DNA from: a virus | Length of the DNA stretch: 64,000 bases | IMG/VR virus record: IMGVR_UViG_3300045988_176682 | Direction: 5' to 3' (one strand) | Part shown: one piece after another, positions 1-64,000 of the stretch | Layout: each line of letters opens with the position of its first letter | Position numbering within the stretch: the stretch's first letter is position 1 | The notes under the pieces: generated by a model | What the model saw: the letters and a program-made list of their open reading frames with translations, nothing else | What the model was told of the DNA's origin: nothing | Databases searched by the model: none | Position numbers and translations under genes: made by a program

Positions 1-1807
1 CGGTATATTCATCAGAGCCGCTTTCCTTAATATTCGTAACCCGGAAAGGTTTTGGTGTTCCGGTTTTAGCTGTTCCGTAAACAGTAAAAACACTCTTTTC
101 CGGTATATTGTCGGGAAGAGGTTCTTTTAAATTTAACTGATAAATATTCCCCGAACCGGTAAGGGGATTAATCTCGGTTTCATAAATTCCTTCCGGAGAC
201 GTAAACTCAACCTTGTAATCAATACCTGCTTCAAGATATAAAGCATCTCTTAAATTAACATAATGCCGGTCTTCTTCTACATCTTTAATACGTCCGGAGA
301 GAGCATAACCGAGGGTAGGGTCCGATAATAAGATAATATCCCAGACAGAAAGAGCCTGAGCCAGACGGTTTGTGTTAAATGAAACAATTAACTTTTCAGT
401 TAAGCAGGTTATCATGCGATAATATGCTCGACGGAGGGCTTCTCCTTCATAAATACACCCGACAGCGACAAAATCCTCGGTAACCCTTCCGTTCCTTATA
501 ATATCATCATTATTGCTTATTTGTCGAACATCGGTATCCCAATTTAGGTCGGGGTTAGTGAAAGCTACGGTAATCTCATTAAATCTGTTCTCGGGCTCGG
601 TAAATGAATATGTTAAACTTCCCTCAACAATATTCTCGGGTGTGAATAACATTATGGCATCTTGGTCTTTATCAATTTTAAGCCGGAGATAGCCGGTAGC
701 TTCTTCATACAGTACAGCATTAAAAGAAGCCGCCACATAGTTTATTTGATTCTTTCCATTTCTAATGTCTGAGATTAAAGTATTAAAAGTATATCTCGGC
801 TGTTTACCACCATGGCCGTCACTTACCAATTCGTCACACCATTGCCCTGCTTCATAAGTGTCCCACTTATCAAGTTCGACATCAGAATATGCCCGACAAC
901 CATACCGGTCATTCATAATGAGGTCATATAAACACCAAGCTGGATTATCACTCCAAGCAATTTTAAATGTTCCATCCCATATCCCGTCATAAGTTTTGGC
1001 AATCGGGTCATAGTTAGATGGAATTTTTATCTTTAATAACTTATAAACCCCGCTAAATTCCGGGATAGAGGAAAATTGGTCGGTAGCTTGACATGTGAGA
1101 TGAGCCAGGGCTGTGTGAGGGAAAGACCTAATCGTAGCATTAATTTCCTGCATAGACTCCCAACTGATATAGGAAGTAACTCCGGAACCGCCTCTGGTTT
1201 CTGTATCCTCAGACAGTTTAGTAACTCTTACATCGTAAGTTCCTTCAACCTGCTCTACAGGCCAACGGAGCTCCCTTACAAAAGTTGTGGTAGTCTTTCC
1301 GGTAATTTGTAAATTCTCATCTTCCGGAAAAACATTTTTCCATTCTTCATCCGTAGACTTTTTATATTCAATTTTAAAGACTGCGGTAGCCGCGCTAATC
1401 TGAGAACCTTTCTTTCCGGTTTTGGTATAATATAAGGATTGAACAACAAAACGCAGTTCAATAAAATCAATATTCCCTCCCTGAGTTGAACGAACAAGGG
1501 CTTTATCTTTAGTTAATTCCACCCCGACAGTATTACTGCGAGTCGAACCTACTAAAGAAAATTTTACCTCTTCATCGACACCACTCCCGGGTAATATCTC
1601 TAAATTAAAATTTTCAAAGTTATTGGTACCATTATCATTAATCAGTGGGGTATTATCCAAATAAAAGGATTTTCCTCCATCTTTAAGACCCTCAATTTCA
1701 CCTTCACATAACCCAAGCAATACTTCTACGGTATCATCGGAAAATAAACTGTCTGCGGCAGTTGAGCTTAAATTTTTTCCTTTTTTTAACTGAAATTTAT
1801 TTTCCAT
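1..1807 (-). CDS. tail tip / host-specificity protein, lambda gpJ-like (N-terminal ~600 aa; C-terminus beyond window start)
   Basis: ATG at 1807 overlapping the stop of the upstream gene; my own minus-strand translation stays open to position 1 (not in the ORF track because it has no in-window stop). Blocks EGEIEGLKDGGKSFYLDNTPL and YDGIWDGTFKIAWSDNPAWCLYDLIMNDRYG...DKWDTYEAGQWCDELVSDGHGGKQPRYTFN match lambda J (SEGPIEGPVDGLKS; YSGIWDGTFKPAYSNNMAWCLWDML...DKWALYVIGQYCDQSVPDGFGGTEPRITCN). Confidence 0.85.
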   Translation of the reverse strand, partial: MENKFQLKKGKNLSSTAADSLFSDDTVEVLLGLCEGEIEGLKDGGKSFYLDNTPLINDNGTNNFENFNLEILPGSGVDEEVKFSLVGSTRSNTVGVELTKDKALVRSTQGGNIDFIELRFVVQSLYYTKTGKKGSQISAATAVFKIEYKKSTDEEWKNVFPEDENLQITGKTTTTFVRELRWPVEQVEGTYDVRVTKLSEDTETRGGSGVTSYISWESMQEINATIRSFPHTALAHLTCQATDQFSSIPEFSGVYKLLKIKIPSNYDPIAKTYDGIWDGTFKIAWSDNPAWCLYDLIMNDRYGCRAYSDVELDKWDTYEAGQWCDELVSDGHGGKQPRYTFNTLISDIRNGKNQINYVAASFNAVLYEEATGYLRLKIDKDQDAIMLFTPENIVEGSLTYSFTEPENRFNEITVAFTNPDLNWDTDVRQISNNDDIIRNGRVTEDFVAVGCIYEGEALRRAYYRMITCLTEKLIVSFNTNRLAQALSVWDIILLSDPTLGYALSGRIKDVEEDRHYVNLRDALYLEAGIDYKVEFTSPEGIYETEINPLTGSGNIYQLNLKEPLPDNIPEKSVFTVYGTAKTGTPKPFRVTNIKESGSDEYT

Positions 1808-2384
1808 CAGACCCTGCCATTACTAAACTTGAAGAACTAATATTAAATGATAAATAATGTCCATGAACTTTAAACAGACCATATCCGATAGGGATAGGAG
1901 TTCCTGATGCTGTAGTATTTGCAGGAGAGCCTAAATATTTATTATCGGCTGAGGAACCATCATCTGATTTATTTTTTAATTTTGGCGTAAGTAAATAAGT
2001 TAAAGCACCAAAAGCCATGAGAGTTAAGCCCCAGTTAGCCAAGTAGGCAGAAGCAGGGTTACCGGGGGCGAATATGTTTGCAACAAAAGCTACGGCAATC
2101 ATTGTTGCTCCCACAATCATTTGTCCCATTCCTCCTGATTTACTCATCTCAGTATAGGGATAAATATCAATATTATCTGTATATAATTTACAATAAATAC
2201 TTTCCCGAGTAGCATATCCAGGAATTTGTATCGCATATCTTCCTATTTCTAACGGAGCCTTTAATGCAGGATAGTTATGAGAGACATACATTATAGCATC
2301 ATGGAGAGTTTCGAACGACCCTTCAATAACTTCCGGGATTAACTTTTCTAAGAACCCGTGGAATTTTATTTTAACTTTTCTCAA
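1797..2384 (-). CDS. tail assembly protein, lambda gpI-like
   Basis: 195 aa. N-terminal ubiquitin-like region, then a Gly/hydrophobic segment (MSKSGGMGQMIVGATMIAVAFV) and C-terminal IPIGYGLFKVHGHYLSF, resembling lambda gpI (AGAKSGGVFQIVLGAAAIAG...VLPVLYGEMRVGSRVV). Lies between the K-like and J-like genes. Confidence 0.75.
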   Translation of the reverse strand: MRKVKIKFHGFLEKLIPEVIEGSFETLHDAIMYVSHNYPALKAPLEIGRYAIQIPGYATRESIYCKLYTDNIDIYPYTEMSKSGGMGQMIVGATMIAVAFVANIFAPGNPASAYLANWGLTLMAFGALTYLLTPKLKNKSDDGSSADNKYLGSPANTTASGTPIPIGYGLFKVHGHYLSFNISSSSLVMAGSDGK

Positions 2385-2697
2385 CTAAAATTCCTCCCTG
2401 CGTAATAAAACATTTTATACCATCTTTACCACAAATATAGTGTTGTAGTCTAGGATAATTTTTGAATGTTAAATAATCAGAAACGCTTAGATTACTGCTA
2501 CCTCCGGGATGGGTATGGAAAGTTCCCAAAACACAGGGTTCTTCCAATAAACTGAGGTCTTCTTCACTTAAAGAAAAACCCTCCATCGGATTATCATTAA
2601 CGTTTTTTAACTCGATTAATGATTTATTGGTGGTTATTATTCCACCTCTCTCAGGACCGCTGTCTGAGTAAAAGTAATTGATGTTTAATTCGCTCAT
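2371..2697 (-). CDS. MPN/JAMM-domain tail protein (equivalent of N-terminal half of lambda gpK)
   Basis: FHTHPGGSSNLSVSD matches the JAMM metalloprotease motif HxHx7Sx2D and aligns with lambda K ALVHSHPGGLPWLSEAD. Overlaps the upstream NlpC/P60 gene by 47 nt in another frame. Confidence 0.75.
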   Translation of the reverse strand: MSELNINYFYSDSGPERGGIITTNKSLIELKNVNDNPMEGFSLSEEDLSLLEEPCVLGTFHTHPGGSSNLSVSDYLTFKNYPRLQHYICGKDGIKCFITQGGILVEKS

Positions 2698-3142
2698 CTT
2701 CCATTAAGTCCCTTTTTACATAAACGTTATCGATAACAACGTCTCTATGCCTTAAAACCGATGTAGTGGTATTGTACCAAACGGATTTATAAAGTTCAAT
2801 AGAGGATTTTCTTCCATAAAAATGGTGCAGGATTTTTCCATCATCCACATAAATAGCAGCATGGCAGGGATAGAGAGATTTTACCGCCATTAAAATAACA
2901 TCGCCATACTGAAATTCTTGAGGTCTGATATTATCTATGGTATGAAAACCCTCTCTCGGAAAATATTCTGCGTAAAGATTCATATCGGCATTCCACCAGA
3001 AATCAGGCCGAGCATAATTAGTTAATTCAATACCGAAAGCAACCCTGTAAAAATCTCTAATTAAAGAGTAACAATCATTAGTCCCATGGAGAAAATCCTT
3101 GCCGGTAAAAAGGGATAATTCTTTCTCTGTCAATTTTTTCAT
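2651..3142 (-). CDS. NlpC/P60 cysteine-peptidase tail protein (equivalent of C-terminal half of lambda gpK)
   Basis: GTNDCYSLIRDFY (catalytic Cys) and HAAIYVDDGKILHH (His) align with lambda K GVTDCYTLFRDAY...NHAAIYCGDGELLHH. Confidence 0.8.
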   Translation of the reverse strand: MKKLTEKELSLFTGKDFLHGTNDCYSLIRDFYRVAFGIELTNYARPDFWWNADMNLYAEYFPREGFHTIDNIRPQEFQYGDVILMAVKSLYPCHAAIYVDDGKILHHFYGRKSSIELYKSVWYNTTTSVLRHRDVVIDNVYVKRDLMEDERIKHQLLLLRQRS

Positions 3143-3146
3143 ATCT

Positions 3147-3632
3147 TTATCCTAATGTTACAGAAGGAAAGTCTGGTTGAATAAACAGTCTGGCCGGAAC
3201 GTTAAAGTTATTGCCGTCCATCGGATTTCTTAATTCTAACTCTACATAATTTTTAGTAATTGATTTTACATTCCAGATAATCCATTTTAATCTTTGATAA
3301 ATTTCTCTGTTATTATCTAAATCTTGTCTCAATACACGATACCGGTATAGTGTAGCTTTTTCAATATCCCCGCTGATAAATAAACTGGAAAAAATACCTT
3401 CCGGGTTTACTACCCTTAATGTCGGCCGGGATAATTTTTCGGAGTCAAGCTCATGTCCTGATAACTCAATGGGATAACCTTCCCACAAATAACCAGCCCA
3501 CTCTATATCATCTCCGGCTTTCAACCTTAAAGTTGTTTTATTATATAAATCAATTTGAAATAAATCGACATAGGCATCGGCCTCTAATTTAAGGTTTTCA
3601 ATTTTATGGGTATCTGGAATAATTGTAGCCAT
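3147..3632 (-). CDS. minor tail protein, lambda gpL-like (N-terminal domain only)
   Basis: YVDLFQIDLYNKTTLRL...WAGYLWEGYPIELSGHELDSEKLSRPTLRVVNPEGIF resembles lambda L VVLWEIDLTEVGGERYFF...WQGRQYQPYPIQGSGFELNGKGTSTRPTLTVSNLYGM. Lacks the Cys-rich C-terminus. Gene order supports it. Confidence 0.65.
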   Translation of the reverse strand: MATIIPDTHKIENLKLEADAYVDLFQIDLYNKTTLRLKAGDDIEWAGYLWEGYPIELSGHELDSEKLSRPTLRVVNPEGIFSSLFISGDIEKATLYRYRVLRQDLDNNREIYQRLKWIIWNVKSITKNYVELELRNPMDGNNFNVPARLFIQPDFPSVTLG

Positions 3633-4045
3633 TAAAATACCTCTTTTAATTTTACTGTAAAATCAGCACACACTCCATTTCCTCCAACTAGCCTTTTTGG
3701 TAGGGGAAGAGGCTCCTTAAACCTTACTTTCAGTTCGCCTTCGGTAGGATGATGATATAAGAAGCTTTTGTGGGTTAAATGTTTTTTATAAAACTCGCGT
3801 AAAGCGCCCATATTATTAATAGATTTATTGGTCTCAAAATCCAATACTGTTCGGTTTCCTTCTTCTTTAGTGTACCATTTATAACCGGTAAAGGTGAGAG
3901 AAAATTCCCTCAGTACAGGAAAATTTCCATCTGTGGCAAAAGAATATCCCCCGCCAAAATCTACGGAAAAACCTTGGCTGACAAATGTTCCTTCTTCACT
4001 ATGGAGCATAAAATCATCAAAATTATCAAGTGTCGTATCTGCCAA
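3632..4045 (-). CDS. minor tail protein, lambda gpM-like
   Basis: VDFGGGYSFATDGNFPVLREFSLTFTG...KSFLYHHPTEGELKVRF resembles lambda M VRFGDGYSQRAPAGLNANLKTYSVTLS...KSFLWTPPYEWRQIKVTC. Sits immediately downstream of the tape measure gene. Confidence 0.65.
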   Translation of the reverse strand: MADTTLDNFDDFMLHSEEGTFVSQGFSVDFGGGYSFATDGNFPVLREFSLTFTGYKWYTKEEGNRTVLDFETNKSINNMGALREFYKKHLTHKSFLYHHPTEGELKVRFKEPLPLPKRLVGGNGVCADFTVKLKEVF

Positions 4046-4046
4046 C

Positions 4047-7000
4047 TTAGCCTCCCATACTTACCTGTTTAATTAATTGTTTAATAGTGCCGTTTGTTTT
4101 TATATCCCGACTAACGGTAGCAATAATATTATCCGGGTCTTCTTGAGGAACTTGGTCAGGTGTAACAACCCATATATTCATTGTAGAATTTTTAGTTCCC
4201 GAACTCTTTTCTCCAGTCTGAGAAAGTCCCTCAGAAGTAGAAGTGAGAAAATCAGTGTTTCCGGCATTAAGATTAGAAAGAAAATCAGTACCGACAGCTT
4301 CAACGGCAGATTTTCTCATAACATATTCTCCGGGCATTAATCTGGCATTAATCGAATCCCGGTTGGCTATTCCACCTTTTACAAGACCTCCATGAGACGC
4401 AGTGAAGAATCCGCCGGAACCGGTAACTCCTCCGGATTCAACAACTCCTCCTCCAAATAAAGACCCTATCCCGCTAGAAACAAGACCAAGTAAACCTGTA
4501 GGGTTTCCAGAGCTGTCATCCCCACCGAATATTCTTGATAAGAATAATTTAGCGGTTTCACTATAGAATGTTTGTTCCATAGCTCTTAAAATTCCGTTGC
4601 ACATATCCCTAAAGGCATCTCCGGTCTTTTCGGTACCGTTAATAGCTACGTCAAAAAAGTTTGTAAGAGCCCCTTCGGCTTCATTTAATCCAGTGTACCA
4701 AGTCTGGCCAAAAAGCTCTCCAGTAGCGAAATTAAGGCCACTGTTGAAATAAGTATTCTGGCTCGCATATGAGTCTCTGGCATTTGTGAAAGAGTTTATA
4801 AATGCCTGATTAATATTTTCGTTAGACTCTAACTTATTAATGGCATCAATAGTACCTTGTAACTCCAACATGGTACCTTCAAGTTCTTTAATCTGTACAT
4901 CAAGGTCATTAATGGTTGAGGTATATTTTTCTTCTGCCCGAGCTGCTTCCTCGTAATTTTTCCTAGCTTCTTTTATCTGGTCAGCAGTAGCAGTTGTACT
5001 ATTTCTAAGATTATTGAAAACTCTTTCAGTTTCTTCTAAATTTTGTTTTATCTCTCGATAATCTAAACTTTTAATCAGAGAAGTTCTACGTTCATTTAAG
5101 TCCTTCCTGGTTGTAAATGCTAAGTTATAACGAGTTTGATAATCTCTTCTTTGGTCTAATTCTATACGACTTCTTCCAGCGCTTTCTTCAATAGAAGCTC
5201 CCATCAGACCATATCCGGTAACTAAACCCTCCCGATACCGATATCTGTTTTCTAAGTCAGCAATAGCTTTTTCATACTTTTTATTAATATCATCGATAGA
5301 AGAATTAAGAGCCTTGAAATAAGCATTTTGAGACTCGGCATTTCTGTCGAAAGTAGATTTTACTTTTTCTACCTCGGACTTAATTTGAGCTCTTTTATTT
5401 TTATAAGAAGCATTTAAATTAGCCAAATCTTCGTCAAAAGTAATTGCTTTTACAATATTTTTTCGACCCTCTTCTAAATCAGCTTTTTGTTTTAAGAAAT
5501 CAAGCTCTGCTTCTCTCTCTAATCTTTTCTGTTCAGCATCCAAAGAAGATAGAGGCTTACTGGTTAAGGACCGGATACCTTCCTTAAACTTTCGGTCACT
5601 TTCTCTCTGAGCCTTCTTAGCTTCCTGTTTTATAACTTCAGAATTAATATTTGAAAGTTCTGCTACAAACTCAACATAATTAGAGGTAATTTCCTGATAA
5701 ATTTTACTCGTTTTATCAGTTAAAGCCTGTTTTACTTTGTCGAGATTACCTTTTGTATAAGTATTAGCCAGAGACTGAATATCAGTTCCCATGAATTTAA
5801 CCATATCTTCGATACTACCCTTTTGAAGATAATTCAAACGAGTCTCGGCAGCCATGGTTAATTCAGCTACTCCAGCAGAAATTTCTGCGCTCGAATAGTT
5901 ACCACTGGTTGATAGGTCGGTTAACTTAGCTCTCAAAGCTGTCAAATCACTGGAAGTAACTTTCATTACTCCTTGAATTACAGCATCGAAAGATTTGTCC
6001 AACATATTTTGGAGGTTCTTCGAATTTTCCTGTTCGACAGTTTTCTGCTGGTCTAAGAACTTAGTGATTAAATCTCTTGTTTCCTCGGTTAAGCCAGAAG
6101 TAGAATCAGAAAGAAGTTTCATTAAATCATCAAGAAATTCTTGTCCTCTTTTCTCATATTGAGATTCAAGGGCAGCAATATAACTAGCGGATTCTTTTTC
6201 AGTAGCAGCATATCTTGAAGCTCTATAAGATTCAATACCTGCACGCCCTGCTTTTACTCCATAAGAGGCAATATTACCATAAGGGTTTAATCTCTCAAGA
6301 GTAGATGCAACATCAATTCCACTCAAAAATTTTGTTACTGGGGACCGAGATTCTTCTTGTTGAACCCTTAAGCTGTTAGCAGTATTTTTATCAATAATTC
6401 CGTACTGTTGAAGAATACTCACTTGCTTATTTTTATCCTCAACAGATAATCTATCCTGCATAACTCTTGCAGCCTCTCTGGTAAGGTCTCTGGCTGCCTT
6501 TGACGAACCTCTTGCGGCTTCGGCATTAAAATTAGCAAGTCTTATCTGAGCTTCTAATAATCTGTCAGCAAGTTCCTCAAAAGACTTAATGGGCTCCTTC
6601 ATAATATCCGCAATTTGAGGGAATCTTGTAATAATCATATTAACAAATTTATTTAACTCTTTTTGTCCTTCCGGACCAGAAAACTTTTCTCTCTGTACAA
6701 AAGCCCTTGAGATAACATTAGAAAAAGCATCATAACTTTCTTGGGCCTTATTTATCTCTCCTTGTTTATCTTCCATAATAGAGGCAGTTTTTTCATAACT
6801 TCTGCCAACAGAATCTAAACTTTTATACAGACTATAAGCAGCAGCAGCCACAGCACCAATAGCGGCAGCAGCTCCAACATAAGCTAAAAGAGACCCTCCA
6901 GCAAAAGCTGCGGCTAATCCTCCGGCAGCTGTTTTAGCATCTAAAAGACTCTTTCCCAGAACAATAATTTGCCCAATGGTCTTGGCTACTAAACCGACCG

Positions 7001-8702
7001 TGCCGGCTAACCCTGTACCGATTGCTAACATAGAGATAAAAGAAGCAATTACGTTGCCGTTAGATTTAGCAAGATTATTAAATGCCTCAAGTAAGGATTG
7101 TGATATTCTGATAAGAGGTTCAAACCCCTCATAAGCTAAAGAACCTACTACCGACTGAGTATTTGCAAAAGTATTTTTTAAACCCTCCATTTGGGTCTGG
7201 TTAGCTTTAGTGGCAGCGGTACTGAGGGTCATCTTCTCAGTCAAATCATCCATCAATCCAATCTGATTGAGAATAGCCACCATAGCGGCCGCGCCGCGTC
7301 TCTCCATACCTTTATAAGCCTCAGTAACTCCAAATCCGGCTTCTTTCATGGTTTTTAAGACAGGTATAAAACCTCTGGTCTTTACATCTACATCAGCCAT
7401 AGTCAGCCCTATTTTAGCTAACTGGTCCTGAAATTTCTTAGTCGGTTTAATTAACTCGGTAAAAACAGCACGAAGACCGGTACCTTGAGTAGATACTGAT
7501 TTAATACCGGACTGGGCCATAGCGGCAGTAGCAGCTGCTGTTTCTTCGAAAGAAACACCTAAGTTGGCTGCGGTATTGCCGGCGTACTGTAAAACATACT
7601 GAAATCCCTTAATTTCGGCCTTAGATTCATTCATGGCCGTGGTTAAGGCATTGGTAACATATTTAGCCTCATCAGCTTGAAGATTATAAATATTTAAGGC
7701 TGAGGTAATTGTTTGGGTCGAAGTAGCAAGGTCGGTACCGGTTGCGGTGGCGAGTTCGGCAATAGATCCTAAAGTGTCTTTAATCTGTTGAACAGACAAA
7801 CCGGCCTGTCCCAAAACAACGGCCGCTCTGGTGATTTCCAGAGACGTAAATTTAGTAGCATTAGCAACATCAATAATACTATTTTTCAAGGCTTCGAGAC
7901 CGGCATCAGATACCGCAGTAATAGCTTGAAGATTTTTAAGCTCCTGGTCAAACTCAACCACATAACCGGTCAGATAAGAAAAAGCCCTTGTAACTGAATT
8001 AATTACAGCATAGTTAGCAATTAATTTAGCCTGGATAAGAGCCAGAGCTCCTCCACCTACCCTTTGGAGTTTTTCGGATGCTGCAATCTGCTGATTAATA
8101 GGGTCAAGAGTTTCTGTATAAAGTTTCTTTACCCTTTCGAGAGCTTTTATACTAGCCGCTTCTTTAGTTGTTCCTATACTGGCCAGCATCTTAGCTTCAT
8201 ATTGAGAAAAAGCTTTATCTACCATCCCCCGATATGCACCGGATTGCTGATACATAGAAGTACTAATACCAAGCCTGTCTCTCGAGTTACTGAACCCAAA
8301 TCCATACTGGGATAATCTTTTAGTTAAAGTATCAGAAAAAACAGTAGCGGCATCTCTGGCTATTTTATTATTGACTTGTGCTAACTGGGCATTAGCTCGA
8401 TTCGGATTAACTGAATAAAGACTGTTTAACTGTTTTGTTTGCTTCTTCTGAAAAGTGAGAGCTGAAAATTGTTCAGGATTACCTGCTCCAGTCTGGGCCA
8501 ATATTTTTTTATACTGAACCATACTTGTGGAAAGCATTTTGTTAAAGTTCTTTGTCGCAGCAGAGAATTTCTTGCCGGTAGTATCTATATCCTTATTAAG
8601 ATTTTCGACAAGTTTCTGTAATTCGGTAAGAGTTTTTTTAGCCTCTTTACCATCCAGATTAACTCTTGCGTTAAGGTCAGATTCTTTATCACTAAATGCC
8701 AT
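4047..8702 (-). CDS. tail tape measure protein
   Basis: 1551 aa, highly alpha-helical with coiled-coil character, plus a hydrophobic Gly/Ala-rich segment (LAGTVGLVAKTIGQIIVLG...AAAFAGGSLLAYVGAAAAIGAVAAAAY). Positioned after the G/GT chaperones and before the M-like gene. Confidence 0.85.
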   Translation of the reverse strand: MAFSDKESDLNARVNLDGKEAKKTLTELQKLVENLNKDIDTTGKKFSAATKNFNKMLSTSMVQYKKILAQTGAGNPEQFSALTFQKKQTKQLNSLYSVNPNRANAQLAQVNNKIARDAATVFSDTLTKRLSQYGFGFSNSRDRLGISTSMYQQSGAYRGMVDKAFSQYEAKMLASIGTTKEAASIKALERVKKLYTETLDPINQQIAASEKLQRVGGGALALIQAKLIANYAVINSVTRAFSYLTGYVVEFDQELKNLQAITAVSDAGLEALKNSIIDVANATKFTSLEITRAAVVLGQAGLSVQQIKDTLGSIAELATATGTDLATSTQTITSALNIYNLQADEAKYVTNALTTAMNESKAEIKGFQYVLQYAGNTAANLGVSFEETAAATAAMAQSGIKSVSTQGTGLRAVFTELIKPTKKFQDQLAKIGLTMADVDVKTRGFIPVLKTMKEAGFGVTEAYKGMERRGAAAMVAILNQIGLMDDLTEKMTLSTAATKANQTQMEGLKNTFANTQSVVGSLAYEGFEPLIRISQSLLEAFNNLAKSNGNVIASFISMLAIGTGLAGTVGLVAKTIGQIIVLGKSLLDAKTAAGGLAAAFAGGSLLAYVGAAAAIGAVAAAAYSLYKSLDSVGRSYEKTASIMEDKQGEINKAQESYDAFSNVISRAFVQREKFSGPEGQKELNKFVNMIITRFPQIADIMKEPIKSFEELADRLLEAQIRLANFNAEAARGSSKAARDLTREAARVMQDRLSVEDKNKQVSILQQYGIIDKNTANSLRVQQEESRSPVTKFLSGIDVASTLERLNPYGNIASYGVKAGRAGIESYRASRYAATEKESASYIAALESQYEKRGQEFLDDLMKLLSDSTSGLTEETRDLITKFLDQQKTVEQENSKNLQNMLDKSFDAVIQGVMKVTSSDLTALRAKLTDLSTSGNYSSAEISAGVAELTMAAETRLNYLQKGSIEDMVKFMGTDIQSLANTYTKGNLDKVKQALTDKTSKIYQEITSNYVEFVAELSNINSEVIKQEAKKAQRESDRKFKEGIRSLTSKPLSSLDAEQKRLEREAELDFLKQKADLEEGRKNIVKAITFDEDLANLNASYKNKRAQIKSEVEKVKSTFDRNAESQNAYFKALNSSIDDINKKYEKAIADLENRYRYREGLVTGYGLMGASIEESAGRSRIELDQRRDYQTRYNLAFTTRKDLNERRTSLIKSLDYREIKQNLEETERVFNNLRNSTTATADQIKEARKNYEEAARAEEKYTSTINDLDVQIKELEGTMLELQGTIDAINKLESNENINQAFINSFTNARDSYASQNTYFNSGLNFATGELFGQTWYTGLNEAEGALTNFFDVAINGTEKTGDAFRDMCNGILRAMEQTFYSETAKLFLSRIFGGDDSSGNPTGLLGLVSSGIGSLFGGGVVESGGVTGSGGFFTASHGGLVKGGIANRDSINARLMPGEYVMRKSAVEAVGTDFLSNLNAGNTDFLTSTSEGLSQTGEKSSGTKNSTMNIWVVTPDQVPQEDPDNIIATVSRDIKTNGTIKQLIKQVSMGG

Positions 8703-8706
8703 GGTA

Positions 8707-9138
8707 TTACTTTCCCATCTTATTAATTATAGCTTCCAGCTCTTGTTCTGTTTTTGGAGTTACAACATTTTTCTTACTGCTTCCACCAAAGGCTTGGCTA
8801 ATAATTTTTGCCATAACTTCATATTGATTGAGAGTTTGCATATTTAGTTCAGATATTTTTATCTTCACATACTGCTTTATCTCCCGATAAGAATAATAAT
8901 ACTGAATATCAGATATGGGTTTTCTAAAGGCCCAAAAAACAAGGTCTGAAAAATTAAGGGACTTTAACCATTCTCTGACGGACTGGAACTCTCCTTTTTG
9001 TCGTTCGAGTTCGGAATTACGCCTAGCTGCTTCAATAAGTTTGCTCTCGCCGTGTACTGGGCCTCGTTTTTCTTCATTAAGAGCTCTTGATTCCGCAGCT
9101 TCTTCATAAAAAAATTGTTGACGTGTTCTCCACACCAT
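8707..9138 (-). CDS. T-portion of tail assembly chaperone GT, expressed by -1 frameshift from the G frame (predicted fusion ~244 aa)
   Basis: ORF in the -1 frame relative to 8964..9440, overlapping it by 175 nt. It ends 5 nt before the tape measure start. The ATG at 9138 is probably not used independently. Confidence 0.65.
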   Translation of the reverse strand: MVWRTRQQFFYEEAAESRALNEEKRGPVHGESKLIEAARRNSELERQKGEFQSVREWLKSLNFSDLVFWAFRKPISDIQYYYSYREIKQYVKIKISELNMQTLNQYEVMAKIISQAFGGSSKKNVVTPKTEQELEAIINKMGK

Positions 9139-9440
9139 GCAGCAATTTTAATCGCGTCATCGGCTGTCATTTCTTCTTTAAATTCCTCAATCTCCGGAGG
9201 GATAACAACATTGCCTTTGTCATCAAACTGGCAAGTAATTAAATCAATGAAGACAGATTGAATGTCATCATTAATCAAATAAGTTTCAAATTGTCTCGGA
9301 TTTTCGGAAGCATACTGGGAAAGTCTTAAGAGTTGTTTATACTTCATTTTTAAGCGGATTTCTTTACCGTTCTTAATTTTAAAGATGAGTTCATCTTCTA
9401 ACGGAACCAGCAAATCCTCGGTTTTGATTTCATCAGACAT
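8964..9440 (-). CDS. tail assembly chaperone (lambda gpG-like)
   Basis: 158 aa, acidic ORF immediately upstream of the tape measure. Its 3' end is overlapped by a -1 frame ORF, the classic G/GT arrangement. Confidence 0.7.
   Translation of the reverse strand: MSDEIKTEDLLVPLEDELIFKIKNGKEIRLKMKYKQLLRLSQYASENPRQFETYLINDDIQSVFIDLITCQFDDKGNVVIPPEIEEFKEEMTADDAIKIAAWCGEHVNNFFMKKLRNQELLMKKNEAQYTARANLLKQLGVIPNSNDKKESSSPSENG
9108..9114 (-). other. slippery heptamer T_TTT_TTT for -1 programmed frameshift (G to GT)
   Basis: Minus strand reads AAC AAT TTT TTT ATG (NNFFM) in the G frame. A -1 slip gives TTT TTT TAT GAA GAA (FFYEE), the frame of 8707..9138. Checked by codon arithmetic from both ORF ends. 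Confidence 0.6.
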
Positions 9441-9495
9441 AGTTTTCTCCTAATAAGTTTACGAAATTATCATAAGTCATAATTTAACCTTTGTA

Positions 9496-9527
9496 AATAC
9501 AAAATCCGGCATCTTTCGATGCCGGAC
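9496..9527 (-). terminator. intrinsic terminator after the major tail protein gene
   Basis: Minus strand: 9-bp stem TCCGGCATC/GATGCCGGA with loop GAAA, followed by ATTTTGTATTT. Confidence 0.5.
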
Positions 9528-9575
9528 CTGCTAACCGCTTATTAGGAGTTTTTCTACGGTTAAGTCTCTCAAATA

Positions 9576-10688
9576 TTACTTCAAGAGATAGAACAATCCG
9601 TCCCCATGCTCTTCATACAAGGGGTCTCCTTCAACCATACGGAAAGGAGTAAATTCGAACGGAAGGTTGCTATAGTTGTCAGACTGGAAGCCGACATTGA
9701 AACCATTCGTGATACGAATTTTCGGATAAATGATAGTAATCGGAGTTTTTCCATCCGGAAGAATACCGACAACTTTAGCGCCCAAGAACGGCTGAGCTGC
9801 ACGAGAACCGACGTAAATCAGGTTAACACGTTTTACTTTATCACCTTCTTTGAACTGCATAACTTCTGACGGAGCACTTGCCAATTCCAAAGTGAATTTA
9901 GCAGAAGTATCTTCGCTCGGAGTCGTCTTAGCAATCAATTCACTTTCTACAGAATTAATTGTGATAGCCAAAGAATCGTTATCAGCAATACCCATTGCAG
10001 ACAATTTTTTCTGTGCAGTAACTGCAACAGTTCCGGTAATGGAACCGGTACCGTCTTCAAAACCGAAAACAGTTTTAACCGGCTGAGAGAAAGCAACTGT
10101 AGCGTCATCAGCAGCGATGAGTTTCAATTTACCTTCTTCAATCGTCAAAACACCTGCGCCGGCCATCAGGGCGTTCATCTTCTTGAACCACTGGACTACC
10201 GTCGAAGACAGAGCGATTTCCGGAGAAAAACCAGCAGAATAAGAGGCAGTAACAATCTTACCAACAAATACCATATCTTCAGAATCGGCAGATTGAATAA
10301 TAATGCGGTCTCCGTCGAGATAATCGTCAGAAGAAGCACCCTCAGCGTCTACAACAACCTCGGTTGCAGAAACTGATTTAAGAGTATGAGCTTTGCTCTC
10401 TACCATTTTAGTAGCAGACTGACCCAAACCATAAGCCAGGTTCTTTGCGGTATATTCATAAACTTCCATGGAGGTAGTGGTATCGGAACCGGTTTTTTCA
10501 GACCATACAATATCATTCTGAATACCTTGGGTCAAATCCGTGTACTGGTCGGTAGAAGAAGTTGTGAAGTTCTTTACCAAACCGATAGAATGCTCTTTCG
10601 GATTAAGTTTTTCTACGTCTCCCATCGGGCCAATCATAACGGTAGCGGTACCAATGTTAAACGCAGTAGTTTTAGCTTCGCCAGCCAT
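9576..10688 (-). CDS. major tail protein (putative, gpV-equivalent by position)
   Basis: 370 aa gene in the slot between the tail terminator and the G/GT chaperones, followed by a terminator hairpin. No strong sequence match to lambda V recognised. Confidence 0.5.
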   Translation of the reverse strand: MAGEAKTTAFNIGTATVMIGPMGDVEKLNPKEHSIGLVKNFTTSSTDQYTDLTQGIQNDIVWSEKTGSDTTTSMEVYEYTAKNLAYGLGQSATKMVESKAHTLKSVSATEVVVDAEGASSDDYLDGDRIIIQSADSEDMVFVGKIVTASYSAGFSPEIALSSTVVQWFKKMNALMAGAGVLTIEEGKLKLIAADDATVAFSQPVKTVFGFEDGTGSITGTVAVTAQKKLSAMGIADNDSLAITINSVESELIAKTTPSEDTSAKFTLELASAPSEVMQFKEGDKVKRVNLIYVGSRAAQPFLGAKVVGILPDGKTPITIIYPKIRITNGFNVGFQSDNYSNLPFEFTPFRMVEGDPLYEEHGDGLFYLLK

Positions 10689-10724
10689 AGCTATTTCCTT
10701 TCGTTATATTGATTAATAAAAACA

Positions 10725-10754
10725 TTTACATTGTATCGGTTAATATACTATAAT
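10725..10754 (+). promoter_or_regulatory. sigma70-like promoter TTTACA-18-TATAAT
   Basis: TTTACA at 10725..10730 and TATAAT at 10749..10754, about 30 nt upstream of the RHH gene. Confidence 0.45.
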
Positions 10755-10787
10755 TCAATCGTTTATTATAAACTATTAGGAGTTGAC

Positions 10788-10983
10788 CATGGTTAAAGAA
10801 AAAACTTGCCCGATAACAATTTACCCTCCGGAAACACTAAAGAAGAAAATTGAAAACCGGGCAAGAAATCTTCATCGCTCACAAAATGAGGATATTCTTT
10901 ATTTAATTGAGCGAGGTCTTGAATTGGAAGACCTTAAGACTGCCAAGATACTGTCTCTGTTGAAAGAGCAGATGCCAGAATAA
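10788..10983 (+). CDS. ribbon-helix-helix (Arc/CopG-like) DNA-binding protein, a moron gene antisense to the structural operon
   Basis: 65 aa. N-terminal beta-strand ITIYPPETLKKKIE then helices (NRARNLHRSQNEDILYLIERGL), typical of RHH proteins. AGGAG lies 6 nt before the ATG at 10788. The ORF track used a TTG at 10783. Confidence 0.6.
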
Positions 10984-11407
10984 ACTGAATAGACCTTACA
11001 TTAGTCTTAGCAAATGGAGCGACTTCGGTATCTCCATTAATAATAAGTGCCCCTATAACTTCTCCGGTTTCATTGGCAACAAGGTCGATTGTTGACATAG
11101 GAACAAGGTCTCCGGCAATTTCACTGATAATTTTATTATGAATAACTTTTTCAGCATCATTAAAGGTAGCAACACCAATATTAAATTCTATGGTAACGAA
11201 TTTCTCATCAATATCAGCCCCAAATCCTTGTAAGCAAATACAGTGGGTCTCTGGCATCTCAGCCAAATCGGCGTGGGCATCGAGGTCGACATAGACTGCC
11301 CCATCAACTATTCCGTTCTCAATGAGCTCTTTTATCTTTTTATTAATATAACGAATGACCGAAGACCGGACATCCAAATATAAATCGGTCTTTTTTCTAT
11401 AAATCAT
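10934..11407 (-). CDS. tail terminator / tail-tube completion protein (gpU position)
   Basis: 157 aa gene immediately upstream of the major tail gene. Only weak resemblance to lambda U. Call is by synteny. Confidence 0.4.
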   Translation of the reverse strand: MIYRKKTDLYLDVRSSVIRYINKKIKELIENGIVDGAVYVDLDAHADLAEMPETHCICLQGFGADIDEKFVTIEFNIGVATFNDAEKVIHNKIISEIAGDLVPMSTIDLVANETGEVIGALIINGDTEVAPFAKTNVRSIQFILASALSTETVSWQS

Positions 11408-11997
11408 TTAGATAATACCTCCCTAATAGTCTGACTTGCAGTTCTTTTTAAGTTTCTGTCTGCAAAATATAATAAACTGGGTTCAAACATCGGTCTTACT
11501 TCTTCATTAGAAGCAAATACTACAGAATTTCCTAATCTTTTCTTAGTTTTTGCGAAAAGCCTGTTATAAATTCTATCCTGTAAATTCATATTTTTAGCTC
11601 TTGGATAAGGTGTAATTCTGATTAAAATTACAGTATTACCTCCGGCCTCCTTTTTCTCGGTAACAGAAACTTTAGGAGAACCTAAAACTCTGGTCGGGGA
11701 AGTATTATATAACCAGGTATCTAAAACTCCTCGATAAAACCAAAAATTATTATGTCCTTTTCTTTTAGCATACGCTCTATTTAAAGGAGGCCAATCGGGT
11801 ACAGTAGTGTATTCGGCAGGAAATCGATTTCGTGACCGATTAACGACGTTTTCTGACATAAACTTAAATAATCCTCGGGCTTCCTTTGTTAAGGATTTTT
11901 CCAGACGGTTTCTAATGGAAGCTACCTTTCTACCGGTAACTCCTTCGAGTTTTTTTCCGATAACTTTACTGAAATCTGTTAAACTATAAACCGCCAT
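11404..11997 (-). CDS. tail completion protein (gpZ position)
   Basis: 197 aa, basic, in the Z slot. Call is by synteny. Confidence 0.35.
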   Translation of the reverse strand: MAVYSLTDFSKVIGKKLEGVTGRKVASIRNRLEKSLTKEARGLFKFMSENVVNRSRNRFPAEYTTVPDWPPLNRAYAKRKGHNNFWFYRGVLDTWLYNTSPTRVLGSPKVSVTEKKEAGGNTVILIRITPYPRAKNMNLQDRIYNRLFAKTKKRLGNSVVFASNEEVRPMFEPSLLYFADRNLKRTASQTIREVLSK

Positions 11998-12008
11998 TAT
12001 TGGGTTCC

Positions 12009-12542
12009 TTATACATAAGCCATATAAATGCCGAGGATTTTATATACTTTTTTTACAACAAATTCCTCGCCGAGTAAATCCCCTTCTTTGATTTCTTTTC
12101 CGCACAAGAGACGGAATACGGAACCGGGGACTTTAAGAGAATCTTCATCTTGTCTTACATATTCAGTAACACATCTTAGGAAACCAAGGTCTTCTGGTTC
12201 TCCAGGGACCATTCGGAGAGTTACTGGGTCTTCAACCAAGGTTTTTCTCTTCCATGAAAGATTTTGGTCTAAAGTAACAAGGCCGAACAAATGAAAATTA
12301 GGCTCATAAAAATAACCGTCTTGCATATCAAAGCAGAGGCCATAAGTACCATTAGGAAGCTTAAAAACATCTCCCTCTTTGACATCTGACTTGTCAGAAA
12401 CCTTCAAAATACGCCGAGCAGTGATAAAGGTCGTGGATTTGGTCTGACTGGCCGGAGGGGCATAAATAAACCCCTTAAAACGTCTCCCATCGTCTCGAGT
12501 AAAGGTTATTTCAAATCTTTTACCAACGTTTCTTAATTCCAT
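12009..12542 (-). CDS. head-tail joining protein (gpFII position)
   Basis: 177 aa. Call is by synteny only. Confidence 0.35.
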   Translation of the reverse strand: MELRNVGKRFEITFTRDDGRRFKGFIYAPPASQTKSTTFITARRILKVSDKSDVKEGDVFKLPNGTYGLCFDMQDGYFYEPNFHLFGLVTLDQNLSWKRKTLVEDPVTLRMVPGEPEDLGFLRCVTEYVRQDEDSLKVPGSVFRLLCGKEIKEGDLLGEEFVVKKVYKILGIYMAYV

Positions 12543-13288
12543 TAAGATTCCTCACCAGTAACAGCATCCGGAGACCGGGCACCTAAAGCAAATGGGGTAT
12601 AGTTATCTACATAAAGTTCGGACTCTCCGGTAATATCCTCAAGAATACCTGACAATTCTTCCTCAAGGTCATTTTTAAGTGCATCCCAGTCAACTATCTT
12701 AAGATTTCTTAAAAAGGTGTTAGTTCCGCTCTTTTCAGATTCAGCTACCCGAAGCCGTAAAGAATTAAAGATATTTAAGGCTGCTTGAATAGCGATTGCC
12801 CGATTAGCCCGGAAATTAGACTTATTACCAGATTTTAGAGCCTCAGCGAACTCTTCTCCCAAATTACCGTACATTGTAAGATAGACTTCTGTCATATCTA
12901 ATTCATCATCAGAGAGTTCTCCATCGTTAATACCAAAGATATTTCTGACATCCTTCACTGAGGCCGTAAAATATGGCTCTTCAATCAATCGATAGGGTGT
13001 TTTTAAGCGGACAGTATTTCCCTTATAAGTAAATAATATTACTATATAGCGGTCTTCAAATAAAACCCCCTCCGGGAGAATATTCTGGTCAGCAGAAATA
13101 GGAATAGACACCCAATCTTTATGGTCTTCCGGAACTTCGAGAGCATCCTCAGAATAGACAACCTCTCCGGAATTTTTCATAATTTTATATGAATATAAGG
13201 AGTCATCAGGTACAACAAAATCTCCGTTGCAGATTAAATTTACCGCAATCTGAGAATCTTCGTTTGAAATAAGATAAGTGTTATTCAT
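12542..13288 (-). CDS. head completion / connector protein (putative)
   Basis: 248 aa, acidic C-terminus. Lies between the capsid and connector genes. Confidence 0.3.
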   Translation of the reverse strand: MNNTYLISNEDSQIAVNLICNGDFVVPDDSLYSYKIMKNSGEVVYSEDALEVPEDHKDWVSIPISADQNILPEGVLFEDRYIVILFTYKGNTVRLKTPYRLIEEPYFTASVKDVRNIFGINDGELSDDELDMTEVYLTMYGNLGEEFAEALKSGNKSNFRANRAIAIQAALNIFNSLRLRVAESEKSGTNTFLRNLKIVDWDALKNDLEEELSGILEDITGESELYVDNYTPFALGARSPDAVTGEES

Positions 13289-13307
13289 GACAACTCCCTA
13301 TATTTAA

Positions 13308-13754
13308 TTAATTGCCGGCTGGCTGATTTGATTTCCCAGCTTCCTCGTCACCAGAGGCATTACCGGCAGTGTTACCAGCAGGTTTAGCAGATTTCCCAGC
13401 TTCCTCGTCACCAGAGGCATTACCGGCAGTGTTACCAGCAGGTTTAGCAGATTTTTCATCTTCCTGATTTTCCAGCAGCAGCTTAGAATTGAGGCTCTTC
13501 TCTTTCAAGAATTTAGCAACTGCCTTATTTTTATCTTTTTCAGAACTGTAGTATTTAACGAAAACTTCATCAGTACAGTTATCTTTCAAAGTTCCAAGAA
13601 TGTTCAGACGTTTAGCTGAAACTGCGATATTCAAACTAACAGACTCTTCCAGTACATAAGGTCTGTCTGGCATAGCCATTTGGCCTTTATGATTCAAATC
13701 AAAGAAACAACCGCCGTCTTTTACCTCGACAAGAAATTTTGCTCTTTTTTCCAT
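13308..13754 (-). CDS. hypothetical virion protein with C-terminal tandem repeat
   Basis: 148 aa. The C-terminus carries 2.5 copies of SAKPAGNTAGNASGDEEAGK, encoded by a perfect 60-bp duplication. Confidence 0.5.
   Translation of the reverse strand: MEKRAKFLVEVKDGGCFFDLNHKGQMAMPDRPYVLEESVSLNIAVSAKRLNILGTLKDNCTDEVFVKYYSSEKDKNKAVAKFLKEKSLNSKLLLENQEDEKSAKPAGNTAGNASGDEEAGKSAKPAGNTAGNASGDEEAGKSNQPAGN
13322..13441. repeat. perfect 60-bp tandem duplication (2 copies)
   Basis: 13322..13381 and 13382..13441 are identical as read (gatttcccagcttcctcgtcaccagaggcattaccggcagtgttaccagcaggtttagca). Confidence 0.9.
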
Positions 13755-13768
13755 ATTAAAAACTCCTT

Positions 13769-13801
13769 AAAATAAAGGCCACCACCTATAAAGTGGTGGC
13801 C
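13769..13801 (-). terminator. intrinsic terminator after the major capsid gene
   Basis: Minus strand: 9-bp stem GGCCACCAC/GTGGTGGCC with a 7-nt loop, followed by TTTATTTT. Confidence 0.5.
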
Positions 13802-13821
13802 TGTTTAGCCTTTATAGGGAA

Positions 13822-15027
13822 TTAACCCTTATTAGCGGTCGTGTAGATAGAACGAGTATCACCGAAGACCAATTTATAACCGGTGGTTTCAGTTTTTACA
13901 TACGTTACTCTCTGTTCACGGATTGCAGTTTCAGATTCTTGAATCTGAGAACCTTCCTCAACCAATTCCTGCAAGGTTTCAGCTTTAGAGAAACCCAGCA
14001 ACTGTTTGTCCGGCATAGCCGAAGAAACAGCGAATTTAATCGGAACAAACAATCCCGGAATAGAGGCAGTCAGAGACGGACCACCTGCGGCAGCAACGGC
14101 CTCGGCTTCTGATTTGTTTCCACTCAAAGTCGGTGTAAACAGCATCATGTACATCAGATAGGTATCGTAGTTACCAACGATGGTATCAATCGGAGTACCT
14201 TTCTTAGCCATAGACAGCAACCATTTCAAGAAAGAAGCATAATCAATCTTGTTCGGGGTATTGGTAGCCGAAGAATTGTCTTCTTTCATCAAATCTGCCT
14301 GATAAACAACCGGAGCGGCTTTCTGAACAGAATCACCGTTAACCAGAATAGATGTAGCAGCAGCAACCTTAGACAGTTCCAGACGACGATTAATACGAGC
14401 GACATACGGTGTCAAAATATCAATCGAAGCTCTGCGGTCGAACTCATAAGTGAACTCATAACCGGAACCATGTTTGAACCAACGGACAGCCTGTTCGGTC
14501 GTCTTAATTTTGCGGATAGGAATACGAGCTCCTTCTGCAATGGTCCAGGTACCTTCAGCATCTTCATCAGATTCTGCAACGATTGAAATCATTTCGATAC
14601 CGCTGACAGTACGAGAGCTGCCTACGAGGTCAGAAACTTTTTCAATCTGGTCCTGACGGGTAGAGAAGCGAAGAACTTCATCCATAACCGGCTGGAACAG
14701 CAAACGAGTACCCGGGTAAGACTTAAAGGTCTCACCGGCCTGGGCCAACATGATGCTGTTAGCAAAGTCATTTTTAGTCGGCAAGGACAAGAAAGCCAAA
14801 GCGGCCTCATAGCCATCCATGCCGACTTCACGATAAGCCTTTCCGTCTTCGTCGTTCAGGTCAACGGCCAGTTTCAAGAAGTTAGGAATAGAAATACCAT
14901 ATTCTTTAACTTCGTTCAGCAGCATTTCTGCGGCATTACGAGAAGCTTCCGGAGACTTAGAAACAAGGTCACCTAAGAGAACTTTCAGGCCTCTTTTATT
15001 CTTGGATAATTCAAGTAAAGATTTCAT
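13822..15027 (-). CDS. major capsid protein (gpE position, HK97-fold presumed)
   Basis: 401 aa gene directly after the decoration-like gene and before a terminator. Order is protease/scaffold, decoration, capsid, as in lambda C/Nu3-D-E. Confidence 0.7.
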   Translation of the reverse strand: MKSLLELSKNKRGLKVLLGDLVSKSPEASRNAAEMLLNEVKEYGISIPNFLKLAVDLNDEDGKAYREVGMDGYEAALAFLSLPTKNDFANSIMLAQAGETFKSYPGTRLLFQPVMDEVLRFSTRQDQIEKVSDLVGSSRTVSGIEMISIVAESDEDAEGTWTIAEGARIPIRKIKTTEQAVRWFKHGSGYEFTYEFDRRASIDILTPYVARINRRLELSKVAAATSILVNGDSVQKAAPVVYQADLMKEDNSSATNTPNKIDYASFLKWLLSMAKKGTPIDTIVGNYDTYLMYMMLFTPTLSGNKSEAEAVAAAGGPSLTASIPGLFVPIKFAVSSAMPDKQLLGFSKAETLQELVEEGSQIQESETAIREQRVTYVKTETTGYKLVFGDTRSIYTTANKG

Positions 15028-15043
15028 TTCTTATTCCTTCCTC

Positions 15044-15475
15044 TTACGCAACAATACGAGCAACGACATAATCGCTGCCTTTTTCAACAATGTAGGTTTC
15101 GTTAACAGCAGCTGCTGTATCAGCCATTGCTTTCTTAACTTCACCGCTTCCGGCACCTACGATAGAATCACCGATAGCTGCTGCATCACTTGCTTTCAAG
15201 GGGAATTTAAACCATCCTCTTGTATATACAGTACCAACAACAACACCTTCGGCCTCCCGGATTTCTACCTTATCAAGATAACCGCGGATAGCATCTCCGT
15301 CCCCAGCCAATTTCATGGTGTTGGGAGCAGAAGCATCTACAGCCAGGGCTTTACCCTCATCTTTTTCGGTAATACCGGAAGCCAGATTAACAGTTACGGC
15401 ATCACTGGATACTTCGAGACCCAGTAAAGTTACACCCTGTCCAATTTGACTAGCCATATCTTTATTTCCTTCCAA
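15044..15475 (-). CDS. head decoration protein (gpD-like)
   Basis: 143 aa, Gly/Ala/Val-rich and beta-rich. GTVYTRGWFKF resembles the lambda D TLTFYKSGTF region. Position matches gpD. Confidence 0.5.
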   Translation of the reverse strand: MEGNKDMASQIGQGVTLLGLEVSSDAVTVNLASGITEKDEGKALAVDASAPNTMKLAGDGDAIRGYLDKVEIREAEGVVVGTVYTRGWFKFPLKASDAAAIGDSIVGAGSGEVKKAMADTAAAVNETYIVEKGSDYVVARIVA

Positions 15476-15476
15476 A

Positions 15477-16706
15477 TTAGTTTTTTAATCTCAAAGCTGC
15501 CAACTGATTAGCCGTATATTTACAACCATCATTATCTTTGGCATTACTATCTGCTGCGTTAGCAACCCCACCAACGGGGATACTTGCGGCCAGCGTTAAT
15601 TTACCACTCTCCAAAGCATCTTTCATACTCTGGAAATTAGCATCTTCCGGCAATTTTTCTTTTCCGGAAGCAACTAATACTTTATTTACCTCGTCCAACA
15701 TAAATTTCTTCATGTCTGCAAGTTCGGCTGCAACAGCCTCACTGGCATCAGGAGCGGGGTTAGCTTCCTCTTCGGAACCTTTCGGTTCTTCTTCGGCAGC
15801 TGGCTCGGCAGCGGGAGCGGGTTCTTCAGCAGGAGCGGCTTCTGCTTCGGGCTCTTCGGCAGCGGGAGCGGGTTCTTCTTTCTTAGCCAGTTCTTCGAAA
15901 CGACCCTCAACTTTCTCTTCGAATTTTTGAAGGTTTTCGGACAACTCGGCTAATTTAGCGAGAATTTCATCCATATTTTTTTCCTCTTCATCAGTTAATT
16001 TACCGTTAATATGCAAATTAATTGCCTGTTGTTCCAACTCGGACAAAGAGGCTTTAACTTGCTTACTGTTAGCAGCTAAGGAAAGCTGCTTAGTCTTGTC
16101 AAGAATCTTTGCATGGCGAGCAGCACCTCGGTTGACAAGAGAAACTTCATATAATTTTTCAACTCCGATAATATTCAAATGAGCGCCGTCTTTACCAAAC
16201 TTAGCATCACAATGAGGACAAGTACCGGTAAGAGAGGCAAGCCAACGGAGACCATCATCGGCTTCAAGGAAATCTTTCTGGCATTCAGAACAAATTAATT
16301 TCTTTCCTGAGAAGCCAATCGAAACTTCATCAATAATTCCGGCATCCAACTTACTGATAATCTCTGGGTGTTCGGTGCTGACAATGAATGTAGCATACAG
16401 GGCTCTTGCACCAGTATCCATTTCATCAACAGCCTTAGCAACGATAATTCTCCCCGTCGGGAGTTCTCTGTCATCGTGCATTACTTGAATAGTAGTATTC
16501 CGGAGAGGGTCATTCATAAGAATTTCCAGTTCGGAAATCGTAGAAGCAGAAACCTGAGCTTTGTCATACATAGAGTTTTGGCTAAGAGGTTCCGTAGAAA
16601 CTACCCGAGCCTGATAAGCAACAAATTTAGAAAGGTCAACGCCCTCTCCGCATTTTGCTTCAATCTGCTGTTTTAATCTCTCATCAATTTCTATTCTTTT
16701 CGCCAT
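15477..16706 (-). CDS. prohead protease / scaffolding protein (C/Nu3 position)
   Basis: 409 aa. C-terminal half is coiled-coil plus an acidic EEPAPAAEEPEAEAAPAEEPAPAAEPAAEEEP repeat, typical of scaffolds. A CxxC...CxxC pair is present. No protease catalytic motif identified. Confidence 0.5.
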   Translation of the reverse strand: MAKRIEIDERLKQQIEAKCGEGVDLSKFVAYQARVVSTEPLSQNSMYDKAQVSASTISELEILMNDPLRNTTIQVMHDDRELPTGRIIVAKAVDEMDTGARALYATFIVSTEHPEIISKLDAGIIDEVSIGFSGKKLICSECQKDFLEADDGLRWLASLTGTCPHCDAKFGKDGAHLNIIGVEKLYEVSLVNRGAARHAKILDKTKQLSLAANSKQVKASLSELEQQAINLHINGKLTDEEEKNMDEILAKLAELSENLQKFEEKVEGRFEELAKKEEPAPAAEEPEAEAAPAEEPAPAAEPAAEEEPKGSEEEANPAPDASEAVAAELADMKKFMLDEVNKVLVASGKEKLPEDANFQSMKDALESGKLTLAASIPVGGVANAADSNAKDNDGCKYTANQLAALRLKN

Positions 16707-16776
16707 GTCTATACCTTTGTTTTGTATAAATAAAGATTAACCTCTACAAATCTCATTTTCAATAGTTTATTTCAAA

Positions 16777-18285
16777 CTATTTATTCAAATTCTTCCCTTT
16801 TTCTCTTGGTGTCGTCGTTTTTGTCGTATTTGACCGGGCAGAATCATTATCATCCGGGGTTATTGCTCTTCCAAGAGGGTCACTGTTTGACGACACGTCA
16901 GCCGTATTAACTTGATTAGACCGGAAGTTAGTTCCCGACAATTTTGGATAATTCCAGAGAGGAATACGCCCATTATTAAGGATATGGTATTCTTCATCTG
17001 AGATTGTCCCTAAGGACAATTCTTCCATAAGACGAGACTGGCGCATAACCTTCTGGGCCTCCAGCTCAATCTCGGGCTTCAATTCCACGGGTCTGGATTG
17101 AATCTCTACATTTCCGTCAAATCCCTGTAATCTCATGGCCAAAGTCAAAGCCTCTGATAAAATATAATCGATAGGCTTATTAATTTGGTCGGCGTTCTTT
17201 GCGAAGACTTGAGCCTCTACAGAAGCGGTATTTACACCCGAAGAACCGCGGCCTAATACAGATGATACGGACTTGAGGGCAGCCTGGTTCTGCGCATTAA
17301 GGGTCTCAACGACCTCTGATATTTGCAAAGTAACGCCGGCAGCTTTATCATTAATTATTTTTACTGACATTGAATCAGTATGAGCTACAGGCTGGTCAGC
17401 AGCTACGCTAGTGAAGATGTTAGCTGCGGAAGCAACGAGATTAGATACCCATTCTTTTACTTTTGCTGGGTCATCTTTTATTGCGGCCGGGACATTTTTA
17501 AGGGCAACTTCTTCCATGACCGTAATATCAATCCTTGGATACCCGGTGATTTTCATAATTCGATAGAGGTCATTAATAACCTGTTGTCTGGCAGCAATCG
17601 TATTAATTGCACTTACAAAATATGAATATGTGTAAGGAGATGTCGGGTCTCTACGAAAAGAGGCCGTAAAAAATGTCGGAATATCGAGACTGATTTTTTC
17701 TCCGGATTCAGTTGTTTCCAGCTGGGGTTTATATTCCCCGGCCTTTTTCTCATACCATTTTACATAATACATATCTACGTTGCGGAGCTCGGAGGGCTGC
17801 ATTAATTTATCAACCACGAGCTCCACACCGATAGACCCACGGAGAAGTAGCATGTATTTTAAATTGGCTCTTATTTCATTAAGAGAAGCTTTATACTGAT
17901 AACCTAAAGTATAATCATTACGACGGGTTATCTGGTCGAGAATGGAAAATAATTGTTTTGTACCGTCCTGGCTTAACTCCCCATTACCGTCTCTGACAAT
18001 ATAAACCAAATCAGTGTCAGACATGGTAAGATAAGCGTTAACCGCCGCGGAGCAGTCCGGGTCGGTACGAAAGAGGTCTTTCAATAATGTCTGACTGTTT
18101 GAGGAATGCCGGCTGGTATAGATGTCGGTTAAATGCTCGTAATAATTTGGAGCTGAAAGAACTTCCGTATTACCTGCCTTATAAGTATCGGTAACGGATG
18201 TTCCCCCGGCCTTAGCCGACTTGGTGGGTAATATGTAGCTAAAAAGTTTGCTGCTTGAAGAAGCTAATCTTGCAATGATACCCAT
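16777..18285 (-). CDS. portal protein
   Basis: 502 aa gene immediately downstream of the large terminase, with a basic C-terminal tail. Confidence 0.65.
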   Translation of the reverse strand: MGIIARLASSSSKLFSYILPTKSAKAGGTSVTDTYKAGNTEVLSAPNYYEHLTDIYTSRHSSNSQTLLKDLFRTDPDCSAAVNAYLTMSDTDLVYIVRDGNGELSQDGTKQLFSILDQITRRNDYTLGYQYKASLNEIRANLKYMLLLRGSIGVELVVDKLMQPSELRNVDMYYVKWYEKKAGEYKPQLETTESGEKISLDIPTFFTASFRRDPTSPYTYSYFVSAINTIAARQQVINDLYRIMKITGYPRIDITVMEEVALKNVPAAIKDDPAKVKEWVSNLVASAANIFTSVAADQPVAHTDSMSVKIINDKAAGVTLQISEVVETLNAQNQAALKSVSSVLGRGSSGVNTASVEAQVFAKNADQINKPIDYILSEALTLAMRLQGFDGNVEIQSRPVELKPEIELEAQKVMRQSRLMEELSLGTISDEEYHILNNGRIPLWNYPKLSGTNFRSNQVNTADVSSNSDPLGRAITPDDNDSARSNTTKTTTPREKGKNLNK

Positions 18286-18294
18286 ACCTTTGCC

Positions 18295-20064
18295 TTAAAA
18301 TAAACGATTTTCTCTTGAACTACTATATCCAATTAAATTTATATTGTCTATAACATTTTTAGATTTATCTTTCAAGGAGTTAGTAGGAACCGCAGTAATC
18401 AGACACTCTCTCGTTTCTCCTTTAGCTTCGCCTAAACCTTCAACATAATAGATTTTTTCAGCTACCATAGCGTAAGCAGAAGCATGAAAAAAGTGGTCGG
18501 TACCGTTTATTTTTCTCCACTCCGGAGCTTTTCCGGCCTCATCATCTCTAATCATATCGCGGAAATGGAGGATAAGGGTGTCCAAAAGGTCTCCATAACC
18601 ATAAAGAGACAATTTTTCTTGTGATATACCATCCATCACGCGGTCGAGAGCAGCTGTGCGGCTTATGGTATAATAAATTACCTTCCCATCAATATCTTTC
18701 TTAGGCTCGGCATCTCGGAACCCGGCATAAATTACAGGCATAATTTTACCATTGGACTCCTCAAAAATTTCGTCGGAAAGAGATGTATAAGGGTATCGGT
18801 CGATTGCTCCGGCAATAATTCGATACTTATCTTGGAAATATTTTATTCTTTCTTTTAACTTTTTATAATGTACCTGCTCGAATTTAACAAGAGCCCCTTC
18901 AACATATAAAGCAATATGGCAGACTAATCCCACGTCAATACCAATAAACATAGGCTTGTCTTTGGAAATGTCCGGAGTATTAGGAGATTGTGCCGCCTTA
19001 CGGATTTTGAACTCTTCCATTCTAGAATTTCCACTCTCATAATCTTCTCCCAATACAGTATTAAATCCTCGACGGACTTTTCCCTTTTTAATATAATCAG
19101 CCATAGTCATAACAAGGTATTTAATGCTGAGAAGGGGGGAAGAGAAAGGACGAACCTGATAACCTCGGGAATGAAGACGACTTGGATACTTAGGAACCCA
19201 TTCTCTTCGACTGTCATCATTCAAATCCAAAGGCTTGCCACACTTGGTACATCTTACATAAGCGGAATCAAGGTCGAGACCAACCGCTATTTTGGCATCA
19301 ATATCGGTTATAACATTAATTTCTTTAGGCAAATCAGGAATACAAACACTGTTTAAGTCATATAGCGGAACCTGCTGATGATTACAATGAGGGCATTTAT
19401 AGAAATACTCATGCTGGTCAGACCCCTCATACTCCAAGGACACCCCATAACCGGTAAAGGTTGGGGTACTGAACATTTGCTTTATCTTAAAATCAGAGTG
19501 TTGGTAGCGGGAATTAAACAGAGCAATGATTTCCATATCTGACAAATCAAGCTCATCGTTAATAATCATATCGACCGGGGTGGACGTAGCGTCAGCTTCA
19601 CTGTTACCGGCAATATAAAGAAAGGAATCTCCCAGCTGCATAATGGAATTATTACGGACTTCCTTTCCCTCTTTTCCGCCAAACTTAGGAAAATCTCTAT
19701 CGAGGATGGGTCTGATACGAGTCTTACTGTTTCGGTCTCTCATCTCGGTAGTTGGGAAAGAATACAAGGCATTAGTTCCCGGGTTTTGTATCAAGAAGCC
19801 AAGGGTTTTTCGAATTTGTCCCTCGGTAAGACCAACTTGGGATAGCTTTTTACAGCAAAGATTGGGGTGCATGTCGTCCAATATCTGTCTCTGGAACTCG
19901 TGTCTCTTAAAAGAAAAAGGCTGTCCTTTTAATGTGGTATTATTACAAATCCATTCGGCCATGGATGTATCTTTATTAATGGACTCGATTTTTTCAACAA
20001 TGCTTTTTATGTAGGGGTTAGTATTCCAATCCATATCGGTCTCCTTGCTTAAGAGATAAATCAA
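18295..20064 (-). CDS. terminase large subunit, GpA family
   Basis: 589 aa, first gene of the operon. CCKKLSQVGLTEG matches the lambda gpA Walker-A-like KSARVGYSK. Also carries the CxxC...CxxC pair (KCPHCNH...RCTKCGK) seen in gpA-type terminases. Confidence 0.8.
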   Translation of the reverse strand: MIYLLSKETDMDWNTNPYIKSIVEKIESINKDTSMAEWICNNTTLKGQPFSFKRHEFQRQILDDMHPNLCCKKLSQVGLTEGQIRKTLGFLIQNPGTNALYSFPTTEMRDRNSKTRIRPILDRDFPKFGGKEGKEVRNNSIMQLGDSFLYIAGNSEADATSTPVDMIINDELDLSDMEIIALFNSRYQHSDFKIKQMFSTPTFTGYGVSLEYEGSDQHEYFYKCPHCNHQQVPLYDLNSVCIPDLPKEINVITDIDAKIAVGLDLDSAYVRCTKCGKPLDLNDDSRREWVPKYPSRLHSRGYQVRPFSSPLLSIKYLVMTMADYIKKGKVRRGFNTVLGEDYESGNSRMEEFKIRKAAQSPNTPDISKDKPMFIGIDVGLVCHIALYVEGALVKFEQVHYKKLKERIKYFQDKYRIIAGAIDRYPYTSLSDEIFEESNGKIMPVIYAGFRDAEPKKDIDGKVIYYTISRTAALDRVMDGISQEKLSLYGYGDLLDTLILHFRDMIRDDEAGKAPEWRKINGTDHFFHASAYAMVAEKIYYVEGLGEAKGETRECLITAVPTNSLKDKSKNVIDNINLIGYSSSRENRLF

Positions 20065-20088
20065 AAAAAATATTTTTACAAGAAAAAC

Positions 20089-20117
20089 TTGACATAATAA
20101 GACAAATGTGATTATAT
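20089..20117 (+). promoter_or_regulatory. promoter-like TTGACA-17-TTATAT
   Basis: TTGACA at 20089..20094 and TTATAT at 20112..20117. Confidence 0.35.
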
Positions 20118-20181
20118 GAGACTGTTCTTAAGTTAAAGCATTATAAAAATGTGAACACTCTATTTGTTCCTGCCGATTGAA

Positions 20182-20209
20182 AATCCTCTCTTTTTAGGGA
20201 GGATTTTTT
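20182..20209 (+). terminator. intrinsic terminator-like hairpin with T-run
   Basis: AATCCTCTC / GGGAGGATT stem with one G-U pair, loop TTTTTA, then TTTTTT. Confidence 0.5.
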
Positions 20210-20214
20210 ATGTA

Positions 20215-20243
20215 TTGACAAATAGAGAAAAATGACATAAACT
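20215..20243 (+). promoter_or_regulatory. promoter-like TTGACA-17-TAAACT
   Basis: TTGACA at 20215..20220 and TAAACT at 20238..20243. First of two tATTGACAA copies. Confidence 0.35.
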
Positions 20244-20245
20244 AA

Positions 20246-20278
20246 ACCTGTGATTTGTAAAGCTCCGCACAGGTTTTT
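20246..20278 (+). terminator. hairpin plus T5, a weaker terminator-like element
   Basis: ACCTGTG ... CACAGGT stem with a 15-nt loop, followed by TTTTT. Confidence 0.35.
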
Positions 20279-20342
20279 ACAAAGGTCCTAAAAGTCCTTA
20301 TTTAGTTCCTAAACTACATTGATGATTCTTTCGTGATTGAAG

Positions 20343-20370
20343 CCTCCGTCCCCTAAACGGAGGTTTTTTT
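20343..20370 (+). terminator. strong intrinsic terminator
   Basis: CCTCCGT cccctaa ACGGAGG followed by TTTTTTT. Confidence 0.6.
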
Positions 20371-20388
20371 ATTGACAAGGAAAAACGA

Positions 20389-20670
20389 ATGGAATATAAA
20401 GACAAAGTAGGACATAATATGACAGAGGAAAATATGAAGAATAAATTAACCCTAAAACAATTCTCTGCCGAAGTTGGCTATTCTACACGCCAATTAAGCA
20501 GGTATATTAAGTCTGGTAAGCTATTCCCTCGCCGATGGTTGAACGGAAGATGTTATTTTTTGGAAGAAGATATTGAAAAATTTAACAATTTCTTTCAAAA
20601 TGTTACAAATCCCGCCGTTTTAGACCTTACATTGTCGGAGAATCCAGATGGAGAAGACGAATTATCCTGA
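20389..20670 (+). CDS. MerR/excisionase-type winged-HTH DNA-binding protein
   Basis: 93 aa. LTLKQFSAEVGYSTRQLSRYIKSGKLFPRRWLNGRCYFLEEDIEKF fits the HTH_17/MerR-like wHTH. First gene of the plus-strand block. Confidence 0.55.
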   Translation: MEYKDKVGHNMTEENMKNKLTLKQFSAEVGYSTRQLSRYIKSGKLFPRRWLNGRCYFLEEDIEKFNNFFQNVTNPAVLDLTLSENPDGEDELS

Positions 20671-21091
20671 TATTACCTACCCCCAGGTATTTAATATTCA
20701 AACTATTTTTATGAATTTTAAAAAAGACCCTGACTATATAAAAAATTCTCCCTACTCAGAGGCGGTAAAGACTGGGTTGGAGAGCATATTCAGGAGAGCC
20801 AACGAGCACGAGAACCGTATCCAACGGGTAGATTTAGTCGATTTGAACCTTGAAGAAGAAGCCAATCTGGTTTATAGTCGAACGAAACAGCTCATGGATA
20901 AACCTCTCGAGCCGAATGAGGAACTTTCTATCCTCAAAAATGCCGCAGTTATGTTGGAAAAATTATTAGACTTGGCTGAAAGAGCTAAAAATCAGCGCTA
21001 TATTAGGGATTTAGAGCAGAAAATATTGAAAATAGCTCAAAAGATGCCGGAAGAATCGAGAAATGAATTATTAAATATGTTGAAGGAATAA
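20648..21091 (+). CDS. hypothetical protein
   Basis: 147 aa, helical. Overlaps the previous gene by 23 nt. Confidence 0.45.
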   Translation: MEKTNYPDITYPQVFNIQTIFMNFKKDPDYIKNSPYSEAVKTGLESIFRRANEHENRIQRVDLVDLNLEEEANLVYSRTKQLMDKPLEPNEELSILKNAAVMLEKLLDLAERAKNQRYIRDLEQKILKIAQKMPEESRNELLNMLKE

Positions 21092-21093
21092 AA

Positions 21094-23559
21094 ATGGGAA
21101 TTTTTAGCGAAAACGCCCCTAAATTATGGGCTTTAGGGCTACCGGTTATGCCTCTCTACCCCAAAGAGAAGAATCCTATCGTTCCGTCTTGGCAGCAGTT
21201 CGCAGAACGGATGCCAACTCCGGACGAACAGGCTTTCTGGCTTAAAAACTATGCCAACGGTAACATTGGCCTCCCTCTCGGTCCGCAGTCAGGCTGTGTA
21301 GCTCTTGATATTGATACCGAGAATGACGAACTCTTCAAATTAGTTTGCGGCCTTGTTCCGCAATCCCCGTGGAATCGTATCGGTTCTCACGGAAAGGTGA
21401 TGCTTTTCAAGTACACCGGCCAAAAAACTTTCCGTATCAAAGATATTGACGGCGTAACTATTTGCGAGCTGCTTTCAGCCCGTACACAGGTTGTTATTCC
21501 TCCGTCAATCCACCCCAAAACTCAGAAACCTTACTATTCGGATACTAATCTGGAAGATGTAATAAAAAATCTGCCGGTACTTGACCAGAACATTGAGAAC
21601 ATTCTTCGTCAATCTCTCGAAGATTTTGGCGTAACCCTGTCTCACTCAGGCTGGACAAGAACCACGGATTACATTTCCAGAGGAAGCCGTGACGTAAAAA
21701 TGACTTCTATGGCCGGTTTCTTTGCCAACGGGATTACCAGAGGAGAGCTCTCGGTTAAGGAAGCCATTGCAAGAATGTACGCTTGGTATTCTTCCTGCGT
21801 GGAACAGATTGCCGGAGATGATGTCGACATTGATAAAGGCATCAGAAACATGATTTCTTTCCTCGTGCAAGACGTTATCGGGCCAAAGAAGAAGGTTCTG
21901 CCGCGAGGGTGGGACGAGGGCCTCTCCGAGGAAGAAAAAACCCAAATGGGGCTCAATTTTAATACCGAGCTCGAGGAGTGGGACTATAATCGCTTAAAAG
22001 AATATCTTTACGAGCAATTCAACCTTCATGCAGAGGATTCTGTCCAGCGCTCGGAAGCAATCGAATATATCTTATGCCGAATCGCCCGGTCTCCGAGCCT
22101 GACATCGCTTGACGAGGACCGAATCCTGAAATATATCAGCCAAACTTGCAAAAACATCCAGCTTTCTGCCCTCCGGAAGCGCTTAAACGAGTTAAAAACA
22201 GGCGATTTAAGAGGAACCAACCACACAGAAATCGCCCGTGCCGTTATCGAGGAAGTCCGCCGGTCAACGGATATGCACTTCTTCCAAGACAAATTGTGGC
22301 GGTGGAACGGCTCGAACTGGGAATCGCAGCCGGAACAAGAGCTGCTTGAAATGATAGCCAACAACTTCGGTCATCTGCCGGCCGCAACTCGAGCCACAGA
22401 CCATGCAGGTATCATCAGAATCTTAAAAAATATCGTACCGCAGGGGTTAACCGTTAACGGAGTTCCTCAGGCAAACGGCATTAACTTCGCCAACGGGTTC
22501 GTCGATATGGAAGGAATCCTCCATCCACACAATCCGGCCTATGGTATGACCTACACTCTTCCTTTCCGGTATATGCCGGAACTGGGAACATTAGACCATT
22601 GTCCTCGTTTTAAGCAGTTCCTTACCGATGTTTGGGGAGAAGAAAAAGACTTCACCCAACGGGTTCGGGCTCTTCAAGAGGTAATGGCCTCCACTTTCTT
22701 CGGTATCGGCACCTCTTTCTCACGAGCCGTCCTTCTTTATGGTATTGCCGGTTCGGGCAAATCCCAGTTGTTGGAAATCGTGAAAAACCTGCTGCCGCAG
22801 AAAGTGGTATCTTATATCCCGCCCTATGACTTTGACGACAGATTTAAGGTGACGGAACTTTCCCGTTCCATCATGAACATCTGCGGAGAGTTACACCGGG
22901 ATAAAAAGATACCGTCCGCCGCTTTCAAGCAAATCATTGACAGCTCCGAACTGTCTGGCCAATATAAAAGCCGCCCCTTGTTTGATTTCCGCCCGAAAGC
23001 GACGCATTGGTTTGCCAGCAACCACCTTCCGAAGTCGGATGACGATACCGAAGGCTTTAACCGTCGGTGGTTAATCCTGTCGTTTAACCATCCGGTTTCT
23101 TCGGATAAAAAAGTCCGTAATATTGGCGATATAATCGTCGCTGAGGAGAGAGAAGCCATTGCGGCCTGGGTAGTATCGGTGATAAACGAGCTGCGTAAGC
23201 AGAGCGAATATTCGATACCCGACAGCCACTATAGCTTTGTCTCGGAGATGGCTTCTGAAAACGATACACTTTTTTTCTTTCTCATCTCGGACAAGGGGCC
23301 GAGAAAGGTATTGAACGACGACGGGAGCTTATCAGAAAGTACGAAAATACACGCCGACAAACTCTACGAAGAATACACCGCCTTTTGCTACTCTACGGCT
23401 CATGCCCGGCCTGTGGGGTTGAAAAGATACTCTCAGAGGCTGAGGGAATTGTCGATTTTTATGGGATTCAAAGTGGACAGTTTGACGGTGTATGGACTCA
23501 CAATGGACAAGGGCCAGGCTACAATGGCGAAGAGTGTACCATTGATAAGAAACTTTTAG
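21094..23559 (+). CDS. DNA primase-helicase (prim-pol N-terminal domain + D5_N + P4-type SF3 helicase)
   Basis: 821 aa. VALDIDTEN is a prim-pol DxD motif. Walker A LLYGIAGSGKSQLLEI. C-terminus resembles P4-alpha/D5-like helicases. Confidence 0.8.
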   Translation: MGIFSENAPKLWALGLPVMPLYPKEKNPIVPSWQQFAERMPTPDEQAFWLKNYANGNIGLPLGPQSGCVALDIDTENDELFKLVCGLVPQSPWNRIGSHGKVMLFKYTGQKTFRIKDIDGVTICELLSARTQVVIPPSIHPKTQKPYYSDTNLEDVIKNLPVLDQNIENILRQSLEDFGVTLSHSGWTRTTDYISRGSRDVKMTSMAGFFANGITRGELSVKEAIARMYAWYSSCVEQIAGDDVDIDKGIRNMISFLVQDVIGPKKKVLPRGWDEGLSEEEKTQMGLNFNTELEEWDYNRLKEYLYEQFNLHAEDSVQRSEAIEYILCRIARSPSLTSLDEDRILKYISQTCKNIQLSALRKRLNELKTGDLRGTNHTEIARAVIEEVRRSTDMHFFQDKLWRWNGSNWESQPEQELLEMIANNFGHLPAATRATDHAGIIRILKNIVPQGLTVNGVPQANGINFANGFVDMEGILHPHNPAYGMTYTLPFRYMPELGTLDHCPRFKQFLTDVWGEEKDFTQRVRALQEVMASTFFGIGTSFSRAVLLYGIAGSGKSQLLEIVKNLLPQKVVSYIPPYDFDDRFKVTELSRSIMNICGELHRDKKIPSAAFKQIIDSSELSGQYKSRPLFDFRPKATHWFASNHLPKSDDDTEGFNRRWLILSFNHPVSSDKKVRNIGDIIVAEEREAIAAWVVSVINELRKQSEYSIPDSHYSFVSEMASENDTLFFFLISDKGPRKVLNDDGSLSESTKIHADKLYEEYTAFCYSTAHARPVGLKRYSQRLRELSIFMGFKVDSLTVYGLTMDKGQATMAKSVPLIRNF

Positions 23560-23583
23560 TTAGAAACGGAAGGATTATCAGAC

Positions 23584-23802
23584 ATGACAAATAACAACCG
23601 TATTTACAGAAGGGACCAATTACGGTTCCTTACTGCTGACGTTAACCGTATCTTAGCCAAAGCCAGGGAAATAGAGAAAGATTTCCCGGACGATGACAGG
23701 GACGGCGCTAAGGAAGATTTAGGTCTTGCAATCCAACATCTTGACAAAGCGTTTTATCATTTAAGCTGGACGTTAGCCGGAGAAATGGACCCATGGGATT
23801 AG
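23584..23802 (+). CDS. hypothetical protein
   Basis: 72 aa ORF. Confidence 0.4.
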   Translation: MTNNNRIYRRDQLRFLTADVNRILAKAREIEKDFPDDDRDGAKEDLGLAIQHLDKAFYHLSWTLAGEMDPWD

Positions 23803-24407
23803 AAGCTATGATGACGAGAATGCAATCTGATTTATTAGAAAAATATACCATTTACAGCAAAGACAAAAAGCTTAAGCAAATAAACTGGCCGATACCGGTA
23901 AACGTTGAGGGGATAACTCCCCCCAAGACGTTTGCCTTGAAAGGTCAAAAAATGACCTTTAAGCTATACTCGACCAAGAAAGCCAAGGCGTTTATCGAAT
24001 GGGCTCTTACCGAGCTGTCTTTAAGCAAGAAGGAATTTTACAGCACTTGCCGGAGAATGGACGTTGTTAAGAAACGGTCACTAATTGTTTATGTGCTAAG
24101 GTGTGAATTTGGCGTTCCCTGTGTACAGGCCGGGGAGATGATAGGCAGAAACGTATCGCAAATTCCTTATCTTCAGATGGTTGCCATAAGGGAATATGGC
24201 GAGGAGCTAAAAGAAGTAGGAGACCTTATTAAGAAATGGAGAGAATATGATGCAGAACCCCGATGCCAACAACAACGCCAACAGCAATGCCAACAGCAAT
24301 GCCAACAACACCAGCAACACCAACAGCAATGCCAAAAGGATAAAGATTGTTCACAAAGACGGAAAAACCTATACCTATCCTCTAAGCAAAGTCCCCTCGT
24401 GGCTTAA
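23793..24407 (+). CDS. DnaA-domain-IV-like HTH protein, paralog 1 (3' end uncertain)
   Basis: KKRSLIVYVLRCEFGVPCVQAGEMIGRNVSQIPYLQ fits the DnaA C-terminal pattern ([32 protein letters not shown]). Homology ends near 24262. The frame then runs through a CAACAG/CAATGC repeat as a Gln-rich tail to 24407. Confidence 0.55.
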   Translation: MGLEAMMTRMQSDLLEKYTIYSKDKKLKQINWPIPVNVEGITPPKTFALKGQKMTFKLYSTKKAKAFIEWALTELSLSKKEFYSTCRRMDVVKKRSLIVYVLRCEFGVPCVQAGEMIGRNVSQIPYLQMVAIREYGEELKEVGDLIKKWREYDAEPRCQQQRQQQCQQQCQQHQQHQQQCQKDKDCSQRRKNLYLSSKQSPLVA

Positions 24408-24831
24408 GCATAAGGGAGAGTCTACCCAAAGGTATGACTGGCCGATTCCGATTGGCGAGAAGAGAGGGCCATGGACGGACACGCCTCCTGAGGTATATTA
24501 TGTAAAGAATCAGGAGATACGGAAAAAGAGAGGGAAAGCTGAAACTCTGGGGTGGAAGGATTGGGTGGGAGACTTCATAAGATTTACTTGTGAAAGAGAA
24601 GGTGTAGAACTCTATAATATTCTTTCTCCGGACAAGCATTCCCGTTTTGTAATAGTGAGAGCCCTTATTGTGTATGCGCTCAGGTGCAGGGGTGTTTCAC
24701 GATGGCAGTTGGGGAAAATGTTACACAGAGACGGGGCTACTATACAATACTTACAGGGAAAAGCGGTAGCGTTATTTGGTGACAAACTGAAAGAAGTCAG
24801 CAAGTTACTTGAGGAGTGGGATGATAGATAA
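24247..24831 (+). CDS. DnaA-domain-IV-like HTH protein, paralog 2, with Asn-rich N-terminal low-complexity region
   Basis: HSRFVIVRALIVYALRCRGVSRWQLGKMLHRDGATIQYLQGKAVALF matches the DnaA domain IV pattern, including RD..T. Shares the WPIP and KLKEV..LLEEW blocks with paralog 1. Confidence 0.6.
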   Translation: MMQNPDANNNANSNANSNANNTSNTNSNAKRIKIVHKDGKTYTYPLSKVPSWLKHKGESTQRYDWPIPIGEKRGPWTDTPPEVYYVKNQEIRKKRGKAETLGWKDWVGDFIRFTCEREGVELYNILSPDKHSRFVIVRALIVYALRCRGVSRWQLGKMLHRDGATIQYLQGKAVALFGDKLKEVSKLLEEWDDR

Positions 24832-24892
24832 TCCTTCTAACCCTCCTAATCCCGGAGTTACCCGGAGAGAGCCCAGAAATCGGATTTGGAAA

Positions 24893-24919
24893 GACCCTTC
24901 CTTTTGGAAGGGTTTTTTA
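24893..24919 (+). terminator. intrinsic terminator
   Basis: GACCCTTCC tttt GGAAGGGTT followed by TTTTT. Confidence 0.55.
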
Positions 24920-24927
24920 TTGGGTAC

Positions 24928-25194
24928 GGGAAAGGGAAAAGATAAAAGGGTCACAGTTAGGTTACTGGAAGGTGTCCTAATATGTCCTATCCCGAAAAAT
25001 TTCGGAATCGGATTCGGGAAAGGGAAAAGATAAAAGGGTCACAGTTAGGTTACTGGAAGGTGTCCTAATATGTCCTATCCCGAAAAATTTCGGAATCGGA
25101 TTCGGGAAAGGGAAAAGATAAAAGGGTCACAGTTAGGTTACTGGAAGGTGTCCTAATATGTCCTATCCCGAAAAATTTCGGAATCGGATTCGGG
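24928..25194. repeat. three perfect 88-bp direct repeats (iteron-like), each with internal inverted repeats
   Basis: Period 88, measured from the recurrence of AAAGGGAAAA at 24931, 25019 and 25107. Each unit contains CCGAAA-aa-TTTCGG and GAATC-g-GATTC inverted repeats. Followed by an AT-rich tract at 25200..25395. Confidence 0.9.
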
Positions 25195-25395
25195 AGGGCC
25201 CTGTCCCCGGTTCCCTTGCCGATTCTCTCTCAAAAAAAACATACTACCCTTGCACTAAGTCTTTGATTTTACTTATTTACACCCTCTTTGTTCAATTTTT
25301 TATATTTATATGTTGTCAAGCTTTTTTATTAATGTTACCTTACCACTATAAACAGCGTTTTTAACATTCATATTTTACACACAGAGGATAATACC

Positions 25396-25764
25396 ATGAC
25401 AAATATAGCAACCTTAAACCTGCAAACAATTAACCAGTCAGACGATTTTATTGCCAACGCAAAAAAAGCACTCCGCGCCGATATGGTTAACAGCCGCAAA
25501 TTGACGCTTGACAGCATCACAGCAGTTGCCGCCCTATCCTATTCTTTGTTTATCCATAATAACCCCGACTCCGATTTCTCGATATATCGGGTAAACTCAA
25601 CAGAGATTAGCGAGTCCAGATTGCGCCAACAACTAATCAACTCTATATTTAACAAGCAGCAGTTGGAAGAATTGCAGAGCTCTGAAGGGCGAGTCATATA
25701 TAACAAAGTGTGCGCCGGCATGATTATCTTTAAAGACAACCTTAACAGATTTCATGCCCTTTGA
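25396..25764 (+). CDS. hypothetical protein
   Basis: 122 aa ORF. Confidence 0.45.
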   Translation: MTNIATLNLQTINQSDDFIANAKKALRADMVNSRKLTLDSITAVAALSYSLFIHNNPDSDFSIYRVNSTEISESRLRQQLINSIFNKQQLEELQSSEGRVIYNKVCAGMIIFKDNLNRFHAL

Positions 25765-25788
25765 CACAATACCAAAACCAAATATAAC
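25761..25788 (+). promoter_or_regulatory. sigma70-like promoter TTGACA-16-TATAAC
   Basis: TTGACA at 25761..25766 and TATAAC at 25783..25788, upstream of the 25882 gene. Confidence 0.4.
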
Positions 25789-25881
25789 TATCTTATCTCA
25801 AATAAAACTATCTATCATACTTTAAAAATAAACAAATATAAATTTAATAAAAATAATATTTTTAACTAGGGAGAAAAAGCA

Positions 25882-26418
25882 ATGTTAAATTTAACGATTA
25901 AAAACCCGAGACCGGGAACATTTACGAACAAACATATCATGATTGATATTGAATTGAACGGCAAGTTTATTTCAACTTACGAATGCAATCCGTTTTATCA
26001 AATGGATACAAAAGGCGAAATTTTCAATCAAATAGTAAATGCTATAAGTTGGTCAAATTCGAAGTACGATACTGGAACCGCTGCAAGATTATTTAAGATT
26101 TATTGTGGTATGGAGTGTGGTAAAGATTTATATTACGATACCGTAAAATCTTTCATGAATATAATCCTTAAAACCTTAAAGGATAAGATTTTGGATTTAA
26201 TTGACCTTAAAGATGTTGAAAGATGTTTGTTTAATGATGCCGAGTGTTTTGAATCCGGTTCCGATTTCGAGGACTTTTGCTTTAACCTCGGTTATGATAC
26301 CGACAGCATTAAAGCTTTAAAAGTTTATGAGGGCTGTAAGGAAATCTATCTGAAACTGGTTCAAACTATCGGTTCAGAGAAATTGAGAGAAGGCATTGAA
26401 TATTATCGGGAGAATTAG
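25882..26418 (+). CDS. hypothetical protein
   Basis: 178 aa. GGGAGAAAAAGCA-ATG ribosome-binding site. Its 5' end is partially duplicated at 28175..28230. Confidence 0.55.
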   Translation: MLNLTIKNPRPGTFTNKHIMIDIELNGKFISTYECNPFYQMDTKGEIFNQIVNAISWSNSKYDTGTAARLFKIYCGMECGKDLYYDTVKSFMNIILKTLKDKILDLIDLKDVERCLFNDAECFESGSDFEDFCFNLGYDTDSIKALKVYEGCKEIYLKLVQTIGSEKLREGIEYYREN

Positions 26419-27048
26419 CCATATATATTTTTGAGCGGGATGAGGTTATGAACAGATTATAATCCGGATTCAGAATTATTTAGGGATACTTTACCACGGG
26501 TATGGGAGGTTTTAGGTTCGGAGTGTCTCCGAACGGGGAGAAAGGAGAAAAATTTTAAATCGGGATATGAATCGATTCATAAAAAAGTTAATTTTAGACT
26601 AATTTGACGGAAGGAGATTTCAACTACAGGTAGGGAGATAGGTGAAAAAGCACGCAAAATTTTAACTCAAATGATATTCCTCTCTTGAATATATTTATAT
26701 TGACATTTGACAAATTTTGAATAAAATATTTCCAGAATCACCGGATTATAAACAAAACGTCGAATTACGTCAAAATTTCTCTATTTGTCTTTTTTGTCAA
26801 TCATTCATATTTTAATAAATTATTGATTCTATTATATATTTCTTCTTCTCTATTATTTCTCACTTCGTTTAGAATCTGAGTTTTATTTTTAGACAAAATA
26901 ATTTTGTATAAAAAAAATAACATAATAGGGTAAAAATAAAAACGATGTTTGACTCTTGTAAGGAAAGATTTTATTTTGTAAAAACAAAGACATCTCGTTA
27001 GATGATTATCTGGACAAAATTTTAGTCTACATAAAAAGGAAAAAAATA

Positions 27049-27270
27049 ATGATTTTACAACCAGTTGTTAAAAAAAGCGCTTTAAATTTAAACAAAATTG
27101 AACAAAACAACAAATTTAACCGGGTTTTCTGGAATCCGAGATATGAATCGATTCATAATCACGAATCAATTCAAGTCAAAAAGCCAAACCCTATTGTAAC
27201 CGGATTATTCGTCCTGTTAACCGTGGCTGTTGTCTGGTTTATTATGTTTATGGTTTTCATCATTTTTTGA
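27049..27270 (+). CDS. small membrane protein
   Basis: 73 aa with a C-terminal TM helix (GLFVLLTVAVVWFIMFMVFIIF). Contains the ATGAATCGATTCAT palindrome. Confidence 0.4.
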   Translation: MILQPVVKKSALNLNKIEQNNKFNRVFWNPRYESIHNHESIQVKKPNPIVTGLFVLLTVAVVWFIMFMVFIIF

Positions 27271-27283
27271 GGAGGAATTTTTT

Positions 27284-27775
27284 ATGATAATAAAACCGAA
27301 AGAGTTTCTAAACGAGCATTGGTATCTGGATTCTAAAACCGTTACCCCTGTCGAGTTCGTAAGAAGTTTTTATTTGCGTTCCGGGGTACATTTGGGGGGC
27401 ATCTTCTCTCTAAATCCGTGCAAAGATAAAAAATGTTGTAATCCGTATCATTTCCGGGTTGGGCTTTATAAAGGAAAAACCGGAGCAATTAGAACAAAGA
27501 TGTTAAACCTTTTAGATACCGCCGACGACATTAATTGGATAGAGTGTATGGCTCATGGCCCTAAGGGTTATCTAAATTTATATAATTCTATGCAGGAAAG
27601 GGAGGCCTTTAAAATAACCGAAACCGAATTGGTACAGGCGTTTTTTCTAAAAGCCCTAAGTTTAACCCCGGAACAAAAAGCTTTGTCTTTGGATTTTTCG
27701 AGGATTTTAAATAATCCTAAAATTATGGGAATACTAACTAACACAATTATGGGAGCCGATAAGGCCGAAAAATAG
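27284..27775 (+). CDS. hypothetical protein
   Basis: 163 aa from the ATG at 27284, with GAGGAGG 9 nt upstream. The ORF-track start at 27230 is unlikely. Confidence 0.5.
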   Translation: MIIKPKEFLNEHWYLDSKTVTPVEFVRSFYLRSGVHLGGIFSLNPCKDKKCCNPYHFRVGLYKGKTGAIRTKMLNLLDTADDINWIECMAHGPKGYLNLYNSMQEREAFKITETELVQAFFLKALSLTPEQKALSLDFSRILNNPKIMGILTNTIMGADKAEK

Positions 27776-27881
27776 GCCAAGGAAACGCGAATCAGCTATT
27801 TTTGGTATAAGGGTAGCCAAACGATAAAAAAGCCTCTGTACGGGCAAAAAAAATATGAATTTGATGAGGAGGGTTATATCT

Positions 27882-28172
27882 ATGAATAAATACGAAATGT
27901 GCAGGTTTTGTGCCAAACAGGGCTGGGAAGAGGTCCGCAAGGATTTAGCAAACGCCAGGGTATTTGATTATAAGGACAAAGAAGAGTTCCTTTGTAATTT
28001 TGAAAATGATTTTTATTCGCCTTGTTATTCCAGATTTGATAACGGTTTCTATTTTGAAAGCGGTAGCTGCTGTTTTGAGATAGAATGGTTGGATAATAAG
28101 GTTACTTTGACGGGAAATGTTAACTATTTTCCGAAAGACAGCCCGGAAATTTACAATTACTGTTTTGAATAA
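27882..28172 (+). CDS. hypothetical Cys-containing protein
   Basis: 96 aa from the ATG at 27882, with GAGGAGGG 8 nt upstream. Contains CRFC...C...CC. Confidence 0.45.
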   Translation: MNKYEMCRFCAKQGWEEVRKDLANARVFDYKDKEEFLCNFENDFYSPCYSRFDNGFYFESGSCCFEIEWLDNKVTLTGNVNYFPKDSPEIYNYCFE

Positions 28173-28185
28173 GAGGAGAAAAACA

Positions 28186-28266
28186 ATGCTTAACTTAACG
28201 ATTAAAAACCCGAGACCGAGGACATTATCAATTTATATTCATATCCGAAAAAAAAGAAATCTTTAA
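28186..28266 (+). pseudogene. 26-codon remnant duplicating the 5' end of the 25882 gene
   Basis: AGGAGAAAAACA-ATGCTTAACTTAACGATTAAAAACCCGAGACCG is about 85% identical to 25869..25915. It encodes MLNLTIKNPRPR then diverges and stops. Confidence 0.4.
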
Positions 28267-28377
28267 GAATGCTGAGAGTAGACTAATTGAAAGGGTTTCG
28301 TATGTTAATATAATTCAAAACGGAGACCTTGAGGATATAGATTTTGTTAGGAAATTTTATAGGGGAGATATAATGCT

Positions 28378-28680
28378 ATGACATGTATAAATCAAATAGA
28401 AATCGATAGAGATTTCGAAACCGAAATCGTATTTGATTACGAAAAAATTAAGAATATTTTAACCGAAAATGAACATGAATGTATAGAGGAAATTATCCGG
28501 GTATTAATTCAAAAAGATTTTACCGTCCAATATCTCGGTTGTGATATTTATTGTATCGGAAATAAAAAGATAAGCGTTCTAATGGCTGATAAAAAATTAC
28601 AGCCTCTTATCGAATTATACCGGGAAGGCGGAGAAAAAATCGGACAGATTACAGTAATTGAGGAAAATGAGGAGAAATAA
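28378..28680 (+). CDS. hypothetical protein
   Basis: 100 aa ORF. Confidence 0.45.
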   Translation: MTCINQIEIDRDFETEIVFDYEKIKNILTENEHECIEEIIRVLIQKDFTVQYLGCDIYCIGNKKISVLMADKKLQPLIELYREGGEKIGQITVIEENEEK

Positions 28681-28681
28681 G

Positions 28682-29389
28682 ATGAAAACCAACGGCAAAT
28701 ATAGAGCAGCTATTTATATCCCTTTCTTTACGGGATTTTATGGTACAGTTTTCGAATCCGATGATGATATAGTTAGCACTATCTTTACAGAGGATATAAA
28801 AGAGCGCTTAGAAATCAAAAACCTTAATGATGACAAATTGGAAGATGCTATCGAAAGGGTTTCGGTTTGGGATTATTTCGATAATAAAGAATATGAGAAA
28901 GATATCGGAGAGCAGTTCGTTTATTGGTTAAACAATGAGATTTCCGATATTGAAATCTTAAAAGGTTTCGGATTTGAATATGAATCGATTCATCATCCAA
29001 AAGAATATAATTTTACAACAGATAAAATCGAGGGCTACTTAAACGTCCCGGCCGGAGGGATTGACCGAATTATAAAAGAAATCGAAAGCGATGAAGATTT
29101 CGATGAATATTGCAAGGAAAATTTCTCTTCCTATTCTGGTTTTGTTTCCTTTATTCCAAATAATAAAAAAGATTTTTTGGAAACCTTAAAGGAATATGTG
29201 AAATGTGATGATGAAGTCAATTTTAGTCGAAATTTCAGTCTTATGGTTAGGTATCTTATTGAAAGGGAATTATCTGAACGTGATATTGAGAATATAACCC
29301 AGAATACCTTAGAAAACGTTTGGGAGGGAAATTATTGTAACAGGGATGGTTACGATAATGAATTGATAACGGTTTATAATCACTTATAA
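28682..29389 (+). CDS. hypothetical protein
   Basis: 235 aa from the ATG at 28682, with GAGGAG upstream. Acidic. Contains the third copy of the palindrome. Confidence 0.5.
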   Translation: MKTNGKYRAAIYIPFFTGFYGTVFESDDDIVSTIFTEDIKERLEIKNLNDDKLEDAIERVSVWDYFDNKEYEKDIGEQFVYWLNNEISDIEILKGFGFEYESIHHPKEYNFTTDKIEGYLNVPAGGIDRIIKEIESDEDFDEYCKENFSSYSGFVSFIPNNKKDFLETLKEYVKCDDEVNFSRNFSLMVRYLIERELSERDIENITQNTLENVWEGNYCNRDGYDNELITVYNHL

Positions 29390-29410
29390 CATCTGATAGG
29401 GAGAAGAAAA

Positions 29411-29656
29411 ATGATAATGTATGAATTAATACCAACAAACGGAAGAAAAAGTTTTAATAAAAAAGCTTTGGTTTTGGAAGAATCAGACGGTAAGGTTTTG
29501 CTTAGTTATGGAACCAGAATTATGAAAATTTTTGATAATGGTTTCATAGTGAGATATTGGGATGGTTGGATAACCACAACCGGAACGCATATTAAATCAT
29601 TTTCGGGGCTCAATAAAAAGGAATTTTTGGAATTACCATTAATGGAGGATTTTTAA
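29411..29656 (+). CDS. hypothetical protein
   Basis: 81 aa ORF. Confidence 0.45.
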   Translation: MIMYELIPTNGRKSFNKKALVLEESDGKVLLSYGTRIMKIFDNGFIVRYWDGWITTTGTHIKSFSGLNKKEFLELPLMEDF

Positions 29657-29657
29657 G

Positions 29658-30026
29658 ATGAGAATAAAAGTTATTAAAAAAGACGGCAAGCCCGTCGCTG
29701 TTCGCGCCGCTGAGGTTAACGGCCGCGTTATCAATATTGCGCTGAAAGATGAGTCTAATTGTTTGAATTGGTATAATGCCCTTGAAAAGGGTATTCCGTC
29801 ACTGGCGGAATGGCTGGCAATCTCAGAGAATTTTGAGGCGGTAAACAAAGCCCTGAAACGTGCAGGTGGCGAGCCTTTAAAAGATGAATATTACTGGTCT
29901 TCGTCCGAGTACGGCTACAACTACGACTACCACGCGTGGGTCGTCAGACCGTCCGGCGGCGGCATGGACTACGGCCATAAGAATACCAGTACCCGCGTTC
30001 GTTGTGTTTTTATTGAAGAAAAATAA
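29658..30026 (+). CDS. hypothetical protein (locally GC-rich gene)
   Basis: 122 aa. GC content visibly higher than its neighbours. Confidence 0.45.
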   Translation: MRIKVIKKDGKPVAVRAAEVNGRVINIALKDESNCLNWYNALEKGIPSLAEWLAISENFEAVNKALKRAGGEPLKDEYYWSSSEYGYNYDYHAWVVRPSGGGMDYGHKNTSTRVRCVFIEEK

Positions 30027-30114
30027 AAAAGATATATACATCTATAGAACAAATTAATTGATTCTTAAACTTTTTCGTGATAGGACATAATAAGACATAT
30101 AAAGGAGATTTCTT

Positions 30115-30534
30115 ATGGAAGAAAATGAAAAAATTTTATCAGGACTGACAGCAGCTTTGAAGTCCGGATATAAATATTTCTATGTTCCGGTTCCAGACGA
30201 TTTTAGCTATAGTAGCATATATGGAAGAGTTAAAACTATCGCTAAAGAAATAGGAATTGAAGTAAAGGTAAGATCGAGAATTATTTTAGACGGGGATACC
30301 AAAACCTATTCTAAAATAGCTATCGTTGAAGTATCGGGAATTGATGATAAATATGTTAAAAAGGAAATTGATAAACAGAAAAAGAAAAAAGATGACCTAG
30401 AAAAGAGAGTCGGGTTAATTTGGGAACTTAGAGATAAAGGATACAATTATCGGGAAATTGCGGACAAGTTACATTATAAGTCTCCCGCCTCTGTTATGTA
30501 TATTTTAAGAAAGGCGCTAAAGTATGGCTTATAA
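30115..30534 (+). CDS. DNA-binding protein with C-terminal sigma70-region-4-like HTH
   Basis: RVGLIWELRDKGYNYREIADKLHYKSPASVMYILRKA. Confidence 0.45.
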   Translation: MEENEKILSGLTAALKSGYKYFYVPVPDDFSYSSIYGRVKTIAKEIGIEVKVRSRIILDGDTKTYSKIAIVEVSGIDDKYVKKEIDKQKKKKDDLEKRVGLIWELRDKGYNYREIADKLHYKSPASVMYILRKALKYGL

Positions 30535-30937
30535 AGAAATTGATAAAGAAACCCGGCATGCGATTGAGATGTTAAAGGGTTGCAAATCCGAGACCTTTAT
30601 CGCCAAACATTTTAATGTATCAGTCCCAACCGTGAGAAAAATCCACGGGAAAGATAAAAATAAAAAGAAAGTTATATTAACTCCGGAGCAGGTCGAAGCT
30701 TTGAAAAAGGCCAGAGACCATATCCGGGCATTGAGAAAATACGGAACCGAAAGGTATAATGAATTGGCATCTATGCAAGTTTGGGAGACCGAACTCCCGG
30801 ATGTTAATGTTGTCCTTTTGGAAGGATATCATCGTTGGAACCTTTATGACCGTAAAGGTGTATTGAGAAACGGTCTTAAATTGACCGATAAATTGAAAGA
30901 TTGTTCTAATTTCAGAGAAGTAATGGAGGTGTTATGA
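30524..30937 (+). CDS. HTH DNA-binding protein
   Basis: N-terminal KSETFIAKHFNVSVPTVRKIHG helix-turn-helix. Confidence 0.45.
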   Translation: MAYKEIDKETRHAIEMLKGCKSETFIAKHFNVSVPTVRKIHGKDKNKKKVILTPEQVEALKKARDHIRALRKYGTERYNELASMQVWETELPDVNVVLLEGYHRWNLYDRKGVLRNGLKLTDKLKDCSNFREVMEVL

Positions 30938-31503
30938 AAATAGATATGGACTCCCTTAGAAAAGGGGACGTACTAAAATTTGAAAATGGAGAGGAAGCCA
31001 AGATTGAAAGCATTGCTTTCCGGATGGACGATAAGAAATATTATATCGATCTTGGGACGAAAGTTGCTTTCCGTTTCGATAGCGAGGGTAAATGCGAATT
31101 TCCGGCATATAATATTTCGGAAGCCGTTTTGGTTGAAACCGAAGATGATAAAATAACTTATTACGTCCCCAATATCTTTTGGCAGTTAACCCCGGTAGTC
31201 TCTATTACCGTGAAAGGAGCCAAGAAACCTCTCAAACAAACGATTGTAAAGTCCATTTTTGAGTTGGATGGATTGGGTCCTTTCTATCATGGAGAGATTA
31301 TAAAAGCCGAAATCCTGCCCGTAGTTTACGCTGAGCTTCGTAAATGTAAGGGAAGAGATGTCTCTATACTTAAAACAGAAAAAATCTTCTGTAAGGACGA
31401 AAAAGAGGCCGTAAAAACGGTCGAGACTTTTAAGGAAAAATATCTGGTAGCCGCAGAGGAGAAATCAAATGATGACACCGGAAGCGAAGTTAAAACAATT
31501 TGA
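30934..31503 (+). CDS. hypothetical protein
   Basis: 189 aa ORF. Confidence 0.45.
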   Translation: MKIDMDSLRKGDVLKFENGEEAKIESIAFRMDDKKYYIDLGTKVAFRFDSEGKCEFPAYNISEAVLVETEDDKITYYVPNIFWQLTPVVSITVKGAKKPLKQTIVKSIFELDGLGPFYHGEIIKAEILPVVYAELRKCKGRDVSILKTEKIFCKDEKEAVKTVETFKEKYLVAAEEKSNDDTGSEVKTI

Positions 31504-31726
31504 GGACGTTTATGGTAAAATCGACTTTTGTAATTTGTTGCAAATACCTGATGATATAAAAAAGATTGCCAAATTGGCTGAGGAAAATAGGTTGTTTCAG
31601 GTATATGTGAGGAAAGAACATCTGATAATCACTACCGAGTTTCAGACCAGGATAGAGGCTCTTGGATTTTTTGCCTCTTCCAAAGCATACGAAGCTCCGG
31701 AAACGATAATGATTCATTTACAGTGA
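31469..31726 (+). CDS. hypothetical protein
   Basis: 85 aa ORF. Confidence 0.35.
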   Translation: MMTPEAKLKQFEDVYGKIDFCNLLQIPDDIKKIAKLAEENRLFQVYVRKEHLIITTEFQTRIEALGFFASSKAYEAPETIMIHLQ

Positions 31727-31736
31727 GGAGTAAAGA

Positions 31737-31907
31737 ATGAAAAAATCTTTGAAGGTAAAGGAACTAAGGAAATATTTGGAAACAATGGACGAAGACGCTC
31801 AGGTTATTGTCCAGACCAGATATGGGAAAGTTTCTATCGGATTAATCCGAGAGGGTGTCAAGGATGAAAAGAATTATGTAATTCTTGATGTAGTTTATGA
31901 TAATTAA
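31737..31907 (+). CDS. hypothetical small protein
   Basis: 56 aa (MKKSLKVKELRKYLE...). GAGGAG ribosome-binding site. Below the ORF-track cutoff. Confidence 0.35.
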   Translation: MKKSLKVKELRKYLETMDEDAQVIVQTRYGKVSIGLIREGVKDEKNYVILDVVYDN

Positions 31908-31917
31908 GGAGATTAAA

Positions 31918-32175
31918 ATGAAAGATGATATGGAAGCTATTAAAAAAACTCTTGTTGGACTTGAAGGATTGCCTCTTCTCGATTTCTGCTTTAATAATTA
32001 CATTATTGCTTTTAAGTCTGGTTTTGGGGATTATCTCGTTTTATGTAATTCATTCTCTATGGAGGTATCTGAAAAAACAGCTCAGAAGATTTATAAAGTT
32101 CAAGAAGATTATTATAAAGACATGAAAGCTCAAAACTGGGCTAAGGGTCAATTTGGAAATGCAGGAGATGATTGA
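31918..32175 (+). CDS. hypothetical protein
   Basis: 85 aa from the ATG at 31918, with AAGGAG upstream. Confidence 0.4.
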   Translation: MKDDMEAIKKTLVGLEGLPLLDFCFNNYIIAFKSGFGDYLVLCNSFSMEVSEKTAQKIYKVQEDYYKDMKAQNWAKGQFGNAGDD

Positions 32176-32462
32176 TGGCTTGTTGGTATCCTAAAAGAGA
32201 AGAAAAGAATATTCTTGATTTATTGTTGAATGACAACAGATACCGTAAGGTTCTTTTGAAAATAAAAGAAATGAAAAATCCGAGAGATTCTTATTTGAGA
32301 TTTATTTCAAACAATATGGATTGGATTTATTCTGAAATGAAGAAAGAGTTTGAAAGTCATTTCTACCGGCTGTGTCTTCCTTTCGTTAAATTGATACTAA
32401 AGATAAAAACTTTGATGGAGAAAATAATTGAGAAAGTCAACAATCGAAAGAAAAATTCTTGA
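32172..32462 (+). CDS. hypothetical protein
   Basis: 96 aa ORF. Confidence 0.4.
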   Translation: MMACWYPKREEKNILDLLLNDNRYRKVLLKIKEMKNPRDSYLRFISNNMDWIYSEMKKEFESHFYRLCLPFVKLILKIKTLMEKIIEKVNNRKKNS

Positions 32463-32832
32463 CACCCTAGCAGTCTACCGGAAGTGGCAGAAAGAAAAAT
32501 TCCCTCTTCAAAAAGAACAAGGCTGGTTGTGTAAGGTAAACGAAGAATTTAAAGAATTTTATGCCGAAACCAAGAAAAGAAATAAGGACATTAACCTTAT
32601 TATGGAGGAAGCTGCGGATTATTTGTTTGTTTTACAGGGTCTCAAGGATTATTCCCCGGATTTGGCCAAACATCTGGAGAGTATTTTCTTTCTGGCTTAT
32701 TCAAAGCTTCTTTTCAAGGAAGAATTTGTAACCATCATGGAAATGAAATTTACTTATAATCAAACAAGGGATTTTAAATTTGTTCCACTTCCGGAAGGAG
32801 ACGGGATTTATAAAGGAGACCACCATGGCTAA
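32428..32832 (+). CDS. MazG-like nucleotide pyrophosphohydrolase
   Basis: KVNEEFKEFYAE ... IMEEAADYLFVL, the EExxE...EExxD all-alpha NTP-PPase signature. Confidence 0.5.
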   Translation: MRKSTIERKILDTLAVYRKWQKEKFPLQKEQGWLCKVNEEFKEFYAETKKRNKDINLIMEEAADYLFVLQGLKDYSPDLAKHLESIFFLAYSKLLFKEEFVTIMEMKFTYNQTRDFKFVPLPEGDGIYKGDHHG

Positions 32833-33439
32833 AATATTTTGGTTAGATTTGGAAACCGGAGGAGTTGATAAAAAGATAAATCCGGTATTGCAAATATCCG
32901 GTCAAATAGAAATCGACGGAGAAGTGAAAGAAAGTTTTAACTATTTTGTTAAACCCTTTGACGGACAGGTAATTGACCCCGAGGCTTTGGCTGTATCCCA
33001 TATTAATCCTGAGGATTTGGTAACATTTGAGGAACCGAGACAGGTATTGAATGCCATTAAAAGGATGATGGATAATTATGTCAGCTTTTGGGATAAGACC
33101 GATAAATTTCATTTGCATGGTTATAATTCCAGATTTGATGAGGATTTCTTTCGGGAGTTCTTCAAAAATTGCTCTACAACAGAAAAAGAGTACAAATACG
33201 GAAATGGTTTCGGTTCTTATTTTTGGACACCCTCTATTGATGTAATGCAAATTGCGGCCAGGGAATTAATGGAAAGGAGGGGAGAGCTTCTTCTCACTAA
33301 CTTTAAGCTTAAAACAGTCTGCGAAGCTTTTGGTATCGGAGAGGATTTTAACTGGCATGATGCTTCGGTAGATATTGAAGCAACCAAACAATTATATAAA
33401 GTTTTAACGGCGGGAGAAAAGAATGGGAGAAGTGATTGA
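32825..33439 (+). CDS. DEDDh 3'-5' exonuclease (DnaQ-like)
   Basis: Exo I FWLDLETGG, Exo II HGYNSRFDEDFF, Exo III HDASVDIEAT. ATG at 32825. Confidence 0.75.
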   Translation: MAKIFWLDLETGGVDKKINPVLQISGQIEIDGEVKESFNYFVKPFDGQVIDPEALAVSHINPEDLVTFEEPRQVLNAIKRMMDNYVSFWDKTDKFHLHGYNSRFDEDFFREFFKNCSTTEKEYKYGNGFGSYFWTPSIDVMQIAARELMERRGELLLTNFKLKTVCEAFGIGEDFNWHDASVDIEATKQLYKVLTAGEKNGRSD

Positions 33440-33617
33440 TTTTTATAAGTCTCTTGACATTATCAAAAATAAATGTAAAATGAGGACAATATCGGACATT
33501 ATAAGACAAAAAGAAATTTCTGTTGAAGCTGAAAACAAATTAAAAAACCAGTTAGTGTCTGATGCCAATAAATTTTGTTTGATGCTAGGGATATGTAATG
33601 GAAAAAATACCAATTAG
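33423..33617 (+). CDS. hypothetical protein
   Basis: 64 aa ORF. Confidence 0.3.
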   Translation: MGEVIDFYKSLDIIKNKCKMRTISDIIRQKEISVEAENKLKNQLVSDANKFCLMLGICNGKNTN

Positions 33618-34065
33618 CTATTGGGGAATACACGAATTAGAGGGGGTTAAATTCTATCTTGAACCAGGAACGGTAGATGATGATTTTTGCCCCTTCCATC
33701 CAGTACGAAACATAGTTGAGTGTCCCCATAGAGGACTGTCTGAAAAGACTACCAGAAATTGGTATAAAGCGGCCTACATTCGTTCTGATACGATGAAAGC
33801 TGACAAATGTTTGGAAATGGTCCCGGAAGGATTAATTTTAGATGATAAAACGTTTACATTTTTTCATGCAAAATTAATGCCGGGGCGGAGCTTTCTTTTG
33901 AAAGCATTAAGAATGACAAATGCACTTCCCGTTTTTATTTACGGGATAGATATGGGAACTGATATGGATAAGTTGCTGCCTTTTACACAGCTTCAATATC
34001 CAAGACCCATTTATTTTTGCGGAGACCCATATGTTCCGGTTCCTCCGTATATTAAAATAATTTAA
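33598..34065 (+). CDS. hypothetical protein
   Basis: 155 aa ORF. Confidence 0.45.
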   Translation: MEKIPISYWGIHELEGVKFYLEPGTVDDDFCPFHPVRNIVECPHRGLSEKTTRNWYKAAYIRSDTMKADKCLEMVPEGLILDDKTFTFFHAKLMPGRSFLLKALRMTNALPVFIYGIDMGTDMDKLLPFTQLQYPRPIYFCGDPYVPVPPYIKII

Positions 34066-34079
34066 GAGGGAGAAAATCA

Positions 34080-34430
34080 ATGGATAACGTAGCTTTATTG
34101 AATACTTACATGCAGCTCAAAAGAGAAGAGCTTGCGGCCAAAGAAAAAAGACTTGAAATCGAGCAGGAATTGCTGGAACTTTATGGAGATAATGTAGCTG
34201 AGGACAGAGTATCGGCAACCATTACCGAAGGAAATTTCCAGATTAAAATTAAAAGAAACATCAAATATACCTGTAATGAGAAAGGTTGGGAGTTTATCGA
34301 ATCTCTTCCGGCTGACCTCCGTCCGGTAAAAATTGAATTAGACCAGACAAAGGCTAAGAAAATGCAATGTATGGCCCAATATCTGGAACAGCATGAAACA
34401 AAACCGACTTTCGAAGTTGTAATCAAATAA
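34080..34430 (+). CDS. hypothetical protein
   Basis: 116 aa ORF. Confidence 0.45.
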   Translation: MDNVALLNTYMQLKREELAAKEKRLEIEQELLELYGDNVAEDRVSATITEGNFQIKIKRNIKYTCNEKGWEFIESLPADLRPVKIELDQTKAKKMQCMAQYLEQHETKPTFEVVIK

Positions 34431-34440
34431 GGAGATAAAG

Positions 34441-34746
34441 ATGTCTTATTCAGTAGAAGATGTAAGAGAAATAATATCTAAAATGGATATTGTTGAATCA
34501 ACCGAAACACCAGGTTTATTGAAGCAAGCCAGAGAGGATATTTATATTGGTAATTTTGGTGATGATGAATTTACAAAACATTTTGTTGCCAATCTTCCAA
34601 ACTTCTATCTTTATCTTAAAAAAATTGTAAATGGAAAATCGGAAGATGTTCTCGAAGATGCGAAAGAGTTTCTTAATCATTTTGAAAATATGGCTAAGGA
34701 GCAGCTTTCTACTTCGGATTTTGTAAACCTTTTGAAAAAAGAATAA
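34441..34746 (+). CDS. hypothetical protein
   Basis: 101 aa ORF. Confidence 0.45.
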   Translation: MSYSVEDVREIISKMDIVESTETPGLLKQAREDIYIGNFGDDEFTKHFVANLPNFYLYLKKIVNGKSEDVLEDAKEFLNHFENMAKEQLSTSDFVNLLKKE

Positions 34747-34768
34747 TATCAAAACAGGCGGCGGTAAA

Positions 34769-36106
34769 ATGTTAGAGAATTTTAGTTTAAGACCATATCA
34801 ATCAGCCCAGTTGGGTTTTCATATTCAGCAGGTAAGAAGCCTTAATCTGTCCTCTCCAGGCACGGGAAAAACTCCCACTGCTTGTTTGTTTATCAATTAT
34901 CTGGTAAGAAATGAGGGGGTTAAGGTAGCCTTTGTTATGCCTAAATCTCTTCTTAAGAAAAACTACAGTGAACTTTTTAACTTCGCTGATTTCAAAGAAG
35001 AAGAGGTCGCGATTGTGACTGGAACTCCACAAAAAAGACAGAAAATATACAAGGACCCTAATGTCAAAGTATTTTTGATGGGATTTGACATGTTTTCTAA
35101 AGAATGGGGGAAACTTCCATATGAAACTAATGGCCTGGTTGTCGATGAATTTCATATGGGATATAAGACGGATAGTTCGGCCAGAACTCAATCCTTTTAT
35201 AAGTCGATGAAAGTTATTAAATGGTTTCTGGGGATGACCGGAACTCTTATCGATGGAAGATTGGATTCAGCCTATCCGGCCATTCGGGTTATTAATCCGA
35301 ATTATTATATGAGTTATAATTCTTTTAAGGCTATGCACGCTTTGTATGATTGGGATGGTCAATTAATCGGATGGATAAACCACGACCGTTTGGCTAGAAT
35401 TTTGAGCAAGCATGCTGTGGCCATTAAATTCGAGGAAGCATATAAGAACTCGCCCAAGCCAATTATTATATCTCAAGAGTGTGAAATTATGAATCAGAAA
35501 CAGAAAAAAGCTTATAAAGAGATGGAAGAAATGGCTTTGGTTGAGTTGGAAGACGGTTATTTGGAAGCTCACGGTTCCGGAGGTGTAAAGCAATTAAGAT
35601 GCCGACAGATTTTGGAAGCTCCGGAAAGTGTACTTCCCGGTTTCAAAGGAGAGCTCGGAAAAGATGAAGCCTTAAAAGTTCATCTTGAAGATGCCAAGAA
35701 TAGCGGAAAACCTCTTTTAATCTTTTCAGTATTTCGAGCTGAACAAGACCGGTTAAAGAAGCTCTGCGAGGAATATGGATTTAAAACGGAGCTGATGAAT
35801 GGAGACACTTCGGATAAAAACCGAGCAAGAATTGACAGCGAATTTAGAGAAGGAAAGATTGATATTGTAATCGGTTCTCCGGAAGTTATGTCTGTTGGCT
35901 TTAACTGGCAGCATGTTGATACGGTTATCTTTGTCAGTATGGATTATAAAGATAGTAATTTCAAACAAGCTATGCAGAGAGCCGACAGAGGAACGAGAAA
36001 ATATCCTTTGAGAGTAATCCGTCTTTATTATGGCGTAGCGGTTGAACACCGTCTATGGCAAATTATCAAACGTAAACAAGAAGATGTTAAGAAAGTAGGG
36101 TGGTAA
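34769..36106 (+). CDS. SF2 DNA helicase (SNF2/UvsW-like)
   Basis: LRPYQ, Walker A SSPGTGKT, DEFH box, helicase-C motifs (GDTSDKNRARIDSEFREGKIDIVIGS...QAMQRADRGTRK). Confidence 0.75.
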   Translation: MLENFSLRPYQSAQLGFHIQQVRSLNLSSPGTGKTPTACLFINYLVRNEGVKVAFVMPKSLLKKNYSELFNFADFKEEEVAIVTGTPQKRQKIYKDPNVKVFLMGFDMFSKEWGKLPYETNGLVVDEFHMGYKTDSSARTQSFYKSMKVIKWFLGMTGTLIDGRLDSAYPAIRVINPNYYMSYNSFKAMHALYDWDGQLIGWINHDRLARILSKHAVAIKFEEAYKNSPKPIIISQECEIMNQKQKKAYKEMEEMALVELEDGYLEAHGSGGVKQLRCRQILEAPESVLPGFKGELGKDEALKVHLEDAKNSGKPLLIFSVFRAEQDRLKKLCEEYGFKTELMNGDTSDKNRARIDSEFREGKIDIVIGSPEVMSVGFNWQHVDTVIFVSMDYKDSNFKQAMQRADRGTRKYPLRVIRLYYGVAVEHRLWQIIKRKQEDVKKVGW

Positions 36107-36107
36107 A

Positions 36108-36443
36108 ATGATTAATGCTAAAGAAGAATTAGAAAAAAAGCTAAAAGAAATTGGAAAGACAATTAAAGATATTTATTGGATTCAGATTTATACGGAAGAC
36201 TGGGTAAAAAATTCTTTAAGAAAAAAATCCTTATTGGATTCTGATATTTCTCAGGAAATAGAATCTAATTGGGATAATCTAGATTTCACCTATGATAATG
36301 GTTTTGGGGGCCAGGAGCTTTATGGAACAGTTATCTTCAAAGATGAATCTTGGCTAGAGAGGGGTGAATATGATGGGTCTGAATGGTGGAACTATAAGAA
36401 ATTACCTGAATATAAAAAAGGAGCTTATTTAGATGAAATTTGA
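36108..36443 (+). CDS. hypothetical protein
   Basis: 111 aa ORF. Confidence 0.4.
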   Translation: MINAKEELEKKLKEIGKTIKDIYWIQIYTEDWVKNSLRKKSLLDSDISQEIESNWDNLDFTYDNGFGGQELYGTVIFKDESWLERGEYDGSEWWNYKKLPEYKKGAYLDEI

Positions 36444-36648
36444 AGAAGTAATGCCATATATGCGAGAAGGTAAAAAGGTTATCCGAAAATCTCTTTCACA
36501 TCCTATCTTCATATCTGATTATACAAATAGCTTTGGGGAGACTTACAAGGCCTTTTGTTTTCATGGTGATAAATATATAAATTATTATGAAATTACTCAG
36601 AATGATTTATTTGCGGAAGATTGGGAAGTAATTGGTAGGGTTGATTAG
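36433..36648 (+). CDS. small phage protein of the MKFEEalkamreGKkv..W family (I recall this as DUF2829), paralog 1
   Basis: MKFEEVMPYMREGKKVIRK...DWEVIG. Confidence 0.5.
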   Translation: MKFEEVMPYMREGKKVIRKSLSHPIFISDYTNSFGETYKAFCFHGDKYINYYEITQNDLFAEDWEVIGRVD

Positions 36649-36707
36649 TAACAAAATACAAGCTAATCAAGTAGCTGATATTAAAATACAAGAAAGAGGA
36701 TGATAAG

Positions 36708-37118
36708 ATGACTTTAAAGAAAGAATGGAAGAATAAAACTCTTGATACAGATAAAATGTATTGGGTTTTATTTAAGGATTGTAAATCTCCGGAGGTTAGA
36801 AAACTAAACCAAAACTGTCAATTTATCGATAAATATGGTTTTCCCATTAGTCCAGTAAGGATTATAGACGTTTTGGATGTTTGCGATTATGACCAGTTTG
36901 TTGAGCTTAAAGAAAAGTTAAAACAACTAGAAGAAACCGCCGCAAAAGCAACAGAAATCGCTCAGGCTGCCAGTAAGGACAACGAACATTTGCGAGAATT
37001 GCTTAGGGAAAGTAGAGGTAGTGTATGGCTTGAACGTGAAAACGACGGCTCCTTGGGAAATACCGTATGGGATAGATTAACTAAACTTTTAGACGAGATA
37101 GATGAGGCATTGAAATGA
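36708..37118 (+). CDS. hypothetical protein, paralog family ...LDEIDEALK (member 1)
   Basis: 136 aa. N-terminal W..L..YW domain, coiled coil, and C-terminal LLDEIDEALK. Confidence 0.45.
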   Translation: MTLKKEWKNKTLDTDKMYWVLFKDCKSPEVRKLNQNCQFIDKYGFPISPVRIIDVLDVCDYDQFVELKEKLKQLEETAAKATEIAQAASKDNEHLRELLRESRGSVWLERENDGSLGNTVWDRLTKLLDEIDEALK

Positions 37119-37330
37119 AAAACCTGTTACACGCTTTTGCTCCTTTAATGGCTATTACTGCCGTTTATGACGGCTTGTATGAGGGTAATTTATCACCCAA
37201 GGTAGTTGATACTCCACAAAGTGAAGAAAGTATTGCAGCGTACAAAAAAGCTGCTGAGGAAAAGAGAAAACGTAGAGCAGAAAAAAGGAAGGAAAAAAGC
37301 AATGAAAAGAGTAATGAATTTAACAGATAA
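37115..37330 (+). CDS. hypothetical basic protein
   Basis: 71 aa, Lys/Arg/Glu-rich C-terminus. Confidence 0.3.
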   Translation: MKNLLHAFAPLMAITAVYDGLYEGNLSPKVVDTPQSEESIAAYKKAAEEKRKRRAEKRKEKSNEKSNEFNR

Positions 37331-37712
37331 TTGGAAACATGGAACACTCCCTCCAGGTTACTATTGGGTTAGAGATAAAGACGGAAAGGTTAGAATTAGT
37401 AGATTAACCAGATGGGTTAGTTCTCGTAACGAATTTCTCGAATTGCATTTTGAGGGAGAGGAATATATTGAAGAAGTTTTATTATCTTGTAATTATGACA
37501 AGATTGATAATATGAAAAATACCATAAGTTTTCTTGAGAGAAGAATCACAGAAGTAAAGGAGGAGAATAAACAACTCCAGCAGCTGCTAGAAAAATGTAG
37601 ACCATATGTTGACAAATATTTTGAGGAACAAACCATAGCAGAAAATTATGACAAATTAAGATGGCAAGAACCTTTGCAAATTTTAGAAGAACTTGATGAG
37701 GCGCTGAAATGA
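37302..37712 (+). CDS. hypothetical protein, paralog family ...LEELDEALK (member 2)
   Basis: 136 aa from the ATG at 37302. Same length and architecture as 36708..37118, ending ILEELDEALK. Confidence 0.45.
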   Translation: MKRVMNLTDNWKHGTLPPGYYWVRDKDGKVRISRLTRWVSSRNEFLELHFEGEEYIEEVLLSCNYDKIDNMKNTISFLERRITEVKEENKQLQQLLEKCRPYVDKYFEEQTIAENYDKLRWQEPLQILEELDEALK

Positions 37713-37852
37713 CTTTTACTATTCCAGTTTGGGCGATGTGGACAATCGGTTTTATTGTCGGCATCCCGGCTCTAGTTTTTATCCTGTTTTGTGCTTGGGT
37801 TGGATATGCCTTTCTAAAAGGTGTTATTGAAAATGGAGGATTTTATAAATGA
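37709..37852 (+). CDS. small hydrophobic membrane peptide (47 aa)
   Basis: MTFTIPVWAMWTIGFIVGIPALVFILFCAWVGYAF... Below the ORF-track cutoff. Confidence 0.3.
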   Translation: MTFTIPVWAMWTIGFIVGIPALVFILFCAWVGYAFLKGVIENGGFYK

Positions 37853-38070
37853 ATGCAGAGAAAATAGAAGTCGGCGATGTGTGGAAAAATAAATATGATG
37901 GTTCTTTATGTCATATTATTTCTGTTAAAAAGGATGAGGTTACCTATTTTTGTAAAAAAGATATGGAAATATGGATAAGTAGTATTCCTCACTTTTGGTT
38001 TTTAGGGTGGTGTAAATTAGTGGGTAAAAGCAAAGTTGGAATTGAAGATTTGTTTAAAATGGAGGAATGA
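37849..38070 (+). CDS. hypothetical protein, EVGDVW...GKSK..I.DLF family (paralog 1)
   Basis: 73 aa. Shares its N- and C-terminal blocks and the 3' junction ...GGAATGATGAAA with 38909..39121. Confidence 0.45.
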   Translation: MNAEKIEVGDVWKNKYDGSLCHIISVKKDEVTYFCKKDMEIWISSIPHFWFLGWCKLVGKSKVGIEDLFKMEE

Positions 38071-38501
38071 TGAAATTAAAATATCTCTATAAAGGAACGA
38101 CCTTAAGAAAATACTGTAAAGAACATAACCTTAATTATGACACAGTTGTAAAAAGAATAAAAAACAAAAAGATGTCTATTGAACAAGCTATGACCACACC
38201 TAAAATGAATAAGAGTTATTTATTGTGTTCAGATGGTGTCCCTTTAATTAAGAAATGTAATACTATTTCTGAATATAGAGCTTGTCTCTGGAGAATTAAA
38301 AACTATAACAAAACAGTAGATGAAAGTTTAACCCCTATCAATAAAGGTAGAGCAAGAGCCATTCATTTTCATAATGGCAAATCCTTTCGTGAGCTGTGTG
38401 AAACATATCAACAATACAGAAGAGCTATCCAAAGATATAGAAATGGACACTCTAAAAAAGTTTCGTTGTTTGGTAATAAATGGGATTTAATCTATGGCTA
38501 A
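38067..38501 (+). CDS. tandem NUMOD-like HTH DNA-binding protein (homing-endonuclease-type DNA-binding modules, no nuclease domain)
   Basis: Two repeats of Y(K/R)G.T(L/F)R..C..(H/Y)...Y.....R.....S.E.A: LRKYCKEHNLNYDTVVKRIKNKKMSIEQAM and FRELCETYQQYRRAIQRYRNGHS. Confidence 0.4.
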   Translation: MMKLKYLYKGTTLRKYCKEHNLNYDTVVKRIKNKKMSIEQAMTTPKMNKSYLLCSDGVPLIKKCNTISEYRACLWRIKNYNKTVDESLTPINKGRARAIHFHNGKSFRELCETYQQYRRAIQRYRNGHSKKVSLFGNKWDLIYG

Positions 38502-38916
38502 ATTAATAAAATCAAAACAAAGGGTTAAGGATTTCGGTGAAGTGTTTACGCCTATCTGGGTTGTAAATGAAATGCTTGACGAATTAGAAAAAGAATCAGA
38601 TGCTTTTTCTGATATTGGTAAAACTTTTCTCGAGCCAACTTGTGGCACAGGCAATTTTGTTGTTGAAATATATAGACGTAAGCTAAACCGATGCAAAAAT
38701 GACCGAGCAAAAGCCGAAATAGCTTTAAGAAGCCTTTGGTGTATAGAGCTCTTAGAGGACAATATGATGGAGTGTAGACAACGAGTTAAAGATATTTTCG
38801 CTTACTATGGTTGGACAGATTTGCCTTTTGATGAGGTGTTTGAAAAACAGTTCTTAATAGGGGATTCATTGAAAATTATGAAGCAATGGGAAGAAGAGGA
38901 GAAGGAGAATGACTGA
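38494..38916 (+). CDS. truncated gamma-class N6-adenine DNA methyltransferase (motifs X/I only; no NPPY catalytic motif)
   Basis: FGEVFTPIWVVNEML ... FLEPTCGTGNFVVEI matches the TaqI/Eco57I-type FxGxxxTP ... LEPxCGxGxF. The ORF ends about 80 aa later without (N/D)PP(Y/F). Confidence 0.5.
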   Translation: MAKLIKSKQRVKDFGEVFTPIWVVNEMLDELEKESDAFSDIGKTFLEPTCGTGNFVVEIYRRKLNRCKNDRAKAEIALRSLWCIELLEDNMMECRQRVKDIFAYYGWTDLPFDEVFEKQFLIGDSLKIMKQWEEEEKEND

Positions 38917-39121
38917 AAAACGTACGCCAGAAGTTGGCGATGTGTGGCAGAGAAAATTGCTTTTTGACCGCGTACATATTGTTCAAGTAAGTAAAAACGC
39001 TGTGAGATATCAAATAGGAAAAATCAAATTCAAAACAATTCCCAAGGATTTTTTTCTAGATGCCTATAAATATCTCGGCAAGAGCAAAGCCAGTATTAAA
39101 GATTTGTTTGAGGTGGAATGA
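38909..39121 (+). CDS. hypothetical protein, EVGDVW...GKSK..I.DLF family (paralog 2)
   Basis: 70 aa paralog of 37849..38070. Confidence 0.45.
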   Translation: MTEKRTPEVGDVWQRKLLFDRVHIVQVSKNAVRYQIGKIKFKTIPKDFFLDAYKYLGKSKASIKDLFEVE

Positions 39122-39453
39122 TGAAAGATTCTGATATTAAAAATGACAATGGCGGAGTGTGGATAAATATTTATAAACTTCCTGATAAAGAAATATATTG
39201 GAGTGGTTCCGTTGGCCATTCAACCAAAGAAATGGCACAATACAATAATGCTGGCGAGTATTATAGGATAGCAACTTTGAATATTAAAGAAGTTCTTAAT
39301 CAGCAATCCGAGATTAAAAGGCTTAGAAAGGCTCTAGACAAGATTCTAAATTACAACTCCGTAAAAGAACAGACGGATAAATATTATCATATAGTGATGG
39401 ACGTAAGAGAAATAGCCCAAATGGCCTTAAACGGTGAAAGTGAGGAAAGATGA
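39118..39453 (+). CDS. hypothetical protein
   Basis: 111 aa ORF. Confidence 0.4.
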   Translation: MMKDSDIKNDNGGVWINIYKLPDKEIYWSGSVGHSTKEMAQYNNAGEYYRIATLNIKEVLNQQSEIKRLRKALDKILNYNSVKEQTDKYYHIVMDVREIAQMALNGESEER

Positions 39454-39665
39454 CATGGAAAGAACTTTGTGAGAAAGCACAAGAGCTTGGGTATTCTGAA
39501 TGGGGTTTTTGTTTAGAGGGTAAGGCAGACCTTATAAGATTTTATAAAAATGGTCAAATAAAAGTAAGAAATTTTGATACAGTTTTTATACAAATAGCGG
39601 AAAACCGTACGCCCGACCAGATGTATCAAATTATGTTGGCCTTAAAGAGTGAAAATGAGGAATAA
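39450..39665 (+). CDS. hypothetical protein
   Basis: 71 aa ORF. Confidence 0.4.
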   Translation: MTWKELCEKAQELGYSEWGFCLEGKADLIRFYKNGQIKVRNFDTVFIQIAENRTPDQMYQIMLALKSENEE

Positions 39666-39683
39666 TGACAGAGGAAATAGAAA

Positions 39684-39857
39684 ATGAAATTTGAAGAAGC
39701 TTTGAAAGCTATGCGTGAAGGTAAAACGGTTAAACGTAAAGAATGGAGTAAGACCGAGTTTAATAGAAGAAAATATCTTTGTCTGGAAAAATACCATTGC
39801 GAAACATTGTGGACAGAGGATTTTCTAGCAGATGATTGGGAGGTTGTAGATGAGTAA
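39684..39857 (+). CDS. small phage protein of the MKFEEalkamreGKtv.R..W family, paralog 2
   Basis: MKFEEALKAMREGKTVKRKEWSK...DDWEVVDE, 57 aa. Below the ORF-track cutoff. Confidence 0.45.
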   Translation: MKFEEALKAMREGKTVKRKEWSKTEFNRRKYLCLEKYHCETLWTEDFLADDWEVVDE

Positions 39858-40044
39858 ATTAGTTCAGATAAATATGGTTGATAACGGAAAAACATTTATT
39901 TTTAATGGCACCAAATATAAATTGGTTTCACAAAGTAAATATTGGCGTTCTTTTGTTCGAGATGATGGTACACCCGTAGAACCTAAAGATATACCCACTG
40001 AATTTCTTATAGGAAAAATTAAAGTTGAGGTTTTAGATGATTAG
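39850..40044 (+). CDS. hypothetical protein
   Basis: 64 aa ORF. Confidence 0.35.
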   Translation: MSKLVQINMVDNGKTFIFNGTKYKLVSQSKYWRSFVRDDGTPVEPKDIPTEFLIGKIKVEVLDD

Positions 40045-40104
40045 GCGCTTGCTTTGTTGGTTACTCGGTCGTTGATGTTAAACGTATTTTTGAGGTAAAG
40101 AAAA

Positions 40105-40506
40105 ATGACAAATTATGAGACAAAATTAGTCGTCATTATTGCCACAAACGATTTAAGTATTTTACATGAAACTGCTTTCTATGATGATTATATCGACGAT
40201 GATAATCTGGAAAGTCTTTTGGACGCGTTGGATAATGATAGTGTTATTAATTACAAGGCCGATTTTGAAGCAGAAGACCAATTAGAGGCCGTTGAATATT
40301 TGGATTGCCGGACACCTAGAGATCATTATTTTATTGCCATTGAAACACCAGTTACATATCGACCGGAGAAATGTTCAGCCGCGTGGAACTCTTGGGGCTA
40401 CACTCGAACAATTTGGGTATTTGTTGCCTCTCTGGCTGAGATTGATAAATACCGCCAAATGGTTGGTAGAATGGCAGATGAAACATTAACAGAGGAGGAC
40501 TTTTAA
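40105..40506 (+). CDS. hypothetical protein
   Basis: 133 aa ORF. Confidence 0.45.
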   Translation: MTNYETKLVVIIATNDLSILHETAFYDDYIDDDNLESLLDALDNDSVINYKADFEAEDQLEAVEYLDCRTPRDHYFIAIETPVTYRPEKCSAAWNSWGYTRTIWVFVASLAEIDKYRQMVGRMADETLTEEDF

Positions 40507-40715
40507 TGGATTTTTTTGAAGCGAGAATAGCTTCTTTGGAAGAAGAAGTATTAAAATATAAGGATGTCTTGGAAGATATAAGGGATGGAGTTTACCCATA
40601 TAAAGACATGCTAGGGTGCTTAAATTGTAAAAGAGCCACGATAAAAGAACTTAGGGAGATGGCAAGAAAAGCTTTATTAAATAAGGAGGAACCAGATGAT
40701 GATATATCATTCTAG
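40506..40715 (+). CDS. hypothetical protein
   Basis: 69 aa ORF. Confidence 0.35.
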   Translation: MDFFEARIASLEEEVLKYKDVLEDIRDGVYPYKDMLGCLNCKRATIKELREMARKALLNKEEPDDDISF

Positions 40716-40998
40716 GGAAGAATATGAGGTGGCCATGAGAGGCGGAGTTCAAGAAAAACGTTTTAATATGGAAGTATCAAAATATTATGAAGAAAAAATA
40801 AAAATCCTCGAAAAACAAGTAAGAACTTTAAAAAGAAATCTTAGGGAAATATCTGAGGTTGTAAAAGAACAATATGATAATATGCCTTTCCATAACAGTT
40901 TTACTTTTGAGAAAGATAGTGATTTGAACAGAATTTATTATATTGCCACTAATGGGAAAAGTTTATTTAGAAGGAGGAGTAATCAAAATGAAATTTAG
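40696..40998 (+). CDS. hypothetical protein
   Basis: 100 aa ORF. Confidence 0.4.
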   Translation: MMIYHSREEYEVAMRGGVQEKRFNMEVSKYYEEKIKILEKQVRTLKRNLREISEVVKEQYDNMPFHNSFTFEKDSDLNRIYYIATNGKSLFRRRSNQNEI

Positions 40999-41140
40999 TA
41001 ATGTGCTCTATTTTGTCTTGGGGGCCTATTTTGGTGCATTAGTTTCCATGGCTATACTTAGTGGATATTTAATAAACGACCAAATCTTTTCAGCTCCGTT
41101 TACTGATAGGGTCTATATTTGTGCCGAGGTAATAAAATGA
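40988..41140 (+). CDS. small membrane protein
   Basis: 50 aa from the ATG at 40988, with GGAGGAG upstream. TM helix VLYFVLGAYFGALVSMAIL. Confidence 0.35.
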   Translation: MKFSNVLYFVLGAYFGALVSMAILSGYLINDQIFSAPFTDRVYICAEVIK

Positions 41141-41294
41141 AGAAAAATGAAGAACTCCTCCGGTATCTTAAAAATATAATGGAAGTTCTTGACGAGATGG
41201 AACCAAGGCCTTTTACCTTTCCGGAAGATTATTGTTACAAAATAAGGGAAAACCTTATAAAGGCAATTAACTTAATTTCTAAAGGGAAAGATAA

Positions 41295-41507
41295 ATGATT
41301 ACTTATATTTTAATCGGAGGAATAATCTTTTTGTTAGATATGTTTTTTAATGAAGAGGATTATAAGAAATTATCTCCCGAAAGCAGGTATTTTCTAACAC
41401 ATAATATAACGTACTTTTTGGTTACTTTCTTGATTATCTCTCTTATATGGCCTCTGATTATACTTCATTGGTTAGTACAGTTAAAAGGAAAGATTAATCA
41501 TGAATAA
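41295..41507 (+). CDS. small membrane protein (2 TM)
   Basis: 70 aa ORF. Confidence 0.4.
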   Translation: MITYILIGGIIFLLDMFFNEEDYKKLSPESRYFLTHNITYFLVTFLIISLIWPLIILHWLVQLKGKINHE

Positions 41508-41715
41508 CGTTTTTATACCTTTTAAAGAGGTAGGAAGTTCTTTAATTATTCTTATTGATGTAAATAAGATTTCTTATATCAAAGAAGTTTCTTCGGATTC
41601 TAAGAAAAAAATAATTCTTGAAATACTTCTTGATAATGGAACCTTAGTACTTGTTGATGAGACTCTTAATTCGATAGTTAATAAAATGAAGAGAATGAGG
41701 TTATTTAATGTTTAA
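41500..41715 (+). CDS. hypothetical protein
   Basis: 71 aa ORF. Confidence 0.35.
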   Translation: MNNVFIPFKEVGSSLIILIDVNKISYIKEVSSDSKKKIILEILLDNGTLVLVDETLNSIVNKMKRMRLFNV

Positions 41716-42039
41716 TATAAATAATGATTTTTTACTTTATGATTTCGAGCCGAAAAAGCTTGGATTTAGATTAAGGGATTTTTTACGGAAAAAATTTTGG
41801 GCCCTCTGTCGCACTGAACTTCTATGTTGTTATAAGAGAAGATAATTTTAATTATTGGGAAATTATCTTTTTATATCAGAAAAATAAAAAGGCTCCGGAA
41901 CATTTTAAACGTTCAAGTATTCAGAAAAATCTAACGTTAAAATCGGTTATTAAGCTCTCTGTATTTATAGATACCAAAACCAAAATTAAAGACCTTTTCC
42001 CTATTTTAGATTCTTTGTGCATTACTCTTAAAAATATGA

Positions 42040-42101
42040 TTGACAATAATCAAGATGAGATATAATGTCTTCTTATGACAATAAGAGTCTTATATTGTCA
42101 T
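42040..42101 (+). promoter_or_regulatory. promoter (TTGACA ... TATAAT) followed by an operator-like imperfect inverted repeat
   Basis: TTGACA at 42040..42045, TATAAT at 42061..42066 (15-nt spacer). ATGACAATAAGA-g-TCTTATATTGTCAT at 42075..42101. Confidence 0.4.
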
Positions 42102-42134
42102 TTACCGAAACTTAATAAAAGAAAGGAATTTTTT

Positions 42135-42986
42135 ATGTCAGAAGTCAATATTAACGATGTCATCTCTCAAGCTCTTGCCAACGGTGAAATAAACTGTCCG
42201 GAAGGAGTTAATCCTGCTCAATGGGAAATGGCTAAGGCTGTTTACTTTAACCAGATTGGTATGTCTGCCCAGGCCGCCTCTGTAGCCGCCCCGCAAGCCG
42301 TCCCGGCAGCCTCTGTTCCAGTAGCATCTGTTCCCGCTACCTTAGGAAACGCTGCTGCTCCTGCTGCATATACCCCGCAAAGTTCTGCTTTCGACCTCGA
42401 TGCTCCGACCTCTTCTGGTCTGTCTGGTGTAGAAGGTTATTTGAAATGTAAGCACAGTCAAACAATCGTAGACGATAAGATTGTAACCAATAACTCTTTC
42501 ATTGCTGAAATTGTTATGGCTAACGTAACCAAAAAGTTATCTATTCGCGGAGGTTCTGCCGGTAACATTAAATATTTCTCAACAACCGACGGCGTTACGG
42601 CTAACGATGGTACTCCTTGGATGACAGCTATCCAGAACATTCAAAGAATCCAAGCCGATGCCCGTCCTTATACAAGTTACGACATTCCGCTGAAACTGTG
42701 TGAAGACTTGGTTAATGTCAGCGTAGTTAATGGTCAGGCTGCAACCTCAGTAGTAGCTCCGGCAGGGACTGTATTGGGACATACTACGGCTATCACCGGA
42801 AGAGCCGGTTTTGAGTCTTTAATCAATGACCTGAAACGTGATGGAAAAGTACCGAGTAACGAAATTGTTTATGTCCGCGTTGTCCGTCAAGACAGAAACA
42901 AAGGAAGCTTTGCTTGGGCTACTTTTAATTTTGAATTGTTGGATGAGAACGAAGCTGCTACTTATGCGGCTAAGATGTCTGCTTAA
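42135..42986 (+). CDS. hypothetical protein (two domains joined by an Ala/Pro-rich linker; possibly ssDNA-binding or annealing, from context)
   Basis: 283 aa from the ATG at 42135, with AAAGGA 7 nt upstream. Own promoter and operator. Immediately upstream of the FEN and polymerase genes. Confidence 0.3.
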   Translation: MSEVNINDVISQALANGEINCPEGVNPAQWEMAKAVYFNQIGMSAQAASVAAPQAVPAASVPVASVPATLGNAAAPAAYTPQSSAFDLDAPTSSGLSGVEGYLKCKHSQTIVDDKIVTNNSFIAEIVMANVTKKLSIRGGSAGNIKYFSTTDGVTANDGTPWMTAIQNIQRIQADARPYTSYDIPLKLCEDLVNVSVVNGQAATSVVAPAGTVLGHTTAITGRAGFESLINDLKRDGKVPSNEIVYVRVVRQDRNKGSFAWATFNFELLDENEAATYAAKMSA

Positions 42987-43086
42987 CAGTCAATTTAATT
43001 CCCACCCAGTTAGGGCTCTGGTAAAAAGCCCATCTCCCCAACCCGAGAACAATTATCTCGGGTTCCCCCTTTCAGGAGAAACGCAT

Positions 43087-43884
43087 ATGGTTTTAATTTA
43101 TGATGTTAATAACTGGATAAGAGTTAAACTGTCAACCGACGGAGACCAGTTAACCATTAACAATTTCTGGTCTGAGGTTTTATACAACTCTTCTAAAGGA
43201 GAGGTTCAAATTTTTGTCTCTGATGGTTTTAATTCGAGAAAAAAGAGAAAAGAAATCTATCCAGAGTATAAAGCAAAAAGAAAGCCTGCCGATGCCTCTA
43301 TTTATGATGGTATCAATTTCTTTAAGAACCTTTTGCGTCATGCTCCAAAAAATGTTTTTTATGTAGAAGTCCCGGAAATGGAAGCAGATGATATTATAGC
43401 TCATCTGGTAAGATACCGAAATAATTACTACATTGGAAAAGATATTCATATTATTTCAACCGATAAAGATTTAACCCAGCTTTTAGTTTATCCCGGAGTA
43501 ACTACTCTGGCTACTCCTCCGGTAGAACCTAGATTTGTTAGGCTTTATAAAACTTTAGTTGGGGATAATTCAGACAATATTCCGGGAGTGCCGGGAATAG
43601 GGAAGTCTTCTTGGGAGAATATCCCGGAAGAAGTAAAAAAAGAACTTAATATGATGTTGGCCTCCGGCGGGATGTTGACCGAACATTTGGCAGATGAATT
43701 AGAAAAATGTTTCAAGCCAAAGCAACTGGAAAATTTTTATGAAGCTTATTATAATGGTAGTCTGCACATGTTCTTTAAGATTGTAGATTTTATAGATTAT
43801 CCATTTAATCCGTCAATATTGAAGACAGGAGACGGAGACTTAAACTTTGTTAACAAGCAACTGAATGAGTTATTTATATTATGA
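43087..43884 (+). CDS. 5'-3' exonuclease / flap endonuclease (FEN, PIN + H3TH)
   Basis: MVLIYDVNNWIR, EVPEMEADDII, IISTDKDLTQL, LVGDNSDNIPGVPGIGKSSWE. ATG at 43087, with AGGAGA 7 nt upstream. Confidence 0.75.
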   Translation: MVLIYDVNNWIRVKLSTDGDQLTINNFWSEVLYNSSKGEVQIFVSDGFNSRKKRKEIYPEYKAKRKPADASIYDGINFFKNLLRHAPKNVFYVEVPEMEADDIIAHLVRYRNNYYIGKDIHIISTDKDLTQLLVYPGVTTLATPPVEPRFVRLYKTLVGDNSDNIPGVPGIGKSSWENIPEEVKKELNMMLASGGMLTEHLADELEKCFKPKQLENFYEAYYNGSLHMFFKIVDFIDYPFNPSILKTGDGDLNFVNKQLNELFIL

Positions 43885-45509
43885 GAAACAATGCTTGGCT
43901 TAGTTCTGGAGGAGATGAAGCGAGTGATGAAGTAATCACTCCCAGATACGTTGTGGAACCTATTGTCAAATATCTTAAGGCTAAAAATTTTAAGGTTGTT
44001 TGGTGTCCGTTTGATACGGTAGTGTCCCAATATGTTCGCGTTCTTTATAAGGAAGGGTTTGATGTCAGGTTTGGACACCGAGACATAGGGCTTGACTTTT
44101 TCAAATATGAATGTCCGGAAGCAGATGTCATTGTTTCAAATCCGCCGTTCAGTTGTTATAGCGATGATACAGAGGTATTTACTAAAAGAGGATGGATTAG
44201 ATTTCCGAATATATTACCAACTGATGAGATTTTATCCGTAAACAATAAAAAAGAAATTAGTTGGGATAAAATTTCGAGAGTTATAAAAAAAGAGGTTAAT
44301 GAGGATTTATATCATTTTAAAAATAAAAACATGGATTTATTAGTTACCTCTGACCACAGGATGTTTGCCTACAATAAATATTCTAATGAGTTATGTATTG
44401 GTAAAGATGGGGATTTATTAAGAGCTTCCGAAATTGGAAGTAAACACTATTTTCCTAAAAATGGATATACTTGGAAAGGAGAGATTAACAACGATTATTT
44501 AGTTCTCCCACATACAAAAAATCCCCCTAGGAGTAAAGTTAGCTTTTATCCTGAACTAAAGATACCTCTAATTGATTGGCTTCCTTTTTTCGGATTATGG
44601 TTGGCTGATGGATTCGTTTCTACATATAAAGGAACCGGACATGAATATACTGTGGGGATAAAACAAGGAGAATCTAGATGGAGAGAGGTAGAGAATATCT
44701 TAAATAAGTTACCTTTTAAATATTCTAAATATATAAATAAAATATACCCCAGCGATAGGGAAAGAAAAGCTGACTATGCTATATATCAAAAACAATTATG
44801 GGATTATATGAACCAATTTGGTAAATCTCAAAATAAATTTATTCCTTCTTGGATAAAAAATCTTCCTGTGAGGTATTTAAAGCTTCTTATTTATGGCTAT
44901 ACTTTAGGAGATAGTTTTAGACATAAAGGAATAAATTCAATAACTACTTCTATTCATTATGGGTCAGTTTCTAAACAGTTGCTAGAAGATATTCAAGAGA
45001 TATTATTAAAATTAGGAAATATAACTAATATTTCTCACCAGATTTTAAATAATGGTAATGATTATTATCGCTTAATCTTGAATAAAGATAGTTGCAGTAA
45101 CAGAGCTATGTATATACGTAAAAATCCTCAAAATAAGGAACCCTATAATGGGTTAGTATATTGTTTAACTCTAAAAGAGAATAGTATTTTTTTAGTGAGA
45201 AGAAACAATAAAATAATATTTTGCGGTAATTGTAAAGACCAAGTATTGGAAAGACTTTATAAATTAGATAAACCCTTTATGGTTTTATTTCCTGTTCAAG
45301 TATTACAGGGAAAGAAAAGAACCAAGTTGTTTATGAAATATGGGTTGGAGTATCTTGGATTTGATTCCCGTCCTTGTTTTTATACCAAAAATGACTTATC
45401 GTCTATAAAAACGGGAAATCATTTTGCCAGCGGATATTATTGCCGGAATGTTCTTCCGGAGAAATTAATTTTTGAAGAATTAAAATTAATACAGGAGCCT
45501 TTTATATGA
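43881..45509 (+). CDS. phage Dam-like N6-adenine DNA methyltransferase interrupted by an intein (exteins ~91 + 92 aa)
   Basis: N-extein DEVITPRYVV ... VIVSNPPFS (motif IV NPPF), then C-extein KDQVLERLYKLDKPF.... Extein total of ~183 aa fits the small phage Dam family. Confidence 0.6.
   Translation: MRNNAWLSSGGDEASDEVITPRYVVEPIVKYLKAKNFKVVWCPFDTVVSQYVRVLYKEGFDVRFGHRDIGLDFFKYECPEADVIVSNPPFSCYSDDTEVFTKRGWIRFPNILPTDEILSVNNKKEISWDKISRVIKKEVNEDLYHFKNKNMDLLVTSDHRMFAYNKYSNELCIGKDGDLLRASEIGSKHYFPKNGYTWKGEINNDYLVLPHTKNPPRSKVSFYPELKIPLIDWLPFFGLWLADGFVSTYKGTGHEYTVGIKQGESRWREVENILNKLPFKYSKYINKIYPSDRERKADYAIYQKQLWDYMNQFGKSQNKFIPSWIKNLPVRYLKLLIYGYTLGDSFRHKGINSITTSIHYGSVSKQLLEDIQEILLKLGNITNISHQILNNGNDYYRLILNKDSCSNRAMYIRKNPQNKEPYNGLVYCLTLKENSIFLVRRNNKIIFCGNCKDQVLERLYKLDKPFMVLFPVQVLQGKKRTKLFMKYGLEYLGFDSRPCFYTKNDLSSIKTGNHFASGYYCRNVLPEKLIFEELKLIQEPFI
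44154..45230 (+). mobile_element. intein (359 aa) with LAGLIDADG homing endonuclease
   Basis: Begins CYSDDTEVF (block A). Block B is LLVTSDHRMF. Two LAGLIDADG motifs (LPFFGLWLADGFVS and LLIYGYTLGDSF). C-terminal VYCLTLKENSIFLVRRNNKIIFCGN followed by a +1 Cys. Inserted directly after NPPFS. Confidence 0.7.
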
Positions 45510-45817
45510 CAAAATTCAACTGTGGTCTATTTGATATGGTAGGAAATTGGCAGCATGGAGAAATAATTGAGGGAACTTATCGAACCAGAGATGCCGCTTC
45601 AAAATATCTCGGAACAAATCGAGATAAGATTATTGACCAAAGATACCTTTGTGTGGTTACGGATAATAAAAATTCAATCGCAGTTTATTTGGTAACCCCT
45701 AAAAATATCTTTAATCAAAAAAGTTTGATTGAAGTTAAACTTGCCGAGGGATTAAGGGGAGATTTAGTAGATGTACTTGTTGATAGCACCCTACACACAC
45801 CAAAGCTCTCTGGTTAA
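45506..45817 (+). CDS. hypothetical protein
   Basis: 103 aa ORF. Confidence 0.4.
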   Translation: MTKFNCGLFDMVGNWQHGEIIEGTYRTRDAASKYLGTNRDKIIDQRYLCVVTDNKNSIAVYLVTPKNIFNQKSLIEVKLAEGLRGDLVDVLVDSTLHTPKLSG

Positions 45818-46121
45818 AAAGGCCAGAGCCCGAGCCACTTTAGATGTAGCCAACAGCCTTGGTACAGAGGTTATGGCTCCCTCTCTTTATGCCCACCTAA
45901 TCGGCGAAACCGGAGAGACTTTTAATCTTCATGCGTTAACTTTTTCTCTGCTTAGAAATGTTAACGGAGTTATTGCTTATAAACTTCCCGGCTATCAAAT
46001 TGACGAGGAATTTAAGAAAACCATAGAGGCTGCTGTAGCTCTTGATATACCCGTACAAATGATGGACCCTTATCCGTCTCATTTACAGGGTAATTATGCA
46101 GACGTTTGGCAGTCTCTTTAA
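45771..46121 (+). CDS. hypothetical protein (possibly DUF1937/DUF4406-like nucleoside 2-deoxyribosyltransferase fold)
   Basis: MYLLIAPYTH ... VIAYKLPGYQIDEEFKKTIEAAVALDIPV. Confidence 0.3.
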   Translation: MYLLIAPYTHQSSLVKKARARATLDVANSLGTEVMAPSLYAHLIGETGETFNLHALTFSLLRNVNGVIAYKLPGYQIDEEFKKTIEAAVALDIPVQMMDPYPSHLQGNYADVWQSL

Positions 46122-46137
46122 CGAAGGAAAATAATCA

Positions 46138-48813
46138 ATGCAGCAACCACAACCAGTACCGTCTTTATTAGTCGATGCCAGAAATTATCATACGATATTC
46201 CCGGCTTTAATTGAGAAAATAAAAAACGCTCCCTATTGCGGGATTGATATTGAAACTCATAATGGAAAGGCCCACGATGGCATTAAACTTTACAATAAGC
46301 AGAAGGGTAAAAATGCGTTTGATATACGGCGCACTGTTATCACTGGAATTTCTTTTTACCCCAAAGGAGATACTTGTGCTTACTATGTTAATCTTAATCA
46401 GCTTGATAAAGATAACAGACTTCCTATTGAAGCCGTAAAACAACTTCTTGTATCTAAGTTATGGATTATTCATAATGCTAAGTTCGAATTAACGATGTTG
46501 ATGGCCGTTTATGGTATTGACCTCTCCTCTTATATTTGCACTTATCAATTAGCGGTTTCAGCATTTGGGCCGGACAATTACGATATTGGAAAATTCTGTG
46601 CCACTCCTTTGGGAGAAATCGGGAAACTTTTACCGGAAATTTCCCGAACCTTTGAAAATTATGATATTAATAAACAACCCACACCGGCGCAGGCAGAATT
46701 GATAGGAAAAGTTTGTGGAAAATCCTCGGATGCCGCTCACTCTTACAATGGCTGGGTAAAAGAGATTGCCTATGGTTATGGTTTGAAAAAGCTTGTTAAA
46801 AGCCTGTTTAATTATGATATGGAACACTATGATGAATGTTTAATGTCCTCAAACTATGCCAAACAGCGTGATTTTATTATGAAGAGTAAAGACCCCCAAA
46901 TCAAAACTCTTCAACCATACTTTGAGGAAGAACCACACATGGGCCATTTAACTGGAGAAGAAGTTGTTTCTTATGGTGCCGATGACAGCTATTGGTGTGT
47001 TCAAGTTTATGAGTGGTTACTTGAGTTTATTTTAGCTAACTCCCCGGAAGTTATTCCTACATTCCTTAATCAGGAAAATCCTATGGCTAAAATCTTCTCT
47101 AAGATTACTCTCGGGGGATTGAGAATTAATGAGGAAAACGTATATAAAAAGAGGGACGAGGAACGGGTTAATCTTGCCCATACTCTGAGAGATATAAAAA
47201 AGCATATAAGGGAGCTTCTTCCATTCAAATGTAATGAATATCCTGAAACTTTGATGAAGTCAGAAACCTGGTACAGTAAAGACCCTGAAAAATACCGGCA
47301 GAAGATTAGAGAATTTGCTTATTCTCCGGACTTTGATGATTCTCCGGAAGGGATAAAAAACCAAATTTATCAAGTGAACGGAGGAGCGGCTAATTCTTAT
47401 GGGGAAGATAACAAGACTGGCATAATTAACTTGTCCCATTATATGCCGCAAAGGGTTCTTTTTTATGACCTGATGGGTTTTAAGGGTATTAGGAGTAAAG
47501 GAAAGTTACAGTCGGATAAGAATGCCAGAGGTAAAATGATTGAAGAGTGTGAGAAAGATTCTCCTCAACATCTTATCTTAGAATGCTTAAATAAGATTTC
47601 TCAGGTTGACCAAGTTTGTAAACTTTACCTTAACCCTTACTTACTCTTGATTGACCCCGAGACCAAAAGAGTTTATCCAGACATCGGCTCCGACCTCGCT
47701 ACCCGTCGTATGTCAATGTCTAACCCGAACGGTCAACAGCTGGCCAAAGGCGGAGACTCTTCTTATATTCGAGGATTCTATCTTCCTGACAGAGATGACC
47801 ATGTTATTATGTCATCCGACTGGTCAAATATGGAGTTGGTAATCCCGGCAGAACTTTCTGGAGACCCGGAGTTCTTAAAATGCTTCGGACAGATACCTTA
47901 TGAAGACTTACATGCCATTGCCGCGGCAGCGATGTTAGAGCTTACTGATGAAGAGTTTGCCTCATTAAAGGACCTTCCGGAAGATGTTGATAACATCCGA
48001 GGAATCCATTTTAAGAACGAGAGAGGTGAAACATTGAAACCGAAAGATTTCTGGAAATGGGCAAGAAAGAACCTCGGGAAAGGTGCTAACTTCTCCTACG
48101 CTTTCTCCGGAGCCCTGTCTAATCTTCAAGAAAAACTGGGTTGGAGTGATGAATATCATTGGGCCAAGGTAGAAGCTTACCGGAACCGTTTTAACGTGTT
48201 TGAGGAATGGAGACTGGGTATCATTGCTGATGCCAAAGCCCAAGGCTTTGTCCAACTCCCTGACGGTCATAAAAGATACCGGTTTGAGGCTACTCAGATG
48301 TGGAGGCAGATAATGACAGATAAGTTTTTAGCAACCTATGATTCACCCGGCGTTAGAAATTTCTTACAAAAATTCCTGAAATTAACGCAAACTAGGGCAA
48401 ATAACCAGGCGGTTAACGCTTTGGTGCAAGGTACCGCAGCGGCGCTGACCAAGAGAAGTATGATAAGGTTATCAGAAGAGATTACTAAACGGGGATGGGA
48501 TGACGGAAGAGTTAGAATTATGATGCCTATCCATGATGAAATTGTGGCTTCTGTACATAAAGATCTTGTTCTTGAATATCGTAAATTGATTAGACAGGTT
48601 ATGTGTGAACAACCGTGGCTTTTCCACAAGGTTATTCTTAACTGTTCAGTCAGTATGGGAAGAACTTTCGAACCCTTTAATCTTGAGAAAGCTCCTCTCG
48701 GTCAAATTGAGTTGGACGAGGCTCCTCATGTTGACTTTATCGACCAGAAGTTTTGGGGTAAATCAATGGATGATGAAGCTGTCAAAAGATGCCTTGACTA
48801 TCTTTTTGAATAA
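46138..48813 (+). CDS. DNA polymerase I (family A) with 3'-5' exonuclease domain
   Basis: Exo I YCGIDIETHNG, Exo II WIIHNAKFELTML, Exo III YGADDSYW. Pol motif A DWSNMELVI, motif B RKNLGKGANFSYAFSG, motif C MPIHDEIV. Confidence 0.85.
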   Translation: MQQPQPVPSLLVDARNYHTIFPALIEKIKNAPYCGIDIETHNGKAHDGIKLYNKQKGKNAFDIRRTVITGISFYPKGDTCAYYVNLNQLDKDNRLPIEAVKQLLVSKLWIIHNAKFELTMLMAVYGIDLSSYICTYQLAVSAFGPDNYDIGKFCATPLGEIGKLLPEISRTFENYDINKQPTPAQAELIGKVCGKSSDAAHSYNGWVKEIAYGYGLKKLVKSLFNYDMEHYDECLMSSNYAKQRDFIMKSKDPQIKTLQPYFEEEPHMGHLTGEEVVSYGADDSYWCVQVYEWLLEFILANSPEVIPTFLNQENPMAKIFSKITLGGLRINEENVYKKRDEERVNLAHTLRDIKKHIRELLPFKCNEYPETLMKSETWYSKDPEKYRQKIREFAYSPDFDDSPEGIKNQIYQVNGGAANSYGEDNKTGIINLSHYMPQRVLFYDLMGFKGIRSKGKLQSDKNARGKMIEECEKDSPQHLILECLNKISQVDQVCKLYLNPYLLLIDPETKRVYPDIGSDLATRRMSMSNPNGQQLAKGGDSSYIRGFYLPDRDDHVIMSSDWSNMELVIPAELSGDPEFLKCFGQIPYEDLHAIAAAAMLELTDEEFASLKDLPEDVDNIRGIHFKNERGETLKPKDFWKWARKNLGKGANFSYAFSGALSNLQEKLGWSDEYHWAKVEAYRNRFNVFEEWRLGIIADAKAQGFVQLPDGHKRYRFEATQMWRQIMTDKFLATYDSPGVRNFLQKFLKLTQTRANNQAVNALVQGTAAALTKRSMIRLSEEITKRGWDDGRVRIMMPIHDEIVASVHKDLVLEYRKLIRQVMCEQPWLFHKVILNCSVSMGRTFEPFNLEKAPLGQIELDEAPHVDFIDQKFWGKSMDDEAVKRCLDYLFE

Positions 48814-48859
48814 ACATAATATGGAAGTAGTTTTTAATTATGTGTCGGGATAAAAACTC

Positions 48860-51571
48860 ATGCAAACTCTACTTCCTTCTGGCCCTGTTAAATCACAGTA
48901 CACCGGAGACGGTACTAAAACCGTATTCGAGTTTAATGTAGATATTACGGACAATTCTGTTATCCGAGTCTATTTGAACAACGTCGAAAGTTCTTCCGGA
49001 TGGACTTACAGTGAAGAAGGAAAGTCTGTTACTTTCACCACCGCCCCTGCTGCCGGGACCAGTATCGTTATAATGCGATACGCCCCGGCAGCTTATACTG
49101 AAAGCATTACCGACAAAGGTATAATTTCCCCGGAAACTTTAGATAATATGGCTGTCGAGCTGACGGCTCAGATTCAGACTCTGGAAGAGAAACTGTCTCG
49201 GGCTCCGGTATTTCCTGTCGATACCGACAGAACCGGAGAAGAGATATATAATGACTTCAAACAAATGGAAAGTTCCACGGTTTCTGCCGCGGCAGAAAGC
49301 ACCGCTGCGGTACAAGATGTTAAGGAATTAAGGGATGAATCTCTTAATAGCCTTAATACCGCTGTTGAGACCGCCAAACAAACTATCGGAAGTTATACTA
49401 ACAACATGGTCGGCACCGTTGAAGACGCTACTGCCGGCTATATTAACCAAGCCAAAACTTGGGCTACCGGAGAGATTGATGAGGTAGCCGAAATCCAACC
49501 GGGAGAACGGTCATCTCGAGGTTATGCTGATGTTTCTGCGGCTTATGCCAGTACTCCGGAAGATGTTCCGATTGAGGACAGCGATATATTGGCCTTGGAA
49601 ATATTTAAAGGAGATAAGGGTGACCCAGGAAATGACGGTCTCCCTGGAGGAGGCTGGGAACTTTTTGACCATAAGTCTTCTGACCACCTCATTAACAACT
49701 ATGGCTGGGTTCGTTCTAATCTTCAATGGTGTTATGGCTCTATGTATCAGAGCGGTTATAATCACCTTATAGAGACCTCTGATGCGATTGCTTATACTAA
49801 AAAATATTATCAAGTTAATAACGGGTCTGTTAAGTATTTAATTAATTATACTAAGACCCAGTTACAGGCTTTAGTAGATGATATAAGAGTATCTGAAAAA
49901 GAGAAAGTAGTTGCCTTATATACTTATCAGAATAACTCGGGTCCTCTTCCGGTAGTTTATCAATATAATAAAGCAAGAGATATTCTTAATGATGCCAATT
50001 TTACATGGCCTAACGGAAGCACAGAAACTTTTACCAGAAGTACAAAATATTCCGAAATAAGCTATCTGGACCGGTACAAGGACGGGTATAATTTTACCAA
50101 TCAAAAGGCTATGATAAAAAGGAACGGTTGGACAAGGTTTGGTACTACCAGTATCATAACCTTACCGATAGGGGTACCACAAGCAACCGGTACTAATGAT
50201 AACTGGACTTTCTTTACCCATTTCAAAACCGGGTCTAATATTAGTGCCAGACAGGTTATCTTAAATATGCAATATAACGGAACCGCAGATTATGGGCTTA
50301 TTTTAGATATTTATTCCTCAAAAATTAACATATATGTTTCAAGCGACGGAACTTCATGGGATGTTATCAGTAACGTATCAGGTACCACTACTTTAACAAT
50401 TAATACTGAATATTACCTGAAATTAGAAAGATATTATGTAGCCAGGGGTAATGCCGGCTATCGGGTTTACTTGTCTCGGGATGGGGTTACTTGGTCTACT
50501 GAGATAAATCAAGTAAAAGATGCTGGTATCTTGGCCGGTAATAAGCCCGGTACTGTTGTTATTGGTAATAAGACCTCAGATATGGCTAGATATTTCAGAG
50601 GATATATTGATTTAAGCGAGAGCAGGTTTGAACATAAACTTCCCCAATATAACTGGGAACCCTATCATTGGGTGGATATTAATTATTACCGAAATTCCGA
50701 GGGAAGAAAAATTTGCTCATCCGGACAAGAGGATAATCTTCGTAAAGTTATCCAATTAAGCGGACAGGCATGGTATTATATTCTCGACCGAAGTAATGAG
50801 AGATTTAAACTCCCTTATTCCGAAAACTTCGAACGGTTTGGTACTAAAAATATCGGAAATTACCAGGAAGATATGTCTCAGGATTTTGCTGTATTTTGGG
50901 AAGGTTCAGATGATAATTATACTAGGTATCCTGATATGATAAACCTTTCCGGAAATATTATTTTCCCGGAAAGGAATTATGCCGGTATAGATGAATTTGG
51001 ACCTTATACCAGTAATGAGGCTACCACTTGGGACCGTCTCGAAGGCAGGATGTCTAATAAGTATAATGCCGGAGACCAGGTATCTCCTCGAGCAACTTTA
51101 TTTTATCTCTATTTCTATCTTGGAGAAGTTGCTGCTTCTTCGGCCAGTGTTGACCTGAACGGATTAAGTGAAACTGTTGCTGATAAAATGGATAATGATT
51201 TCGGGAACGCAACCATAGGGTTCGACCCGGTAATTGATTATTATCCTAAGACAGATGCCGAGAAAACAGCTGAATCCAATGCCGGAACTTACAGATGGTG
51301 GAGAAAATACAGGAGTGGTTGGATTGAACAGGGAGGATTTATTGATACTGTATCAGAAAACTCTACGGCTACGATTGAGTTTTTAAAAAATTTCAATAAT
51401 AAAAAATACTTTGTCTCTTTATTGGAAGTAAAAAACAAAGATACTTCAAACAACGGCTCAACTAACGCGAACGCTATTTCTCAACAAGATACATACCGTA
51501 TGGTTATTATTACCTATTCTTGGGACAATGGTCGTTTATGGGAAGCAAAAGGATGGGGAGCTGATGAATAA
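48860..51571 (+). CDS. tail fiber / receptor-binding protein (T7-tail-fiber-like N-terminal anchor, collagen-like tract, LamG/ConA-like C-terminal domain)
   Basis: N-terminus YTGDGTKTVFEFNVDI...VRVYLNNV...VTFTTAPAAGTSIVI. GDKGDPGNDGLPGG. C-terminal beta-rich lectin-like domain. Confidence 0.6.
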   Translation: MQTLLPSGPVKSQYTGDGTKTVFEFNVDITDNSVIRVYLNNVESSSGWTYSEEGKSVTFTTAPAAGTSIVIMRYAPAAYTESITDKGIISPETLDNMAVELTAQIQTLEEKLSRAPVFPVDTDRTGEEIYNDFKQMESSTVSAAAESTAAVQDVKELRDESLNSLNTAVETAKQTIGSYTNNMVGTVEDATAGYINQAKTWATGEIDEVAEIQPGERSSRGYADVSAAYASTPEDVPIEDSDILALEIFKGDKGDPGNDGLPGGGWELFDHKSSDHLINNYGWVRSNLQWCYGSMYQSGYNHLIETSDAIAYTKKYYQVNNGSVKYLINYTKTQLQALVDDIRVSEKEKVVALYTYQNNSGPLPVVYQYNKARDILNDANFTWPNGSTETFTRSTKYSEISYLDRYKDGYNFTNQKAMIKRNGWTRFGTTSIITLPIGVPQATGTNDNWTFFTHFKTGSNISARQVILNMQYNGTADYGLILDIYSSKINIYVSSDGTSWDVISNVSGTTTLTINTEYYLKLERYYVARGNAGYRVYLSRDGVTWSTEINQVKDAGILAGNKPGTVVIGNKTSDMARYFRGYIDLSESRFEHKLPQYNWEPYHWVDINYYRNSEGRKICSSGQEDNLRKVIQLSGQAWYYILDRSNERFKLPYSENFERFGTKNIGNYQEDMSQDFAVFWEGSDDNYTRYPDMINLSGNIIFPERNYAGIDEFGPYTSNEATTWDRLEGRMSNKYNAGDQVSPRATLFYLYFYLGEVAASSASVDLNGLSETVADKMDNDFGNATIGFDPVIDYYPKTDAEKTAESNAGTYRWWRKYRSGWIEQGGFIDTVSENSTATIEFLKNFNNKKYFVSLLEVKNKDTSNNGSTNANAISQQDTYRMVIITYSWDNGRLWEAKGWGADE

Positions 51572-52203
51572 TGACAGAAGAAATTAGATACAGTGCACTT
51601 CACTATGCTGCGAAATCAAAAAGTTCCGCAGATGCCGCAGCCGCGTCGGCATCTCATTGCGACCAGGTTGCCGCTGACTTCGATGTTAATGCAGCTCAAA
51701 AAACTTCAGATTTTGATGCAAACGCGGCTGCCAAGACAACAACTTTTAACAATAATGCACAAACCAAGACAAATGAATATAATGCTAACCACAATGATAA
51801 GTTAGCCATTATTCAAGGTAAAGTGACCGAGTCCCAAACTTGGGCAACCCGTTCCGAAAATGCTGCCCATACCACTTTAAGAGATGTTGTCCCTCTTGGA
51901 AGCCTCGCTGCGGACAGTACCACTACTTTGGCTGAAAATAATGTGTATTCTGCTACTATCCCTGCCGCAGGAAATTATAGTTTTGCTCTCAGCATTACCA
52001 ATACTTCTCCGGCTTATCATGTGCAGATAAAATTATTCCTGACAGTTGTCCCGTCAGCGCCGATTATCTCTTGGGGATGTGACAAGTTTTTTAATGGAGC
52101 AGAACCCGACATTGAGGCCGGTAACTATGTTATTTACTGGGATTACGATAATCTTACCCAGCAATGGGTTTGTGGCGGTATGCCCTATTCTGTAGCCGAT
52201 TAG
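51571..52203 (+). CDS. tail fiber protein (Stf/gpH-like Ala/Ser/Thr/Asn repeats)
   Basis: ALHYAAKSKSSADAAAASA...NAAQKTSDFDANAAAKTTTFNNNAQTKTNEYNAN resembles the SETNAK-type repeats of P2 H / lambda Stf. Confidence 0.45.
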   Translation: MTEEIRYSALHYAAKSKSSADAAAASASHCDQVAADFDVNAAQKTSDFDANAAAKTTTFNNNAQTKTNEYNANHNDKLAIIQGKVTESQTWATRSENAAHTTLRDVVPLGSLAADSTTTLAENNVYSATIPAAGNYSFALSITNTSPAYHVQIKLFLTVVPSAPIISWGCDKFFNGAEPDIEAGNYVIYWDYDNLTQQWVCGGMPYSVAD

Positions 52204-52213
52204 GAGAAAGAAA

Positions 52214-52987
52214 GTGGCTGATGAAAAACTTATACGATACAGTCATGACCTTTTAGGAGGAAAAGTTCCGTTCGAGCCGGTTACTTTTGGTGCTGCAGCT
52301 TTTTTTCAGGAATGGGAAGTCCCTCCTGGGCACCGAAAGATAAGAGTAGACATCGTGGGAGGTAAAGGTTACGGTGGAGAATCGGGAAGTTCAGCTCCCT
52401 CAGGAGGCTATGGCGGGCGAGTAACATGTGTCTTGGAAGTAAAGCCAAGACAAAAACTTTATATTTGGGCCGGAAGAGTTCCAACATCCTTAACTGAGGT
52501 TTATGATAACTCAGCCCATATTAATACATCAACATCTAATTCTAAAGACACTATTTTAGTTATTGCCGGTGGGGGGGGCTCGGTAGGGTCCGGAAATAAT
52601 GTTACTCCAGGCGGGGCTGGCGGAGGAACTACCGGAGCCGCAGGTAAAGATGCAGGTTGTTCAGGCGGGGGAAAAGGTGGAACACAAACCGCTGGTGGGG
52701 CTGGCGGACAATATATTACTTGGACTTCTCAACAAGTTGCCGCCGGTTCGGCAGGAACATTTTTAAAGGGAGGAGCTCCCGGAAGTAATCGTGGAGTTGG
52801 CGGGGCTGGCGGCGCTGGCTGGTATGGTGGCGGTGGCGGTGCCGGTGGGTTTACTAAATCAGCCGGAACGTATGGCGGCGGAGGCGGAGGAGGTTCTTCT
52901 TATACTCATCCTACACTTTGCAGTGAAGTAACCCACTATCAGGGATATAGAAGTTATAGTGGATATGTAAAAATTTCGATGTATTAG
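52214..52987 (+). CDS. glycine-rich protein (putative distal tail-fiber/adhesin component), paralog 1
   Basis: N-terminus YSHDLLGGKVPFEPVTF...IRVDIVGGKGYGG...GGRVTCVLEVKPRQKLYIWAG, then GG(A/S)GG runs. Confidence 0.4.
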   Translation: MADEKLIRYSHDLLGGKVPFEPVTFGAAAFFQEWEVPPGHRKIRVDIVGGKGYGGESGSSAPSGGYGGRVTCVLEVKPRQKLYIWAGRVPTSLTEVYDNSAHINTSTSNSKDTILVIAGGGGSVGSGNNVTPGGAGGGTTGAAGKDAGCSGGGKGGTQTAGGAGGQYITWTSQQVAAGSAGTFLKGGAPGSNRGVGGAGGAGWYGGGGGAGGFTKSAGTYGGGGGGGSSYTHPTLCSEVTHYQGYRSYSGYVKISMY

Positions 52988-52993
52988 GAGAAA

Positions 52994-54397
52994 ATGATGA
53001 CCGAAGAAACAATTCTCGATAAAGCGAAGGGGGGGGGTGACTGGGACGAACCTCTAATTTATTATAGTTATGAATTATTAGCAGGCAGTTATAGTACTGA
53101 CCCCATCACTTTCCGACCGGCAAGCAACAATGTTCCGGTATTATTTAAAGTCCCAGGAGCGTGCAAATATCTAAAGGTAGATTGTGTAGGCGCTACCGGA
53201 GGAGGAAATAGCGGCGGCGCTGGTGGACGGGTACAGTGTATATTAGATGTAAGAGAGAATAAAAGATTATATATCTTTGCCGGGAAATCTCATGGAACTT
53301 CTTATGATTCCAGAGTCTATGATGCTTCTCATATTAGTACATCTTACAGCTATAATGAAGGAAACACGTCGGCTCTTAACCAGAGGTTAGTGGTAGCCGG
53401 AGCGGGAGGAAATCGTTATCAAGGTTATGGTGCCGGTGCCGGAGGAGGTCTGACCGGTGGTACCGCAGCCGGAGATATTATCCATCCCGGTTATGGTGGA
53501 ACACAAACAGCTGGCGGAGCCCCCTCACATAATATTCGAGGGAGTATTCGAGGCACGCCTAATTTCGGAAATGCCGGAGTATTTGGATATGGCGGCTCGG
53601 GACCTTATCCGGGCGGGGCTGGCTGGTATGGCGGAGGTTCGGGAGGTACTTGTTATGTATCTAAAGCTGGTACACAATGGGCCGGCGCTGGTGGAGGTTC
53701 CTCTTATACAAAATCAGGCTTATGTAAGGAGGTAGTCCATACGCAAGGATATAACAAGAACGGTAACGGATGGGTTACGATACAATGTTTGAGGGGGGGG
53801 GTAACTATTCCTAATTTCGAGGTTGTTGGTTCTCCGACGATTGATGAAAATTATAATGTTAGTGGTTTTAGTTTAAATGATTATGTAAAAATAGGCCTAA
53901 ATAAATCTGTAACTACTAAGAATCTTGAGATACAACTTAAGATTACTACACCTAAAACATGGACTATATCTGGTTATGAAGATTTTATAGCATATGCTGG
54001 AGATAATTATAAAAAAGGTTTAATAGATATAAATATTTATTCAGCGAATAACCCCTATGTTTCAGCAGGTTTTCATACAGATACAGATACTTTTTCTATT
54101 AAGGTATTAAAAGTAATAGAATTAAATAAAACTTATTGGTTTAAAATTACATATGATGGAAAAATTTTTAGGGGATATAATTCTTTAGATGGTAAAATTT
54201 GGAATTTATATGAAGAAAAAATTTATAGTGAAAACGAAGAAAAGGATATATCTATCGAAAAACAAACTTATTATGTAGGACTTTGGAATCCAGATAGAGG
54301 CACTGATAGAAGTGTTTTCCCTGGAACAATACATTTATCAGAATCTTATATTAAAGCAAATGGAGAAATTTTATGGGCGAGTACAACAAAGACATAG
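52994..54397 (+). CDS. glycine-rich protein, paralog 2, with extra C-terminal beta-rich domain
   Basis: YSYELLAGSYSTDPITF...LKVDCVGATGGGNSGGAGGRVQCILDVRENKRLYIFAG parallels paralog 1. Has about 190 extra C-terminal residues. Confidence 0.4.
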   Translation: MMTEETILDKAKGGGDWDEPLIYYSYELLAGSYSTDPITFRPASNNVPVLFKVPGACKYLKVDCVGATGGGNSGGAGGRVQCILDVRENKRLYIFAGKSHGTSYDSRVYDASHISTSYSYNEGNTSALNQRLVVAGAGGNRYQGYGAGAGGGLTGGTAAGDIIHPGYGGTQTAGGAPSHNIRGSIRGTPNFGNAGVFGYGGSGPYPGGAGWYGGGSGGTCYVSKAGTQWAGAGGGSSYTKSGLCKEVVHTQGYNKNGNGWVTIQCLRGGVTIPNFEVVGSPTIDENYNVSGFSLNDYVKIGLNKSVTTKNLEIQLKITTPKTWTISGYEDFIAYAGDNYKKGLIDINIYSANNPYVSAGFHTDTDTFSIKVLKVIELNKTYWFKITYDGKIFRGYNSLDGKIWNLYEEKIYSENEEKDISIEKQTYYVGLWNPDRGTDRSVFPGTIHLSESYIKANGEILWASTTKT

Positions 54398-54813
54398 AAG
54401 TAGATTATGTAAAACTTGAAGATGGGATGCTTCAATATGCTCCGATAAACGGATATGGTTATTCTAATTTTAACCAGTCGGTAGAGCTTATGGAAAAGTA
54501 TGGATATAAACCTTTTTATCCTACGGAAAAGCCCGAAGGAGGTTATGGTACTTATAACTATCATTATGAGGATAAAGGGGACCGAATCGAACAGGTTTGG
54601 ACTTTTACTCCCTATACCAAAGAAGATGTTAGACAGTTTCGTAGTGAAGACTATAAAAATATGACTGATAATCTTTGTTCGGAATATACCAGAAAGAGTA
54701 TCCTCGGAACATTAACAGAGGAAAGAAAGCTTGAAATCGAGGAACAACTTGATATGATAAGTAAGTATATTAACGAACGTTACCCTTATCCGGAGGAGAC
54801 CAATAATGAGTGA
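54373..54813 (+). CDS. hypothetical protein
   Basis: 146 aa ORF. Confidence 0.4.
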   Translation: MGEYNKDIEVDYVKLEDGMLQYAPINGYGYSNFNQSVELMEKYGYKPFYPTEKPEGGYGTYNYHYEDKGDRIEQVWTFTPYTKEDVRQFRSEDYKNMTDNLCSEYTRKSILGTLTEERKLEIEEQLDMISKYINERYPYPEETNNE

Positions 54814-55180
54814 GCCTACGATTTCCCAACTTTTAGAAATGTTAAACAATAAGCTTGAGACCGATTTATCTAACGCTCCTGCTGCCTTTGCCTTTATAAA
54901 AAAGGTTACAGAGAATGAGTTTGGAACCTGTATAGAATTTACTAACGGTTTTAAGGTTATGTTCGGTTATTATGAAGTAAGTGCTAACGCTTCCTCACCT
55001 AAATTGGTAACATTTCCCGATTCCTTTACAAGAGATGATTATTATTTTGGGGTAACTCCTGTCTATAACGGTGACCTTGCCCTTCAATATATCGAAGAAT
55101 ATCCCAACACCCGGTCGCTTCGGTCTGTTCAGGTATCTTATACAGTTAATAAAGCAAGATGGTTGGCTGTTGGTTTTTAG
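54806..55180 (+). CDS. hypothetical protein
   Basis: 124 aa ORF. Confidence 0.4.
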   Translation: MSEPTISQLLEMLNNKLETDLSNAPAAFAFIKKVTENEFGTCIEFTNGFKVMFGYYEVSANASSPKLVTFPDSFTRDDYYFGVTPVYNGDLALQYIEEYPNTRSLRSVQVSYTVNKARWLAVGF

Positions 55181-55189
55181 GAAAAAATT

Positions 55190-55837
55190 ATGATTTCATT
55201 TTTTGTAGCGATTCTAAACGGCATTATCTGGGCTGCTCTTCGCAGGATTTATGGAGGAGCTATTAAGACAGGCCTTTTATCAAAAAGAGGAATCCAGACA
55301 GCAATTATGCTGTTATCTATGTTTCCCTTTATGGTTCCCTCAACGTTTCTCTCAACAATTCCCGATTACAAAACCAATCTTGCAATCGTTCTCGGTATTG
55401 TTTATTCGGTTTATATTCAGTTTGTTTTCTGGTCAAAAGGACATGGTCCTATGTTTGATATAGGAACCGATAAAAAGCCCACATCCGGAACCATTGAAAG
55501 ATACGAAGAAATGTGGGGATATAAGTTGGCCTGTAAGACTACTCCTTACCCAAGATGGTACGGTTTCTGGTTTGATTTTAAATTGATGTTTTATCGTTAT
55601 TCATGGCCAATGATACCGATAGCGGTAATTTGCTCCTCTTTCGGTATGTTTCTCGCCGGCTTGGCTATTGCTCCAATATACGCCTTTTGCTGGGCTCTCT
55701 ACAGAGAGGAAAAGTGGATATTTAACAAGCTTCCTTTCTGGTGCAGTTATCCCACCAATTTAGCAGAAATACTCTCTGGTTTTGTATTTGGATTCGCCAT
55801 TGCCTATGATAACGATATATACAGATTCTTCCTATAA
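55190..55837 (+). CDS. polytopic membrane protein (4-5 TM)
   Basis: 215 aa with several hydrophobic helices. Confidence 0.45.
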   Translation: MISFFVAILNGIIWAALRRIYGGAIKTGLLSKRGIQTAIMLLSMFPFMVPSTFLSTIPDYKTNLAIVLGIVYSVYIQFVFWSKGHGPMFDIGTDKKPTSGTIERYEEMWGYKLACKTTPYPRWYGFWFDFKLMFYRYSWPMIPIAVICSSFGMFLAGLAIAPIYAFCWALYREEKWIFNKLPFWCSYPTNLAEILSGFVFGFAIAYDNDIYRFFL

Positions 55838-56297
55838 CGAAGCTAATCAAGTCGCCGGCATCGGTTGCGTTGCCATCGAAGGAGAAAAAAGAAGAATTTT
55901 CTCCACATATCATAAGCTCTCCTCAAATAATGAAGGAGAGCTTTTTGCTATCTGGTATGCTCTCCTTATTTATCCCAATAAACCGGTTAAAGTCTATACT
56001 GACAGCCAGACAGCCATCTCTTATATAAATGGTAATGTTCGAGAAGATAAGCCATTAACATTAAAGCAGAGAGAGAACAGAGCCAGACTCCGAATCCTTG
56101 CCTACAAGATAAACCAGTTAAGGAAAAATAATCCCTCTTTTCAAATCGAGCACATTAAAGCTCATACGAATCGATACCAAGTACATTATATTCAAAACCA
56201 AATGGCTGATTTACTGGCAAAGGAAGGGATAGCAAAGTTTTTTGCTTCTCAAAAAGTTGCTCTCACCATACATAAAAATTGCATAAAAACTAAATAA
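55807..56297 (+). CDS. rnhA: ribonuclease H (type 1)
   Basis: MITIYTDSS (D), GELFAIWYAL (E), VYTDSQTAI (D), HIKAHTN...NQMADLLAKEG (H, D). ATG at 55807. Confidence 0.7.
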
Positions 56298-56469
56298 AAA
56301 CTTTTACAGGTCTGTCAAACTTACCACTGAAAGGTGGTAAGAGATGTTTCGTTTACTCAGTAGATTGTCAAATATTTCCAGTCTCCAAGAGGGGTACGGT
56401 CCGGATGATTTAATCCAGGACGTTGCCACCTTTCGTCGTTTTTAATTACTTGAATAAAGGAAATACGAA

Positions 56470-57097
56470 CATGACAGATATTTTACCGGTAAGCACAGGA
56501 ATGGGTTTCGGTAACGGTGACGGTTTCGGAGCAGACGCTCTGGGAGCCCTCGGTGGTGCCTTAATCGGTTCTTGGTTTGGAGATGCTTGGGGTGGCGGCT
56601 GGGGCCGCGGTGGACATGGTTCAAGTGCCGCTGTTGACGCTACAGGTTTCTCAACTCAAATCTTGAATGATGGTATTAATGCAATCCAGAACTCCATCAA
56701 TGGTATGAACATGAACTTGTCGAGCGGACTATGTAACGTAGGTTATCAGAACCTCGACCAGTCCAGTCGGACTAACCTGGCAATGATGCAGGGATTCGCC
56801 TCTCTGGGTCATGACAACTGCCAGAACACTAACAACATTGTTAGTGCTGTAAACTCTCTGGGTACTCAGTTGCAGAACTGCTGCTGCACCACTCAGAGAC
56901 TCATCGAACAGCAAGGCTGCCAGACTCGCGAGTTGATGCAGTCTATTGCCAACCAGGCTATCAGAGACCAGCTCTGTGACGCTAAGGCTAAAAATGCTGC
57001 TTTGGAAAGCCAGATTTTCGCTACTGGTCTTACCAATAACGCGGTTTCTACGATTATTACCCATATTCCTAGAACCACGACTACTGCAACTGCGTAG
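56470..57097 (+). CDS. Gly/Trp- and Cys-rich protein (possible virion or secreted component)
   Basis: 209 aa from the ATG at 56470, with AAAGGA upstream. GFGNGDGFGADALGALGGALIGSWFGDAWGGGWGRGG, then Cys-rich NCCCTTQRL. Confidence 0.4.
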
Positions 57098-57126
57098 TAC
57101 AAGTTAGTTAGTTGTCGCTAACTTTT

Positions 57127-57180
57127 TCTCTCCGGCAAGGGAGAGAGCTTCCCCTCCTCCCTTGTCCGTTTTTTGAATTT
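57127..57180 (+). terminator. terminator-like structure
   Basis: CTCTCC ggcaag GGAGAG hairpin. Long-range CCGGCAAGGGA / TCCCTTGTCCG pairing, followed by TTTTTT at 57174..57179. Confidence 0.4.
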
Positions 57181-57199
57181 AACATAAGAGGTTGTAATT

Positions 57200-57673
57200 A
57201 TGTCAAACGATAGCAAAACAAGGATGATGAATCCCAAAGAAACCATTGTAGTGCATGGTGAAAAGTGGGACCTGCACAAATCAGCAACAGACAGTACGAT
57301 TCCGTTCGCTTATGACCGAGTAAAAGCGGAACATTTTTCGTGTGAAGAAATCGACAAAGGTATTTATATTGTGTTGGTCGGAGGATATATTCCCCCGAGA
57401 CCAAACAGCTTGGAAAAGGCTGTAAGAATTATGTTGGTAGGCTTCTCTAATATGCAATTAACACCGCAAATGGTAAGTCCTATCCAGTTACAAAATATGC
57501 ACGTTTATAAGGCTGATACTTTTAATATGGCCAAAGAATTTGCCAAAGAGTTTTTTTCAGGCCCTACCGGAGAAAGCAATCCGGCAGTAGAGATTACACC
57601 GTTCCCAAAAGAAACTGCACAGCCCAAAGTAAGCCAACCGGTAGTCGAACCAAGCAAGAAGGAGGAAAATTAA
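57200..57673 (+). CDS. hypothetical protein
   Basis: 157 aa ORF. Confidence 0.45.
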   Translation: MSNDSKTRMMNPKETIVVHGEKWDLHKSATDSTIPFAYDRVKAEHFSCEEIDKGIYIVLVGGYIPPRPNSLEKAVRIMLVGFSNMQLTPQMVSPIQLQNMHVYKADTFNMAKEFAKEFFSGPTGESNPAVEITPFPKETAQPKVSQPVVEPSKKEEN

Positions 57674-57674
57674 T

Positions 57675-57914
57675 ATGATTTTACAGTCTAATGAAGATAC
57701 CGAACTCATGAATGAATTTGATAAGTATCTTGACAAGATACGGGCAAAAGTAAAAGAGGCGCTTCAAGAAAGAAAACCTTTCGAGCATTATATTAATAAT
57801 GCCTCCAATTATGGCCGCACAGCTTTTACCCGTAAGAGTATTTCTGCCTTGGAGCAGATGATTATCAACGCAGCGGTGGTTGCGTTTGCAGCCAGAAAAT
57901 CCAACTCTTTATAA
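57675..57914 (+). CDS. hypothetical protein
   Basis: 79 aa ORF. Confidence 0.4.
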   Translation: MILQSNEDTELMNEFDKYLDKIRAKVKEALQERKPFEHYINNASNYGRTAFTRKSISALEQMIINAAVVAFAARKSNSL

Positions 57915-57925
57915 GGAGAAAATGA

Positions 57926-58390
57926 ATGAAGGAAAGAACTTATGAATCCATTGTCATGAAATACAAGGACAAGGCAACGGAAGATGATATGATAAGGCTC
58001 ACAAAATTAACCAGTGAGTTTGTGGAAGACCCCTATGATAAAGATGAATTTCTGGATAAGGTAGAAGACGACCTCTGCTATTTTTTATCAGAAAAAGAGG
58101 CTAAACATTATGTAAGCCTTATGGAAAATGATGACCCCAATCTGCCGAGAGGCCAGAAATGGACCAAAGAGCAAACGCTTCAAGCGTTCGAGCAGATGGG
58201 TTATCCGAAGAGCTCCGACCGCTACTCGGAGAACGGCGTGTACTTTGCTTGTAATATGGTCTACTCGGACTTTTACAAAATGTACAAGGACGAAGAGGAT
58301 GAAAAATATTTCGAGCACGCTTATCTCTTTTTGTGTGATAAAGACTATAAAGGTCGATATGCCAAAGAGAAATGGTACGCCCGTAAATAA
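57926..58390 (+). CDS. hypothetical protein
   Basis: 154 aa ORF. Confidence 0.45.
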   Translation: MKERTYESIVMKYKDKATEDDMIRLTKLTSEFVEDPYDKDEFLDKVEDDLCYFLSEKEAKHYVSLMENDDPNLPRGQKWTKEQTLQAFEQMGYPKSSDRYSENGVYFACNMVYSDFYKMYKDEEDEKYFEHAYLFLCDKDYKGRYAKEKWYARK

Positions 58391-58402
58391 TTACAACCAG
58401 GT

Positions 58403-58431
58403 AAAGCCCGAATTTTTCGGGCTTTACTTTT
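58403..58431 (+). terminator. intrinsic terminator
   Basis: AAAGCCCGAA ttt TTCGGGCTTT followed by a T-rich tract. Confidence 0.5.
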
Positions 58432-58662
58432 ATCCTTTTTTCTTTTATGCTAAAAAATGTAGGAGGATGATAGCATGATGCCCTTTTGTAAGATTCTTCA
58501 GCAAATTCTTTTGGTACTTCTTGTTGTTTACCTGCTCGTTCTTTTTATTACTGTTCTTTGAACTTTTAGTGATAGCTGTCTATTTTTGGAGCTGACGGAT
58601 GCCAAAACAAAAATATAAAGACGTGGTAGAAGACTGTCAGAAACTAAGAAAGAAAGAAAGAA

Positions 58663-58866
58663 TTGGAAGAGCTATGTTATGCAGAGTTGAACGAAGAAGA
58701 ATTTAGAATTTTTATGTTAAGGGTGTACAATCAATTTTACCGTGATAGGGTAAGCAGTGAAGTTGGTAAGTGTAAAGAAAGTATTTCAAAAATCTTTATG
58801 CGGGCTGTCAGAAAAATGCGAAAATGTTTTTTAGAGAGAAAGAAGGACAACGATGATGGATTATAA
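58663..58866 (+). CDS. small sigma70-region-4-like HTH protein (start uncertain: TTG at 58663 or ATG at 58714)
   Basis: EFRIFMLRVYNQFYRDRVSSEVGKCKESISKIFMRAVRKMRKCF. Confidence 0.35.
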   Translation: MEELCYAELNEEEFRIFMLRVYNQFYRDRVSSEVGKCKESISKIFMRAVRKMRKCFLERKKDNDDGL

Positions 58867-59188
58867 TAACGATACGACGAGCGTAAGAAACAGTCATAAT
58901 ATTGACAAACGCCGGATTAACACCAATTCTAATTCCAATAACCATAATATGAATTTCCAAGGTTCAAGAGGGAATCATAACATTAATGTTATGAAAGCTG
59001 ATACCTACAATATGGTGCTTTCTATGCTAGCCCTCATCCTCGTTATCTTTTCTATCGGTTCAGCCATTTGGGCGGTAGATAAAAGCAAAGCGGAAATTGA
59101 AAAATATCGAAGTGAATACCGTGAGGATATAAGAGACCTTCAAACAAAATATGACGTTCTTGAGAATTACATCATAAAAAGAGGGTAG
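58853..59188 (+). CDS. membrane protein (Asn-rich N-terminus, one TM helix, coiled-coil C-terminus)
   Basis: 111 aa. MVLSMLALILVIFSIGSAIWAV. Confidence 0.4.
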   Translation: MMDYNNDTTSVRNSHNIDKRRINTNSNSNNHNMNFQGSRGNHNINVMKADTYNMVLSMLALILVIFSIGSAIWAVDKSKAEIEKYRSEYREDIRDLQTKYDVLENYIIKRG

Positions 59189-59189
59189 C

Positions 59190-59705
59190 ATGAGCTTTTC
59201 AACGAAAGTAAACTCCAAAAGAATCCAAGACTTTCAACTTTTCACAAATCCATTAAATACTTATGTTCTGTCAAACAGACAATTAACCGAGCAAGAGGGA
59301 TTTTTAGTTCCGAATGGTAGTGAAGTTAAAAAGGCTGATTGGTTGGAATTATATAACTCAGGAACTTTCGCTGATGGCTCCACAGAGGAATATTTTGTTC
59401 TTCCTAATATTCCTCAGCCAACCGACGGGTCTCATCTCTATTTAATCGGTAAAATCCTTAATTCCAATACCGTAAATTTTGATGATGGTCATGGGGCAGT
59501 TATGAATTTTACGGATGCCGAACTCGACTCCAATAAAGTTTTAACTTTCCAACATGGTATCGCTCACATTAACCCGATAATCCAGATAACTGATAATAAT
59601 GGTAATGTTTGTCTTCCTATTCAGGTCGTAAATACTGTTGGTTCGACTAAAGTAAAAATAGGAAGACCGATTACCGGAACTTGGAAGATTGTCGCTTATG
59701 GCTAA
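59190..59705 (+). CDS. hypothetical protein
   Basis: 171 aa ORF. Confidence 0.45.
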   Translation: MSFSTKVNSKRIQDFQLFTNPLNTYVLSNRQLTEQEGFLVPNGSEVKKADWLELYNSGTFADGSTEEYFVLPNIPQPTDGSHLYLIGKILNSNTVNFDDGHGAVMNFTDAELDSNKVLTFQHGIAHINPIIQITDNNGNVCLPIQVVNTVGSTKVKIGRPITGTWKIVAYG

Positions 59706-60114
59706 ACAAGAATGGGAAATAGCCCAAGACGAGTTTGAAGCCGCTTTCAATAAGGGTAAATTTTCTTATTGTCATCGGTTTCCAGACAGTCTGGATGCCA
59801 CCAGAGGTAATTATAATAATCCTCGGTCTCGATTTGTAAAACTTCCTCCTCAACCGTCAGACTTTATTGTTGTCTGGAACGGCATAACATTTTTTGCAGA
59901 GGTTAAGTCAACTAAATCCACAACCGGAATTTCTTCCTCATTATTTAAGAATCAAGCAGCCCAGAAACTGAAAATCCTTAATGCCGGAGGGATATATTAT
60001 TTCTTTGTAAAAAGAATATCCACCGGGCAATGGTACCGGTTGCCAGGCAATTATCCCAACCTAAATGCAAAATGGTCAGAATTAGATAAATTTCTGTTTG
60101 ACATTCAAAAATAA
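59689..60114 (+). CDS. putative PD-(D/E)xK nuclease (resolvase-like)
   Basis: SDFIVVWNGITFFAEVKSTKS gives a D...E-V-K arrangement. Adjacent to the SbcCD-like genes. Confidence 0.35.
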   Translation: MSLMAKQEWEIAQDEFEAAFNKGKFSYCHRFPDSLDATRGNYNNPRSRFVKLPPQPSDFIVVWNGITFFAEVKSTKSTTGISSSLFKNQAAQKLKILNAGGIYYFFVKRISTGQWYRLPGNYPNLNAKWSELDKFLFDIQK

Positions 60115-60351
60115 ATCATTAATATGTCCTTGTATGTCGCATTGAGTCTTATAAGAATCCTTTAGCGGATTCTTATAAATTAACTCAGAAAGGAGACCAA
60201 TAAATGTTAGTGTTACAGATTGTTATTGCTCTAATAATAGCTCGAGTAATTGATACTCGTATAGTCCGTCCACTTTTAGCTAATGACCCTATTTTTTATT
60301 TGGTCGTTTAATTTTAAATAGACGTAAACATAAAAACCATAAGGATTAAAT

Positions 60352-60603
60352 ATGCACTTAAGAAATGTAGAGTATATCGCTAAAGCGGTAAAATGTGATG
60401 TCTCTCCTAAAGCAGAGAAGATTATCAATCGTATAAATGCCTGTGACGGCTTTTGTCCTTGTGTAAACCCCTCTCAGTATGAAGAAGGAAAAGATTACCG
60501 GTGCCCGTGTTCTGACATGGAAAAGCACTTAAAAGAAAAGGGCCATTGTTGCTGTAATCTTTTCATTAAAAAGAAACCAATCTGGAAGTTCTGGGAGAAA
60601 TAA
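60352..60603 (+). CDS. Cys-rich protein resembling the ferredoxin-thioredoxin reductase catalytic subunit
   Basis: CDGFCPCVNP ... RCPCSDME ... HCCCNLF, i.e. the CPC/CPC/CHC-type spacing of FTR-B. Confidence 0.45.
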   Translation: MHLRNVEYIAKAVKCDVSPKAEKIINRINACDGFCPCVNPSQYEEGKDYRCPCSDMEKHLKEKGHCCCNLFIKKKPIWKFWEK

Positions 60604-60604
60604 T

Positions 60605-61552
60605 ATGTTAGACAGCGGTTTTTCATTCATCGGAGATACCCATATAGGAAGAAGATTCAGAACCGGAGTCCCATTGAATAGACTGGGAGAGAGGGAAGAA
60701 TTAATTTATAATCTATTTACGGAGAAATTATATGACAACAATCATAATATTCACACCATTGTACATCTTGGCGATTTATTTGACCGTCCAACTGTAGGAT
60801 ATGACGACCTATTTAGGACTTTTAATATAATAAAAGGTGCCGCTGAACAGTATCCTTTTAGAAATTATTACTTCATTCAGGGCAATCATGACATGAGCCG
60901 TAACCGAGAAATGGTTACTGCGTTTGGTATCCTTAAAACTTTGCTAAGAGATACCGAGAATGTAATATTTATTGACGATGAAGTATTGATAGATGGGAAC
61001 CTTGCCTTTGTTCCTTATACTAAGAATGAAGAGTTTATTAAACATTATAACTTTCTTCCTGATTATAAAAATATGACCCTCTTCGGACATTTTGACGAGC
61101 CTTTTCCCTATTATATTTTTAAGGATTTCCTAAATGTTGTTACCGGCCATATCCATATTCCCAGAGAAGAAAATAATATAATTGTTACCGGCAGTATTAT
61201 TCCGATGACTTTTGGGGAAGACCCCGCTGGTAAATTGTATAGAACCTTAACCTTAAGTGAATTTGAGGCTGTTCAAAATAATCCCTATGATAAAGAAGGA
61301 GAATGGAGAGACTATTGCTATCGGGTTATACTTAGGGATGGAGAAACTCTTCCAGAGAATACGGGATGTCGGCAATTAATTTCAGTCAAGAAAGATGATT
61401 TGGAAAACTTACCGGAAAACTTGTTAGACTCTTTAGAGGATTTTTCTAACTTTGATATTGATTCCCTATTAAAAAAAGCTTTAGAAGAGACAGGTTTATT
61501 CGATGAAATCTATAAAAGATACCTTGAATTGAGGGCGGAATTAAATGTTTAA
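60605..61552 (+). CDS. SbcD/Mre11-like nuclease (calcineurin-like phosphoesterase)
   Basis: GDTHIGRRF, HLGDLFD, GNHDMS, GHIHIP. Confidence 0.75.
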   Translation: MLDSGFSFIGDTHIGRRFRTGVPLNRLGEREELIYNLFTEKLYDNNHNIHTIVHLGDLFDRPTVGYDDLFRTFNIIKGAAEQYPFRNYYFIQGNHDMSRNREMVTAFGILKTLLRDTENVIFIDDEVLIDGNLAFVPYTKNEEFIKHYNFLPDYKNMTLFGHFDEPFPYYIFKDFLNVVTGHIHIPREENNIIVTGSIIPMTFGEDPAGKLYRTLTLSEFEAVQNNPYDKEGEWRDYCYRVILRDGETLPENTGCRQLISVKKDDLENLPENLLDSLEDFSNFDIDSLLKKALEETGLFDEIYKRYLELRAELNV

Positions 61553-63500
61553 AAGAATCACGATTGATAACGGAATCAAACATAACGGAGTTACGTTTGA
61601 TTTCAATACCGGTATTACTGCCATTACCGGCCCCAATGGTTGCGGAAAGTCCTTACTGGCAGAATATATGGGTTTTGCTTTATTTGGCGTAAAAGCTCTC
61701 CGACTTCCTGCGGAAAAATATAAAGGTCTTTCTGTAAAAGCCGAAGTAACTATTAAAGATAAAAATTATATCATCAGCCGGAAGATTACCAACTGTGAAA
61801 TAAAGAGAGATGATACTGTTATCTGTACCGGAACAAAGCCATGCAATCTGAAAATAATTGAACTGCTTGGTTATAATTACTCTGTCTATAAGATGGGAAA
61901 CTATGCAGCACAATTCCAGATAACGGAGTTTGGAGAACTTCCTCCGTCGGAGAGAAAGAAAGCTGTCGACCAAGTTCTTGGCCTAAGCATTATTGATACC
62001 CTCATTAAATATTCTAATGACGAGGGAAACCGTTACCTTGCAGAAGTAACCGGTATGACGAACGTTTTACAGAAACCGGAAGAACCAACCAAGCCCGAGT
62101 TCTTTGACGATGCCGATATTATTGCCAATCAGTTAAATGCTATCAAAGTAATTATCGACCGGAAACGCCTCCTCAAACAACTTTACAGCTCTCTTGGAAA
62201 TATGCCGGCCCCCGTAAAACCAATAAGACCAGAAGGGGTAGCAGAAAATTTAACTGCGGGACATATTAAAGATATACTTTCCCGTAAAAAACTTCTTGAG
62301 TATCAAGCTGATGAATTTCTCCGTCAGGTAAGACCTCAGTATAGTTTGGAACAACTGGAAGAGATGGAGGCTAAATGGCCTGCTTATGAGGCATATGTAA
62401 GTTATCTCGATAAGCTCGAGATGATACCGAAAGTAAAGCCGGAAATTTCTCTTAGTGAGGCTTTATCTGGTAGAGCAATGTGGGATGCTTATAATAGTTG
62501 GAAAAAGGCTCAGGAAGAGCTTATTTCGTGCCCTAAGTGTGGTACTAAATTTACTAAAGCCGGTTCGTCAGTTAATGAGGAAGATATTCCTCAATGTCCA
62601 AAAAAGACCGAGAAATATTACATTGACCAAGTAGACCTTAACCACATTTGGGAAAATACAACGATTCCGACTCCGGTAGAACCTGCCGAAAGGCCAGAAC
62701 TTTTCATGTATGAAATCCAAAATCAAAAATCTCTTATTTTCAAATGGGGAGAGAGGGAAAATAAACTTCCGGCTATTCAGAAAGAACTTGAAGAATATAA
62801 AGATATTACAGACCTTATGTTCGCTCAGGTACAAGCTTATGAATTGGCAGTTGTCGATTATGAAAACAAGAAAAAGGCTTGGGAAGATTATCTGGATAAA
62901 GCTCATAAATATAAAACAGAGTTAGACCAATTAGAGGGTCTCGGAGACGTTGAAAAGGTATATGAAGAATTAGATAAAAAGGCAGAGGCCATTAAACTGT
63001 TTAATATTCAAATGAAAGAATATTCTTCACAGCTCGAGACTTATCTTACATTAAAAAATCAAATCGAAGAAATTAAAGCCAAAGGTGATAATTACAAACT
63101 CGCCTCTACCAAATTAAAGGAGGTAAAAACCGAAATTAAGCAGGTTATACTCCCGAGTTTGGCTAAATTGGCTTCAAAACTGCTATCGGAAATGTCAGAG
63201 GGACTTTATAGCTCTGTCGAGATTGATGAAGATTTCAACATCACCATCAATGGCCTGGAGATAGCAGGATACTCAGGGTCAGAGAAAGCTATGGCCAACT
63301 TGGCGATTCGTATCGCTCTTGGTCAGGTATTGACCCACAAATCTTTCAATGTCTTTATTGGGGATGAAATAGATGATTCAATGCGCTCAGAAAGAGCTCA
63401 GGCAACCGCAGATTGCCTGAAAAAACTTTCTAAGCATATTAACCAGATTATTCTTATCTCTCACAGAGATATTGAAGCAGACAATTATATTAATTTATAG
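61545..63500 (+). CDS. SbcC/Rad50-like ATPase
   Basis: Walker A GPNGCGKS. Long coiled coil with central CPKCGT...CP zinc hook-like CxxC. Signature SGSEKAMANLAIRIAL. Walker B/D-loop FIGDEIDD. Confidence 0.75.
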   Translation: MFKRITIDNGIKHNGVTFDFNTGITAITGPNGCGKSLLAEYMGFALFGVKALRLPAEKYKGLSVKAEVTIKDKNYIISRKITNCEIKRDDTVICTGTKPCNLKIIELLGYNYSVYKMGNYAAQFQITEFGELPPSERKKAVDQVLGLSIIDTLIKYSNDEGNRYLAEVTGMTNVLQKPEEPTKPEFFDDADIIANQLNAIKVIIDRKRLLKQLYSSLGNMPAPVKPIRPEGVAENLTAGHIKDILSRKKLLEYQADEFLRQVRPQYSLEQLEEMEAKWPAYEAYVSYLDKLEMIPKVKPEISLSEALSGRAMWDAYNSWKKAQEELISCPKCGTKFTKAGSSVNEEDIPQCPKKTEKYYIDQVDLNHIWENTTIPTPVEPAERPELFMYEIQNQKSLIFKWGERENKLPAIQKELEEYKDITDLMFAQVQAYELAVVDYENKKKAWEDYLDKAHKYKTELDQLEGLGDVEKVYEELDKKAEAIKLFNIQMKEYSSQLETYLTLKNQIEEIKAKGDNYKLASTKLKEVKTEIKQVILPSLAKLASKLLSEMSEGLYSSVEIDEDFNITINGLEIAGYSGSEKAMANLAIRIALGQVLTHKSFNVFIGDEIDDSMRSERAQATADCLKKLSKHINQIILISHRDIEADNYINL

Positions 63501-63510
63501 GAGAACATTA

Positions 63511-64000
63511 ATGTCCAACGAACAAAAAATTGATTTAACCAAATTGTCGATTGAAGAACTCGAAAAAATTAAGTTCTTATTCCCGGAAGCTGTAGAGAAT
63601 GAACTTAAATCAAGACAGGCTTATGAGACCGACAGCGATTTATTCTTTGATGCTTATGGTGTTAAATTGGTCCTGGACCCGTTAATTAACGGTATGAAGT
63701 CTTGCCCGACCAAAAAAGGTCTATTGGAATCCGGTGTCCTTGGTCTTCTCGAAAAGATTTTGAATACCGGCGATAAAAGAGGTAACAATTACAAAGAAAG
63801 ATATGAGTGCTATAGCCATAATATGCAAAAAGAAATCCCGACTCCGGAAACGGTACAGACAGCTTATGCCGAAGAAACAGCTCCGGTAGAAACTGTATTA
63901 AATGCACCCGTAGAAACAGCTCCGGTAGAAACTGCACCTGTCGAAGCTCCGGCTGCTCCGGCTGCTCCGGCTGCTCCGGCTGCTCCGGCTGCTCCGGCTG
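63511..64000 (+). CDS. hypothetical protein with TAPVE and (Ala-Pro-Ala)n C-terminal repeats (3' end beyond window)
   Basis: ATG at 63511 after TAGGAGAA. Open to the window edge. Confidence 0.5.
   Translation, partial: MSNEQKIDLTKLSIEELEKIKFLFPEAVENELKSRQAYETDSDLFFDAYGVKLVLDPLINGMKSCPTKKGLLESGVLGLLEKILNTGDKRGNNYKERYECYSHNMQKEIPTPETVQTAYAEETAPVETVLNAPVETAPVETAPVEAPAAPAAPAAPAAPAAPA
63946..64000. repeat. GCTCCGGCT 9-bp tandem repeat (at least 6 copies, truncated by window end)
   Basis: Read directly; encodes PAAPAAPAAPAAPA. Confidence 0.9.

Follow-up and report, generated by a model that had tools for sequence, protein, structure and literature searches.

A stand-alone SAM-binding half of a gamma-class adenine methyltransferase encoded by a phage

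Gamma-class N6-adenine methyltransferases of the Eco57I/TaqI/MmeI type (PF07669, PF02384, PF20473) possess the catalytic NPPY motif, motifs V-VIII and a target-recognition domain beyond the half-Rossmann that carries motifs X to III. Inert methyltransferase-like proteins are known as partners of active enzymes: DNMT3L with DNMT3A, and METTL14 with METTL3. Both are non-catalytic, derive from methyltransferases and act by contact with an active relative; they retain most of the fold but no longer bind SAM. Finally, a methyltransferase fold can be divided between assembling polypeptides, as in M.AquI and M.EcoHK31I, two C5-cytosine methyltransferases made of two polypeptides each (PMC3404938). 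In these two enzymes the break comes after motif VIII or at motif IX, with the two parts encoded together.

In a 64,000-nucleotide stretch of viral DNA, hereafter the window, a gene at positions 38494-38916 of the plus strand encodes a 140-residue protein that we call the N-module. It shares the motif X-III order and the half-Rossmann with Eco57I-type enzymes but stops before motif IV. Compared with M.AquI and M.EcoHK31I, it belongs to the N6-adenine gamma class, its break falls between motifs III and IV, and only one part is present in the phage; a fold divided between polypeptides, like theirs, occurs in its relatives L048, L052 and Aeromonas phage Ah1 (gp104/gp103). DNMT3L and METTL14 resemble the N-module as we read it below, whereas its family has kept the predicted SAM binding and lost the catalytic half.

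The N-module belongs to the same short family as the proteins of PHROG 21201 and PHROG 4376 (KpV477_028, Ah1 gp103, P-SSM2 Q58MW7, cyanophage ACG-2014f gp051), automatically named 'DNA methyltransferase' or 'DNA methylase adenine-specific domain-containing protein'. Directly upstream of the module, T4-like phages of Aeromonas and Klebsiella carry a catalytic/TRD gene, whereas the window phage has none. A homologous small subunit, likewise a separate protein, is found in a three-gene system, the split form of PADLOC PDLC03626 REase_MTase_IIG. That system contains a C-terminal extension of the subunit, an MTase and a T5orf172-helicase; in contrast, the N-module lacks the extension and the phage genome lacks both genes. 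We searched the literature for phage-encoded split methyltransferases, for SAM sponges and for anti-defence proteins that are inactive methyltransferases, and found nothing on the N-module family and no functional study of it.

Two motif segments stand out in the N-module, FGEVFTPIWVVNEML (residues 14-28) and FLEPTCGTGNFVV (residues 45-57). By alignment to HsdM, they hold motif X, F14-G-E16-V-F-T19-P20 (FGEVFTP, 38533-38553), and motif I, the SAM-binding loop F45-L-E47-P48-T-C-G51-T-G53-N-F55 (FLEPTCGTGNF, 38626-38658), in the order typical of the gamma class. Strand β2 of the model (residues 81-85; segment 38740-38763) brings the acidic residue of motif II, I84-E85, a position that is D/E throughout the family alignment, followed by the family-invariant pair D89-N90. 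Strand β3 (residues 120-122; segment 38854-38871) leads into motif III, L-I-G-D124-S-L. All four segments lie on the plus strand.

From the GD of motif III (LIGDSL, 121-126) the stop is only 16 residues away, and the protein ends about 20 residues short of the expected NPPY site. Full-length relatives run on past motif III into FDVIIGNPPY; in P0198 and P0248 the NPPY follows about 20-40 residues on. A catalytic motif IV of the form (N/D)PP(Y/F/W) is found neither in the N-module nor in any frame downstream. Motifs X, I, II and III are all there; motif IV is missing, along with the remainder of the catalytic domain and any target-recognition domain. An earlier note on this DNA had likewise seen a SAM-binding half with neither an NPPY motif nor a target-recognition domain. 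A split intein with trans-splicing can be set aside as well: 140 residues leave no room for an intein fragment, and the chain ends in a helix.

The similarity to methyltransferases that the same note expected from profile searches is borne out, far above chance, over the N-terminal half only. The N-module matches PHROG 21201 at 4.6e-17 (positions 14-102 of 156), PHROG 4376 at 8e-14 and, by profile, HsdM 3ufb at 2e-7; the Pfam scores remain below their gathering thresholds (N6_Mtase, 15.8 bits against 20.4; MmeI_Mtase, 16.3 bits against 27). It is 36-46% identical to the N-terminal ~100-145 residues of the full-length proteins P0182, P0248, P0187, P0198, P0151 and P0205. AlphaFold (AF2) models it with a pLDDT of 92 as a compact monomer with a three-strand half-Rossmann, corresponding to the β1-β3 half of the Eco57I-type fold and closed by a C-terminal helix and an acidic tail; the seven strands of a complete catalytic domain are not there. 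With Foldseek, the model superposes on the N-halves of CamA, HsdM, DrdV, LlaGI and MmeI, covering about 16% of these targets (TMt ~0.16), and the fold search gave no match to folds other than methyltransferase N-halves.

Altogether, of an adenine methyltransferase of the gamma class (Eco57I/TaqI/MmeI-like), the N-module represents just the SAM-binding half. Its conserved motifs X and I-III predict that it binds SAM; it cannot methylate DNA by itself.

The family to which it belongs is very large, old and under strong purifying selection. We collected 1516 homologs, of which the best 120 are nearly all 114-164 residues long. In an exhaustive search, clustering at 50% identity left 389 clusters below E=1e-30, almost all of 105-290 residues, and 3145 below 1e-10; the best 150 are nearly all 106-290 residues long. 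The N-module fits the short stand-alone family of PHROG 21201 and 4376 by its match to the short profiles and by its length, ~130-200 residues in that family. Stand-alone modules are also found in T4-like cyanophages and in a giant eukaryotic virus. One family member has an intein inside motif I.

Among 272 short members the SAM-contact residues are 96-100% conserved. In motif X, E16 is kept in 100%, T19 in 99% and P20 in 89%; in motif I, E47 in 96%, P48, G51 and G53 in 99% each, and F55 in 97%. D89 and N90 reach 99% and 100%, and D124 is present in 81%, with N at the same position in a further 18%. All family-invariant residues (E16, T19, E47, P48, G51, G53, F55, R62, K63, D89 and N90) occur in the N-module of the window. 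For its gene we obtained dN/dS values of 0.038 and 0.086, and the identical 140-residue protein recurs in at least 16 contigs and in many independent assemblies.

Relatives of the N-module exist as separate polypeptides beside Eco57I-type catalytic halves. In L048, the gene after the module encodes a C-half with motif IV at its start (5650-6669). The order is permuted in L052 and in phages Ah1 and KpV477, where the C-half (3132-4055 in L052) precedes the module, while L041 has one module and then two C-halves. Where a catalytic partner is present, it is always immediately adjacent to the module.

A restriction-like system of three genes, itself widespread, also begins with the module. At 64 loci or more, recognised with Pfam and with PADLOC PDLC03626 REase_MTase_IIG, the first gene encodes a module that has a C-terminal extension, the second an Eco57I MTase and the third a T5orf172-helicase; the HMM of the N-module family finds their small subunits at 1e-33 to 1e-42. 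Thermophilibacter gallinarum DSM 107455 and Cryobacterium gelidum Hz16 are among the bacteria with such a system. The extensions of L125, L171, L114 and L131 follow motif III and contain a FAEW or KF-x-DW segment, whereas the N-module of the window ends in ...GDSLKIMKQWEEEEKEND and has neither. In L114 and L131, short modules like that of the window stand between MTase and helicase. A profile signal that could have placed an N-module-like segment within the separate T5orf172-helicase proteins traces in fact to the N-half duplication of two fused enzymes, P0151 and P0205, in which a canonical module directly precedes NPPY, behind a degenerate duplicate N-half.

In the window, the N-module gene is part of a chain of genes with 4-8 nt overlaps, extending from ~37.7 to 39.7 kb. 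It and its neighbours on the plus strand exist as described in the earlier note: 37849-38070 (73 aa), 38067-38501 (144 aa), 38494-38916 (140 aa) and 38909-39121 (70 aa). Sites resembling promoters or terminators are no commoner here than in shuffles, so that nothing above chance points to a promoter or terminator of its own. When the region was compared with annotated phages by megablast, nothing matched.

The two outer genes of this group, 37849-38070 and 38909-39121, are indeed paralogs, as was noticed before (BLASTP, 44% identity, E=3e-15). The product of the former has no family match in Pfam and PHROG searches; the latter overlaps the N-module gene by 8 nt and is shortened to 53 residues in the near-identical strain L004. 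Their common 3' junction is real, with about 30 nt alike that encode a conserved C-terminal KDLF-x-E and the coupled ATGATGAAA start; the inference drawn from it, a cassette inserted or duplicated between the paralogs, finds no specific support. The flanking genes are an old pair; this region is rich in such pairs, with three of them in a 4-kb stretch, and the related lineages L005-L009 and L096 keep the module and a homolog of the downstream 111-residue gene while lacking the small paralogs.

We propose that the N-module is a trans-acting mimic of a SAM-binding subunit, directed against host restriction systems, and give this reading a probability of roughly 0.4. Predicted to bind SAM, it would dock by the face against which a catalytic half usually sits, the target being an Eco57I-type methyltransferase or restriction complex of the host. 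In line with such a role in trans, the closed phage genome yielded neither a matching catalytic half nor a T5orf172-helicase gene, as set out below, and related modules work as polypeptides separate from their catalytic halves. Once docked, the subunit mimic would block or uncouple restriction, which would make its gene an early accessory, anti-restriction gene. The bacterial relatives are separate subunits of restriction-like systems, and the phage copy may therefore interfere with such systems. By guilt by association, the genes around it support an anti-defence role: the N-module gene sits among small accessory genes, and the stretch is bracketed by two paralogous Tad2-like (Thoeris anti-defence 2-like) small genes (E=2e-9), at 36433-36648 and 39684-39857 of the plus strand (Pfam PF11195, 42.1 and 35.3 bits against a cut-off of 25). 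Two of the three options in the earlier note, 'decoy' and 'regulatory subunit', are viable, and they are sharpened by related modules being separate subunits of restriction-like systems.

More tentatively, the same strategy may be general. Phages such as gut siphoviruses and T4-like cyanophages, and even giant viruses, could use a minimal, extension-less copy of the SAM-binding subunit of Eco57I-type (T5orf172-helicase-MTase) systems as a dominant-negative mimic that takes the place where the cofactor-binding half docks; as a corollary, the catalytic half of such a system would need a separately encoded SAM-binding half, an architecture that is not known to have been described among N6-adenine enzymes. 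An anti-restriction role against the three-gene system is less obvious in T4-like cyanophages and in a giant eukaryotic virus.

Rather less probable is that the N-module acts with no protein partner, as a sponge or sensor for SAM or for a SAM-derived molecule such as SAM-AMP, the signal of type III CRISPR, lowering the ligand available to SAM-dependent defences. The near-invariance of the SAM-contact motifs, with everything needed for catalysis and DNA recognition absent, speaks for a ligand binder, and so do the confidently predicted compact monomer and the two neighbouring homologs of Tad2, a known sponge. Neither does the gene have a conserved neighbour: among 56 stand-alone viral loci, none has an Eco57I-type catalytic partner within 5 kb, and neighbour clustering found no family of any kind in more than six, so we reject a conserved operon partner. 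However, the relatives clearly work with protein partners, and our search found no literature on SAM-AMP sponges. The pocket shows no sign of remodelling, since the conserved residues of the short family are the same as those of full-length enzymes. Cellular SAM levels, moreover, make stoichiometric sequestration of bulk SAM implausible.

That the phage encodes a split methyltransferase of its own is improbable, even though true two-piece and permuted enzymes exist among the relatives. The N-module would then provide SAM binding in trans, either to a partner that escaped recognition or to the only methyltransferase of the phage. By walking off both ends of the window and tiling, we rebuilt a closed genome of ~73.4 kb, which adds 9.4 kb. 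A profile of Eco57I-type C-halves found no such half in a six-frame search of the window, where the best E was 0.32, nor in the remaining 9.4 kb; the missing half, which the earlier note advised looking for elsewhere in the genome, is not in the closed sequence. Nor does that sequence contain an ORF that starts at motif IV or lacks everything before it, and the T5orf172-helicase gene is absent from the whole genome. A motif-IV-first gene with a TRD, such as adjoins the module in L048, L052, L041 and Ah1, is found neither beside the N-module gene nor in the rest of the window or genome.

The single NPPF-bearing gene of the genome by motif scan, at 43881-45509 of the plus strand, encodes an M.EcoRI-like methyltransferase with a LAGLIDADG intein directly after NPPFS (Pfam Intein_splicing, LAGLIDADG_3). 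Its spliced extein of 183 residues matches PHROG 799 at 4e-26 and EcoRI_methylase at 4e-5. Its motif I is devoid of the glycine loop, as might suit an enzyme helped in trans. Yet the extein includes a motif X of its own and a small catalytic domain that is complete, and M.EcoRI itself functions alone, as a monomer. The M.EcoRI-like and N-module families, furthermore, do not consistently co-occur in related contigs. We thus reject this gene as the missing half.

A point against the mimic reading is that the three-strand half-sheet might homodimerise and act without a methyltransferase partner. There is a slim chance that such a half-Rossmann homodimer is a new enzyme, which would put bound SAM to a use other than DNA methylation, such as SAM cleavage; SAM-degrading enzymes of phages are a known anti-restriction strategy. 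A strictly conserved SAM pocket and the family-specific invariant polar residues R10, R62, K63, D89 and N90 would agree with an active site. Nonetheless, the model resembles nothing but methyltransferase N-halves, and these polar residues are not novel catalytic inventions, because the full-length methyltransferase relatives have them too.

The gene directly upstream, at 38067-38501 of the plus strand, overlaps the N-module gene by 8 nt, and the two are inherited together in the closest strains. It encodes a protein of three ~45-residue HTH-type repeats, each a β-hairpin with helices (AF2 pLDDT 77; pairwise shuffle p 0.001-0.003), one more than the two repeats counted in the earlier note, which had described them as of homing-endonuclease type, a plausible likeness, and had rightly seen no nuclease domain. 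The protein matches PHROG 3377, the tail of an HNH endonuclease (9.9e-6, profile positions 99-146 of 196), and PHROG 1065 (4.9e-6). A Pfam scan gave no NUMOD match, with HTH_28 at 0.03, and a fold search with the model had no significant match. No nuclease domain is present in the protein or in its five homolog clusters.

Such DNA-binding-type repeats, next to a co-inherited and overlapping gene, would suit a SAM-responsive regulator in which the HTH protein binds DNA and the N-module senses SAM as its co-factor. We consider this very improbable. The HTH family counts five clusters against thousands for the module, and the two genes adjoin in only 4 of the 56 stand-alone loci, other lineages having unrelated upstream genes. 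The HTH gene is a lineage-specific neighbour and not a family-wide partner, and the operon pairing suggested earlier dissolves into the longer overlapping chain. In the variant P0054, a deletion fuses and destroys both the HTH and the N-module genes, which means that the latter is dispensable in at least some settings and counts against the mimic reading.

A non-functional methyltransferase remnant or a sequencing-error frameshift, both raised in the earlier note, would account for an ORF spanning only the N-terminal ~130 residues of a domain normally at least 250 long, and for the one strain with a fusing deletion, but the odds are negligible. Decay is refuted by the dN/dS of 0.04-0.09, by family size and uniform length, and by key residues that stay 96-100% conserved across hundreds of divergent short homologs. 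A frameshift, or readthrough into a catalytic half, is ruled out because no NPPY-type motif follows in any frame and because many assemblies contain the identical ORF.

Thousands of phage and prophage genes that are automatically named 'DNA methyltransferase' encode the cofactor-binding half only, for which DNA methylation is not possible, and counts of phage methyltransferases are inflated because of such names. Their annotation changes once the half-only genes are recognised as a distinct, selected family. N6-adenine methyltransferases are split naturally between motifs III and IV, permuted orders included, and a small gene of the N-module type opens a widespread three-gene restriction-like system; we found no description of either in the literature. 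If the stand-alone phage copies do interfere with such systems, they would represent a new and very common anti-restriction strategy, and a mimic sitting where the cofactor-binding half normally docks would be an anti-restriction protein of a new class. The stand-alone copies would then also offer a handle on how these enzymes assemble and use SAM.

The gene at 38494-38916 (+) encodes a SAM-binding half-methyltransferase and nothing more of the enzyme, as the earlier note had read it. All four ORFs named there are present in the window. The 140-aa product, hereafter the module, carries motif X (FGEVFTP), motif I (FLEPTCGTGNF), a motif II region (the acidic residue ending the second strand, then DN) and motif III (LIGDSL), and ends 16 residues after the latter; no NPPY-type motif follows the ORF in any frame. 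The module resembles gamma-class adenine methyltransferases, but has no motif IV, complete domain or TRD, and its Pfam matches (N6_Mtase and MmeI_Mtase, confined to the N-terminus) stay below threshold. It is clearly a member of two dedicated short families that match it end to end, PHROG 21201 (4.6e-17) and PHROG 4376 (8e-14), which bear automatic names only.

We modelled the module with AlphaFold2 from a 45-sequence alignment (pLDDT 92). The model has three strands (residues 45-48, 81-85 and 120-122) with intervening helices, and a C-terminal helix at residues 125-139. Its sole Foldseek matches in the PDB are N-terminal halves of gamma-class adenine methyltransferases: CamA, HsdM of 3ufb, DrdV, LlaGI/LlaBIII and MmeI. 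In a profile search of PDB sequences, motifs X and I align to HsdM proteins. Short uncharacterised proteins in a viral structure library share this truncated fold, for example those of Klebsiella phage KpV477 (153 aa), Prochlorococcus phage P-SSM2 (132 aa) and Bodo saltans virus (154 aa).

A word-indexed search returned 1516 homologs, the closest 120 being nearly all 114-164 aa long. An exhaustive profile search gave 7544 cluster representatives, with E below 1e-10 for 3145 and below 1e-30 for 389; among the best 150, nearly all have 106-290 aa. The SAM-contact positions hardly vary over 272 distinct short sequences: E16 100%, T19 99%, E47 96%, P48, G51 and G53 99% each, F55 97%, R62 and K63 98% each, D89 99%, N90 100%. 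Comparison of the module with its counterpart in the nearest strain gives a dN/dS of 0.038; for a pair of relatives 80% identical to each other, the ratio is 0.086. At least 16 contigs carry the identical protein, annotated as 'hypothetical protein', and in one metagenomic member of the short family (P0131, 469 aa) motif I is interrupted by an intein (TFLEPSC / intein / CGNGNFLVEI). Decay of a methyltransferase and a sequencing-error frameshift, both raised previously, are therefore excluded, the latter also by the frames downstream. The module is a selected, free-standing protein that keeps all SAM-contact motifs without the catalytic and DNA-recognition parts.

Some relatives are separate subunits that accompany Eco57I-type catalytic halves, in restriction-like operons as well. 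At locus L048 (5001-6669) the module is followed by a gene starting MQFDVVIGNPPYQ, which lacks motifs X and I; at L041 (5001-7119) one module precedes two different catalytic/TRD genes, each beginning at motif IV. The order is permuted, with the catalytic half first, at L052 (3132-4510), in Aeromonas phage Ah1 (L002, gp104 then gp103) and in KpV477 (L003, genes 030-028), where KpV477_030 additionally has a GIY-YIG-like N-terminus. A frameshift artefact could not yield the permuted order. These five are naturally split Eco57I-type adenine methyltransferases, with the break between motifs III and IV.

The dominant bacterial architecture is a three-gene system, found in 64 loci under strict criteria (for example L125 6001-11058, L171 5911-10928, L031, L106 and L133) from many bacterial phyla and some viral contigs. 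Its first gene encodes a module of 215-275 aa, of which ~70 aa are a C-terminal extension; next come an Eco57I-type MTase (510-560 aa) and a T5orf172-helicase protein (830-980 aa), or a single protein that fuses these two. By Pfam and PADLOC, the set corresponds to PDLC03626 'REase_MTase_IIG', a single-chain model, in split form. Short modules like that of the window, with a KF(R/K)DWKTGE tail, lie between MTase and helicase at L114 and L131. Two single-chain T5orf172-helicase-MTase proteins, P0151 (1470 aa) and P0205 (1492 aa), contain two tandem N-halves and a single NPPY: the first half is divergent (QIFTP, DPYMKSG in P0205), and the canonical one stands directly before NPPY. The MTases of the three-gene systems have only the divergent type of N-half (DPxxKSG motif I), and in that of L001 alanine stands in place of the motif II acid. 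From these sequences, the canonical module would be the working SAM-binding half, probably supplied as a separate subunit in the three-gene systems.

The window's own clade belongs to a stand-alone type. Among 80 viral and 80 bacterial loci, classified with home-made profiles, this type accounts for 56 viral loci (modules of 134-198 aa). No Eco57I-type catalytic half lies within 5 kb of the module in any of the 56, and neighbour clustering found no family in more than six of them. The same picture holds in a bacterial-chromosome prophage and in two contigs with Pfam-annotated neighbours; a 23 kb fecal phage contig carrying such a module has no motif IV ORF at all, and the module of a T4-like cyanophage likewise stands alone. 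In an approximate neighbour-joining tree, stand-alone modules fall into two or more deep clades, with full-length, paired and split forms branching among them. A partner-less binder of SAM, or of a SAM derivative, is an unlikely reading of the window's module and the foremost rival of the one favoured below.

The missing C-terminal half, which the earlier note proposed to look for elsewhere in the genome, did not turn up. Because the window might fall short of the whole genome, we walked off both its ends via the terminal genes and tiled the pieces. The window, ~1.3 kb and 8.2 kb close a circle of ~73.4 kb, in agreement with contigs of 73.39-73.44 kb. A six-frame profile search of the window gave no Eco57I-type catalytic/TRD half (best E 0.32), and the remainder, with genes for a GapR-like protein, endolysin and tail, holds no module, catalytic half, motif IV ORF or T5orf172-helicase. 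The sole NPPF in a long ORF belongs to the gene at 43881-45509 (+), which is interrupted by an intein with a LAGLIDADG homing endonuclease directly behind NPPFS, its catalytic motif IV. We rejected this gene as the missing half: its product is an M.EcoRI-like DNA methyltransferase (EVITP...VWCPFD...DVIVSNPPFS), whose spliced 183-aa extein includes a motif X of its own and matches PHROG 799 (4e-26) as well as EcoRI_methylase, and it is thus an independent enzyme. The phage encodes no Eco57I-type catalytic partner for the module, and a subunit serving a phage enzyme is improbable.

We favour, at a probability of roughly 40%, a SAM-binding subunit mimic that docks on a host Eco57I-type enzyme and blocks or uncouples restriction. 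The protein would bind SAM. Its docking surface for an Eco57I-type enzyme could be the one otherwise paired with strand beta4 of the catalytic half; the enzyme would most likely be the host's, since the phage has none of its own. The role of mimic is suggested because the phage copy lacks the extension present in all system-embedded subunits. A new enzyme built on a half-Rossmann dimer is about as improbable as a subunit for a phage enzyme.

Directly upstream, 38067-38501 (+) encodes a 144-aa HTH protein. It has three repeats of ~45 aa, not two, each modelled as a beta-hairpin plus helices; a nuclease domain is indeed absent. As to its suspected homing-endonuclease type of DNA binding, the N-terminal repeat is similar to the tail with which HNH homing endonucleases bind DNA (PHROG 3377, 1e-5), and Pfam gives no NUMOD match. 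The family comprises five clusters only and adjoins the module in the closest strains only; in other lineages, the place upstream of the module is taken by an unrelated zinc-ribbon/HTH protein of 187-261 aa. A SAM-responsive regulator working with the HTH protein is very improbable, and a remnant is hardly credible for a module so conserved. A natural deletion, seen in a single contig of 15.9 kb, leaves a fused protein (P0054, 164 aa) in which ~100 N-terminal residues of the HTH protein are joined to the ~65 C-terminal residues of the module at a short similar sequence (RARA / RAKA); both genes are destroyed.

The small flanking genes, 37849-38070 (73 aa) and 38909-39121 (70 aa), both (+), are paralogous as claimed (44% identity). 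Their common 3' junction is real (~30 nt) and consists of the coding sequence for a conserved C-terminus, with a coupled start. In strain L004 (99% identical), the counterpart of 38909-39121 is frameshifted to 53 aa (6416-6577), and the HTH gene is preceded by another paralog, of 77 aa. What had been taken for a two-gene operon belongs to a long series of genes, each overlapping the next by 4-8 nt, and promoter-like and terminator-like sites are not enriched around the module. Nor does an inserted or duplicated cassette receive specific support, as the same 4 kb holds two further paralog pairs. One, 36708-37118 and 37206-37712 (+; 136 and 168 aa, 30% identity, E=3e-7), shares a coiled-coil middle and a C-terminal ...DE(I/L)DEALK end; we found no family assignment for it. 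The other, 36433-36648 (71 aa) and 39684-39857 (57 aa) (+), passes the Pfam gathering score as Tad2-like (Thoeris anti-defence 2) and brackets the module region. An anti-defence role, such as the proposed mimic, fits this site among small accessory genes between Tad2-like genes, by association only.

No close relative of the window genome was found among annotated phages. Structural genes occupy the minus strand up to ~20 kb, followed by a long plus-strand array with a DEAD/SNF2 helicase, a 5'-3' exonuclease and a family A DNA polymerase ~37% identical to counterparts in siphoviruses of ~78-85 kb. An SbcCD-like pair at 60605-63500 (+), a Metallophos-type protein (315 aa) and an SMC_N/AAA_23 protein (651 aa), precedes the gene of the GapR-like DNA-binding protein, just outside the window (L098 12573-12815). 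Inteins are frequent in this phage group, since the 652-861 aa gene adjoining the portal gene carries one in related phages (L005-L009 1-756, L096 1649-3607), and part of the copies include a LAGLIDADG domain.

Natural splitting of a DNA methyltransferase has precedents among C5 enzymes, M.AquI and M.EcoHK31I (PMC3404938). In the literature we found no description of N6-adenine enzymes split between motifs III and IV, of a three-gene system with a small SAM-binding subunit, or of free-standing phage copies of the module. As one member of a large family, the window gene is routine; the family itself appears mis-annotated, uncharacterised and mechanistically suggestive.

Follow-up and report, generated by a model that had tools for sequence, protein, structure and literature searches.

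A small phage methyltransferase gene and its insert

What is encoded by an open reading frame that begins as a methyltransferase, leaves the family directly after the catalytic motif and rejoins it 359 residues later? The frame in question occupies 43881..45509 (+) of the window, by which we mean the whole 64,000-nt stretch of viral DNA analysed here. It has 542 codons plus a stop, a predicted product of 63.7 kDa, and an entry in public collections as a 'hypothetical protein'. An earlier note on this DNA had read it as 91 residues of methyltransferase, an intein and a further 92 residues of methyltransferase, and this layout was found as claimed: an N-extein of 91 aa (43881..44153, +) holding the N-terminal half of the enzyme, an intein of 359 aa and 42.3 kDa (44154..45230, +), and a C-extein of 92 aa (45231..45506, +) that supplies the C-terminal half from the +1 nucleophile, Cys451. 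The start codon overlaps the stop of an upstream 5'-3' exonuclease gene (ATGA), and the stop overlaps the ATG of the following open reading frame (ATGA). The same gene in the same synteny, 98% identical, is present on an independent contig (L002). A megablast search of positions 42000..49000 against 50,697 phage records gave zero matches, and the phage thus has no close deposited relative.

Taking sequence and structural models together, we consider it very probable that the gene carries a genuine full-length mobile intein, composed of a Hint domain and a two-motif LAGLIDADG endonuclease, and that this lies one residue past NPPF in a minimal N6-adenine methyltransferase, an orphan enzyme whose gene belongs to a tailed phage's replication module. 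The element is real, though inteins of its kind have been described in phages before, and the gene would be better annotated as an intein-interrupted adenine methyltransferase.

Identity of the exteins

The N-extein contains a motif X-like DEVITP, the sequence VWCPFD and, at 44136..44153, motif IV in the form SNPPFS; the intein is inserted after S91, one residue past the catalytic NPPF. N87-P-P-F90 conforms to the motif IV pattern (D/N/S)PP(Y/F/W), and of its residues N87 and P89 do not vary across 61 homologues. When the exteins are joined, residues 10-178 of the product align to phrog_799 ('DNA methyltransferase') contiguously across the junction (E=4e-26), so that the two halves do belong to one methyltransferase family. 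The spliced product has 1463 homologues, of which the best 120 are all 182-232 aa long and all intein-free. A protein of 183 aa from another metagenome (P0001) is collinear with the in-silico spliced product, with 97% identity over 100% of its length.

Which methyltransferase is this? The earlier note had called it Dam-like (PF05869), but searches with the PF05869 profile against both the precursor and the spliced exteins returned zero matches at E<=1. We have therefore dropped the Dam identity in favour of another small N6-adenine methyltransferase family, phrog_799 being the one matched. The EcoRI_methylase profile (PF13651) hits the exteins weakly, at 23.5 bits against a threshold of 26.4, and two homologues (P0053 and P0118) have a precomputed PF13651 assignment; source annotations conflict, naming either a DNA methyltransferase or a tRNA m6A methyltransferase. 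Against the PDB, a profile of the methyltransferase gave marginal matches only (E>=0.06), to the NPPF region of type I/II M subunits, and the TP and NPPF motifs of the N-extein align weakly to type I M subunits; placing the enzyme consequently required a fold search. The AF2 model of the spliced product (pLDDT 91.5) has a class I SAM methyltransferase fold, for which Foldseek retrieves DIMT1/KsgA, M.TaqI, TrmM, type I M subunits and M.BseCI, with TM values of only ~0.5. Family membership and modelled fold together support the view that the exteins form a minimal N6-adenine methyltransferase of phrog_799 with an M.TaqI/KsgA/TrmM-like fold.

The insert as an intein

Read across both junctions (a slash outside brackets marks a splice junction), the protein runs ...VIVSNPPFS(91)/C92-YSDDTEV ... 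T156-S-D-H159 ... KIIFCG449-N450/C451-KDQV. Searches yielded 94 homologues of the intein, and 95 intein proteins were aligned with MAFFT under its faster settings. Block A (CYSDDTEVFTKRG; 44154..44192, +) opens with Cys92, intein residue 1, which is invariant in the alignment. Block B (MDLLVTSDHRMFAY; 44331..44372, +) contributes T156 (B:7), H159 (B:10) and M161 (B:12), again all invariant. Block F (GLVYCLTLKENSIFLVRRN; 45150..45206, +) lacks the block F His and has an invariant Cys, C428, at F:4, and block G with the C-terminal junction, KIIFC-G449-N450/C451 (45210..45233, +), has invariant G449 and N450. Over 49 homologues that are 31-99% identical, C92, T156, H159, D243, G244, D344, G449 and N450 are all unchanged. 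The wider family repeats the pattern: among 187 related domains, residue 1 is Cys in 185, the block B His and the terminal Asn are present in every one, and +1 is always Ser, Cys or Thr.

General intein profiles find the right positions at scores just under their cut-offs, namely PF14890 (Intein_splicing) at 26.0 versus 35.8 bits, TIGR01445 (intein_Nterm) at 22.6 versus 24.5 and TIGR01443 (intein_Cterm) at 14.9 versus 15.6. Block B can be aligned with its counterpart in the AceL NrdHF intein (6zgq); a PDB search with the last 50 aa of the present intein gave zero matches. The correspondence of blocks F and G comes from a family profile of the splicing domain, in which v-Y-C aligns with I-Y-D of Mja KlbA and V-Y-D of Spl DnaX, and 'kns' with 'DNH'/'HNH'. 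With the AF2 model of the precursor (pLDDT 83), Foldseek matches TliVMA, PhoVMA, PI-SceI, PI-PkoII, mini-inteins and Hedgehog Hint domains.

The Hint blocks flank a LAGLIDADG endonuclease region. Its first motif, LPFFGLWLADGFV (aa 234-246; 44580..44618, +), has the core GLWLAD243G, with the acidic D243 and G244 invariant; the second, LKLLIYGYTLGDSF (aa 333-346; 44877..44918, +), has the core GYTLGD344S, with the acidic D344 invariant. The residue equivalent to D243 is Asp or Glu in 181 of the 187 related domains, and the second position is acidic in 180. Pfam LAGLIDADG_3 (PF14528) matches aa 339-404 at 38.3 bits against a threshold of 22.5 (E=1.6e-9). The region is modelled confidently by AF2, and its fold matches include I-DmoI, I-SceI and I-WcaI.

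LAGLIDADG genes are also frequent in group I introns, and one might suppose that such an intron, or a chimera of assembly, lies in this gene. We give this next to no credence. Neither junction interrupts the reading frame, Hint blocks stand on either side of the endonuclease, and the same structure recurs on independent contigs from other samples. An Rfam search of 43500..45900 produced zero family matches even at E<=1, and the group I intron was dropped on that result.

Could the insert instead have been domesticated, giving a methyltransferase-endonuclease fusion that never splices and works as one 64-kDa protein? In favour of this, PMC9957025 discusses a LAGLIDADG domain that is located outside the intein in actinophage methylases. 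Here, however, the insert splits the catalytic NPPF loop, and Cys1, TxxH, the terminal Asn and a Cys, Ser or Thr at +1 are conserved across hosts whose exteins are unrelated. The +1 position is particularly telling: confined to Cys, Ser or Thr in all intein-bearing domains, it varies freely in intein-free homologues (C, Y, L, K, I, V, Q). As conservation of the splice residues across unrelated exteins is a pattern that only splicing explains, we regard a non-splicing fusion as very improbable. Every test supports what the earlier note had proposed, an intein with a LAGLIDADG endonuclease at the NPPF of a phage methyltransferase, with junctions S91/C92 and N450/C451.

An intein-free allele and the signature of homing

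Independent evidence for the boundaries is provided by a 702-nt metagenomic contig from a different sample (L001), which carries an intein-free allele and encodes P0001. Aligned to the window minus 44154..45230 (1077 nt), it matches gaplessly at 682 of 702 positions. The intein boundaries thus rest on this alignment and on the collinear P0001, and not on motifs only. The intein also differs in composition from its surroundings, with a GC content of 0.288 against 0.385 for the window, a foreign composition that counts in favour of the intein reading.

The 20 mismatches are far from evenly spread. Fifteen fall in the stretch from -40 to +17 around the junction, that is, in 58 of 702 nt (binomial P=6e-13), and the outer flanks are identical; nearly all differences between the filled alleles (window and L002) and the empty one are at the junction. 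Upstream (-40 to -1; 44114..44153, +) there are four mismatches, at -40, -37, -19 and -13. Downstream (+1 to +17; 45231..45247, +) there are nine in 17 nt, including the +1 codon, which is TGT (Cys) in the window and TAT (Tyr) in the intein-free allele; the L001-type allele contains ...AACCCGCCGTTCAGTTATAAGGATTTAATCCTA... Such clustering of mismatches at the junction is a homing signature, and the upstream zone is presumed to be the endonuclease target or a co-conversion tract. Alternatively, the same differences could mark the known intein-free allele as a target resistant to the endonuclease, and not be a trace of recent homing. A second filled and empty pair is formed by P0162, a relative at a DVPY motif, and gp48 of Ruminococcus phage phiRM10; in the P0162 family, the sole family tested in this way, the intein-bearing form occurs in no deposited record. 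An intein-free allele of the Cys+1 type also exists (P0002).

Is the element still mobile? The precursor's 90% cluster has 43 members, and all 15 of those listed are 542 aa long. Across these 15, variable sites number 15 of 359 in the intein and 7 of 183 in the exteins, and the endonuclease region has zero indels and 8 variable sites of 190, no more variability than the exteins show. The intein displays no decay in the cluster, a point in favour of our preferred explanation. It is possible, though we think it doubtful, that splicing has been kept while the endonuclease is inactive, the element being fixed and vertically inherited and the junction differences old. The sampled population lends itself to such a reading: the intein-bearing allele dominates, its 43 sequence variants coming from many contigs while the intein-free allele is represented by a single contig of 702 nt. 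Targets for the endonuclease may accordingly have become few, and a free allele differing at 9 of the 17 nt adjoining the insertion site is expected once a homing cycle has run. Set against this are the invariance of both LAGLIDADG acidic residues, the intact and little-varying endonuclease region and its confident model. We retain the reading of a mobile intein, and the element is apparently still mobile. The window and L002, together with L001, offer a natural pair in which homing, co-conversion and target immunity can be studied in an uncultured phage.

Spread among methyltransferase families

Inteins related to this one are found in methyltransferases from ~70 protein clusters. At least six methyltransferase families, with exteins that otherwise cannot be aligned to one another, carry these close relatives at motif IV or directly adjoining it. 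Those 36-43% identical to the present intein, for example, are inserted at NPPYK/C, NPPF/C, DVPY/C, NPPFG/C and SPPYW/C, in exteins that cannot be aligned to ours. A tblastn search of the intein against 50,697 phage records returned nothing under a methylase annotation among the matches listed, the best being 28% identical and from a Lak megaphage.

From these sequences we infer that a single intein lineage has spread into several unrelated methyltransferase families, settling each time at the equivalent motif IV position. This would be a clean example of non-allelic spread by way of a common catalytic motif. The claim in the earlier note that inteins are rare in DNA-modification enzymes is overstated, given the ~70 clusters and the methylase inteins described in PMC5050341 and PMC9957025.

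How might the intein splice?

The earlier note had singled out the penultimate residue, Gly in place of His, as unusual. The Gly is indeed there, but it is no oddity: a GN ending is a family trait, present in 170 of the 187 related domains. Other residues likewise depart from the standard class 1 set, whose His at G:6 and Asp at F:4 are replaced by G449 and C428, with no block F His. Cys at F:4 recurs in 166 of the 187 domains, and G:5, which is Cys448 here, is Cys, Ser or Thr in 157. The penultimate His and the F:4 Asp are typical of inteins without being obligatory, as His-less inteins do splice (PMC5050341; PMC7891396); by analogy, the penultimate Gly is compatible with splicing. Nevertheless, with a catalytic set that departs from textbook class 1 (Gly, no block F His, Cys at F:4), the chemistry of the first step is uncertain.

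Nor does the intein carry the full set of class 3 residues. The Cys at F:4 is there, but the Trp at B:12 and Thr at G:5 of the class 3 triplet are absent, their places taken by Met161 and Cys448, and instead of the non-nucleophile typical of class 3 at position 1 there is Cys1. Even so, a class 3-like route or a two-cysteine relay deserves consideration. The branched thioester with the N-extein would then be formed by Cys428, either instead of Cys92 or after it, on the pattern of AceL NrdHF; excision would have the same outcome by a different chemistry. The F:4 Cys, invariant in the lineage, is aligned to the Asp that standard inteins have at F:4. By sequence, the closest solved intein is AceL NrdHF (6zgq; family-profile E=2.8e-10). 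Biochemical work has confirmed it as class 3; its triplet is the odd M-C-T, with Met at B:12, and it has neither a block F His nor a penultimate one (PMC7891396). The present intein combines Met at B:12 with Cys at F:4 and G:5, and misses the same two histidines. WCT inteins starting with Ser1 or Cys1 were moreover noted by Tori et al. 2010 (PMC2807308, as a forward reference). Against such a route, Cys1 is retained in 185 of 187 domains, which speaks for its being used, whereas class 3 inteins usually have a non-nucleophile at position 1 and need no nucleophile there (PMC5222942). Neither Trp B:12 nor Thr G:5 is present, the 6zgq similarity covers blocks A and B only, and in ~10 relatives the GN ending is combined with an Asp at F:4. 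A leading role for Cys428 thus seems to us rather unlikely, and the Cys at F:4 in place of Asp, together with a class 3 enzyme as nearest solved relative, makes the splicing route uncertain.

On the reading we prefer, of a splicing and mobile intein, the 63.7-kDa precursor would be unable to methylate because its catalytic loop is split. The intein would excise itself after translation: Cys92, possibly with Cys428 at F:4, would make a thioester at the N-junction, the acyl group would move to Cys451, and Asn450 would cyclise, with an S-to-N shift to follow. The predicted products are a 21.4-kDa methyltransferase (...NPPFS-CKDQ...) and a free 42.3-kDa intein. In co-infection, the free intein or the precursor would cut intein-free alleles near ...AACCCGCCGTTCAGT^TATAAG..., and repair from the invaded copy would bring in the intein plus a part of the extein sequence on its flanks. 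The activity of the methyltransferase, and with it the protection of phage DNA against restriction, would in this way be made dependent on splicing.

A broader and more speculative proposal, which we think rather unlikely, is that these inteins constitute a very large, mostly virus-borne family with the signature Cys1...TxxH-(R/K)-M...Cys(F:4)...[C/S/T]-Gly-Asn/[S/C/T]. Its members may splice neither as textbook class 1 nor as class 3, for example by a relay from Cys1 to Cys(F:4) to +1 or with the F:4 Cys acting first, and one sub-lineage would have specialised in homing to motif IV, (D/N)PP(Y/F), across amino-methyltransferases of different permutation classes. If this is true, a conserved catalytic motif serves as a landing pad for jumps between non-homologous hosts. 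The set of Cys1, Cys(F:4) and Gly-Asn occurs in most of the 187 domains, and its closest relative among characterised inteins is a fast one of class 3. On these grounds the family is a candidate for studies of mechanism and a candidate source of inteins for protein engineering.

Comparison with known systems

The closest parallels by host protein are the inteins of mycobacteriophage and actinophage DNA methylases. Kelley et al. 2016 (PMC5050341) report 11 inteins in two mycobacteriophage N6_N4 methylase families, and an actinophage methylase intein (Dorothy-type) is analysed in PMC9957025. The inteins of this group (DNMT-1/DNMT-2, N6_N4_Mtase; Dorothy-type) are likewise LAGLIDADG inteins in phage orphan DNA methylases, with a patchy distribution, filled and empty alleles, and signs of transfer between divergent methylases, as here. 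Both partners nevertheless differ: the extein family in our case is the minimal ~183-aa NPPF enzyme of phrog_799 and not PF01555, and the intein belongs to another lineage.

For the splice residues, a comparison is offered by the intein of mycobacteriophage Bethlehem gp51 (RDF), which also starts with Cys1 and has Gly for the penultimate His. In experiments it splices well, and a Gly-to-His change slowed splicing (PMC5050341). Its host protein and insertion site are different. AceL NrdHF (6zgq) resembles our intein in block B, which contains ...HRM with Met at B:12, in the Cys at F:4 and in lacking the two histidines. It differs in being naturally split and free of an endonuclease, with Ala1 and Thr at G:5, whereas the present intein is contiguous, contains a LAGLIDADG domain and has Cys1 and Cys at G:5; the similarity is limited to the N-terminal blocks.

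In architecture, PI-SceI, TliVMA and PhoVMA (7qsu/7qss/7qst) and PI-PkoII (2cw7) share the fold modelled here, a Hint domain into which a two-motif LAGLIDADG endonuclease is set (Foldseek E as low as 4e-17), but they are only 10-18% identical and reside in other host proteins. The exteins, for their part, have in common with M.TaqI, type I M subunits, KsgA/DIMT1 and TrmM a Rossmann-like class I SAM fold, the order of motifs (...TP..., then NPPF) and the NPPF/NPPY tetrapeptide. The likeness is weak (TM ~0.5, 12-16% identity), and the phage enzyme has only 183 aa and is without a separate target-recognition domain.

Precursor gene and intein boundaries

The gene at 43881..45509 (+) is a single open reading frame of 542 codons that overlaps its neighbours by ATGA at both ends (its own ATG with the upstream stop, its own stop with the downstream ATG). 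All of the residues cited in the earlier note were found in this frame. The N-extein (43881..44153) ends in ...VIVSNPPFS at residue 91, and the intein (44154..45230) opens with block A, C92-YSDDTEV, followed by block B, T156-SD-H159, and by two LAGLIDADG motifs, LPFFGLWLADGFV (residues 234-246) and LKLLIYGYTLGDSF (residues 333-346); the C-terminal junction, at the start of the C-extein (45231..45506), reads ...KIIFCG449-N450↓C451-KDQ, the arrow marking the splice point.

Residues 1-91 and 451-542 were joined in silico and searched against 5.8 billion proteins, giving 1463 matches to the spliced query, the best 120 of which are all 182-232 aa long and therefore lack the insert. The top match, P0001, has 183 aa and is 97% identical across 100% of the query. 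Its gene lies on L001, a 702-nt contig from a different metagenome, the DNA of which corresponds to the window minus 44154..45230 (1077 nt) in a gap-free alignment with 682/702 identities, so that the insert is exactly the predicted 359 codons. The methyltransferase family alignment likewise runs uninterrupted across the extein junction, and the exteins are thus contiguous, as had been proposed. An assembly artefact is excluded: the intein-bearing gene is also found, in identical gene order and at 98% DNA identity, on L002, an independent contig of 24 kb, and six contigs, the longest 73.6 kb, encode the exact 542-aa protein under the bare label 'hypothetical protein'.

Host methyltransferase and genome setting

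Residues 10-178 of the spliced exteins align with phrog_799 'DNA methyltransferase' (E=4e-26). Pfam matches at the NPPF region, PF13651 (EcoRI_methylase) and PF02384, are both sub-threshold, and PF05869 (Dam) is absent from the Pfam matches of the exteins, so the label 'Dam-like' gives way to phrog_799. An AlphaFold model of the intein-free allele (61 homologues; mean pLDDT 91.5) finds its best solved matches among N6-adenine methyltransferases of the same fold - DIMT1/KsgA, M.TaqI, TrmM, type I M subunits and M.BseCI - at TM-scores of just ~0.5, and in profile searches the ...TP... and NPPF motifs of the extein family line up with their counterparts in type I/II M subunits. Together, the phrog_799 match, the modelled fold and the motif alignment identify the exteins as a predicted amino-methyltransferase of minimal size (183 aa), in which NPPF serves as motif IV and a separate target-recognition domain is lacking. 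Source annotations of extein homologues are split between DNA and tRNA adenine methyltransferase as the predicted substrate class. The family as aligned is unusually small (~183-200 aa), with no recognisable target-recognition domain, and carries an invariant C-P-F-D at the expected place of motif I, where the Gly-rich loop is absent. Among deposited phages no extein homologue exceeds 50% identity; the nearest come from Thermus phages TMA and phiYS40 and also from phages of Prochlorococcus, Campylobacter and Listeria. In each record just ~500 nt is matched, too short a stretch to include the insert.

The window belongs to a tailed phage, with genes for a tape measure protein, large terminase, portal, primase, helicase, family A polymerase and an SbcC-like protein. 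The methyltransferase gene is flanked by 5'-3' exonuclease and polymerase genes, and is therefore an orphan enzyme within the replication module. Several other features of this region were recorded. At 41300..42050, where GC is 0.25-0.29, a series of small overlapping plus-strand frames (45-71 aa) lies 5' of the replication genes, and these are also called on L002. Directly 5' of the exonuclease gene is a 303-aa frame at 42075..42986 (+), kept in L002, with an Ala/Pro/Val-rich stretch and a GC of 0.43-0.50, against 0.385 for the window and 0.25-0.29 just upstream; no PHROG matches it at E<=1e-5. The mechanical exonuclease frame, 42838..43884 (+), has a GTG start and overlaps the preceding frame by ~150 nt; the call on L002 is 265 aa, equivalent to a start near window position 43087, and this internal start is probably the true one. 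Right after the DNA polymerase, a 903-aa frame at 48860..51571 (+) shows weak N-terminal matches to tail/tail-fibre PHROGs (E ~1e-7); a tail gene is unexpected here because the structural module occupies the other strand, at 1..20000.

Integrity of the intein

Pfam LAGLIDADG_3 scores above threshold in the intein, and the splicing-domain profiles PF14890, TIGR01445 and TIGR01443 match in the expected places with scores slightly below their cut-offs. The AlphaFold model of the precursor (49 homologues; pLDDT 83) best matches TliVMA (E=4e-17), then PhoVMA, PI-SceI and PI-PkoII, and also matches the free LAGLIDADG enzymes I-DmoI and I-SceI as well as mini-inteins and Hedgehog Hint domains. The intein positions that are invariant among 49 intein-bearing homologues (31-99% identical) include C92, T156, H159, M161, D243, G244, D344, C428, G449 and N450, which between them represent the two splice junctions and the two active-site aspartates of the endonuclease. 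Of the 43 members of the 90% cluster, the 15 listed share a length of 542 aa, with 15/359 variable positions in the intein and 7/183 in the exteins; among these 15, no decay of the splicing or endonuclease part was seen. A group I intron or other Rfam family was discarded, there being zero Rfam matches in the region.

Boundaries, residues and fold all agree with the original reading of a LAGLIDADG-bearing intein at the NPPF motif of a phage methyltransferase. The insert is very probably a true intein; it is very likely to be excised by protein splicing, and we lean towards an endonuclease that is still active.

Signature of mobility and relatives in other hosts

Filled and empty alleles are identical in their outer flanks (~300 nt upstream, ~130 nt downstream), whereas 15 of their 20 mismatches are concentrated around the insertion site, from -40 to +17 (binomial P for this degree of clustering, 6e-13). 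Homing with co-conversion of the flanking extein would leave differences clustered in this way, as would selection of empty sites that resist cleavage, and the two may have acted together. At the +1 codon the filled allele has TGT (Cys) and L001 has TAT (Tyr); this residue is unconstrained in aligned intein-free family members (C, Y, L, K, I, V, Q). L001 is the nearest intein-free allele, its positions 405..425 being equivalent to the window junction 44153/45231, with nine differences over the 17 nt that follow the junction, and it may represent a cleavage-resistant ('immune') allele instead of a naive target. At a GC of 0.288, the intein is also more AT-rich than its surroundings (N-extein, 0.410; window, 0.385).

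The intein alone, used as query, matched 94 proteins, ~70 of which are methyltransferases of 450-630 aa with the intein at or beside motif IV. Their junctions fall into several groups: NPPFS↓C, the window's own family (P0121-P0123); NPPYS↓C (P0124-P0126); NPPYK↓C, the largest (P0127-P0159); SNPPF↓C...GN↓T (P0160, P0170, P0174, P0178, P0186); (A/T/G)D(V/I/M)PY↓C in PF01555 beta-class enzymes (P0161-P0184); GNPPFG↓C (P0163, P0165, P0180); and SPPYW↓C in a fragment (P0193). Across these groups intein identity to the window holds at 36-43%, while extein identity drops from 83% to undetectable. The inteins are thus closer kin than their hosts, implying that they were transferred repeatedly to the equivalent site in different methyltransferase families. 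The DVPY group provides a second filled/empty pair: gp48 of Ruminococcus phage phiRM10 is intein-free and 85% identical to the exteins of P0162, the intein-bearing form of which is covered by 0/967 matching phage records.

Altered C-terminal junctions occur in P0191 (T-G-D), P0163 (S-D-N) and P0184 (S-V-N), and P0185, P0189, P0190 and P0194 are truncated, with their starts lying within the intein; all of these may be decaying copies or the products of broken gene calls. Relatives at a greater distance (28-32% identical) reside in unrelated proteins, many of them within multi-intein proteins of 1000-3300 aa. In the wider family (related proteins P0215-P0359) many members occur two to five to a protein, and one site recurs, ...GDK(L/M)↓C...N↓S.R.G, which may resemble an RNA polymerase beta-subunit motif.

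Catalytic residues and splicing route

The penultimate Gly, noted earlier in place of His, is a family trait. A search of 1.84 billion representatives, clustered at 50% identity, gave 187 full-length related domains, of which 170 end in G-N, as does every complete close relative except three (S-D-N, S-V-N and T-G-D). The penultimate His is poorly conserved among phage inteins (Kelley et al. 2016, PMC5050341), and a splicing-competent precedent comes from Bethlehem gp51: its intein, also with Gly at the penultimate position, splices well, and more slowly once that Gly is changed to His (PMC5050341). Block F departs further from the usual pattern. In the splicing-domain profile the family has V-Y-C opposite the I-Y-D/V-Y-D of Mja KlbA and Spl DnaX, and 'K-N-S' opposite their 'D-N-H'/'H-N-H'; F:4 is therefore Cys, not Asp, and block F lacks its His. 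The F:4 Cys is invariant in the close lineage and present in 166/187 wider relatives.

In class 3 inteins a Cys at F:4 is the obligate nucleophile (PMC2807308; PMC5222942). The nearest solved relative by sequence (family profile, E=2.8e-10), the AceL NrdHF intein (6zgq), has been confirmed as class 3; its triplet, Met-Cys-Thr, is atypical, and the two histidines missing from the window intein are missing from it too (PMC7891396). With this relative and the Cys at F:4, a class 3-like route, departing from class 1 chemistry, can be entertained for the window intein but is the less likely one; against it, Cys1 is kept in 185/187 domains and G:5 in the window intein is Cys, not Thr (C/S/T at this position in 157/187). 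The first acyl shift may involve Cys92, Cys428, or both in relay.

Comparison with known phage inteins

The observation and main interpretation of the earlier note thus hold; the points 'Dam-like', 'rare' and 'unusual Gly' call for correction. This extein methyltransferase family and this intein lineage are both absent from the deposited phage genomes searched. In the open-access literature we found neither a single intein lineage at motif IV of several methyltransferase classes nor a family-wide Cys1 + Cys(F:4) + Gly-Asn signature; as the search covered open-access text only, neither is claimed as new. An intein in a phage methylase and a penultimate Gly are both already documented. Eleven inteins are known from two N6_N4_Mtase families of mycobacteriophages (PMC5050341), and an actinophage methylase intein that carries a LAGLIDADG domain has been described, with evidence for its long-distance transfer (PMC9957025), so inteins in DNA-modification enzymes are not the rarity first supposed. 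Insertion at the catalytic motifs of nucleic-acid enzymes, as at NPPF here, is the general rule according to both papers (PMC5050341, PMC9957025).
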